A DNA stretch of 52,527 bases, counting the filler, from Sphacelaria rigidula (taxonomy: Eukaryota): the NCBI GenBank assembly GCA_964200075.2. It is 3 parts of 3 records of this genome, joined end to end, with 100 filler letters (N's around TTAATTAATTAA, not from the genome) between each part and the next. Parts side by side here need not be neighbours in the genome. Positions count along the whole stretch, not along the records: positions 17,547 to 34,987 come from CAXNAA020001082.1; 2 more parts are not named here. One strand, written 5' to 3'. The translations under genes were made by a program, and so were the position numbers. The notes below the pieces were generated by a model. It searched no databases and was not told where the DNA came from. It worked only from the letters and a program-made list of their open reading frames with translations. Shown here piece by piece: positions 1 through 52,527 of this stretch (positions are counted from its first letter, which is position 1; each line of letters begins with the position of its first letter).

Positions 1-5
1 TCTGA

Positions 6-120
6 TGATTATGGCATGCATGATCATGAGTACACCCCCCCCGTCTCCGTCTCGAAAGGGGTGCGTAGTCAATGGTCAAATGACTAAGGCAGGCAAGCAA
101 CAAATGAGTACGCCCCTCCC
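6..120. repeat. End of a TGACTACGGCATG-terminal repeat family element
   Basis: Matches 39416-39620, the inverted copy ending at 40302, and termini at 35961 and 43318. Confidence 0.7.
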
Positions 121-399
121 CTATCGTAGGATCATTCTAGACATCATCACATACACCAATATCATGCACTTCTGTAGGCCTCACGGCGAGCGAACAAAAC
201 AGCTTCTTGCGACTTCACCTGCACAATTAAATAGTCATGTACCTTCGTACCGAAGCTGCCTGATGCAACTCGAGCAGCGTTTTATGTTTGCAAGGGGCGC
301 AGAGGCAACCTTGAACGGCAGTCGACGCGCTACATGACCTCAATGTCGTCATACCGGAAGACCTAGGACTACTTACAGCATATGGTTATCTCGCCTGTA

Positions 400-1790
400 T
401 CGTCCCCTCCAACTGGTTTATGCGATTGAGGAGCTCCTCCTGCATCCCTTTGTATTGCCGAGTCATATCTCGAGTGATATCCAGCGTTCCTAGGGGCAGG
501 TGAGGATAAAAGGTTGAAAACGCAATAGGTTCAAATTATCCCACTTCCAAGCTACACCGCCGCTGATGCGGCCAGAGCGGCCAGCTTGTAGTGTTGCTGT
601 GGCATGATTGAATACATAATCTGACTGATGCCGAGATAGCCCCCCCACAGAAAGTGCACAGGAGACCGTCTCACAAACCGGTTGCGATCCCTCTGTTGGG
701 CTCGTTTGCAGCAATTTCGCCCACATGAGAGGCGTGTAGCAGTCCGACATCAGCTATAACGGCATTTATGATCATCGCCTACGTGTTCTCTTTTGGTCGG
801 TTCGGGGGAGGGCTATCTCTGCAGCAGTCATCTACTTTCTTGTTTCGAACTGCCGGGTTTAAAAGTTTCATGTAAATCGTCAAGCACCGGGTCGTTGTCA
901 TCATACCACGAACGTCATACTCTACATGTTTGGACCCTAGGACCTTCCTACGTTCTCGGAATAGTTCCAAATGCCCTGGCTCGCAGATTTCGTGCGTGCT
1001 ACCGTAGAATAATATGTTTGACGAATCGGATGTGTTCACTGGCGTTCACCGGGAGGAAATCCACAGTCTTACCTACAAAATAAATATATAAAATATTCAC
1101 ACGTCAACTCTCGATGATGATGCCCATCAGGGCTACCCTAAATGAAAACAAAAGCAATGCAGTCAACTGTCAGTACACCCCCGTAGTTGCTGCACTTTTT
1201 GCAGCACTCACCATCCTGCTCGTTTTTAACTTGCCGTTGCATGTCTTGGATCTGACATACCATCTCCCGCTTCTGCTCCAATGCTCGATTTGTCTCGTCC
1301 GTTCGATCGGCTGCGTCGGGAGAAACAAAACAAAGAAGAGAATGGCATGGCGGTGAGAACCAATGCGTTGAGTATTTTTCAGGAGCTAGGTGTGTTGCAC
1401 CCCGGCCGGCCGATGACGCCGCCACGCAGATGCTCATCGTTCCTCATAGAGGTGTTTATGTCATCCTTACGGGATAGGGTAATACTCATGCGAAGGGGAT
1501 GATGTTTTCCGTTATGATAGTTACAAGCGCTTTGATATCCTGTCATCATATCAACGCTAAAAGCGAATGTTCCGAGAAGAGCCATGATGCGATACGGGGG
1601 CGGAAATGCCTGCTCCCACAAGTGAACGACCGGACACACTCGCGGTGCGCATGTATTTGGGTTTAAACAGTTTCAGTGGACATGAGTGAGCGCTATTTAC
1701 CGGTAAAAAGCGCGTTTGAACAACTGTAGCTACTTTCGATGATGATTTGAAGCGAAATTTCGTGGCAGTTATAGCCTAAAGTTCATCACA
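400..1790 (-). pseudogene. Degenerate coding remnant, possibly a CACTA/Plavaka-like transposase
   Basis: Broken minus-strand ORFs with D..(GYQSAC)NYHNGKH..R.DEHLR and HEICEPGHLELF segments that loosely recall these transposases; many stops and frameshifts. Confidence 0.25.
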
Positions 1791-1792
1791 TT

Positions 1793-2140
1793 GTGAGTGT
1801 GTTGTCATCCCATTCATTCTGGCCGTCGGGTCACACCTTTTGGTATATGTGGGCGCACCAGCCGGGGTCACACAGGAGAAAGACCAACACAGGAGTTCTT
1901 TTATTCTCTATGTGTTCTAGTTCTCCACCTTCCTTCTGCGGTGCTTGCCTTTACTTTTGATCGCGAGAGGAGTTCAGCAGTCCCGTTCCCTCGTCGATCG
2001 TTAAGCCGAATTTTGTGTACCCACGACACGGTCGCTCTCCACTGGTGGGCATTGTCAAGAAAAACATCCCACATCACTCCGAGATTCGAACCCACGACCC
2101 AACCGTCAGAGGGTTTCGAGGTTACCAACTGAGCCACCGG
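1793..2140 (-). mobile_element. tRNA-derived SINE, copy 1
   Basis: Minus-strand head with A box TGGCTCAGTTGG and B box GGTTCGAATC; CA-rich tail; 6-bp TSD CACATT (1787-1792 and 2141-2146). Confidence 0.85.
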
Positions 2141-3336
2141 CACATTAAAAACGCACTATTGAGGTTCTGGCAGGGAGCGCGGGAAGCGCACAATGTCAAG
2201 GGCGTATGTACTGCACTGCAGGGAAGTGCACAGAGCATCACGTAGAACGCAAGGATTTAGCACAACTGTTGTCCACAGTAGAGCACAGGATACTGCCTGC
2301 CGCATTTGGAGCTTGAGCAAGCAACGAAGAGGAGGCACGTGGTGGGAGTGTCTACCGAGGGTTCTTGCATCGACCGAAGACGTTCATCTAAGGTGTTTAC
2401 AACTTCTATCAGATCGACCAGCAGTACGCGAGCTTGTGACCCGAGAGGCCCTTTAGCTCCACAGGTAAGGGATTCACATCGTACCTCCATGAATTTTCAA
2501 CGGCGAGCCGTGCAAGGCAAGCAAAATCGAGGAAACTGGTGGTGGCATGCATATGATGTGCTATGACTCGTTCGTACTGGTAACTACTGTGCTTGATGCG
2601 CCTACTGCATTCCAGTTGGGTGTGGTGGGTGACCCTCTAGCCTGAAAAGCTCGTCCGTCTGGTCGGTGGCGCTAGGCAACGGGTGGGTAGTCGCGGTTGG
2701 TGTCACGAACCACCCGTGTTCCGCGGGTTAGGTTCTCTGTGTCGAGTTTTAGCTATCAGCCAGGCCATAGTCGTGTGGTACAAGGGATGGCGTCGTGCGT
2801 TCATGGTGTTGCGACGGCGCCGTTCAAGTACTTCGGAGAGAGTAACACTTTCTAAGAAAGGGCTCAGGAAAGCCAGGGAAAGACTGTAGCGGGAGCAATT
2901 CCGTGCAGGGCTAGCTGGAGGAAACAGCTGCGCTCTATGTCAATTTTGAAAAGTACCTAGGTCATGTCGTGTGGTATCGTTTCGTGTAATACGTCTTGAG
3001 ATGATTTGGGGTGAGATCGCTCTCTTCCCCCGTGTCCTGTGTAGTGATGAGTGGCATATCTGAAGTGTGCTTATAACTCACATCTCCCATGGAAGAGCGG
3101 CAATCTTGTTTGTAGATTTCGGTCTGGTTTGTGATGAGACTGGCGATGCAGCGGTATGCGTACTCTGATAATGTGATTAATTGACAAATACAGCTTTTTG
3201 TGTGCTTTCATGGGTGATGAGCGGACCGTTGTATGCACTTGCGCTTGGAGGTGATGTGTCGACACTGACAGGGTAAATGCTTGCTGAATGGTACATCCGT
3301 TTCGGGAGAAGATATAGTATGAAGAGGGAAATTAAT

Positions 3337-3701
3337 GTTTTTGTTGTGTGTGTCGTCCCATTTATTGTGGACGCTTATACCTATATCTTCCGGTGTATGT
3401 TGGCGCATCAATCGAGGTCGCGCACGAGGAAAGTCACACAAAGGGCGCTTTTTTTCCTTGTTTTCTCTTCACATTCCTTCTGAGGTGCTTGCCTTCACTT
3501 TTATCGCGAGAAGGGCTCGGCTGTCCCTTTTCCTTGTCGACAGGTTTTATCGAGATTTGTTTACTTACGCAATAACCGCCTCACACTGCTAGGCGTATTG
3601 TGAGGGAAAAACCCAGTTCCGGTGACTGCACCGAGGATCGAACTCACGACCTAACCATCACAAGGTTTCCGTGGTAGCCAACTGGGTTACCGGGGCGACA
3701 G
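3337..3701 (-). mobile_element. tRNA-derived SINE, copy 2 (more diverged)
   Basis: Homologous to 1793-2140; A/B-box head, CA-rich tail; TSD ATTAAT (3331-3336 and 3702-3707). Confidence 0.8.
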
Positions 3702-3709
3702 ATTAATTG

Positions 3710-6560
3710 GAGGGAATTTCAAATATCGATTTGTTCTATTGTAAGCAGTTGCCTCAATCCGAGGTGTACCCCTAGGATCACGAATGCAGGCAGTCGTAGG
3801 GTTACGACAAATCTCTGCTTTTTGTACCGTATTTGACCTTGCTCCCATATGGATTCTGTGTGTGGGGTCAGGTCAGCCCTTGATTTGATCACTGACCTCC
3901 AAAATTCCATAACCACAGAGGTCAGTGGCGGTTGGGCAAACATTTTTTTTCGTGACTAAGGCCACGCAGAAATGTAGCCTGCCGATTCCAGCATTCTTTT
4001 GGATCATTCGTGTCGTCTTCGTAGATATAGCTTGACCCGGGGCAGGGCTCTTTGACCTTATCCAATATCTAGGTGATTTGATGTAATGTCGTTTCAGTAG
4101 GTTGACACAGCGCACTGGTACTTGACCCGATGAATTGATTTTGATTGATGACGTGAGTATTTACCGCCCCAGCCACTCCGGTTGATGTGATGCACCGCGT
4201 CCCGTAGGGCTTTGATTGATGATGTATGTTGCCATTGTCGTACACGGGCAGGATTTGATACGGAAACTGTGTCCATGCCTCATAATACACTACGCAAAGA
4301 CCGGTGCTATCTTATTTGATACATGGCCGGTTCTCCATCCGTTGGAACGAGTTGTAGAAAAGCACTCCTCCTTTCGCTTTGGTTGTTGACTGCCCCTTTC
4401 GGACGTTTTTTTGGTTGCACAAGGTCCAGTAGAGGCGTATAGCACTTTCTCCGATGGTTGATGGGATCGTCATGGAAGAATCCGAAGCCATGATTCATCG
4501 TGATACGTCTTACCCAGCTGTATTTGTAACGATTGCAGAGCCGCCTGATACATATTCGCCTTGTCGGCATCCGATAGCGGCGCTCCATCCTCCGCGCTCT
4601 CATCTGAGTGAAGAAAGTAGTACGGTACAGTAGTGAAGCATAGCATCAAACAATTGCAGAGTTGCAGCCGGTCCGTAAAGTGTTTCAGGTACTTGTTGCG
4701 GCAAGTATCAATAGTCGCGCGGTTCGTGGTGGTCTGAAATACGAAGATACGTAGACGACGACTACTACTCCTCCTGCAGTTTAAAAAACATGCAACCCGC
4801 AAGACCCGCAAGATCTGTACTCGTGGCAGACGGATAAAAGAACATATAGCACTCCTGAACAACTGCACATGCGACGGAAGAAATCATAGCCTCTATGGAC
4901 GTATTGATGCGGGGGAGGTGCTTTCGTAAGCCAAAGTGCTTGCTTCCTTCACACGATACAGGTTGCAGTACTCGTACTCTGGAGCGATTCAGCGTTGGAT
5001 GCCAGACTACGGGCAAATGGAAGATACGTTATACACCACATACAATCGGAATGATTTCAACAGCGACATCGCACGGTATGTGGGTGTACGTTTACCCCCA
5101 CCTTTCTTGCCACCTTTCTTGCCGCCTTTCTTCTTAGGACCCATTGTGCTTACTTTCCCCCTACAATAGTTCGCTGCCCTCCCCGAGGCGTAGAACAAGA
5201 GATCAAACCAGTAGCTTCGCGCAATATGCGGCGGAACCTTACTCCTCGATCTGCGGGTCTGAACGACACAGGTGGTGTAAAATTGAAACTCTGCAGCGGG
5301 CGTTGGGTAGTGTCCTGTGCAGAGATACCAGCGCAGAACCATGTTTGAAAAGGTCAAGAAGTACTTCGAGGAGCGAGGTATGGATGTCAATTCTGGAATA
5401 CCTGCTATTTTTCGGTTTTACACTTGTTTCTGACGCTGAACAGGCCCATGTACTGTCAAGCGTCATCTTGGATACTGCACTGTTGTAGTACAGCAACGGT
5501 TGGGGCTGGCAGCAGGGTACACCTTGAGATTTGACCAAGGGCGCACAATCGATCTTGGTACGGTACCACTGGAACGTATCACCGCAATCTCACTGCAATC
5601 ACCGCATGCTTGCTGCAACGTCTCCACTCACGGAGACTGTGTGCTCTTCGTACGTTCGGTACCATAGTTTCGACGTTGCTGCTTTTGTGGTTTGTCATGT
5701 TCGACTTTCCTGGAAGCGGAGATGTTGCAGTGTGCTTGTAGGAATTGCTGTGCTGCCTACAGTCGTGTAGCGGCGGCAGCACCGAAATCAAGATCTCCAG
5801 AACGAAACGACTGTGCCTTTGTCCTTTGGACACGATTTTTTTCAAGACATGTCGTGGGAAAGATATTCGTCGGGTGCAAGACCTTACTTCTCCCAAAAAT
5901 CGAGGTTGAGAAGCCTGTGGCCGGGGTGTGCTATACACCGTCACCTAAAGTGCGTGGACCACTTCAACTGGGTCTTGCGGGGTATTACGTGCCCGACTTC
6001 CAGTCCAACTTGATGCCCAGTGATCTGGGCCGATAGAGGTATCTGGACGGGCTCATCACCTACGGTCAAGTCGAAACGAATGTTCCGGAGGGAGGGAGGG
6101 ATAATCTGATCAGATCACCGATACCGATACTGAGGTTAGAAGAGATTGTTATTTCGGCGCTTTCAATTTGGGCTCGAGATCGCTCAAACTTTCAGACCCC
6201 GTGGATCTGGGGCATGGTCGCCATGAAGGCGTTCGGTGCTGTATTGACCGTTGCAGTCTTGCCTCCTGTGCCGGCATCGCTGCGTCATTCGGGTACATAG
6301 CTCAATGTACAAGGCTGGAACTCTTATCCTGTGTTTGGATACAATCAGTAGGATCTCCACAGAATAAAGGGATCGGGGCGGTGACGGACGAGTCCTGAGT
6401 CAAGTATTTTGCGACTGTGGGACAGATTAGTATACCAGTCATGACGCTGTGGTGTCCCAACCTCGCTCACTCAGCTCCTCATCCTCTCTAATGAAGGATA
6501 TAAGCTATCTTACCTGTGCCTGAGCCAACGAGAAACCTCAACCGGTTCAAGCCACGTGTT
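3710..6560 (-). mobile_element. Degenerate coding region, possibly the gag/protease part of a retroelement
   Basis: Fragmented minus-strand ORFs including a KKGG-repeat basic tract; a CCAACA-CG-TGG junction near 6557 could be an LTR end plus PBS. No RT motif seen. Confidence 0.3.
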
Positions 6561-6657
6561 GGCAACGTTGGGGCCGTTCGGACAAACCGAGTCTCCCTCA
6601 AAACGGTATTGCGGCTGTCGAGTTATGTTGCAAAACGTGAGACGCACCGCGTTTTAC

Positions 6658-8492
6658 CAGGGATATACACGTTACACGTGCCATAGCGTTACACGTTACG
6701 TTCACGTTACGTTTTGGCCGAAATATAACGTGAACTTTTTTTTTTTCCTCACGTGATGAACGTGACGTTAATTTTTCAAATGAAACGTTAACGTATCGTG
6801 AAATTGTTTCAACGTGACATGCGTGACGTAACGTGAACGTTAAAATTGCCCGAACGTGCGAAACAATTAATATGAAACGTTTCATGTAACGTGTAACGTC
6901 TATTACACGTTGCGCGTTCATTAGACGTTACACGTTACATGAAACGTCATAAATGTGTTACACGAAGCGGTGACACTTCAACTTTGCGACGAATTTTCAA
7001 ATCCTGAAGGATTGTGCTTCAATAAAAACCAGTGACTTTGAATAACCATGGTATAGGGCATACTATTTGAGCAAGTTCGCGCGCTCCGTGCCACCTCACA
7101 CATTATGAGCTATCGTGACAGCATAACATCATAACGTCATGATCATCCTGTCCACATTCATATCGAAAGACTGGGTGTAACGTACACGTGCACGTGGTGT
7201 TCACGTGCACCAGTACATGACATGGATCCGGGTGGGGGGGGGGACGGCAGGTCCACAACGAGGGGGTGCCGCAGCAGCCTCCAGCCAATCTCGGCCGTTG
7301 CCTGCAGCTGCAGCATCTGATGCGGGACTCGCCTGCCCCGTGGCCGATGGCTTGCAGTGTGCAGTTAACATGTATGTAGTGGGCGGGGATGAAGAAGCGG
7401 TATACAGACAGTTGATCTCGGTAGCTGGAAATTGCCCAAAACGTGCAAGGGAGTATGCAGCGGCAGCTGCTGCTGCAGTCGGAGAGGCGTACTGCGCTGC
7501 ACTGTACTGTACTATACTGTATGTATGCGCGCCGCAACGCTGATACCCTTCGAAGAGAATTTGCCGCATTCAACAAAGAGGGAAATAGCGGCCCACCCCG
7601 ACCACAAAGGGCTGAGTTATAAGGTGACGGGGACTATAATATCATCCAAAGCCACAAGTGGTGGGCGGCCCGCCGGTCGCCTCATCCTGTTGGAAGCTCT
7701 CTACCGCGACCTATACTGCTTGCAACATTAGATGTACATTACCTAATGCACATCCTGCACCTGAAAATAGAAAATAGATCGGATGATACTTTCGTTCTCC
7801 CTCATAACCCTGCGGTTACACCTGCGAATTTCCAGCAACACACCACTGCTTCGTGCAGACGCCAGACATGTCATTCCTAACCAGCCTCATTGGTCGTTCT
7901 GGAGGCCCGATCTCAAAAGGGTTGATATATATTACATGTGTACATATATAGAAACAAGGGTACCCGATATAGTTCTGTCTGCGAAATGCCGGGACGACGC
8001 AAGCCGGCGTTCAATCATGTTCGCGAACTGTTGTGTGTACAGTATGTGCTGTCGTGCGAATGACCGAGCATTCGAAAATTGAAAATTGAAGGTTGGCCTG
8101 GGTTGGCAATAAAAAAATGAAACGAAAAGAGGAGATATGAAAGTAATACGGTCAAAAACCAATGAACGATACACGGTAGAGAAAGTAACGTTACACACTC
8201 AGATAATGCGCCTACGCTCGAACATACGACGGGCCACCGTCAGCGTCACGTACACGGTGACGTCACGCGTTACACGACACGTTACAACGCCTTGAACACT
8301 GGTAAATGAGCCGTGACATGCACAGAATCAAACGTTACATTCGAACGTTACACGTGTCAACGTAACCTTATACTAGATGTTACACGTTACATGAAACGTT
8401 TCATATTAAGCTACATGTAACCTAACGTAGCGTTAATTTGTTTTACGTGATGGACGTACCGTGAACGTGAACGTGTAATGTGTATATCCCTG
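6658..8492 (+). mobile_element. hAT-superfamily internally deleted DNA transposon
   Basis: TIR CAGGGATATACACGTTACACGT / ACGTGTAATGTGTATATCCCTG; perfect 8-bp TSD CGTTTTAC (6650-6657, 8493-8500); ACGT-rich subterminal arrays; internal SHKWWAARRSPHP..LPRPILLAT resembles the hAT C-terminal dimerisation domain. Confidence 0.9.
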
Positions 8493-8696
8493 CGTTTTAC
8501 GACCGTGCCGATCAGCACCATGCGCATTGAGTCTTCTGGGTACAACTCACGCTACACCCGGAATGGAATGGAGCTTTTGGCATTGAAATGTTGGCACACA
8601 CATCAATCCTAGTGCAGCAGTGACGTGGTTAGTGTTGTTATCATGGAAATTTTCTGGTGTGGCCTTCTGTGTGCACTGGTGATACGACTCAGCATG

Positions 8697-8999
8697 CACA
8701 CGCCCCACGACTACGACTCTGAACCGTGTGACTCGTAGTAGTAGCCATTCAAGTCGTCGTCGTCATCATGTTTTGCATTTCGTCGTAGTTGTCCACTCTG
8801 AATCGTTGTCATTTTCCGAATTCAGCCATGGGAGTCGACCCTCAGTCGCCGTCTTTATCCCCATTTTACTTGCGGGAGCCGGTCCTGAGTCGTCGGCATT
8901 TTTCGAATTTTGTGGCAAGAATCGACTCTGATCGTCCCCCATTTAAAAAATTTAGTCGCAGCAGTCGTGAATCACGACTCGAGTGTCGTTGGGCGTGTG
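8697..8999. mobile_element. MITE with ACGAC/GTCGT subterminal repeats
   Basis: TIR CACACGCCC(C/A)ACGAC; only an imperfect flanking duplication (AGCAT). Confidence 0.6.
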
Positions 9000-11950
9000 A
9001 AGCATTTCACACGCCATCACCAGAGTCGCATGGGAATAGATTCGGGTAATCTCCGTAAATCCACCTGCACGCGAATCACCTGAACCGTAAATCACCGGGG
9101 AAAAACTGATGTTCAGATCACCGAGAATAAAGGTCGTCATGTGTTAATATTTTCGGCGCGCGTCTGGCACAGATCATCGTTTCTTATTCAACTCAGAAAA
9201 ATAAGTTCGAACGAAACCAAGCACCCGTCCTTCAGCTGATCAAGAGCTACGGTTATTTTTTCAGCCAGGGGCAGCGAAACTCTCGGGTTCGTGCGCTTGT
9301 GTAAGATGTCGTGCTGCATTTTCGCATGCGCTCATGCGGTTGTCACGTTCATGTTCCTCTTCGAGCAAGCTGGTTTTCTATCTGCGGAAACCTGTCTCAA
9401 GGAGCCCAAAAACACTTTGTTCAAATCGGTTGGCGCTTGCTCTGACATTGTTTTTGACGATCTCTTCGGGGGTGGTATTGCAACGACCAAGTACAGGGCA
9501 TAGCTAGCAAGCTGAGTTTGAGAAGGCTGATTTTTTTCTGTCCAGATTAACCGCGGCCTTGCACAGCACGCCATCCGAAGTATGCGCCAGGTCGAGTAGT
9601 CACACTTTCCTGCGCAAACTAGGTGAATCGGGACACTGCCGAGATCCCGTAAATACTCGGCAAGCTGCACACACACACACACAACTCGTTCGAGGCTCGT
9701 CTCCTCGTCTTTGCAGGGTTTCCATGGTGTCCACTAGGCATGTCAAGGCTCGCGCGTTGTGAACAAAGCGTACCGTGTATGCATACCTTCCGATGGTTTC
9801 ACGCGCGAATAAGCAGTGTGCAGATCAGGTCTCGTCGGGGTCCCGGGATGATTGCACTCGATTCCAGCGTCGGATTACGGTAGTTCTTGCCACGCTTTGA
9901 GTATATGTGTCTGGGTGTGTTTTCGCCCCATCTATTCTGGACGCCGGGCTACATCTTTCGGTATATGTGGGCGCACCAGCCGGGGTCACATAGGAGGAAG
10001 GTCAACACATGTTTTTTTTTTTTTTTTATTCGTTTTTAGTACCCCACCTTCCTTCTGCGGTGCTTGTCTTTCCTTTTATCGCGAGAGAGGTTCAGCGATC
10101 CTTTCCCTCGTCGACCGTCAAGTCGAATTTTGTGTACTCATGACACGGTCGCTCTCCACTGTTGGGCATGGTGTGAGAAAAAATCCCAGATCGCTCTCAG
10201 AATCGAACCCACAACCCAACCGTCAGAAGTTTTCGAGGTTACCAACTGAGCCACCGGGGCGACCGCGCTGCCGTGTCTATACTTTAGAATGAATATGTTG
10301 ATTTCAGCATGTTTTTCTCTGCATCAGTAATCGACTGCGCCGCTGTCACAAGACATAGGTCTGCGAAGTGCAGCACTCGAAGTACCCATCATTTTCAACA
10401 CTGCGTTTCATGATCATGGACTGTTCGCCACATATAGTATCACGTACCACAAGGCAGAGCCCCTGGAGAGGTCAGGAGTTTCACGTGTCCATCGCGTCGT
10501 AGACTGAAGCTTTAGTTTTTGTCTCTCACATTTCCAATCGTCGATTGAGTGTTGCTAATTACGGATGTACCGCGTGCACAGACCCCGGGCCACAAGAGAC
10601 ACACGGGCTGCTCTGCAGTGGCGTCTAGCACCAATGAACGTTTTATCGGTTTTGATGTGATTTTTTCGGAAAAACACTCTTGACATGCATTCCGAGGGCT
10701 ATGGGGTTCTCGTTGCACAGAGCATGGCGATGTTAATGCCATCCCTGGGTTACGATCTCATCCACCCACCGCGCCTAAAATGTGCACGTTCAAGTCTACA
10801 GGCGAGCGTTCTCATCGGAGTAAGATGTTTAGGCCGCCGTCTCCATCAGTCTCTGCAAGGACTGTTAGGTGCGTGAAGCGCCATGCACAGTATCTCCACG
10901 TGTGTACCTACTCCGTTGTGAGTGGCCGATCCTTATGCGGCCGGAGTTGTGGTTTGGTATCCAAATTTAATGGAGTATGATCACATGCAGTGTCTCGTCA
11001 GACTCGCCTTCATGCGTGGTTTTCGGAGACTTTCGCCGATGTCCGGCAGCACATTATTATGAGTTGGTTGTTAGTGGTTCTCCGCAGAACCTGGTTTGCT
11101 GTTCACGTTTTGTTGCACAGCATACCTTGCTTGTGCTGGCATAGATTTGTGTTGCCAGTGTTACCTGCTCCCTCCTGCCCCCAAAGCTAAACATCAAGAG
11201 ACCATCGTTAACGTTGGAACCACACCCGCGAGATCACGACGGTATCTGCCAAGCACCGCCTCCCGGGGCAGAGAATATCTTCCACCTCCCGTTTCCCCCG
11301 CCTGAGTACGCGCGGAACTGAAACTGTCGACCGGCTTTTTACCCTGCACAAACTCTCACCCCCAAGGGGTTATTTTCTCATGGAATGCGACACGCATGCA
11401 TTGCGCATAGGAAAAACCGTATCTCGTGACAATCGCGGACGAATCAGTAGCGCGTTTTGTCAAGGTGTTGAAAGGTATACTAACCCAGCACTGGCTGGGT
11501 TGTTGAAACGAAATACTTTCGGCCTGTCCATTGCGCGAGTAGCGAGCCTTCGGTGGCGTGTGTTTCCATGTTGTCGCGTTCGTGAATCCATGCAAGAGAT
11601 TCAGACAAAGTCAAATTTGATGCTATCCTGTCATGAAGAGCGCATCAACAGCTATGTCGTCGTTGCTTGCATGGGTTGAACTATCACATTCTTTGGCGTG
11701 TCTTGTATGCGGCCTCACATGTGGTTTTCTGATCCTAGTTTGTTCCGGCTTCCGACACAACGGTACACTGTACGAAGAGGTAGTGGGTGATTGCCGCCAA
11801 CCTTGCCAAGGCGATAGGTTCAGTCCACGGTGCATCGTTGATCCTTTGAAACGTACATTACCAGGCGTTCGTCCCTTAACCACGGAGCGTTTCAAAATCT
11901 CTCCGAGGCCCATCTGCAGATGATGAACAAGACAAACTGTCTCCAATTGT
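9000..11950 (-). pseudogene. Degenerate coding remnant, possibly a KDZ/Zisupton-like transposase
   Basis: Broken frames with Cys-rich segments and HQFFPGDLRFR..W.YGDY; interrupted by a SINE. The family guess is weak. Confidence 0.2.
9900..10264 (-). mobile_element. tRNA-derived SINE, copy 3
   Basis: Homologous to 1793-2140; A box TGGCTCAGTTGG, B box GGTTCGATTC, CA-rich tail. Confidence 0.85.
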
Positions 11951-11964
11951 CATGCCTCAAAGCG

Positions 11965-11965
<1 letters not shown>

Positions 11966-11994
<29 letters not shown>
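11966..11994. repeat. (TA)n microsatellite
   Basis: Directly visible. Confidence 0.9.
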
Positions 11995-11996
<2 letters not shown>

Positions 11997-12664
11997 CCAT
12001 GAACATTATGGTTAGCTTCCAAGGCCGAACTGAGGGATGTCTTGTCATGTTCGTGCATTTACATTCACACCTCCTGCGCCACATAAGGCAAGCTCAAGAT
12101 ATAGGTGTGTACACGCCCAACCCCCACCAGACCCCTGTCGAGACACTCTAAATCATACACGCAGCACTCTTGAAACTCTGCGCTATGCTCGATCCGTCTA
12201 TCGCTGCTCCGCATTATCTTGGATGTGGAGTGCGTTCTTTGGAAGCCATATGGATGCAAATCTCCGAAGTGTATACGTGCGCTACTAAAAAAATATGACA
12301 TGCAACAAGGGGTCAACGCAAAAGGACCAAGTCACCTGACCCGCAGTCACTGGTCGAACAAAGCTCGACTCACCATCCCCACTGTTATGTTCCTCTATAC
12401 TTTCGTCAAAGCATGGAACCCTTTATGTCATACTTATACTAAAACCAAATAGTTTTCAAGACCGCAATGCAACCAAAATGTGTCGTGGTTCCACACTGAA
12501 AATATAGTCACCTGCACAAAGCTGCCCAACCCTTAGCTACCCCAACCCTTGTGGACAATGCATTTTTTTTCGATACAGTAAGAACGCTTTTGCAGTTGAC
12601 GTTGCTTCGAAGGTATTATTGAACCCCCTCTTGCGGTGTATCTATATGATTCCCGTGTCGGCAG

Positions 12665-12771
12665 GGGTGACGGCGGCGGACATCCCCAAGGCGATCGTCG
12701 TGCATAACCTACTCGGCGCCGCCTTCATGGTCATGACGTGGGGGGCTTTCTACCAGATACAGCCTTCGCAG
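12665..12771 (+). CDS. Internal exon (phase 1-0) of a small membrane-protein gene, GVTAADIPKAIVVHNLLGAAFMVMTWGAFYQIQPSQ
   Basis: cag acceptor and gtatgt donor; hydrophobic segment; in frame with the next two exons. Confidence 0.8.
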
Positions 12772-13394
12772 GTATGTGGTGGGGTGGGGACGGCGATGTG
12801 TTGGTGATGGTTCACGACCTTTCGTATGGTTTCATTTCACGTCCTAGTCAGGGTTTTGGTCGTATTCCATTTCATGGGTTGGTACTCTTTTTGTTTGTTT
12901 GTTTTATCTACGGTGTGAACTCAGCTTTTGCAGAGCTACATCAGAATATAGCTTGGCAGCGGCAGCCGCAGCGCCATCACCGACAGTCGCAGCAAGCTGC
13001 GCACGTATATGCTGTTGTTAATGAGCCACCGATTGAAAAAATTGCTCCCGGAGTTTGGAGCAGCAGCGCTCGTTCGTGTCCGCGTGGGTGGCGATCCGCA
13101 CTTTTTTGTTCTCTATCTTGGACGTTCGACCACACGGTTGTCCGGTTCAGTCTCTTCTGCTTACATTTGCGCACCGATGCGCACATACGCATGAGCTGGA
13201 TACGCGCATGTATGGTGAACGCTCGTGAAACAAGGAGATCGCAAATTTGCTTGTCGTGTAGTCGGAGGGCTTTGCTGATTGAGCTCTTCCTATACGTGTC
13301 TCTGAGACCCCCCCCCCCCCCCCCATCTCTCTCCGTTTTCTTGTTTCTCGTTATTTGCTGTTGTGGTGGGTGTCGCGAAATGAACTGGATGCAG

Positions 13395-13516
13395 AGGCCA
13401 ATGTTTGCGCCGATGAAGAGGGCAGTTACGAACAGCAACAAGGCTGTGGTGGTCAAGATGAGGCAGTCATACAAAATCGTCGTCTCTGAGGCGGAGCGTC
13501 GAATGGCGCCACAGTG
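13395..13516 (+). CDS. Internal exon (phase 0-2) of the same gene, RPMFAPMKRAVTNSNKAVVVKMRQSYKIVVSEAERRMAPQW
   Basis: cag acceptor and gtaaga donor; phases match both neighbours. Confidence 0.8.
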
Positions 13517-13978
13517 GTAAGAGAAAAAAAAAAAGCAGAGAACAATCTCATTCTTCTCAACACGCCCATTGAAGAAAGGAAAGAAATGAACCAACCACCG
13601 CGTGTGCTAGGTGGGCGTATGAGCTCATGCTCGCGCCGGGCATTGGACTCGATGGCAAGGGCAACAGGGGCGAGAACCGTTCCTTGTTTTCCACTCTCAG
13701 AATTCAGGGTGGAAAAGACGAGTGTGATTTCCAGGCGCCGAGTATCACACCTGGCAGATGCCCCTCCAGGTTCACCGCAAAGGCGAAAATATACATTTCC
13801 CAGTGTGGATGATCGAAGGCTGAGTTCATAGAGGATGTTTAGATACGATGCTCGCCGCGAAGGAGCGGCGCGGTTCGGGAATCGGTTTCAAGCCGCCCCT
13901 ATGACTGCGCGGTAGTTGTAAACCTGGGAAGGAGGGGTGCGGGGGTGAGGGTAAGTGTTGCCATTTGGTTGTACCATG

Positions 13979-14234
13979 GAGTGATGCTACGGTAGGGGTA
14001 CACAAATATTTTCTGAGGTTGGAATTGTTAGAAGCCCTTTCTCTCATCCAGAACACGACTTATGAATATGCGAAAGTACGCCAAGATTACTATATAAATG
14101 TGCTGGGGATATCCCGAATCAAGATGGAACGGGGATGCCCTGACCCATATTCTTGTGCGTCTAGAATCGGCAGGAGCCCCCCTGAACCAGACAAAATTTC
14201 GCGAAAAAATTGCACCCCCACCGTAGCATTGCTC
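13979..14234. mobile_element. MITE with GAG...CTC termini and 4-bp TSD (Sola2-like), intronic
   Basis: TIR GAG(C/T)(A/G)ATGCTACGGT(A/G)GGGGT; TSD CATG; second copy at 25576-25836. Confidence 0.85.
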
Positions 14235-14290
14235 CATGCATGGAAATGAACGGCATTCCTCTGTTGTGAACTCGACGAATGGAAAATCAG

Positions 14291-14705
14291 GATGGAAAAG
14301 CGAGGCATCGACAGCGGGAGGGTAGCTGTCTCCTTCGCCGAATCCACGCTATTTCGCAAACTCGCGAAGCCGGTCACCATCCCGGGGAAATTCTGGCTCA
14401 CGTTCAAGGTGATCGAAACGACGAACGTGGGCGAACGGAAAGCGCGAAGCTCCAGTGGTGACGAAGATTTGACAATGACACAGGCTGCGCCACCAGGGGG
14501 GCGTTCCTCTGGGGAGGAGGGCAGGGGGTGGGGAACGCGACTGGGACTCGGCGGGAAGAGGCGGAGGAGGAGGAGAGCGGCGATTTGCAACCCGTTTGGC
14601 GGGGGAGGGGCCGGGTGCTTCGTTGTGCCAGTTCGCCAACCGGTATATGCGGAGGCCGCAACTGCCGGTGGCTTATCTCATGGACGACGGGTCGGAGGAA
14701 GTTGA
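14291..14705 (+). CDS. Terminal exon of the same gene (MEKRGIDSGRVAVSFAESTLFRKLAKPVTIPGKFWLTFKVI...), remote FAM210/DUF1279-like
   Basis: cag acceptor completes the Trp codon TG|G; open to TGA at 14703-14705. The family is inferred from the motif pattern only. Confidence 0.75.
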
Positions 14706-16039
14706 CAAACGACTCGCGTATCCGGGGCGGCATTGTAAGGCTTTTACGGGTGTGGCATTGAAGGGGAGGGGGGTGTACTCGTGCGTGTGTTATATTTCGA
14801 GTTGGGGAGCGATGCTCCGGGTTTGTCGTCGGGCTTTTGCATTTGGCCGGGAAAAGCAGTTTCGGATTCGACATATGTGTCACCACCGTGAATTTGGTGC
14901 TTTCGGACGCAGCGCTTAACCCGAAATCAGGGAATGAGCGAGTATTAACGGAGAATTGTGTGTTGGTATTGTGTTCGGCTTGTCACGGACTTGTCACGGA
15001 CTCGCTCTATTCTTTGGTGTGCTTTGTCTGTGCGCTGTTAGGGGGTTTGTGGCAGAGAGAGGGGGCGGGGTGGAGGGCAGATGGGGTAACGGTTCCCCCA
15101 CGGCGGTTGTTTGACTTGGCCACCCTTTCCTCGTGGAAATATCATTCGAATACTGAACGCCGCTTTCACGGCGAGTTACGGGCGTGGTCTCCGCTGGTGC
15201 AGTACCCGGCACGCAAGTCGGTAGTGGTTCAAAAGGAACTTGAATCGTATTTGCATCTTTTGTGCGCAGCGGCCAGATGGCTGTTCCTTTTCTTCTCGCG
15301 GTTTGGTAAGAAAAGATCGCCAGGATTATTTGAGGCGACGGTCACAACAGAGATTTCCCCCCCGGATGAGAGCGCCGCACCAATACCAAAGTATTGAATG
15401 CCTGTACCATGACATTGTACCCGGTGGTGATGGCAACTTATGAGGGGCAGGAATAAAGCACGCTGTTTCTAATTGCTTGAAATATTCCTGTTTTTCCTTG
15501 CTCTACGACTTTCCCCCCCCTTTATTCAATCTCTTTGCGTGTTATCCAATTCTCCTAGACTTCGATGGGGATAGCAAGGGGGATGGCGAAAGTAATGATC
15601 CTCTCGTTGTTCGGCTGCTCTCGTACCTACCCCTTACCCTGGACCGCGGCTACGGAGCGCGTCATTCATGATGACGTAGCATTTGGATAGTGGCTGGGAC
15701 TAGTGCGGGACGACCTAGCGGGAATCTGCCGGGAAATTGCTCGCGTCTCAACGCCGGCTTGCTGCGGGCCCTTGAGAATGTAGGGCGGCGGCGATGGCAC
15801 GAACACGATACGTGCTTCAATACAACTTTACGCTTCCGTGCAACGACACATCACCATACCCCTGGTGCGTGCGGCAGCCCTTCATTTTAGAGCCATACTT
15901 ATAACAAGAGCCCAGCCGAGACCACTCCGGTTTCACCGCCGCAATCCAAGATCGCAACGTCACAAACACCGGAATAAATTGAAATTGGAAGCGCCCTGGG
16001 CACAGGGCGATCTATTCATAATGACGTAGCATTTGGACC

Positions 16040-16889
16040 CTCGCTTAGCCGTTTTCTTGCCCAGATCGGTCTCAAGTTGATATGGGTTGGGAGGCGTGGC
16101 AAACACAATGGGGATTTGAAAGCAGAAAAAAGCGCCAGGGCTACCTGCTGCTGCTTCATTGATCCACGCAACGACTGCATTTTCGACAGAGCGGGAATCT
16201 GCAATTCCTGCGGTAACCCCGTGTCGAGATTCAATCATGAATGGAGGATCATTCCTGGTAGCAGCGATACTGTAGCACGGAATTTCTGTCTTCACACTTA
16301 ACTATAGTCTCTGGTATTGGAATCTTTGCCAGCGTCCCCTATATGTCATATTTCGCGGAAATATCGAGAACACGTGCTCAACACAATTTCACTCCGCAGA
16401 GCGAAGACCCTACTGGCGTGTCGTGACGGCCCTATCCTAGGAATGCTGCGGAAGCAAGGGTGGATTCAGAAGCGTTGTACGTGGTGTGGCAAGCTTGATC
16501 GGTTTCCGATTTTTCGTTGTTCCGCGCCCTCCAGGGACGACCCTTAAAATAATACTTTTCGCGATTTTTTGCGGGGAAACGGAAAGATGCAACGCAAGCG
16601 GAGATTTTAAGCATTACTCTCAAAGCAAGTGCAACGGTAAGACTTCCGCATACATCCGGTGCTGCCAAGATTGAACCTAAGCTTGAGGCCATTCTTGGCG
16701 ACAGCGGAAACATGTTTTCTACGTATATACACACTTGATTTTCAGTGTTCATTAGAGCTCGGAAATGGTACCAGTAATAAGTGGCCATTATCATTAGAAT
16801 GGTAAAACTGGTGATGACTATATGAAAAATTGGATAATGGTTTCGAACCATTACTTACCGTTACCGGCTTTATCAGCCGTTACCGGCTA
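16040..16889 (+). mobile_element. Probable hAT-like transposon remnant and right end
   Basis: Ends in repeated CCGTTACCGGCT(A), also present at ~26306-26320; degenerate coding fragments upstream. Confidence 0.35.
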
Positions 16890-17111
16890 CGTGAGCTACA
16901 TACAGCACACGTCTTTTTAAGCTCTAGTGAAGCCGAATTGCGTGAAAATGTGCCTCCGGCACAGCACCTCTAGCTGGGCCCTCATGGGGCGCCTCCGACT
17001 GGGACCCCTCTGCCGGGAAGGAGCTTTTTGGCTCGCGGCTGCGCCCCTCGATGACCAAATCATTATGTACCATTTAACTGGTCAATTGGTTAGACAAACC
17101 ATTTTCGAGGT

Positions 17112-17388
17112 CTAGTTTTAACGGTGTTTTTTGTGAGATTGAGAGTAGAGAATACGATTGCGAGGAGTGGTCAATTAATGAATGAAACGTATCATCCCCG
17201 AAATGACTCTCCACTGAAGCCCTTGATATCCCTGAGTAAGATATGGACGTGTAGCTGTAAGCACACGCCAGCGTAAGAGACGAAGAAAAGCACAAACATA
17301 ATGAAAGACTGGTCAACTTCAAGCGAACGATAGAACCCACTCTCAATCAACGCTCTACTCTCAATCTCACGAAAACGTCATTTGACAG
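17112..17388. mobile_element. MITE-like inverted repeat
   Basis: GTGAGATTGAGAGTAGAG and its reverse complement CTCTACTCTCAATCTCAC within ~50-bp imperfect arms. Confidence 0.6.
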
Positions 17389-17446
17389 GGTTGCCAGAAA
17401 AATGAGAACGTATTTTGAAATGAGAATCAACCGCTCCCCGGGATTG

Positions 17447-17546
17447 NNNNNNNNNNNNNNNNNNNNNNNNNNNNNNNNNNNNNNNNNNNNTTAATTAATT
17501 AANNNNNNNNNNNNNNNNNNNNNNNNNNNNNNNNNNNNNNNNNNNN
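17447..17546. other. Artificial contig linker N44-TTAATTAATTAA-N44
   Basis: Exactly 100 bp; six-frame-stop spacer; identical to 34988-35087. Confidence 0.97.
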
Positions 17547-17617
17547 GGGGGGGGGGGGAGTGTAGGGTGGGTGATTGACGAAAAGAAAAAAGAAAAAAAA
17601 AAAAAAAAGAAAGGGAC

Positions 17618-17678
<61 letters not shown>

Positions 17679-17804
17679 GTGTCCGAAACCTTCTCCGCGC
17701 AGACCCCTGGATACTCCTCCTGTCAAAATCTAACCACCACATGCACAAAGATCTATCGACCTTGGTGCTTACAGCGATATATCAACTCTTAGACTATTCG
17801 AGAA

Positions 17805-17952
17805 TGAAATGAGTGGGAGGCAATCAGACCAGTCCTTGCAGGAATCACGCCCCTGACCCTTATCCCAACACCAACCTTAACCTTGCCCCTAAAAATGGGG
17901 ATGTTACAGTACCGATGCAGTTTCGTAAACATGCGGCCTCCCACGCATTACA
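17805..17952. mobile_element. TG...CA MITE family with telomere-like core, diverged copy
   Basis: Homologous to 25219-25423, 28868-29053 and 32980-33161. Confidence 0.65.
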
Positions 17953-18151
17953 CACGAGTACGTCGCCATTCGGCGCGCGGGTTCGTGCCATTCAGGTGCT
18001 TGTATCGGGTGTCTCTCCATGTATTCTCTCACATTTTAAACGTTCCAGTCAACCACTTTCACAATAGCGGTTCGGCAGCATTGTAGCTTTGCCTTTTATC
18101 ACTACCTCCTTGCTCCCTACTAAAGGTGCCTCGGGCTGCATTTTATCTCAC

Positions 18152-18232
18152 CTCCATTTTCTTCTGCACTGTTGCTGACAAAAGTCGTACTACCATGAAT
18201 GGTGACGTCGCCGTCGAAGACATCGATAGCAC
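18152..18232 (-). CDS. 81-nt repeat exon 6: (G)AIDVFDGDVTIHGSTTFVSNSAEENG(G)
   Basis: Pyrimidine tract plus cag acceptor, G|gtgaga donor, phase 1-1, no stop; GGAI and FxxN motifs. Confidence 0.9.
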
Positions 18233-18322
18233 CTGCGGGGAGAGCAAGAAGGACGCACTGAGCCTTCAAAAGCGCGTGAGGGACGGGTTGTCACACCTGC
18301 ACTGATTTCGTCACGCAAACAC

Positions 18323-21300
18323 TTGGTGAAGGGTTGGCCGAAGCATCGTGTTCAAAACAATGCTCAAGGAAATGCGCGAGATTCATCAGGATCTCACGGC
18401 GGTAGCCACGGTGGACGGGGCTGTGCCAACGATGGACGCGGGCGCGGCGGCCGCTGTAGCAAGCAATCGGCGGCGAATAGTGGTTCCTCCGCTGCTGCCT
18501 CTTCCACTAAGTCATCAGGTGGTGACTCTGGATCTTCTGGTTCCTCCGTGTCGGGGCGGACAGTGTACGTAGGGAGTGCAAATGCTTCGGTGGGGAGTGC
18601 TGGAGCGAATAATTTGCTACCCCTCGGCCAGGCAGGACCCTTGTCTGGTGCATCTTCTACTGCTACGACGGCTATAACAGCGCCATCTGCATCTTCGGCG
18701 ACGTGGTCTGGGTGGATCGCCGATTCACAATTATCGATGCCGAGTACTGGAGCGCAGCCCTGGCGTCAGATGACAATCTTTACCGACCAGGGTTCATCGG
18801 CAGGTGTGGTGCCTTTCGATCGCAATGCAGAGGTTTCACGCGCAGATCTTGCCTTGCCTAGTTCCGTAGGTTCGTTCATGACCCGCGTTATTCTGGATGC
18901 TGGGTCTGCGCTCACGTCAATCGGTGTGGGGTTGCTGGAACAAATGTCGTCGCAGTTTGGCGGCGCTCAGCTGCAGATTCCCCTCGAAAATTGGCCACAA
19001 ACGGCAAAGAACGCCACGGGTTCTCCCGTGAAGGTGACACATGAAACGGTGCCGTTTGCTGTTAGCATGCGTACGCCTTAGGGGGCTGTGGAGTTGCAAC
19101 CCATTACTTGCGCTGTCATGCCCGGTAGGGACAGAGTCGTTTTATTTGGGATTGATTTGTGTCCGCTGGCATTGGATGAGTTACGCCCGCGTGCTACGCA
19201 TGTGCAAACCGGCGTGGAAACCCCAGCTATTTTGCTGCGAGGAGTGTGACCGTATCCATACGGTCGTTCCAGAGGGTCAACGAGGAGGAGGCTCATGCAG
19301 ATGAAGCGGTGGAGCGCCTGGTTGATCGGGGACCGGACATGTTTATGGACCCTGCGGAGGAGAGGAGGTGCACGAGAACGTGCGCTAGAGGACAGCATGC
19401 AGCTGGCCGAGCAGAAGGGTCTGAGCGCCGATGGCGCATATCGTCTGCGTTATATTTTGGCTCGTCGCGTGATGAAATTTCGGTGTGCGCTGCGTGGTGA
19501 TCTGCCAGCGCGCGTGGAGCCAATGAGGCTGCAGCTCAAGTCACAGGCGAAGACTGTGAAGGTCAAGCTTCGCCATTACCATCCGGTGAACACCGGGTGG
19601 TTTCCTTCATGCATCACAGCTTTGGTGGCGTCTGGTTCGTTGGTTAGGAACATTCAGGCTATGTCGGCGAGTCCGGCGATGCCGGTGCCGAGAAAGGACG
19701 CATTCCGTTTGGTCAGCGACTACCAGACGGTGAACGCGCAAGTGGAACGGTCTCCGGGGGTGATGAAAAGCCAAGAAGACATGCGGGAGTTGCTGGAAGC
19801 CCAATGCTTCGGCAAGTTTGACCTGCTACAGGGGTATTGGCGGATGCCCCTGGCGCCGGAGGCTTATGCGATCCTCGCGATTGTCACGCCTGGCGGTTTG
19901 TTACGCCTGCTCGTGTCCCACAGGGTGTGTTGAACGCCACAGCGTATTTCCAAGGTGTGCTGACTGACGTTTTGCGAGGTCTAGACTGCAAAGTGTGGGT
20001 GGATAACGTTTTATATTTTGCTGAAACCGAAGAAACAATGTTAGCTTTGCTTGACGAAATTCTTGGCCACTTGGAAAGTGTTGGTCTGTTCGTCGCTGCG
20101 CGTAAGTGTACTTTTTTCGCACGCGAAGTGGTTTGTCGTGGCAGGATTTACTCCAAGGGTACTGTTTCGCATGATCTCACCCGCATCCGAGATTTGAGCA
20201 ATATGCGACGTCCTCAAAACGCTAGTGAGTTGATGCAGTTTCTGCAGGCGGTGAATTGGTTGCGGACTTCGCTCCCGCGCATGGCGGAAGTAGTTGCTCC
20301 GCTTCGTGTGTTTTTGAAACAACTCATGGGTAGGACTTTGCGTCGGACCAAGCGGGTGGCGCGTAATCGTATCATCCCGGAGGGCGCTTGAACGGAGAAT
20401 CGTGTGCGGACATGGCGTGCTGCGCAAGATTTGGTGGCGCAAGCGGTGCCGCTGTATCATCCTCGCCCAGGGTGCGTTGTTCTGATATTTCCAGATGCTT
20501 CGGATTTTTACTGGGGTTGTTTTTTCAACGTAAGTGCCTTTCACACTTTATTCGTGACATTGCGCTCGAAAACATGTCACACGAACCGTTGGCGTTTCTG
20601 AGTGGTGACTTCAGGGGTTCACCGTTGCGGTGGACGACAGTGGATAGATAAGGTTTCGAGATAGTCAGTACATTTCGAAGGCTAGAGTACTTGCTTTGGG
20701 GTGGTGTTGGCATTTTCACCGATCATCAAAATCTGAAATACACTGTTAACCCCGACGAGTGTGTCATATCGGTGACGAAGGCCATGGCCCAACGGCTTGA
20801 AATTGGAAGTTGGAACGGAGTACTAGGCCAATACCGGTGTGCCATTAAACACATTCCTGGAGAGCACAATTCGTTGGGGAGATTTGTTCTCTCGTTGGAT
20901 GAAGGTTCCTACTGTGCCTGTTCGTTCTGTTGCCGTGTACAGCCTGTGTGATACCGATGATTCGCTGCTCCCGTTACATGTCATTCGTACCGCGCAGCGC
21001 AAAACAGTCGGCGACGGTGTTCGTTCTTGTCCTACGACGTTCGGTCAAGCGGCCTCGGCTGACGGTGGTTTGATTCGCGTGCGTGTTGGCAGTAGTGATG
21101 TTTTGTGGATCCCGTAGGATAATAAGGCTGTACAAACTCGCTTGATGGTGTACGGTTACATGCGGTCGGCTGATCACCGTGGTGTGGCGCCGACTCTGTT
21201 TCGGTCGAAAGAATACTGTGTGTGGCCTCACATGGATTCCCACGTTCGCGAGTTCGTTCGCCAGTGTTTGCATTGTGTAGACACTCGTGCTGGTGCCATT

Positions 21301-22153
21301 GTACCTCGTCCGTATGGCGATACTGTGCATGGTACTGCGCCAGGTGAAGTTGTTCACTTTGATTTTATGTACGTCGGAGATAGCGGAACTGAAGGTGCGA
21401 CGAATAATGGTCTGCCTGATTAGGATGGTTTTCGGTACGTTTTGGTCGTCATGGATGATTCGTCCAATTTCGTTTGGTTGGAGCCGACCGAGTCTTGCAC
21501 CGCCAAGGTTACAGCTGAGTACTTGATGCATTGGTGCAAGACTTTTGGGGTGCCGTGTATGTGGGTTAGTGATACCGCCACGCACAGGTTGTTTGTGCGC
21601 TACGGTCCATTTTGTCGGAACAAAGACGGCCGGTATCTGAATGGGTTACTGTTTTGCCAGCCGCTCAGTGGGCGTTGAATACGTTGGTTTGGTGCTGAAA
21701 AACGTACGTTGGAATCTCTTCGCAAGGTTCATTTGTATGCGCCTAAATTTGTTTCGAAGGAACTGCGTAAACTGCGGCTGACTCGGGCGCTGACCAGTAA
21801 ATTAGCGTCGGAGTGTGGTATTTCTTTGTGATCTGGCGCATGCGGTTTTGCCTTGGTTTCTGTAGTTTGTCAAACTCATTCGTTTGTCTTGAACCCACTT
21901 TGAGGGTGCTGCAGCCAAATGATACGAAGGCGTAGGTTTCGGTATAACCGCATGCATGATTGGAGCAGTGGCGGGGAACAGGGGATCCTGGATTGATGGT
22001 CCTATTCTGTGTGACCCCTTGTTGCCGAGCTCGTGACCTGTTGAGGATCACCCCGGGATAACAACAAGTTAGACTAAAGGACTTGTTGAGCACGAGGCCA
22101 GTGATACTGGAGGAGTCCCTCGTTAAAATTCCTCTTGTGCAGATCGTCTAGCA
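18323..22153 (+). mobile_element. Decayed, 5'-truncated Ty3/Gypsy LTR retrotransposon, antisense within an intron
   Basis: Order: protease (VILDAGS), RT (ASPAMPVP..FRLVSDY, FDLLQGYW, PQGVLNA, WVDN), RNase H (FPDASD, IFTDHQNL), integrase (H..H..CLHC, VHFDFMYVG, VSDTATH); frameshifts and stops; possible 3' LTR at ~21980-22153. Confidence 0.93.
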
Positions 22154-22170
22154 GAGGCTATTCATCTCAC

Positions 22171-22251
22171 CTCCAATTCCTTCTGCACTGTTGTTGACAA
22201 AAGTCGTAGTACCATGAGTGGTAACGTCGCCGTCGAAGACATCGATAGCAC
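22171..22251 (-). CDS. 81-nt repeat exon 5: (G)AIDVFDGDVTTHGTTTFVNNSAEGIG(G)
   Basis: cag acceptor, gtgaga donor, phase 1-1, open frame. Confidence 0.9.
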
Positions 22252-23795
22252 CTGCGGCGAAAGCAAGAAGGACGCACCGAGCCTTCAAATGTGCGTGAGG
22301 GACGGGTTGTCACGCACTGATTTCATCGCGCAAACCACTCGCAACATGTGTCACCTTGGGGGTTCCGTACGCTACGAAGACAATTCTTACCTTCCGATGC
22401 TCAATTCTGTACACCGGTGCTGTCTTGGAGAGAGACGGCAGCGGCACGTCTGCACCAAACAAATTCAGTTGGCAATGTTTCCGCACTGAATATAAGGTAG
22501 GATACTCGGAGCTTCGCATGAAGCAGAGGAATCTGAGTAATGAAGATTGAAGATATAAATTATGTTCAACCCAAATCGGTGCTCTCCCTGATCTCAAGTC
22601 ATGACAAATGACTTTGATATGGACGACTGTATCCCTCCCCGACCTCCCTCGAACAATATTCGGGAATTTTCCGTCTTCCGTTACGCCAAAGGGTACGTGC
22701 AAACGCACAATCTTCGGTCTATCAATCGTCCCTTTTTCCTTCCTCGATATCGAGGCAAACGTTTGCTTTCGCACACACACTTCGAGAGAATAGAAGGCTG
22801 GAACCTTCCAAGAAAACAGTTCGAGGTGGGTCTTGAGGTGAGGTCGTCCATATGAACATTATCTGTTATGCCGTAAGGTCCGAGAAAGCACTGGTTTTGC
22901 GTCAACGCTCATTTCCATGTTTGAACAATATTTCCAAGGGTCTTCTGTTCATAAACGTGCGGCGACACACATCACGGTGTTGTTTCCCCTCGCTCTGATA
23001 CCCCTCTGCCAAATATCATTTTCCTTGTCCGTTTGCCCGAAAATGATGACATCGGTCATGTTCAACATCACCATGGAGCTACATAGAGTGCTGACTGTTA
23101 CATGCAGTACGCAGGGCAAGCTTGTTCAAAAAGTGAGGCTCGTGGAGTGGATCGACCACTTCTGATCATGCAGGAGGGTGTGCGGCTGCGGTCGCCGATG
23201 AAGGGTGAGCTCGCAGTCGAACCCACACAGTGTTGGGTGTGCGCGTTAGCCTTTTTAGCCAACAGACCCAACGCGATAGGAACGTAAAACCGTCAAAACA
23301 TAGGACACACTACGTCACCACTCTGCAGTGCATTGTAGATCCCCGAATTGTGGTGGATCCTGGCAATTGCCCGGTTATCATTAATGGGGTTTACCAATGG
23401 AACCATGCATCACGAAGTTGCAGGCTGTCAGCACCAACCCCACCTCATACATCAGAGTCTACAGACGAGTGCTGGCTTACACGGCACAGTACCTCCTCCA
23501 AATGAGTAATGTCATCCACAGCTTGCAGGATACCGATACCAAACCGAGCGCACATGAACCAGATGTGGTCCGGAATCGACACAATCACGAAACCTCCTGC
23601 CAAAATCAAACCAACACGCACAAAGATTCATTGATCTAGGCGTTCACAGCCACGAAGCGACTTTGCGAGAAATCGACGGGGTGTTTTCAAGCGTGACTCA
23701 ATTTGGCGGTGCGACATCGAGTACGTTGCCATTCAGCGCATGGTGTCTTGCGGTGAGGGTGCTTCAATGAGGTGTTTCTCCATATCTTCTCACTA

Positions 23796-24392
23796 CTTCC
23801 TCTGTCCCATAAGTCTGGTTGGTTTTGTTTATACGAGCCCTTACCGTTGTCTGATCTGATTTTCGATGCTTTTATCGCTTTCTTCACCGTTTTTGAGGTA
23901 GAACAACATTTTTTGTTTTTGCAACATGCTGTTGAACCATGCGGCCGAACGGTCGCAAAAGAATCAGTCGGCCAAAAAATGGTCGCCAATCCCCTTTTTC
24001 CCGGGGGCAAAAAGTGTTGGAAAAAAAAAGCTTTTATTAACCGTCCTCGGCCTCAGCCAGGAAGTTCCAAGCCCTTTTTAAGGTATCCGCTTCGTATTTG
24101 ACCACCCTTTCTAACGTCCCCGCCCTCTGCCGTACCCTCACCCCGGTATGCTCCACACTAAAGTCGTTATCGCCCATCTTTCGGAGTGTTTGGTCAATAA
24201 GTGTTTCAAAAGTAGCCAAAATGGGGGATATCATGACCTAATTTTAGTATTGAAAACGAACGTTTTTCTTTTTTATCTGCCACGTCTGCGTTCTATCTTT
24301 CTATAGAACCCAACTATAAGAGTAATCGTCAACACCATCCCACCCAAACAAAAAAACGCCCATAACCGACCAGACTTGTGGGACAGAGGACC
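23796..24392. mobile_element. Stowaway-like (Tc1/mariner) non-autonomous element
   Basis: TIR core TCCTCTGTCCCA(T/C)AAGTCTGGT; flanking TA; interrupts the repeat unit; similar terminus at 52462. Confidence 0.75.
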
Positions 24393-24511
24393 TAAATATT
24401 TCACGATTTCCCGTGAACAACTTTCTCGATAACGGCTCGGCAGCACTGCCGCTCCGCCTTCCATCACCACCACATCTTTCCCTACTAGATGTGCTTAGGC
24501 CTGCGTCTCAC

Positions 24512-24592
24512 CTCCCAACTTCTCTGCACTGTTGCTGACGAACGTCGCACTGCCGTCAGAGACGACGTCGCCCCCGACGACATGGATAGCAC
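24512..24592 (-). CDS. 81-nt repeat exon 4: (G)AIHVVGGDVVSDGSATFVSNSAEKLG(G)
   Basis: cag acceptor, gtgaga donor, phase 1-1, open frame. Confidence 0.9.
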
Positions 24593-25218
24593 CTGCGGCG
24601 AGCGAAAAGGACGTGCCAAGCCTTCAAATGAGCGTGAGCGACGGGTTGTCACACGTACGCTGATTTTGTCGCGCAGAACACTTGAAATACGTGCCGCTTC
24701 GGAGGTTACGTACAAAACGAAGACAATCTTTGCCTTGCGATGCTCTGTTGTGTACACCGGTGCTGTCTTGGAGATAGACGGTAGCGCCACATCCATGTCA
24801 AATCATTTATGTTGCAAATGTTCCAGGAAAGCATACGACACAAAACACAAGCACGTGCAATATGCCATATATAGTCTGTAGTACAGTATCATAGCGCACA
24901 GCACAGCAGCACAGACAATATTAAATGACAACTGTAATTTCTCTGGTTGCTTTGTTCTTTCTGTCTACTTCAATATTTTTCCCAATTTCGACCCCCTCCG
25001 TGTTTTTGTTTTTGCACTTTGTTTCCTGGGTCAGACCCATCTTGCGACCTCGGCTGGATTCGAAGCGGATCGATTCATGCGAGACATCCAATTTAACGGT
25101 CATCAATCAATTACATGTTAATTTTCCGTTTTTCCTTGTCCTTCATTTGATTTCCATGACTTTTCACTTTGAGTGAGGTAACAAGATGCGTCTTCATCAG
25201 CTTCTGCATGATGCGTGC

Positions 25219-25423
25219 TGTAATGTGGGAGAGAAACGCGTGCTCCGGGGACCGCATCGGAGTTTAAACGCCCCTATGATTACGCTTAAGGTTGGTGTTG
25301 GGGTGAGGGTCAGGGGCGTGGTCCTTGCAGGGACTGGTCCGATTGGATTTAGGAAATATCGATCCTGACGTGTTTTGAACTCCAATGTGATCTCCTGAGC
25401 ACGCGGTCCTCTGACGCATTACG
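25219..25423. mobile_element. TG...CA MITE family with telomere-like core
   Basis: ~28-bp imperfect TIR; 5-bp TSD CGTGC/CGTAC. Confidence 0.75.
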
Positions 25424-25575
25424 CGTACAGCGTACACTCACTGTGCCAGATTGTGATGAAAACTGCAGTCAACAGTCTGCCTACCATATGTCTTGTCTAT
25501 ACTGTACGGCAAAAGGGAGGAGGCATATAGCTCAAGATGCAATACATCAACTACCCGATAATAAGCAACGATGCA

Positions 25576-25836
25576 GAGCAATGCTACGGTAGGGGTGCCA
25601 TTTTCATTTTCGCGGAGTTTTGTCTGGTTCAGCGGCTCCAAAAGATTCTAGACGCACAAGAATATGGGCCAGGGCATCCCCGTTTGCAGATTCATTCGGG
25701 ATATCCCCAGCATATTGGAATAGTAATCCCGGCGTACTCTCGCATATTTTCATAAGTCGTGTTTTGGATGAGATAAAGGGCTCCAAACAATTCCAACCTC
25801 GCAAAATATTTGTGTACTCCTACCGTAGCATCATTC
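25576..25836. mobile_element. Sola2-like MITE, copy 2 (opposite orientation)
   Basis: Homologous to 13979-14234; TSD TGCA. Confidence 0.85.
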
Positions 25837-27130
25837 TGCATCGTGTGTGACAACAGGAGAATGCGGCAATCAATCGTACGAATGCAGGTGGGTAGTCCAT
25901 CGTACGAAGTATATATATACATGGTATGTACTACATTCATACAGTGGTCGGTAGGTCCGCATCCGGTCGAAAATGCCATATTCGTTGAATACTACGAGCA
26001 TATTCGAAAATAACCCAGGTTGCGAGCAAAAATCGAAAAGGGGGGTCTTTCGATCGCGATGCCATGCGTTTCTCCTTCGTGAATGGCGCATTATGATGAG
26101 CATAACGGTTGTGACGGATGTCCCACTTTGCTTCGCTAGGGTGTATTGATTTCGAACCAGCTGTGATTATGGTGAAGGTGGCGGTGATTCTTCTTGTTCA
26201 GCCATGGACTTTGAAGAGGCACAACGATTTTGAGAGTGAAAAGGTGAAGACGAATTTCCGACTCTGAAATAATCGCTATAAAAAAAACTTCGGAGTGCAG
26301 CGTGCACCGTTACCGGCTACTTTCCCTTCTACCCGAACTTAACGATGAGAACATTCTCCGAAAGTCTCTAATAATGCCTGTACACCTCTTCTACTCATGC
26401 CCTCCATTGTCTGTTTATCCAAAATGAGGACATCAGCTATGTCCTACATAACCATGGAGCTACTACACGGAGCGCTGGCTATTACATACAGTGCACAGGG
26501 CAGGAGTGGACTGACCACTTTGGATAATAGAGGAGGGCTTGCGGCTACGATCGGCAAGGAAGGGTGAGCTCGCAGTCGAACACACACAGCATGGGGTGTG
26601 CACGTTCACCTTTGTCACCAACACGCCCAACATGGTAGGGACGTATAACCGTCAACACACAATATACACTACGCTACCACTCTCCAGTGCTTTGTACATC
26701 CCCGCGTTGTGGTGGATCCTCCTCTTTGCCCTGGTTACACGAATGAGGTTCAACAATTCAACCGAGCGGACATGAACCAGACATGATCCTGGATAGACAA
26801 AATCTAGAAACCTCCTGCCAAAATCAAAACAACACACAAATATCCATCGATCTAGGTGTTTACAGCCATGAAGCGACTTTTTAACTAGGCGACGACGTGT
26901 TTCCAAGCGTGATTCGATCTGGCGGTGCAACATCGAGTATGTTACCACTCAGCGTGTGGTGTGGTGCCATTCGGGTGCTTGGATGAGGTGTTTCTACATA
27001 TCTTTTCGCATATTTTACAAGTATCCGTCAACAACTTTCACGATAGTGGTTCGGCAGTACTGTCGCTTCGCCTTCCATGACCTCTACCTCGCTTCCTGCC
27101 GTATGTACTTGGGGCTGCATTGTGTCTCAC

Positions 27131-27211
27131 CTCCATTTTCTTCTGCACTGTTCCTGACAAAAGTCGTAGTACCATGTGTGGTAACGTCGCCCCCCAAGAC
27201 ATCGATAGCAC
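27131..27211 (-). CDS. 81-nt repeat exon 3: (G)AIDVLGGDVTTHGTTTFVRNSAEENG(G)
   Basis: cag acceptor, gtgaga donor, phase 1-1, open frame. Confidence 0.9.
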
Positions 27212-27617
27212 CTGCGGCGAGAGCAAGAAGGACGCACCGAGCCCTCAAATGCGCGTGAGGGACGGGTTGTCACACCCGTGCCGATTCTTTCACGCTAAAC
27301 ACTCGGAACACGTGCCGCTTTGGGGGTTACGTACACCATGAAGATAATGCTTCCCTCAATATCTATATGTTCTACTCTGTACATCGGTGGTGTCTTCAAG
27401 ATAGACGGCAGCGGCACATCCGTACCAAATAAATACGGTTGCAAATGTTTTCGCACTGGGTATATGGTGTGGTGATCGGAGCTTCGCATGAAGCAGAGGA
27501 TTCTGAGTAGTGGAGTTGAAGATGAAAATAAGGATCAACACCGAAACAGTGGACCATCCCCTCCGACCTCTTTTGAAATATTTCCGGGGGTTTTTCGTCT
27601 TCCGTTACCGCAAGGGG

Positions 27618-27699
27618 TTGTTCAGGAAGCGAACAGTTTACCCATTGAACCAGTGAGCGCTCACTGGTTCAATGGGTAAACTGTTCGCTTCCTGAACAA
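27618..27699. repeat. Perfect 82-bp palindrome
   Basis: 41-bp arms, no loop, centred on GAGC|GCTC. Confidence 0.95.
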
Positions 27700-27708
27700 A
27701 AGATATGC

Positions 27709-28039
27709 TGTGTGGTCCGTCTCGGCATGACGTTTCAGTGATCTCCGGGACCCCCTGCCCCTCGCAAGCATCACTGTTCACATTTCAAATTCCACCAATA
27801 ATCGATCGTCTGGAGTCTCGAATTCCCGACCTCTTGTTCCACAAGCCAACAGTTCACCCATCGAACCAATGAGCGCTCACTAGTTCAATGGTCAAATGTC
27901 CGCTTGTGGAGCAAGAGGTCGGGAGCTTGAGACTCTAGACGATCGATTGTTGGTGGAATTTGAGATGTGAACAGTGAGGCTTGCGAGGGGCAGGGAACCT
28001 CGGAGATCACTGAAATGTCATGCCGGGACGGGCCACACA
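27709..28039. repeat. 331-bp imperfect palindrome (foldback element or long hairpin)
   Basis: TGTGTGG...CCACACA; ~165-bp arms; its centre is homologous to the 82-bp palindrome. Confidence 0.93.
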
Positions 28040-28867
28040 AAATATATATTTTGTACAAGCACACATATGTACAGACACACGAATTTTTTGTCGATGAAGC
28101 GTCCCCTCTTCCTACGTCGAAATTGAGGCAAAAAATTGCTTTCGCACATGCTCTTTGGTGGGGTGAAAGGCTGGAGTCCCCCCAAGAACAGTTTCAGAGA
28201 GACCTGGGGGGGGGGGGGGGGTGAGGTCGTCCACACAAACATAATTTGTTAGGACGTAAGGTTCGGGAAAGCACTGTTTTCGAGTAAGAGCTCACTTTCA
28301 CTTTCCAACCGTATTTCTCAGGATCTTATGTTCGCACATGTGCATCCCCTCGCTCTGATGCCCCTCCCCTACACGCAGTGTTGATTTCTACATAAAGTAC
28401 ACAGGGTAGGCGTGTTTGATAAGTCAGGCACTTGGAGTGGATTTACCACTTTCGACCAGAATTGCGGCAACTGGCGTCGACGAAGGGTGGGTTCGCAGTC
28501 AAATACACAGAGTGTGGGGTGTGCACGTTCACGTTTGTCACCAACACGCCCAACATGGTAGGGATGCATCACCGTCAAAACACAACGAACACTACGCCCC
28601 CACAATGCAATGCGTTGTAGATCCCCGCATTATGGTGGATCTTTCTCGTTGCTCTATGTACACGAATGAGGTTCACCGATGCAACCATACATTTTAAGCT
28701 ACGTTTGTCAGCACCAACCATGCCTCAAACATAACGGACGAGTGCTGCCCAACGCGGCACGAAACCTCTTCCAAACGAATAATGTCATCCACAGTCTACA
28801 GGATACTGATACCCAACCGAGCAAACATGAAACAGATACAGTCCGCTACAGACACCGTCATGATACT

Positions 28868-29053
28868 TGTAATCCCTGAGGAAACCGCGTGCTTAGTCGT
28901 ATCGTAGTTCAAAACAGCTGAGGATCGACGTTTGTCAAAACTAATCGGGCCAGTCCCTGCAGGGATGCGCCCCTGACACTCACCCCAACACTAACCCTAC
29001 CCCTACCCCTTCTTATGCGGTCCCCTAAGCACGCAGTCCTCTCACGCCTTACA
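28868..29053. mobile_element. TG...CA MITE family with telomere-like core
   Basis: TGTAAT...TTACA; perfect 5-bp TSD ATACT; internal CTAACCCTACCCCTACCCC. Confidence 0.8.
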
Positions 29054-29379
29054 ATACTCCCGTCAAAATCAAATTATCACACAACAATTCATCAATATAC
29101 GTTTTTACAGCCATAAAGCGACTCTTCGACCAGTTGACGAGGTGACTTCAAGCGTGACTCAATCTGGCGGTGCGACGACGAGCACGTTGCCATTCAGCGT
29201 GTGGTGTCGTGCCGTTCGGATGCTTGAATGAGGTGTTTTTACATATCTTCTCGCATGAGTGTTTCGCAATTTCCCGTCAACAACTTTCTCGATAGTGGTA
29301 CGGCAGCACTGTCGCCCCGCCTTCCATGACCACCACTTCGCTCCCTACTAGAGGTGCCTAGGGCTGCATTGTATCTCAC

Positions 29380-29460
29380 CTCCCCACCCCCCTGCACTGT
29401 TGCTGACGAAAGTCGCACTGCCGTCAGTGATAACGTCGCCCCAGAAGACATCGATAGCAC
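29380..29460 (-). CDS. 81-nt repeat exon 2: (G)AIDVFWGDVITDGSATFVSNSAGGWG(G)
   Basis: tag acceptor, gtgaga donor, phase 1-1, open frame. Confidence 0.9.
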
Positions 29461-31309
29461 CTACGTCGACAGGAAGAAGGACGCATCGAGCGTTCAAATG
29501 CACGTGAGTGACGGGTTGCCACACGTGCGTCGATTGTTTCACGCAAGAAACTCGGAACACGTGCCGCCTCAGGGGTTACGTACGCCACGAAGACAGCGCT
29601 TGCCTCTCGATGCTCCATTCTGTACACGGGTGCTGTCTTGGAGATAGACGGCAGCGACACATTCGCACCGAAGTAACAACCTTGCAAATGTTTCCTCACT
29701 GGATATAAGAAAGGGTGATCGGCGCTTCCCATAAAGCAGAGGATGCTGAGTAATGGGGATACACATAAAAATAGGGTTTCACATCGAAACAGTGCTCTCC
29801 CTGATCTCAAGCCATAACAAATGACTATGAAATGGACGATCTCATCCCCCCCGACCTCCGTGAGACTATCTTGGGGGGATTCTCGTCTCCCATTACCGTA
29901 GAGGGTACGTGCAAACGCACGATTTTTGGTCTATGAAGCGTATACCTTCAGTCTCCTCGAAATCGAGGCAAACCTTTGTTTTCGCATATACCCTTCGGGG
30001 GAATAGAAGGCTGGAACTCTCCCCCCACCCCCCCCGCCGAAACAGTTCCTGGGAGGTGTGGGGGTGATGTCATCCATATGAAAATCATCTGTTATCCCTC
30101 AAGGTCCGGGAAAGCACTGCTGTGGAGTCAAACCTCATCTTCATTTATCAGGATCTTCTATTCGTAGATGAGGCGAGATATAACGGTGTTGCTTCCCTCG
30201 CCGACACCCCTCTTCTATTTATCCTCTTTATCTCCCGTTTGCACCAAAATGAGGGCATCAGCTATGTTTCACATGACCATGTAGATACACGGAGTGCTGA
30301 CTATTACGTACAGTACACAGGGTAGACTTGTTCGATAAGTGAGGCACTTAGAGTGGATTGAGCACTTCTGACTCTGAAAGAGGGCTTGCGGGTACGCTCA
30401 CCGAGGAACGGTGAACCCACAGCCGAACACACACAGCATGGGGTGTGCGCGTTCACGTTCGTCGCCAACATGCTCAACATGGCACGGTCGTATAACCGTC
30501 GAAACACAACGCACACTACAACACCACTCTGCAGTGCATTATACACCCCCGCATTGTGATAGATCCTACTCACTGGCCTGTTCACACGAATGAGGTTCAT
30601 CATGCATCAAGTCACAGGTTGTCAGCACAAACCGTACCTCATATATTACGAATGAGTGCTGCCTGTCACGGCACAAAGCCTCTTCCAAACGAGTATTCCA
30701 TCCAGAGCTTACGGGATACTGATACAACACCGAGCGAACATGAACCGGATATAGTCCGGTATCGATACTATCATGGTACTCCGGTCAAAATCTGAACACC
30801 ACACGAAGATCCATCGATATTTCGACCCTTCCTCTAGTCGACGAGATGTTTCCAAGCGAGTCTCGACTTTGCGGTGGAACAACGAGGGCATTGCCGTTCA
30901 GCGCGTGGTGTTGTGGCATTCGGGTGCATGAATGAGGTCTTTCTTCATATCATCTCGCATATGTAGTATCTGATTTTCATCGTTGGGGGCGTGAGAACGT
31001 GAGTAAATGAACTACTTGATATCCACCGTTGAAAGCGTGAGAGAGTGAGTAAACAGGGTGTGGACAGAGTTTGTTTGACGTTAGTTGACCCGGTGTGGGA
31101 CTGCTGACCCAATCCGTATGCAAGGTGTGTACCGGGGAGAAATGGGTTGATCCCTTGAGATCACGGACTCGCCCCGAGAAAGTGGAGGGCTTCGGAGTGC
31201 GACAAAAAAAGTAAAATACAAACAAAAAGCACGCGGTCTTCCCACCCATTAAACCATGACAACCACCTTGCTACCTACAAGATGTGCCTGGAGCGGCATT
31301 GTGTCTCAC

Positions 31310-31390
31310 CTCCCTTAAATTCTGCAGTGTTGCCGACGAAAGTGGTACTGCCGTTAATGATGACGTCGCCATCATGGACAGCGATAGCAC
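31310..31390 (-). CDS. 81-nt repeat exon 1: (G)AIAVHDGDVIINGSTTFVGNTAEFKG(G)
   Basis: cag acceptor, gtgaga donor, phase 1-1, open frame. Confidence 0.9.
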
Positions 31391-32979
31391 CTGCGGCGAG
31401 ATAAAAAGGACGCACCAAGCCTTCAAATGCGCACGGGTGACAATTTGCCATACCCGCACTAATTTCCTCATACAGAGCACTTGGAACGTGCCGCCTTGGG
31501 GCTTACGTACACCACGAAGACAGTGCTTGCCTCCCGATGCTCTATTCTGTACACCGGTGCTGCCTTTGATAGACGGCACGGGCATATCCGTACCAAACAA
31601 ATGCGGTTTCGAATGTTTCCGCACTGGAGATATGGTAGGCTGATCGGAGCTTGGCCAAGACGCGGCGGAACACAACAATCTTGCCTACCCTCTTTTGATA
31701 CCCCTCCGCTATTCATCCTCTCAATTTCTGTTCGCAGCAGAATGAGAAATCAACTACGTTTCCCCTAACTATGAAGCTACATGGAGTACTGACTACTACA
31801 TACAGCACAAAAGGCGGGCTTGGTAGATAAATGAGGCACCTCGAGTGGGTTCACCACTTTCGACCATATAGGAGGGTTTGCGGCTACGGTCGCAGAGAAA
31901 CAGTGAGCTCGCTGCCATGCGTGGGAGGATCCCGTGTTATTTGAATCGCATTGGGATTTGAACACCTCAGAACCCACGTGTCGGGAGGACCGCGCAGACG
32001 TCGTCTATGTATGAACGGCGCCCCGATCCAACCTCGACCGCGCATTTATCGAGCCAGGGGTAGCGAAGCCAGGCGAGGTGACTGGAGTGACACCACGACG
32101 GCGCAGTATGCCTGGACAGGGAGGAGATCAAGGATTTCAAGACTATCAAATGCAGGCACCCATAACTCGCGTGGGAGTTGCTCTCGCGTTCGAATTGTGG
32201 TGGGAAAGAGTTGGCAACGGTGAATTTCAGGGAGGAGTCGGCACCTACGACGCCGTCATGACCGCACCGACGACCTATGCTCGGTACTTGAGGGTATCAT
32301 AAGATGAGACGACCCATCTTCTCCGCACTCACAGGTACCAGATACCGAGGTTACCCATGTGCTCGGCACCTGCAGATACTGAAATTTGGTTTGCATGCGG
32401 TCCACTTCAAGGTCAACACACACATCAAGACCAAGGTACTGCAGTGTCCCCTCCGTATATTGAGAGGCGAAAATCAAGCTTCGTGGTCTGTAGTTGTATA
32501 ATGACGGTTCGACCGCCCGTCATCTTAGCCATGATTGTGTGCGCGGTATTATTGTATACAACCCCGCCCCATCCCCCATTCGCCTCCCCGTCTTTTCCTC
32601 AATTCCGGACCTACATGGTCAAAACTTGCTCTTTCCATCTCTTTTTGAAAACAAGAATGGATATAATGTACTCAAAATAGGTTGAGTACATGCCCACACG
32701 AATTTTGCTCCCCCAGCAATATAAAAAGGCTCCCAAGAGGAGAACCCCATATCGTGGCTCGCCCCGAAGCAGCCGCTGCTCATCGCGATGCAAGGCCGAG
32801 CGCTACGCCGCTGGAACCCCACGCCCGGAGCGGACGCGGTCGCCCCCGCCATCTTACTCCGAGGGAAGAACCAGAGATAGAAACCCATATCTATGCTGCG
32901 TTATAAATTCGTCATTGCGCTGGACCCGTCCGTACCGGGAGGGCTACGCAGAGCGTGTAGTATCTCCTGTCCGTCACGC

Positions 32980-33161
32980 TGTAATGCGTGAGCGAACCAA
33001 CTGCTTTTTGGACCACATAGGAGTTCAAACACCCGTATTGTTAGGGTTAGGGTTGGGGTTAGTTATGGCTCAGGGTCAGGGACGCGGTCCCTGGCGGTAC
33101 TGGCCCGAGCGGTCTTGGAAACATTCGGTCCAAAGAGGACGCGGTCCGCTCACGCATCACA
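32980..33161. mobile_element. TG...CA MITE family with telomere-like core
   Basis: TGTAATGCGTGAGCG / CGCTCACGCATCACA; internal TTAGGGTTAGGGTTGGGG. Confidence 0.75.
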
Positions 33162-33659
33162 ACACAAGTTCTGTCAGTGTCGAGAGGTGGTACCTATGTG
33201 GTCTGTCTGATTGATATCACAATTTGCTGACAATGTACCACGAATGACCGACACACCCAACTGGCACACATTGTATTCGCAAAGACACGGCAGGCTGCCG
33301 CATCAAAAAGTGTGCCATGACCGCATTTGTATCGGTGAGCACGTCAACCTCTACTGGGAACGTAACGTCTGTTATACCCATGGCAGAGAAAAGGACTCTC
33401 GATACTGAGATCGACTGACACCGGGCAGGCAGAGCCTCAAGGTTGTGATCTGTAAAGTTTGAATTCTTGTTCACCCGGGGTATTTTCCCTTGTATTACCC
33501 GTGCACGACAATTCTGTGACTTCTGTAAGACTTCATACTCTAGTAGCTCGCAGCTGAAACAGGAGAGACTTTCCGTTTTCGTAGTGTTTTTGGGTGCCAC
33601 AGCGCATCCAAGTGAATGTTTGGGGGTCGCGAGATACTACGCATTTGCTCCACACTCCA

Positions 33660-34215
33660 ATGCAAGAAACGTCCCTGCGCTCAATACTGAACGATTTACG
33701 GGCTGAGTTGACAGGGGGCGATATTGATCGTTTGTGGTCCAGATCACATTTCTTACCGGCTTCAGTGCATTACACGTGAAAATTTTAGGATGGGTTTTGA
33801 TTTTGTTTTCACGAGAGCGATTGGGTTTGGTTTGGCACCCCCCCTGTGCCAATCAGAGCTCGGTTGGGCAATTTTCCTAGCATAACATTGTTCCTCAGCA
33901 CTCAAAGACCGTAGCATCGATTAATGTTGGGAGAAGAAGCAGGTCGCGCCCAGGGAATAATCCACAGTTGGTGGTGTCGGGATAATACGAAGCAAGTACC
34001 TTGATTATCAGGGGATGTTGTCGAACGCCCCTGGACCAAAGATCACAGCTAGTCAGCTTTTGCGCAATATATAGTAGAAATTCAAAAAGCATCATCTCCA
34101 CCTGTTCATGAGAACGAATGGGAATACTTTAGTAGATCAAACCACTCAAGGTTCTGAACCTGGGAATGAGTAGTCGCAGGATTACCGAAAACCGGTCAGC
34201 CCGTAAGCCGTTGAA
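33660..34215 (+). repeat. Internal fragment of the element at 46881-47795
   Basis: Shares CGCTCAATACTGAACGA, CAGAGCTCGGTT and CGGTCAGCCCGTAAG blocks in the same order. Confidence 0.75.
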
Positions 34216-34987
34216 TGTTGAGTGCAGAATTATTTTGTTCGAACTTTTACTGGGATGAGCTGTGGAACGTGAAAACACAATCAAAACCGTTGACTATTTA
34301 ATGTTACAAAAATCATCAATTTTAGCTGCAAACTACCGAGTACTCGACAGTTCTGTAACTTCAGCGAGACGTCCATACCCCTACTCGATAGTCTGGAGAC
34401 TCCCGTTGGCCTCCCTACCGTTTAGTGAGTTGTGTAAGCTTTCCATACCGTAACCCGACAGGTTTTGTGATTTATGTGAGGTTTCTACACCGGCACCTGA
34501 CGATTTTGTAGGTTCTATAAGTCAGATCATACCCCACCGAAAATAGTCGCACCCTACAGCATACACCACTGGAAGTTTGCATCTGGGCTCTGTGACGGTG
34601 TGAGAGACAACCAACTAGACTACTAAAAAGAGAAGATACAACCTCTGTATAAAATTGGTCCCAAGGAGAGAAAAGCTCAGTAAAAATTGGCCGAACAAGA
34701 AAAAGGGTGGGGTATAGCCTGGTGGCTATGCTTGGAGTCGACTGCTAGGGACCCCAGTGCACACACTTTGGAAATGAGTGGGGGAGACGAGTAACGTTTG
34801 TGACGGTTTAGGAGACAACCAACTAGACCAGACACTTTCTACGATAGCCCCCCCCCAAAAAAACAGCTAAAAGTGTCACGAAAACAAATGGCCATACAGC
34901 GCATGATGTTCGGGTTCAGGCTGCATGAAGCGCCTCATATGGGCGACATTATCTAGAACGAACCCAAGCGTGGGAATTCCCAGCTTG

Positions 34988-35087
34988 NNNNNNNNNNNNN
35001 NNNNNNNNNNNNNNNNNNNNNNNNNNNNNNNTTAATTAATTAANNNNNNNNNNNNNNNNNNNNNNNNNNNNNNNNNNNNNNNNNNNN
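34988..35087. other. Artificial contig linker N44-TTAATTAATTAA-N44
   Basis: Same structure as 17447-17546. Confidence 0.97.
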
Positions 35088-35314
35088 GGTGCCCAGAATA
35101 AATGGGACGAAAACACACACAACACAGAATGTATACCTAGTTGTGGGTTTTCAAAACCCTTTTTGAGAAAGAACCAAGGTCACTTGAATCGTGTGTCAGC
35201 CTATTCCACGCTGTGTTATCTCACCAACACACTCGAAGCATCGTTGGAGAGACGCTGATGATTACTTCGTTTTTGTTGTTGAGGTTGGGGTTTTAGGGTT
35301 ACGGTTACGGTCAG

Positions 35315-35526
35315 GGTAAGTTGAGAGGCATCGTGTTGGCCGTGAAATACGACGAACTGACGATCAAACGTCGGGCAGGCTTGAATGACCTGGAAAAAAC
35401 TTCAAAGCTTTTGAAGGCATTGCTCACCTCGTGGAATAGGTTTGATGGACTCCACGTCAAGAATCGTCCTGAAAGCAACGACGGTGAAGGTTTCCGCATG
35501 TTGTTCTTTGGCCCCCTCTGTACGAG
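35315..35526 (+). CDS. Exon of an uncharacterised gene (GKLRGIVLAVKYDELTIKRR...FFGPLCTR)
   Basis: cag acceptor, AG|gtacgt donor (phase 2); phase-compatible with the exon at 38887. Confidence 0.65.
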
Positions 35527-36601
35527 GTACGTACCCTGTCCCCGTCTCAACAACGGCAACAACGACAACGACAACGACAACGTAATGACCGTGTTTGGAG
35601 GCAGCTGAAGTTCCCACGGTGTTGATTTTTACAGTGTTTTTTCGCAGATCCACCACATAATAACACGAAACATTATCGGCGTGATGGTGGGTGTACTGTT
35701 ATAATATGCTTGGCGAGAAATGGACGTGCACAGCGTTCTTGGTGGAATATGACAGACCAACCAGAAAGCCTCCTCGTCCCGAGTAACCACCATCGCGGTG
35801 CTAGATCTTTTGTAGTGATGGTCCCGAGAACCCTCCCCCGCCCCCGCCGCCGCCGAACACATCACGGCGCTGCACGCTTGGTGATTGATCACGAGCGTGG
35901 TCCGGCTAAAACCCGGCGTGGTCCGTCACGGCTCTGTGGTGAGGGAGCTTAATGGTCTTTTGACTACGGCATGTACGATCATGAGTCCCCCCCCCCCGGA
36001 TGGGCCCCTGTTACATAGCTTGAGGTCTGACCTGCCGTACATGTGCGTTTTACATCATACATCCATTGCTCCCCTTGGATAGCACAGTCGTGCGCTCTAC
36101 AGTTGGGGAATGTCCGTTGTCCCAAACAATGTATCTTGCGTTTTCCTGTTCGCCCTACATGGGGGTACGTGCATGTTATGTGTAGATTACATGTCAGGCG
36201 AAATTATCTCCTTAAGCGTGTGCAGAATTCTGTGCCTTTCTGTGCTCAAGTTGCTTTTCGATTTTTGGTCGATCGAATCATCGACGGATTGATCGTCGCG
36301 CAGTGAGTGATCCCGGAGTCACAATCTTGCCGTGGTCATTTTCCACAAGATAGACGTAGTAGTCAAGCAAGGTAAACAAGACGGGAATACTCGCTGAAGA
36401 AGAAAAAGAAGAGTGAAAGAAGAAACCAGAAATGCACGAAAATGAAAAGGATTGAGGTGAGGGATGATAGCAAATAAAAAAAAAAGCAAGAATTACATGA
36501 AAACAGAAAACACTAAGCAAGATAGGCAAGGGGGAAAATGTACGAAGAAGAACTGGAATATGTGTTTGGACATAAAAATATTCGTGCCATAAGAAAAGGT
36601 G

Positions 36602-38129
36602 AAGGCTGGTTCACGCTAGTCACCCAAAATTGTGTCATGAGCAAATGCCTTTCGCAATACCTACCCAATACTCGCATACATGATATCATGCTGACCGCCA
36701 CAGACAGCTGAAGAGCGTGACATAGCTGGATTTGTGTGTAAGGCCATAGTGGTAGCGCTAAGGGCGGAAAGGTATATCGACCAATCAGCGCCCGTCAAAT
36801 TGTTCCGAGATCGAAATCACGAATTCCAAGCCCAATTTTCGCCCAATCTCCACATGCTTCAACTCATAGTAACCGTCATCTGGTCGGGAATCTAACGAAG
36901 ATGACATATTTTCGAACGGTTACTACCGGGGTCGACTTACACCCGAAACCGTGATGTTTCGGTGATGTGGGGTGTTGGCGTCATCTAATTTCCACCAATG
37001 ATACGCACGAAAGACCCAGGGAGCCTCGTGACGGTGTCCCTTATGTCTGTTGTAGAAAAGCTCAGATCGCCCTCAAACTTGGCAGTTCCGTAGGTATTGG
37101 TCTTCCAAATGGAGAAATTGTATCCTTGACAATAGTTAATGGTTTCTCCGTTCTCTACCGGCTTCCGGGGGTCCCAGTATGAAGACCCCCGGAAGGCGGT
37201 ACGTAATGCTTCAAAGAGAAAATAATAAAATGACGCGTCCCGGGAGAGTCCAAGGAACACATGTACGAAGTTTGGTGGAGAAACTCGAAAACCTCATACA
37301 GTTTTTCTTGCCTTGACGTGAAATTCACCCCATGAGACGTTGCCTTACTAAAACCAAGTGGTTGGGAGTTGCACGTCTCAAGCCCACGTCCTCCACAAAC
37401 GCGCAAACCTTCACGCCGTGAGTAGGAGTTAGACCCTGAAACTTTGCACAAACATGCTATGTATCATTATGCAACTTTCTACGGACGATGTTTTTTCACT
37501 TATTGAGTTTCCCCCGTTTTTCGCGGGTCCGATGGGATCCAAGTCGTGTTTCGAAGTAGTCTCCATTCTGGGACGCCGGAAAACCGGCACTGCGATGTAT
37601 GTATGTATATATATATATTATTTTTTCGCGCACGAGCTGTCGCCACATGACCCAAGGAAGGGTCCCACAAAATTTCGTCGCCAAACTCGATCAACTGATG
37701 CTTGAATTTTCATGTTCACGTCGAAGACGGCCCAAAAACGCCGTGTTCTTACTAAAATCAAGTAATTTCGGTTTGACCGCGGTACGCCAAGGTTTATCGC
37801 ACAAAAGCGAAAAACCTAACGCCGTTCTCAGGAATTAGATCCTGAAATTTTGCATAGCTGTGCTATGGGTCATTAGACAACTGTGGAAGAGCGATTTTTT
37901 TTTTTTCATCGTTTTACGGGTGTACGATTGGATTGATGGTTCCCCCAAAAAATGGGACCCCCGGAAAACGGCGAAAAAAGTCAACGAGCAAAATAAAAAA
38001 CTCGACCTTCGAAAGTTGCGTTATGATCCATGGAACATCTGTGCAAAATTTCAGGGTCTAACTCCTTGAAACGGCGTGAGGTTTTGCCGATGAGTGTTTT
38101 TTGGGTGATGATGAGCGTGGACCGGCTCG
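36602..38129. mobile_element. Tc1/mariner-type non-autonomous element, copy 1 (diverged)
   Basis: Collinear with 48538-50027 over ~1.5 kb; degenerate TIRs. Confidence 0.85.
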
Positions 38130-38886
38130 TTAAAAAAACACGTGGACCAATGCATGTGACATCAATCAGTCACTCGATCTCTCGATCTATCAACATATAA
38201 AGTTGTGACTCGTTCAGTACTTTTTCACGAGTGAACGTCTGATTATAGTCATTATCTATACATCGTTATTCTTACCGGCCGTGAAAGTCCCTTGTACATG
38301 TACATTTTTTCGGCCTCTTGATGCGATCGGGTATGTATGCAATGTACTGGTAATGCGCGATATGCGGTGCATTTTCAAGAAGCGATGCCATTTCCTTGTC
38401 AGCAGCGAAACACTGAAGGCACTCATTGTTCGTGAGTTTTTAGTCGTGCGTCGTTTGAATGTATCGAAAGCCAAGAGTCTCTCATCCGCTGTGATACTCA
38501 AGTGGGTGACTGATGGTGCATATATGACTCGGGTATCGTAGGCTATTTATTTTACGGAGGATAACACCCGAGGCGATCAGAAAGCTTCACCTGTGTCCTC
38601 TGTGTTCTGCTTTGTTCCTGACTTCCTTCTCGTTTTTTGTTTTTTTTTTTTCTTGTCTCTTTTTTCTCTTTTCTCTTTTTTCCCTTCTCCCCCCACCCGC
38701 CCCCCCTTTTTTCGTGCGATATCTATACCTGGAGTCATTCGGCAGGGGATCCCTAGTACCTGCTAGATATTTACCTGGCGTTTTTGTTGCTTTTGATATT
38801 GTTGTCATTATTTTTTTACACGGCCATTTTTATGTGCGCTACTTTTTTGTGCGCGCTCCTACATCTCCCACCACTTACCGCAACAG

Positions 38887-39010
38887 AGGAGGACTTAATC
38901 GAGATGTTCGCATTTGCTTGCGGCTGATCGTCGTTAACCCGATGTACGATACGCGGGAAATAGGCTTCGAGACGGTCAACGAAATCAAGTCTTTCGGCAC
39001 GGCAAACGCG
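38887..39010 (+). CDS. Exon (phase 2-0), GGLNRDVRICLRLIVVNPMYDTREIGFETVNEIKSFGTANA
   Basis: cag acceptor, gtgagt donor, open frame. Confidence 0.7.
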
Positions 39011-39415
39011 GTGAGTTGACTTGAGAGAGACAAAAAGGACGGTGTTGCTCGTTTGGCTGACGTGGTCATCCTTGGCGAATTTCGCAACACTTCAGAGGTG
39101 ATGACTGTGTACCGTAGTTTACTGGATCACCCCCCCCCCCCCCCCCCCCTCCTTCCTTCCCCCTCCCCTGTAACCCGTGATCTCTGGGAGTGACGATACC
39201 CGAGAAGGAAGCATTTCATTGGAGGCTGTCATCCATGTGCAAGATAATTAGTACGCCTCGAGTCAAACTATCTTAGCAGGATGCAGCTCACCCCTCATGC
39301 GACCCGTCGAATATATAACGGCGCTTCGCGCTTGGTGATTGATCACAAGCCTGGTCCGGTGAAAACCCGGCGTGTTCCGTCCCGGCTTTGTAGGGATGCA
39401 AGGTCTGTGGTCAGA

Positions 39416-40302
39416 TGACTACGGCATGCAAGATCATGTGTGCCTGCCCCCCCCCCCCCCTCCTCCGGTCAAGGGGGACAGGGGTAGTGTATGGAAACAA
39501 CGTGATGAGCACCGAAATGCTAGAGGTGTCTCTATTAAGAGTAGGAACGGTGCTCCGTCTCGAAATGGATGCATGTTCAATGGTCAAATGACCAAGGCAA
39601 GCAACAAATGAGTACACCCCCCTTCGGTTGATGATTTTTTTGGGACCTGAAACATTGTGGGTTCGACTTGATCATTGTTTACCTGGGCAGGGGGGGGTGC
39701 GTACTCATTTGTTGATTGCCTTAGTCGTTTGACCATTGACCACGCATCCCTTTCGAGATGGAGCACCGTTCCTACTCCTCATACAGACACCTCCAGCAGT
39801 CGGGCACTCATTACGTTGTTTCGTCCATACATTCCCCCATCTCACGGGGGGGGTGATGTATAACATACTCCGATACATACCAGTCACCGTGTACCGTATG
39901 CGTGCGGTAAATGGCACCCGGGGGGTCTTGAGTTTTCGGGTCTAAAATTTATCGCTCGGGGTATTATTTTTTCTTTAGGGGTGAGTGGGGGAGTGATCTA
40001 GAACATACCCCGGTACAGTACCGTACGTATCAGGCATAATTTATGGTAGGTTTACTGTATATACGGCCGCCCCCAAATGATGCCTTTTTGGAATCTGAAG
40101 AGTTGTTGCTCAGGCTTTTGGGGGGGAGGGAAGGAACTTTTACGTACCCCTGTACACTATTTCAGGTACCAGTCATTATGTACTCCAGGTAAACTGTATA
40201 TACCACCCCCCGGATGACAATATTCTGGGACCTGAAAAGTTATCGCTTTTTCTTGGGGAAGGGGGGAGGGGGGTGTACTCATGATCATGCATGCCGTAGT
40301 TA
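39416..40302. mobile_element. Non-autonomous TIR element (TGACTACGGCATG termini) with an internal inverted repeat
   Basis: ~35-bp imperfect TIR; flanks TCAGA/TGAGA; internal arms at ~39500-39620 and ~39695-39820. Confidence 0.7.
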
Positions 40303-40449
40303 TGAGATCATGGAGGGAAGGGGGGGAGAGGGGGAGAGGGGGTTGATGAAATACGCACCATGATGGGATAAGAAATAGTCGATTTTTTTTTTAACCCAGA
40401 GGTTGATGTGACCGCACTGTCGCTCGCTTGGCTCCTTTGTTCTGCGCAG

Positions 40450-40551
40450 CTCCTGTTGGATGTATCGCCACTCATGGAGGTGCCAAGCCAGAGGATGTTT
40501 TGTCTGGCCGTCCCGAAAACGCTCGACGAGGATCCGGAGCGAGTGTTCAAG
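40450..40551 (+). CDS. Exon (phase 0-0), LLLDVSPLMEVPSQRMFCLAVPKTLDEDPERVFK
   Basis: Pyrimidine tract plus cag, AAG|gtatgt donor. Confidence 0.72.
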
Positions 40552-40929
40552 GTATGTGTGTTAATACACCTTTCACGTTGGTACACGCCTTGAGTTTTAA
40601 TATCGCGGATTGGATGATGATGACCACTACCGCACCGCGTCGAATATCGTCGAACAAACTCAATCCAGCCCTCTTCTTGTTGCTCAGATCCTCACGCTTT
40701 CAAAGACCGAAAGTCAGATACTATACTGGATACATTTATTGAACAAAAAAATCCAAATGTATTTGGCGGCAATTGGACCCACTTTTTTTTCTTCAATTAT
40801 TTTTGCTTTTCCAGGAGACAGGTAGGAACCTCTACCGTGCACTTCGCTATTTCTAGTTTCGCTTGGCGCTTTCGAGTGCGCTCCACCTCGCCGTCGCTTC
40901 AATATCAGCCCTAGGACCACTGCGTCATT

Positions 40930-41490
40930 AGCCCCTTTGAGACCGGGCCTCCAGAGCGACCAATGAGGCTGCGTAGCAATGACGTACCGGGCGTCTGCAC
41001 GAAACAGTGGCTTCATGTTGCTGAAAATCTTCGTATGTAACCGCAAGGTTATGAGGAAGACCGAAAGTTTCATCCAATCTGCTATTTTCAGGTGCAGGGT
41101 GCGCATTGGGTAATGTACGTCTGATGTAGCAAGCAGTATGGGTCGCCGTAGAGAGCTTTCAACAGGATGTGGCGACCGCCCGCCACTTGTGGCTTTGGAT
41201 AATGTTTTGTCCCCATCACCTTGCCACACAGCCCTTTGTGGTCGGGGTGGGCCGCGATTTCCCTGTTTGTTGCAAGCGACAAATTATCTTCAAAGGGTGT
41301 GGGCGTTGTGGCGCATATAGATACGGTACAGTACAGCGCCTGTCCGACTGCAGCAGCAGCTGCCGTTGCGTACTCCCTTGCACATTCTGGGCAGTTCCCA
41401 GCTACCGAGATCAACTGCCTATATACCGCTTCTTCATCCCTGCCCACTACATACATGTTCACAGTGTTTTGCAAGGCATCAGCAGAGGAA
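40930..41490 (-). mobile_element. hAT internal fragment homologous to ~7310-7920
   Basis: Clear inverted homology (e.g. VNMYVVG.DEEAVYRQLISVAGNCP in both copies). Confidence 0.8.
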
Positions 41491-41985
41491 TAGGCGGAAT
41501 TCACGACGATAGCTTCTGTCCTTCCACGGCCCAGCTGGGTTTAGTGCCTCGTGAAAATGACCACATTGTGGCATGTACACTCTTTCCCGGTTTTCCCCCG
41601 TCCACCCTGTGTTATGGTAATTACTACATGGTAGTATAGGCTGTCGACCCAAAAAAACATCCGGGAAATCCCGGGAGCGCTATACTTACTGCAAGTAATA
41701 CGAGAAACCGTTCCCCGAGCATCCGGGATTTGCATATCTGGGAAGGCTTATCTGGGCCAGGAACAGGGCCCCTACACGATCTTGGCAGTGACATCAAACT
41801 CGGGAACAATCCCCGCGCTGGTCGTTCGGATCTGGCCGATAAATTTCGCCTCGCCGTGATTAGGCAGGTCGCTCCCTGGCTTTTTTCTAATAATTCCACG
41901 AACACATTGTCAACCCGGTGTTGGTGGAGGGTCGACCCTAAAGGGTGAAGACGGTCCGACCTGATGGTGTCAGTTGTATCATTGG

Positions 41986-42151
41986 ACCCCGGGGACACTA
42001 CACGGTCAATATATGCAATAGACAAATGTACTGGGTAAAGTATTGGACTATTGCAACTATTGTCGCTCGACCAGAGTTGCAATAGGCCTATATTCTACCC
42101 AGTACATTTTGTGTCTATAACGCATCCGTTGACCATAGAGTGTCCAGGGTG
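41986..42151. repeat. Short foldback/MITE
   Basis: Imperfect palindrome over nearly its whole length (ATGTACTGGGTA / TACCCAGTACAT). Confidence 0.7.
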
Positions 42152-42182
42152 TTCACGTTTATGCACCCGTCTTGCAGTTGGT

Positions 42183-42446
42183 CACACGTCGGACATCTCA
42201 TGAGCTACCTCACAACGAATAATCGAAGGGGACTGTCAGATCCCTTATCCCAAAACAAAAAATACGTGATAGTTGGGTACGAGAAGCCAAATCGCTTACC
42301 TTTACGCTACTACGCGTGCCCGGTGTCCAGCACTGCAGGGAGAAAATATGTAACATGGGGGTCATATGAGCTAGCTCATGATCCGTATCAGTACATCATT
42401 AAAAAGTAATATTGAGGTAGTTAGCTCATGAGGTGTCCGACGTGTG
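42183..42446. mobile_element. MITE with CACACGTCGGACA TIR
   Basis: TIR plus ATGAGCTA motifs; related copy at 48120-48391. Confidence 0.7.
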
Positions 42447-42869
42447 CATCCAATGTTTTTATTGAGCATTGGATGATGACCATACTCGCAGGCCGTCGAC
42501 TGCCATCGATTCATGTTCAATTTTACGCCAACTTTCGTCCTTGTCACGTTTTCAGAAGACCAAATTGTTGATACTGTTGGGGCGCGGTGGAGACGAGTAC
42601 CGATGTTTCGGAATGGGTGGACATTGCGTCGGTCATTTGGGTACAGTAAAAAACACATTGCACTCGAGACCTTCTTGGATGGACTCCTTTCGGAACTGAA
42701 AATGTCGAAAAAGCAAACTCGAAATTTAGTGTTTAGTGTTTCTGTGATCGAGTCCCTTCCCCCCGCCCACCCCCAATAGAAGAAAAAACTCGAAGTACTT
42801 GACTTGTAGATTATAGCACATGTAAATTACGTGGTTCTTGTTGTTCATGATCTCTCTATTGTTCACTAG

Positions 42870-42961
42870 GATCCGTTAATTCAGCAGTATTACAGCCGAG
42901 TCAGAAGATCCTGCTACGTGCTGGACGGCATTCCGGACTGGGCTGACCTCGGACCTTACTG
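42870..42961 (+). CDS. Exon, DPLIQQYYSRVRRSCYVLDGIPDWADLGPY (alternative donor possible at 43019)
   Basis: tag acceptor after a pyrimidine tract; TG|gtatga donor; phase 0 start matches the previous exon. Confidence 0.65.
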
Positions 42962-44061
42962 GTATGAGGGTGCTCTGAGGCGCAGCGTTAGCTTTTTCTT
43001 CAGGAAGCGGCTGAAAGCGGTGGGTTCCCAGCGATGGTAGAAGATTTGTTAAGATGTACCTGTTTCGATCACGGTCTGAGCCTACATGGACAGACTCGTG
43101 ATGTAGTCTGAAGCTATTGTCATTGTCGATATGATATTGCGCAGAGAGAAGTCGACTCATCGAGTGTACGCGGTTGTTGGATCGGCTGTGTTCAACCGAC
43201 TTCTCGGGTGATGTATGGGGGAAGATATGAAAGCTCCCTCTCCGTATGATGGTTGATCATGGTGTATACTAGCTTCTGCAATAATTCCCCCATACGCTGC
43301 AATTGCGAGGTCAAGACTGACTATGGCATGCATGATCATGAGTACACCATACGCTGCAATTGTGTGTACAGGGTAGTGTCACAAGGGTGGTGCTGCTATG
43401 GAATATGGCACAAGAAGTGTGTATTGAGCAATTGCATCGTAACACGTGCTCATACCCTCGTATACCCGGGTATACCCAAAATATAGTGGCCAAAATAGCA
43501 GAGCTGCAATCTGTTTCCACACCTTATTCATTTTCGTTCGGATATGGGTGTCTGTGTGTGCTTTTGCGCAAGATCGTTTCTACGGAAAGCCATTGCGCAG
43601 AGGCCGGCCGGCCATTTCTTGCTTTTGTTTTTTTGTCGCTGTTTCGGTCACCCTTTTTTTTCAGTCTACTGTTTGTCTGTTTTACCCTTTGATTTTTTCT
43701 TCATTTTTCTTTCGGCGAGTATTTCCGGTTTGTTTACCTCGGGTGCCACCTCTATCCTGTGGATAATGACCATGGCTGAGTCCCTCTTGTGGATAATGAT
43801 CAGTCAATGTGCAACAATCACACCCATCAATTCATATGATTCAGCTGCCGCCAGGTCAGTCGGCACTGTAGTGTAGATATCTGTCTCACGTATTGTAATT
43901 ATAATTAGCACGCAAGTGGTTTTAGAGCGATTGCACAGCAATCGATGCACATGTTCCGCCTGAGTGATGGAACACAGCGCAAAATGAAAAGTCCGGTCGC
44001 TGGCAGTATTGAGGTCACTACTGGTGTCCGTCACCTCACATGTTTCTCCAGGCTTAGCTCG

Positions 44062-44120
44062 AGTGTGTGTGTGCGTGTGTGTGTGCGTGTGTGTGCGCGC
44101 GTGTGTGCGCGCGTGTGTGT
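44062..44120. repeat. (GT)/(GC) microsatellite
   Basis: Directly visible. Confidence 0.9.
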
Positions 44121-44130
44121 CATTCGATAG

Positions 44131-44277
44131 TGGCGGTTGGCGAAACAGTCTTATGCGCAGCCCTGCCTGGCTTCCCTTGCTACGGTCGAACGGCGACATG
44201 GAAAAGTGCAAGGAATGGCAGGAGGCTCTAACCGCGGACAGCCAGGCGCATTTCAGCGAGACTTGTAGAACGTCGAT
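44131..44277 (+). CDS. Candidate exon (phase 2-2), GGWRNSLMRSPAWLPLLRSNGDMEKCKEWQEALTADSQAHFSETCRTS
   Basis: tag acceptor, gtaagg donor, 147 nt open; reading frame is not certain. Confidence 0.5.
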
Positions 44278-44321
44278 GTAAGGCGGGTTCTTATTGGAGA
44301 CGATTGCCCCCGATAAAAACT

Positions 44322-44469
44322 ATAAGAACCCACCTTACATCGACGTTCTTCAGGTCTCGTTCGAGATGCACTTGCTTTGTCCGTGGCTATAAGATGGCTT
44401 TCCACTCCTTGGATTTTTCCTTGCCGTCTTTCCGCCTTGGCGAGGGAAGCCAGGCAGGGCTGTGCGTAA
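44322..44469 (-). repeat. Inverted, diverged duplicate of 44150-44294
   Basis: CAGCCCTGCCTGGCTTCCCT and AGAACGTCGATGTAAGG are shared in opposite orientation; ~27-nt spacer. Confidence 0.85.
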
Positions 44470-44718
44470 AATGTGGGGTTTCTCGAACTCAGGTGCAACC
44501 CTGGAGGAAGCATGCCCCAGGGTATATACACCGCCGTAAAGATAGCGCCCAAACAGATGGGTGGGATAACGGACTGCACATTTCGTGATTTTTCGTCGTA
44601 ATCCGTTGAAGCTCCATCATTTGTATTCCTTAACCAACACATGAAGCGAAGATAGTACCAATCTATGTCCTCTGGCAAATCAGCTGTTGATGTGCACTCC
44701 TCCAGTGGGCGTCTTATG

Positions 44719-46014
44719 TAGAGTTCGGCATTGGGTCTGAAAATTGCCCCAATAGGATATAGATATATTGGGTAAACAATTCTCGCATATATCTGTAATC
44801 TCGCATAAGAAGTATCGTATCCGGATATTTGGACTATCCTATGCGTATCCGAGATCGCACCCGATATCCCTCCAGGTATATATCTCTGAATATAGGGACG
44901 AGTCGCGAAGATTTTACAGATTTACTCCAAGGGTGTGGTATGCTTGCGTTATGTATGTGTGTGTAATCAGGAGACATGGAATTTTCGGACACCTAGGCCC
45001 CCCTCCCCCCTCCCCCCCCGGGGGGACATTTTTCGAAAAAGGTCATGACTTTTTTTTCTCGTAATTTTTGTCCCAAAAAAATGATCAATTGACGCTGACA
45101 AAAACCCGAAAGTCCGGTGGGCTTTGCGGGTGTATGCATTTACGTATGTTCCTTGCCCGCTCTGTCCCGAAAGGATCTCTGTCCACGGTAGCTGACCGCA
45201 TCCGACAATGCTTCGGCAATAAACCAGGGGATAGACGGCTGGGTGTTCCCCCCCCCCCCATCAAAAACTCAAACTTTCGATCTTGTGGCCTAGATGTCCA
45301 AAATTTGTTTTTACGCTGCCCCCTCGTGTAACGAGTAACGAGTTTAGTGTCTCACCAGTGAGCTGCATACACTTATGCACGTGGCAGGCATACTGCACAG
45401 AGGCAGACACGACAGTACTAGAGGGACGACGCGTCCAAACGCTGAAACTCTAAGAAGCAGAGCAAACAAGCAGAAATAAGACACGCCTTCAAGTGGCGGT
45501 AGTTGGTGTTGTCATGTTTTTTTTTCTGTTACTATGTTAGTGACATTACTTTGCTGTCCAGATGAAGTGCTGTTGGCTGGGGGTGTCGACCGGGAGTTGC
45601 TCGTCGAACATGTGTGGTGTGTGGTGTGTGGTGTGTAGTGTGTAGTGTGCAGTGGTTGTTTTTTGTGTGTACGGGTGTGGTGCGGCGACACCCCTGTTAC
45701 ATGCGCGCCAAGGACCTGTAGCCTGGAGACGGCATAATTTAAGGCTGATTCTGGTATTTAAGAAGACATATCGCGTGATATCCGCGTCCATATCCCACAT
45801 ATATTGGGTATATTTGGGCAAGATAAATCATATCTGGAATATCTATGCGAGAATATGCGGATATATTGGGTAATTTTGGAGGATATTTTCTCGCATAAGA
45901 TTGGCCAAAAAATCTTCAAGTTGGGGCGAAAAACACACGCTTAGAAAATATAAATATCCTATGCGTATTGGGGGCAATATATATTTTCGACCCCATACCC
46001 AATACTGAACTCTA
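44719..46014. mobile_element. Non-autonomous hAT element
   Basis: TIR TAGAGTTC(G/A)G(C/T)ATTGGGT; perfect 8-bp TSD GTCTTATG (44711-44718, 46015-46022); GATAT-rich subterminal regions. Confidence 0.88.
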
Positions 46015-46066
46015 GTCTTATGGTCTGCGCTACATGTTTTCATATTGAAGCGCGCACCATTTGACC

Positions 46067-46506
46067 GCGGTCGCAGCACGGCCTCCGATGACACAACCCT
46101 GCTAGAGAGAAACTCGCGAAATACCTCGATTAGAAATGGAATCAGAATGCTGCCTTTTATGCGTTAGCAATATTCTCGACTGCGCACAGCCGTTATATCC
46201 CAACCGACCGAGTCGTCGGCAAAATGCGGCGAAACCGGACCCACTGAATCTACTATGTCTGAGTGTGCGTCATGAACATGCGCCGTTGCTCAGACCCGCG
46301 GCCATTACCCGCGTTCATTGTAGATTCAGCGGGCCCGGTTTCGCCGCATTTTGCCGACGACTCGGTCGGTTGGGATGTAACGGCTGTGCGCGGTCGAGAA
46401 TATTGCCAACGCATAAAAGGCAGCATTTTGATTCCATTTTTAATCGAGGTATTTCGCGAGTTTCTCTCCAGGAGGGTTGTGTCATCGGAAACCGTGCAGC
46501 GACTGC
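46067..46506. repeat. Long inverted repeat (~190-bp arms, ~58-bp spacer), foldback or MULE-like
   Basis: Arms 46067-46257 and 46316-46506 are highly similar reverse complements. Confidence 0.9.
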
Positions 46507-46880
46507 ACCGGCATCTCTGGTCTTTTTCCGGGCCTGGATTCAACGAAGCCTACGTTCGATGACAACTGATTACAAGACAGTACGGAGTTCTCTCGTCGAG
46601 AGTTTGGGCCATCTCCTTGAAATTTGCTCGGGCTGCTTAGTAGTCATCGGAACGAAGCTTTCAAGGCGCCAACCCCACCCCCCCTCGAGTGTTCGAGTCA
46701 GGCGAGGTCAGATTGTGTTGTTTCCGGGCATAGTTATGTACGGTCTGTCGGAAATATTCGTAACAGTGCGAATATATAGTGTCAAGTATTGCACACCCTG
46801 GATAATGACAACAGACTACATTGTCAAAAATTGTACTGCGTGCAGTATGGAACCCATTGTCTATTGCGAGAGACGCAATA

Positions 46881-47795
46881 TAGTAGTTTTCATCTGAAAT
46901 AGGAGATTTTTGTAATTTTTCGTAGTCGGCGATTTTCAATGTTTTTTTTTGCGTGCCACCGCTCATCCCAGCGAGCGGTTGATCCCCCGACTTTTGGAAG
47001 TCGGGAGATAATAGGCATCCGCTCCATATTCCGAAACAAAAATCGTCTCAGCGCTCAATACTGAACGACTTCACAGCTGAATTGATAGGGGGTGTTATTG
47101 ACCGTTTTCGGTCCGCCGATACTTATTCCTTTTCGGCTCTAGCGCAATCAATAGATGAAAAGAAAAAGAAAAAGGGTCACCAAATATTTCATGAGGGGGA
47201 TTGAAATTGGTTCACCCCCGCCTGTGCTATGCAGAGCTCGGTTTGGCAATTTGCGTTTTGGATACTTTTCTGAATTTTCTCGCGTAGTATCCGTCGTTGG
47301 TGCTTAAAAGCCCTAGCGTCGATAGGTGTTGGGAAGAGAAGTAGGTCGTGCTCAGAGCACAGTCCTCCATTGGTGTCGCCGGGGTGACAAAGAGTAAGCA
47401 CTTTGTTCATCAGGGGGTGTTATCGACCGTCAGTGGTAAAAAAAACACAGTTTTCCGGCTCTAGCGCAATAAATAGGTGAAAATTATAAAAATCAATCCT
47501 TTTCATTTGTTCACTAAAAATTATTGGGATTGCTTCAATCGAGCAGACATACTCAAGGGCCAGAACCTCGGTTTGGGTATTCTCAAGTCCCCCAAAAATC
47601 GGTCAGCCCGTAAGTGGTTCAGTAATGAGCTCAGATGTGATTTTAATATTATTTTGGAACGTAGGGGGGGGTGCCTAGTATCTCCCGATCTACAAACTCT
47701 GGGATCGCGGTGTCGCGCGAAAACACTTATGAATATCCCTGACTACGAAAAAAGTAAGAAAATCTCCTACTCCGTGTTTCAGATGTAAACTACTG
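46881..47795. mobile_element. Probable Tc1/mariner (pogo-like) non-autonomous element
   Basis: TIR AGTAGTTT(T/A)CATCTGAAA...GGAGATTT; TA on the left flank. Confidence 0.7.
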
Positions 47796-48119
47796 TTGTC
47801 GATACTGTGTCCGCGGTACACTTTTTTTTGACGATATAAGCTATTGTCCCGGGTGTCAAGTACTGTATTGTGACAGGTGTTTTCTCTACGTAGCACCAGC
47901 AGGCAGGCCTGAGAGGGTGAAGTCAGACATGGTTTGTGCATCTTTCAACAGTACAGATCGACGTCTATCATGAGACCACGGATGGACCCCTGAGGGATCA
48001 CTTAAAGTGCGACAATCAATCAATCACTCGAATTAATCAGATCGTCTGTTGGGATTGTTGAAAGTACCGTTAGACCACCGCATAGAAGACGGTAGTAGAT
48101 ATACATTTTGACCATTTTG

Positions 48120-48391
48120 CACAGGTTGCTAGCTCATGAGCTACAGAAGATAAGTAGTCGAGGGAAACTCTACTCGTAAGATCCCTCGTCGAAAAACACG
48201 AAATACGTGGCAGCAGGGTCCAAGAAGCTGAAGTTCCACCTTTGCGCCAGCCACTCTGCGAGCTCGGCGTCCAGCGCTGCAGGGAACAAATTTGGAAAAA
48301 AAGGGTCCATATGAGCTAGGTCATGATCCGGATCAGTACACCGATAATAAGTGATGTTGAGGTAGCCAGCTCATGAGCTGTCCAACGTGTG
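48120..48391. mobile_element. MITE, same family as 42183-42446
   Basis: Shared right end (GAGGTAG..AGCTCATGAG.TGTCC.ACGTGTG) and a degenerate left TIR. Confidence 0.65.
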
Positions 48392-48537
48392 CAGTTTTGG
48401 GATAATAAAACAGTCGAAAAGGGCTGAACCGCGAACAGGCTTGATTTTCGTGAAAAGCTTGCAAGGGCAGGTCGAGTAGAGTATACTCAATCGCGGTGTA
48501 TTTTGAAAGACGTACTCGGGGCATTCAAATTTGGGTA

Positions 48538-50027
48538 CAGGCTGGTTCACGGTGATCACCCAAAGTTGTGTCATCAGCAGATGCTTTCCGCAATACGCAC
48601 CCAATAGTCGCATATATGGTATTATACTGACCGCAATGAAGAGACGAAGAGGGTGATGTAGCCGGATTTTTGTTTAAGGCCGTAGCGGTGGCGCTATGGG
48701 CGAAAATGTGTCTGAGCCAATCAGCGCCCTTCAAACTGTTCCGAGATTGAAATTACGAATACCAAGCCCAATTTTCACCCAATCTCTACCTGCTTCAAAT
48801 CGTAGTAACTGTCATCGACACGGGAATCTATCGAGAATATCATATTATTTCAACGGTTACTACGGGAGTCGAATTATACCGGAAACCGGGATGTTTTGGT
48901 GGTGTCGGGTGTCGGCGTCGTCTGATTTCCACTAATGATACGCACGAAAGACCCAGGGAGCCTCGTGACTGTGTCCCCTATATCTGTTGTAGAAAAGCTC
49001 AGATCGCCCTCAAACGCGGCAGTTCTGTAGGTATTGATGCTCGAAATGGAAAAATTGTATTGTTGACAATATATAATGTTTTCTCCGTTCTCTACCGGCT
49101 TCCGGGGGTCCCAGCATGAAGACCCCCGAAAGGCGGTACATAATCTCCTAGAAGAAAATAATAAAATGATGCGTCCCGGGAGAGTCCAACGAACACATGT
49201 ACAAAGTTTGGTGGAGAAACTCGAAAACCTCACACACTTTTTCTTGCCTTGATGTGAAATTCACCGATAAAGACGTTTCCGTACTAAAACCAAGTAGTTA
49301 GGAGTTGCACGTTTCAAGCCCACGTCCTCCAAAAACGCTTACACGTTCACGCTGTCATTAGGAGTTAGATCCTGAAACTTTGCAAAAATATGCTGTGTAT
49401 CATTACGCAACTTTCTACGGACGATGTTTTTTGTACTTCTTGAGTTTTTCACCGTTTTTCGGGAGTCCGACGGGATCGAAGTCGTTTTTCGAAGTAGTCT
49501 CCATTCTGGGACCCCCAAAAAACGGCACCACGATATTTGTTTCTTCATTTTTTCGCGAACTATCTGCCTCCGCATAACCTAAGGATGGGCTCCACAATTT
49601 TTCGTCGCAAAAGTCGATCAGCTGATGCTTGAATTTCCATGTCACGCCAAAGAATCAAGTAGTTTGCGGTTTCACCGCGACACGGCAAAGTTCATCGCAC
49701 AAAAGCGAAAAACCTCACGCCGTTTTAAGGAGTTAGACCCTGAAATTTTGTACAACTGCTTTGGGTCATTACGCAACTTTGAATGAATGATTCTTATTTA
49801 TTTTTCATGTTGTTACCGTTTTACGGGGGTCCGATTGGGTCGAGGTTTCCCCCCAAAATCTGGGACCCCCGAAAAACGGTGAAAAGCAAAGAAGTAAAGG
49901 AGTAAAACTTTGCAAGTTGCGTAATTACCCATAGAAAAATTTTGCAAGATTTCAGGGTCTTACTCCTTAACACGGCGTGAGGTTTTGCCGATGAGAGTTT
50001 TTTGGGTGATCACCGTGAACCAGCCTG
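48538..50027. mobile_element. Tc1/mariner-type non-autonomous element, copy 2
   Basis: Perfect 27-bp TIR CAGGCTGGTTCACGGTGATCACCCAAA; TA TSD on both sides; no transposase ORF. Confidence 0.92.
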
Positions 50028-50236
50028 TAGAGTGTTGGGGGTCGTACCCAAAATGTCACTGGAAAGAGATCCCTAAAACCCTACCCCCAATTTGTGTGCT
50101 TTAAGTACGACTTTCAAAATACCCCGCAATTGAGTATAATCTACTCGACCTACCCTTGAAAGCTTGAAAGGATCGGATGAAGTTATTGATTCGTCTGGAA
50201 AAGTACTTGATTTTAGTGTGATTGGTTCGGACGGTA

Positions 50237-50496
50237 CACAGGTCGGACAGATCATGATCTGTCTGAAAATAACTTGCTTTCAGTATACTGATCCGGATCA
50301 TGATTCGGATCATTTTTGGCCTCCCTTTCCCATGTTTGCTCCCTGAAGCGCCGGATGCCGAGCACGCCGAGTAGTGCAAAGGTTGCGCTTTGACTTTTCC
50401 GACTCCACGGTCGCACATATCATGTTTTTTGGGCCAACGGATCCGAGAATCTCCTTCCATTACTTATTTGAGACGGATCATCATCTGTCCGACGTG
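50237..50496. mobile_element. MITE with GTCGGACAGAT TIR
   Basis: ~38-bp imperfect TIR and GGATCA repeats; the terminus resembles the 42183 family. Confidence 0.6.
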
Positions 50497-50784
50497 TAGT
50501 ACCGTGCGAATCAATCCGTAGGCGTTGTTTTCAGCGTGGCCTGGGGCTTGATGACCACGACACAACCACCATCGAGATCGATGACGTGCGTCTTGCTACT
50601 TGATCCCCTGGTGGGGTAGATGAACCACCCTCGATCGAGCCACGACTCGAGTCTGGGGGTGATCCATCCTAATGGTCTGCAGAGTTGCTCATGTTTCGTG
50701 CTTGCACTCAGCAGTACCTCTTATCCCGTCAGACTCCAAGCTAAAGAACTTCCAACATTGAATTTTTGATGGCGCGAAGTGTGG

Positions 50785-51281
50785 GGAGGCTTACGGGGCT
50801 CACAGAACTGTTAGGTGCCGGTACTGGATGAAAGTCTCACAGAAATCGCAGAACTTGTCATGTACGGTATGTGATACTTAAAAAAAAACCGTACCGGCAA
50901 TCGGGTATTTCTTCAAGAGCATACCCGTGCTCCGATTACCTGTAAACATTCTGGACAGAACTCAAAAACTGTCGGGTAAGGGTATGAGAGGCTCGCAGAA
51001 CTCACAGAAACCGTCAGGTAGGGTATAGAGGTTGCACAGGAAACCGTACCCGCAACCAGGTATCTTATCAAGAGCATACCCGTGCCCCCCGGTAGCGGTA
51101 TGGAAGGCTTACAAAACTCACAGGACTATGGGGTAAGGGTATGAAAATCTCACAGATATTGCAGAACTGTCGGGTACCGGTTTGAAAGTCTCACAGAGTT
51201 TGCAGAACTGTCGGGTACGGTAAATGCCCAGGGAAATACCCCGGGTATACAGAAAACCGTACCCTACAAAACACATCCTTG
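50785..51281. repeat. Subterminal-type array of CAGAACTGTCGGGTA motifs
   Basis: Motif repeated many times; reverse-complement fragment at ~33470-33540. Confidence 0.65.
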
Positions 51282-51299
51282 GAGGTTTTCAGTTTCTTC

Positions 51300-51860
51300 C
51301 TCGGTAACGCTTCAATATATGACGGTTCCAAACCAGGTGGACATGTCATGGGACTGTAATCTTTCGGCGGTAAACGGGTGAACTTTTCTTGACGGTAACA
51401 CCTTTGGCAAAGGCGGTAAAAGCAAAAACATGGCGGAAATTTTTCGATGAATCACAACGTGGCAGTAGTTTTTCCACGGTAAACGGGTTTTCCTTGTTTT
51501 TTACCGCAACTTAAAACGGTCAACCCAAACATTAAGGTAATATTTCTGCGGTAAACGGTTTTTTTTTCTCGACGGTAGCGTAAACAGTGGACCCAAACAT
51601 AGCGGTACTATAATATTCCGCGGTAAACGTTTTTTTTTCTTCTTGACCGTAAAGTAAACGCTAGACCCCAACATGTCGGTAATTTTTTCCCCGGTAATTT
51701 TTTTCTTGACGATGACGTAGACGGTAAATCCAAACATGTCGGTATTTACTCCGCTGTAAACGGTCTCCCCTCTTTTTTTTCTACGGTAACGTAAACGGTG
51801 AACTCAAACATGGTAATTTTTTCAGCGTTTAGCAGTTTCAACTTTTTGGCAGTAACATAT
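51300..51860. repeat. CGGTAAAC-rich array, probable transposon subterminal region
   Basis: Many CGGTAA(AC) copies in both orientations. Confidence 0.6.
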
Positions 51861-52527
51861 AAGGTATCTAAAACACGGTGATATTCTCTTGGTGGTGCAC
51901 GGTATCGGTGATGATTAAATTGTATCCTTTTCCCCCTTCGACAACAAAACAAGCGTGTCCATTATTGTTGAAAGCCAAACCTGTGTGTTATACCTGCCCC
52001 CCCCCCCCCCGAAAAAAGAGAGAGAGGGAGAGGAAAGGTTTCGAACAAGAAGGAGAAATACTTCCGAAACCAAAAAAAACATGACAGTAAAAAAAGAAGA
52101 AAAACGAAGATGAGATATAAATTTCATAGAGAGGAGATGAAAGAGGGAGAAAAAGGAGAAGAAGAATGAAAAAATATTGAATAGTACTCGGGTACAAAAC
52201 TCTGTTCTTACGCTTGATGGCCGATTTCCTGGTTACAGCCTCACTTTAACAGCTTAGGTGTACACAGGTTATTGTTTCCGTTGCTGCTGCTGTTGTTGTT
52301 GTTTTTGCCATCTTCTTCACATGAAAAACCGTTCCGATGTCTGCGCAGTACTTACTCCGTACTGGGCATCTGATGTGGACTCACAACAAGGCATCAGGAA
52401 ATCAAAATATATAATCGGACCCAGAAAAATTCACACAGACGCGATACAAAATACAAGGATACTTCCTTTGTCCCATAAGTAAAGTCCGTTATGGGCTTTT
52501 AATCGTTTGTGTATTCAAACTCTTCCG

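What the first reader, a model, noticed from the sequence alone, without database searches (positions are those of the whole stretch)
18152..31390. Hypervariable positions and mosaic exons within the array
Seen: the scaffold (G-A-I, V, G-D-V, G, T-F-V, N, A, G) is invariant. Positions after GAI (D/H/A; FD, FW, LG, VG, HD), before N (S/N/R/G) and the end loop (EEN, EGI, EKL, GGW, EFK) vary. Exons 22171 and 27131 differ at five non-synonymous codons and only one synonymous codon. Exon 29380 resembles 24512 (DGSAT) and 27131 resembles 22171 (TTHGTTT), suggesting a two-unit duplication. Exon 18152 looks like a mosaic: 5' part as in 22171, 3' EENG as in 27131. Inference: diversifying selection on exposed residues plus gene conversion or unequal crossover, as expected of a recognition protein.
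Basis: partly seen in the sequence, partly recalled or inferred. Interest (0 to 1): 0.7.

Follow-up and report, generated by a model that had tools for sequence, protein, structure and literature searches.

The report
Hypervariable beta-helix exon array, brown alga
A brown seaweed builds what is probably a cell-surface protein from a row of near-identical small exons, one per turn of a rod-shaped fold, and five neighbouring positions in each turn are driven to diversify, as in immune or self-recognition receptors.

Summary
The six exons are real: 81 nt, phase 1, minus strand. Each encodes one 27-residue Pmp-type (GGAI…FxxN) beta-helix turn. The genome holds at least 44 intact copies on 25 contigs.

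Diversifying selection is confirmed, but only at five codons (4, 6, 7, 25, 26; omega about 5). The same five emerge in two disjoint subsets. The signal survives controls for recombination, site-specific synonymous rate and intron variability. Predicted folds put these sites on one strand and its two flanking loops. The position before Asn is not significant.

The 5:1 codon count is chance-level (p=1). Exon 18152 fits retained ancestral states as well as a crossover (p=0.14). Introns show no two-unit duplication. Exchange between units is supported (0 of 200 simulations), but at exon–intron boundaries, not detectably inside exons.

A paralogous contig and orthologues link such exons to a Cys-rich, TRP-like multi-pass membrane domain. 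The window's contig lacks both gene ends, and there is no RNA evidence.

It works like the brown algal LRR-ROCO and NB-ARC-TPR exon arrays, but on a different, probably extracellular scaffold. I found no paper analysing it.

The parts
31310..31390 (-). Repeat exon E1, 81 nt, phase 1; one Pmp-type beta-helix turn (first of the six in transcript order)
   Evidence: nearest exon copy is on another contig, C23807 (7 of 81 nt)
29380..29460 (-). Repeat exon E2, 81 nt, TAG acceptor
   Evidence: closest to E4 (11 nt), similarity runs about 100 nt into the downstream intron
27131..27211 (-). Repeat exon E3, 81 nt
   Evidence: exon closest to E5/E6 (10%), downstream flank closest to a copy on C13018 (13-17%)
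24512..24592 (-). Repeat exon E4, 81 nt
22171..22251 (-). Repeat exon E5, 81 nt; its downstream intron loses homology to the unit right after the donor
18152..18232 (-). Repeat exon E6, 81 nt; selected codons 4, 6, 7 at 18222-18224, 18216-18218, 18213-18215 and codons 25, 26 at 18159-18161, 18156-18158
22252..31309 (-). Four introns of 1.8-2.5 kb, homologous to each other over much of their length (19-24% diverged): the duplicated unit is exon plus intron
18327..22158 (+). High-copy decayed retroelement filling the E5-E6 intron (reverse transcriptase at 19822-20391, integrase zinc finger at 21118-21423; no LTR pair found); boundaries approximate
17547..34987 (.). The contig (G000:C1082) that holds the array; bounded by 100-base N/linker gaps; holds neither the 5' cap domain nor the 3' membrane domain of the gene

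Best explanation
The six exons are the middle of a brown algal gene for a membrane protein with a rod-shaped ectodomain: N-terminal cap, a variable number of Pmp-type right-handed beta-helix turns, a few fixed terminal turns, a Cys-rich stalk and a 7-9-pass TRP-like membrane domain. In this subfamily each variable turn is one symmetric phase-1 exon. Turns can therefore be added, lost or swapped by tandem duplication and unequal exchange in the introns without breaking the frame. Selection keeps the inward scaffold (A2, V5, G14, F18, A23 significantly below omega 1) and drives change at five residues: 4 and 6 on the first strand, 7 in the following turn, 25-26 in the preceding loop. Stacked turn on turn, these would form one continuous variable stripe, the likely binding face. 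The protein most likely acts as a surface recognition receptor or adhesin in an arms race with microbes, viruses or non-self cells. Shown: exon anatomy, selection, secondary-structure position of the sites, tree conflict between exon and flanks. Inferred: that these six exons splice to a membrane domain, that 4 and 6 point outward (from alternation with conserved I3/V5), and the ligand.
For: Selection. M1a vs M2a LRT 114-128 for 44 copies, omega 4.6-5.1, posteriors 1.00 at sites 4, 6, 7, 25, 26. The same five sites emerge separately in 15 close copies (LRT 17-43) and in the other 29 (LRT 90). They persist with 81-nt exons only (LRT 105-138) and with the end loop removed (LRT 51). The window's six alone give p=0.004-0.023. 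With their own synonymous rate the five codons give omega 5.0, LRT 42; their synonymous rate (1.7) matches the other codons (2.0). Diversity at codon positions 1+2 is 0.61/0.70 against 0.42/0.56 for the top 5 of 26 intron pairs, 0 of 5000 draws. Codon 4 has an invariant third base in 15 copies while positions 1 and 2 need 5 steps each. Recombination-only null: 0 of 26 and 0 of 10 replicates reach the observed LRT. No stops in 44 exons, all with canonical splice sites. Architecture. Contig C16 carries six family exons co-oriented upstream of terminal turns, a Cys-rich part and the membrane exon; the latter is 100% identical to P0121. Orthologues P0122, P0123, P0125, P0128 and P0129 join such repeats to that domain in one protein. 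Pfam Chlam_PMP in P0121 and P0122. Models of a paralogue (pLDDT 76) and an orthologue (pLDDT 78) show three main strands per repeat, with sites 3-6 in strand 1. The top Foldseek rows for the paralogue are beta-helical lyases, adhesins and tailspikes. Exchange: tree conflict among upstream flank, exon and downstream flank, 35.0 vs null 10.6 +/- 4.5, 0 of 200.
Against: No RNA evidence that these exons are transcribed or how they splice. The window's contig lacks both gene ends, and the public model P0121 of the C16 gene starts after the variable exons, so the link is by synteny and orthology. In the 15 close copies the own-synonymous-rate test is only marginal (omega 2.3-2.4, p=0.04-0.06). A null with strong codon-to-codon rate variation reached the observed LRT in 9 of 30 replicates for that subset and 0 of 12 for all 44; flank rate variation is much milder (alpha 5.4-7.4). 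Foldseek matches are weak (best E 5.9e-4; none at E<=0.001). The folding tool returned no coordinates, so solvent exposure was not measured. Pairwise tree-conflict tests are weaker (2 of 71, 7 of 94, 1 of 100) and PHI was not significant. An intronless paralogue's 8 repeats give only LRT 5.2.
Confidence: 0.7

Rival explanations
1. The exons are alternatively used cassettes (skipped or chosen per transcript, Dscam-like), so diversity is also made at the RNA level within one individual.
For: All 44 exons are phase 1-1 with lengths divisible by three, so any subset keeps the frame. Brown algal ROCO LRR exons are reported to be alternatively spliced (PMC11378527, passages).
Against: Orthologous gene models chain many such repeats in one protein, though these are automatic models. 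No transcript data here.
Confidence: 0.25
2. The fast sites reflect relaxed constraint plus local mutation or conversion hot spots, not positive selection.
For: Whole-exon omega is about 0.8-1.0 (M0). In the 15 close copies the five codons have a higher synonymous rate (3.5 vs 2.0) and only a marginal test. 9 of 30 rate-heterogeneity simulations reach that subset's LRT.
Against: In all 44 copies and in the disjoint 29 the synonymous rate at these codons is not raised and omega is 5-8 (p 1e-10 to 3e-10). Adjacent intron base pairs never reach the observed diversity. No stop codons.
Confidence: 0.1
3. The protein is a cell-wall polysaccharide-binding or modifying protein (alginate, fucan), or a mechanical sensor linked to a TRP-like channel; the variable stripe tunes binding to the alga's own variable wall rather than to enemies.
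For: Top fold matches include alginate lyases and mannuronan epimerases. The membrane part resembles fungal TRP-like PF06011 proteins (E 1.6e-4 in a paralogue, below the curated cut-off; Atlas rows).
Against: No conserved polar outward residue that could be catalytic: the likely groove positions take 12-17 different residues. Strong diversifying selection is unusual for a self-substrate (general knowledge).
Confidence: 0.2
4. The array is an orphan or decaying piece no longer part of a working gene.
For: No gene ends on the contig; a retroelement fills one intron; no RNA holder listed.
Against: All six exons keep frame and splice sites while their introns have diverged about 22%. 16 of the 17 copies found by a DNA search are intact. 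Non-selected codons show omega 0.45-0.6.
Confidence: 0.07

Closest known systems
Brown algal LRR-ROCO and NB-ARC-TPR exon arrays (PMC3341825; PMC11378527)
   Same: One repeat per symmetric exon, tandem arrays, a few positively selected sites on one face (four on the concave LRR face in PMC11378527), occasional inactivated or inverted exon copies, same algal class.
   Different: The repeat is a 27-residue Pmp beta-helix turn (81 nt), not a 72-nt LRR or a TPR. It is joined to a Cys-rich, multi-pass membrane domain instead of Roc-COR or NB-ARC, so it is probably extracellular. Dead copies seem rare here (2 of 46). Neither paper has the word 'polymorphic' in its main text.
Brown algal 'polymorphic outer membrane protein' / 'probable extracellular nuclease' family (database names, e.g. 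P0139, P0147, P0031)
   Same: Chlam_PMP repeats plus the same Cys-rich and membrane C-terminus; 1899 hits among 8000 scored candidates; 40 membrane-domain matches in this genome.
   Different: Other members here (contigs C1880, C5060, C83) carry their repeats in one long exon. This subfamily (six close membrane-domain loci, 78-100%) splits them one per exon. The names are automatic annotations with no tested function.
Chlamydial Pmp autotransporter adhesins (PF02415)
   Same: GGAI and FxxN motifs; beta-helix passenger. PMC2997323 (search listing and start of abstract only) reports adhesion via short repetitive motifs.
   Different: Eukaryotic, intron-rich, with an alpha-helical multi-pass anchor instead of an autotransporter barrel.
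Fungal TRP-like / Flc proteins (PF06011) and protist Cys-rich multi-pass proteins
   Same: Weak profile match and predicted-structure likeness of the membrane part; Atlas neighbours carry Ephrin_rec_like, LRR, DUF7630 or TIR_2 domains.
   Different: Score below Pfam's cut-off; no channel or signalling activity shown; no solved-structure match.

Membership tests
Chlam_PMP (PF02415) repeat proteins | GGAI ... FxxN motif pair | tested here: met
   All six exons read G|GAI...F-x-x-N across the splice junction
Chlam_PMP (PF02415) repeat proteins | Pfam match above cut-off | tested here: inconclusive
   Single 26-aa exons: 0 of 6 match. Whole relatives match: P0122 119 bits, P0121 25 bits, cut-off 20.6
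Chlam_PMP (PF02415) repeat proteins | Right-handed parallel beta-helix | tested here: met
   On relatives, not on the window's own protein: three strands per repeat in two models; top Foldseek rows are beta-helical proteins, weak E-values
Chlamydial Pmp autotransporters | C-terminal autotransporter beta-barrel | tested here: not met
   The C-terminus is helical and multi-pass in the orthologue model and by hydropathy
LRR-ROCO / NB-ARC-TPR | LRR or TPR repeat with Roc-COR or NB-ARC domain | tested here: not met
   Pfam on relatives shows only Chlam_PMP, LNR, DUF7630 and weak TRP/PTPLA hits
Exon-shuffled hypervariable repeat genes (works like ROCO/TPR) | One repeat per symmetric exon | tested here: met
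   44 exons of 78-90 nt, all phase 1-1
Exon-shuffled hypervariable repeat genes (works like ROCO/TPR) | Positive selection at a few clustered sites | tested here: met
Exon-shuffled hypervariable repeat genes (works like ROCO/TPR) | Exchange or shuffling of exon units; inactivated or inverted copies | tested here: inconclusive
   Three-way tree conflict 0 of 200; pairwise weaker and PHI negative; 2 dead copies of 46, one opposite in orientation to the other copy on its contig
Exon-shuffled hypervariable repeat genes (works like ROCO/TPR) | Alternative splicing or somatic rearrangement | not testable with these tools
   No RNA holder listed; only contigs could be laid
TRP-like PF06011 membrane proteins | Pfam match above cut-off; channel activity | tested here: inconclusive
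   21.1 bits vs cut-off 28.5 in one paralogue, none in another; one Atlas structure row meets its naming bar; activity not testable

The most novel reading that the evidence does not exclude
This is a third, independent repeat-per-exon diversification system in brown algae and, unlike the two cytoplasmic ones described, a cell-surface one. A beta-helix 'variable receptor' has a binding stripe built combinatorially from exon cassettes, by germline exchange and possibly by alternative splicing or somatic rearrangement, and it signals through a TRP-like membrane domain in pathogen or non-self recognition.
Probability: 0.35. Interest if true: 0.85.

Novelty: new variant of a known kind. Interest (0 to 1): 0.62.

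Why it matters
Brown algae evolved multicellularity independently, and how they recognise pathogens or non-self cells is open. The published candidates with exon-per-repeat hypervariability are, by their domains, cytoplasmic. This family supplies a concrete surface candidate with five named residues per turn that can be swapped and assayed. It also shows the same evolutionary design (symmetric cassette exons plus a selected stripe) on a third protein fold, a bacterial-adhesin-like beta-helix.

Tried and rejected
Pairwise pN/pS among the six exons: uninformative.

AU tests of partition trees rejected every alternative, but they are biased towards each partition's own ML tree. I replaced them by parametric simulation; an odd/even-column control gave 78 of 100, as expected.

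PHI tests were not significant (p=0.90, 0.69, 0.98, 0.07). Triplet max-chi: 1 of 6 hand-picked triplets at p=0.005, not corrected for choice.

Synonymous distance of E2/E4 plus E3/E5 (3.5 of 36.8 sites) against the intron level 0.222: p=0.02-0.06, a weak hint of exon-centred homogenisation.

Expression: no RNA holder listed. Contigs of two DNA-type and two possibly-RNA runs showed no splice joint between the exons among the 15 joints displayed (194 not shown). Equal depth in the bins holding E2 and E3 in both possible RNA runs (1.6/1.6 and 1.64/1.64) is at most a hint.

Search for the N-terminal cap and the membrane domain in the window: none. Neighbouring parts of the window were rejected as context: the three contigs are numbered by falling length (17446, 17441, 17440).

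Foldseek of the full orthologue model: nothing at E<=0.001.

Literature: 9 searches found no paper analysing this family. The library lacks most subscription journals, and no supplements were read, so gene tables there may list it. Earlier scan notes: none.
Full report
Setting. The window is three contigs joined by 100-base N/linker gaps. The finding lies in the middle one, G000:C1082 (window 17547-34987). Contig lengths fall 17446, 17441, 17440, so the neighbours are unrelated pieces sorted by size and give no context. The genome is 244 Mb in 27214 contigs. A protein identical to a gene of this genome is labelled Sphacelaria rigidula, a brown alga, in the protein collection.

Anatomy. Six copies of a unit lie on the minus strand. 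Each holds one 81-nt exon with AG/GT ends, phase 1 on both sides, encoding 27 residues: G1 A2 I3 x4 V5 x6 x7 G8 D9 V10 ... G14 ... F18 V19 x20 N21 x22 A23 x24 x25 x26 G27. The introns are homologous over much of their 1.8-2.5 kb and 19-24% diverged, so the duplicated unit is exon plus intron. A decayed high-copy retroelement fills the E5-E6 intron.

Other copies. One DNA and three protein searches of the genome, followed by a nucleotide profile over the fetched loci, gave 46 distinct copies with homologous flanks. 44 are intact, on 25 contigs; one has lost its donor and one is frameshifted. Counts are lower bounds, and protein searches favour intact copies; the DNA search alone gave 16 intact of 17. 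For the codon alignment, six 78-nt exons got a gap at position 26, five longer exons lost their inserted loop codons, and one lost an extra first residue. The two dead copies were left out.

What gene this is. Neither the N-terminal cap nor the membrane domain is in the window. Contig C16 shows the plan: six family exons, then 87- and 84-nt terminal turns, further turns, a Cys-rich stretch and a long membrane exon, all on one strand. Six loci have a membrane exon 78-100% identical to it, and the next is at 53%, so about six genes share 44 or more variable exons. The public model of the C16 gene (P0121) starts after the variable exons. Orthologues from Ectocarpus, Scytosiphon and Pylaiella (66-77% in the membrane part) contain the same kind of repeats and the same C-terminus in one chain; three of the five examined begin with what looks by eye like a signal peptide. 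Two of those models read GGET at a repeat end, which is what read-through of the G|GTGAGAC donor gives. I infer that the one-turn-per-exon plan is shared across orders. Pfam calls the repeats Chlam_PMP. The membrane part has 7-9 hydrophobic segments and weak likeness to PF06011. Other family members in this genome have intronless repeat regions.

Selection. Site models (my own implementation, fixed trees; branch lengths re-optimised in two runs) are decisive. M2a beats M1a by 114-128 in 44 copies, with about 19% of sites at omega 4.6-5.1, always 4, 6, 7, 25, 26. Fifteen close copies and the other 29 give the same five sites independently. Results hold for exon, flank and combined trees, for three frequency models, for M8 vs M8a, for 81-nt exons only and without the end loop. 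The six window exons alone give p=0.004-0.023, with sites 6, 7, 25, 26.

Controls on selection. Simulated recombination without selection never reached the observed statistic (0 of 26, 0 of 10). With strong rate variation among codons it did in 9 of 30 for the close set and 0 of 12 for all. I therefore gave the five codons their own synonymous rate: omega 5.0, LRT 42 in all; 7-8 in the 29; only 2.3-2.4 (p 0.04-0.06) in the 15. Each of the five is individually significant in the full set (p 0.0004-0.013, uncorrected); position 20 is not. A tree-free comparison with intron columns, corrected for picking the top 5 of 26, gave 0 of 5000, and adjacent intron base pairs also fall short. The other 21 codons are under purifying selection (omega about 0.6).

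Structure. I folded natural relatives. A paralogue (single sequence, pLDDT 76, pTM 0.80) and the Ectocarpus orthologue P0122 (35 sequences, pLDDT 78, mostly above 90 in the repeats) both show stacked three-strand turns. Positions 3-6 form strand 1, 7-8 a turn, 9-12 strand 2, 16-19 strand 3 and 24-2 a loop. The top Foldseek rows are beta-helical lyases, epimerases, adhesins and tailspikes, with weak scores. I3 and V5 stay mostly hydrophobic while 4 and 6 take 13 residues each, so 4 and 6 should face out. With 25, 26 just before and 7 just after, the five sites form one patch per turn. From general knowledge of parallel beta-helices, one sheet with its two flanking loops is the usual ligand groove. 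Exposure was inferred, not measured.

Exchange between units. Exon 18152 needs no crossover: the split is not significant (8 of 56), it is interleaved within codon 20, and it mostly reflects majority states. The two-unit duplication predicts one close intron pair; none exists. Yet nearest neighbours change between upstream flank, exon and downstream flank. In 14 close copies (E5 left out for lack of a homologous downstream flank; selected codons removed) the three partitions conflict more than in any of 200 single-tree simulations. Pairwise tests give 2 of 71, 7 of 94 and 1 of 100; exon halves give 31 of 100; PHI is negative. Best reading: moderate conversion or unequal exchange with breakpoints near exon edges, with point substitution as the main source of residue diversity.

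Known systems and literature. [quoted passage not shown] This finding works like them but fails membership. The family carries automatic database names such as 'polymorphic Outer membrane protein G/I family'. The preprint 10.1101/2024.02.19.579948 has no 'polymorphic', 'Pmp', 'beta-helix', 'pectin lyase' or 'exon shuffling' in its main text (term search and passages; supplements not seen). 10.1101/2025.04.15.649019 (passages) has no bearing. Nine searches found no analysis of this family (listed under Tried and rejected); I saw those papers only as listings.

Verdict. This is a real, statistically robust hypervariable stripe on an exon-cassette beta-helix, probably of a surface receptor-like protein. 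It is a new variant of a known kind, interest 0.62.

Noticed in passing
window 17447-17546 and 34988-35087: Gaps are 44 N + a 12-base palindromic linker + 44 N; the flanking contigs are consecutive by length, so the window is a concatenation of unplaced contigs.
   Followed up: yes
window 18327-22158 (+): Decayed high-copy retroelement (RVT_1, Integrase_H2C2) replaces almost the whole E5-E6 intron, leaving about 94 nt before the acceptor and a dozen after the donor; no LTR pair found.
   Followed up: partly
L020:6722-6808 (-) and L005:about 6170-6250 (-): Two dead family exons: one frameshifted and opposite in orientation to the intact copy on its contig, one with a lost donor.
   Followed up: partly
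L026:4503-9812, L027:1078-6922, L022:3930-6293, L041, L042: Paralogues with intronless repeat regions of up to about 20 turns plus the same membrane domain; L027 has LNR (Notch) domains in front. In L026 the equivalents of sites 7 and 25 score highest but the test is not significant (LRT 5.2).
   Followed up: partly
L037:4015-4095 and 4178-4258 (-): Two adjacent exons with identical translation only 163 nt apart in another subfamily gene (C494): a very recent exon duplication or an assembly artefact.
   Followed up: no
rows C24784, C4227, C16048, C4554, C11766, C15853: Six membrane-domain matches each report one in-frame TAG stop inside the match; could be short introns, pseudogenes or a shared feature.
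   Followed up: no
P0121:310-700: The Cys-rich plus multi-pass module has predicted-structure neighbours fused to LRR (cnidarians), TIR_2 (haptophytes) and Ephrin_rec_like domains, suggesting a widespread receptor chassis.
   Followed up: no
window 46067-46506, 27698-28050, 39494-39822: Long inverted-repeat elements (arms 129-191 nt, 85-93% complementary), MITE-like; the one at 27698-28050 sits in the E2-E3 intron.
   Followed up: no
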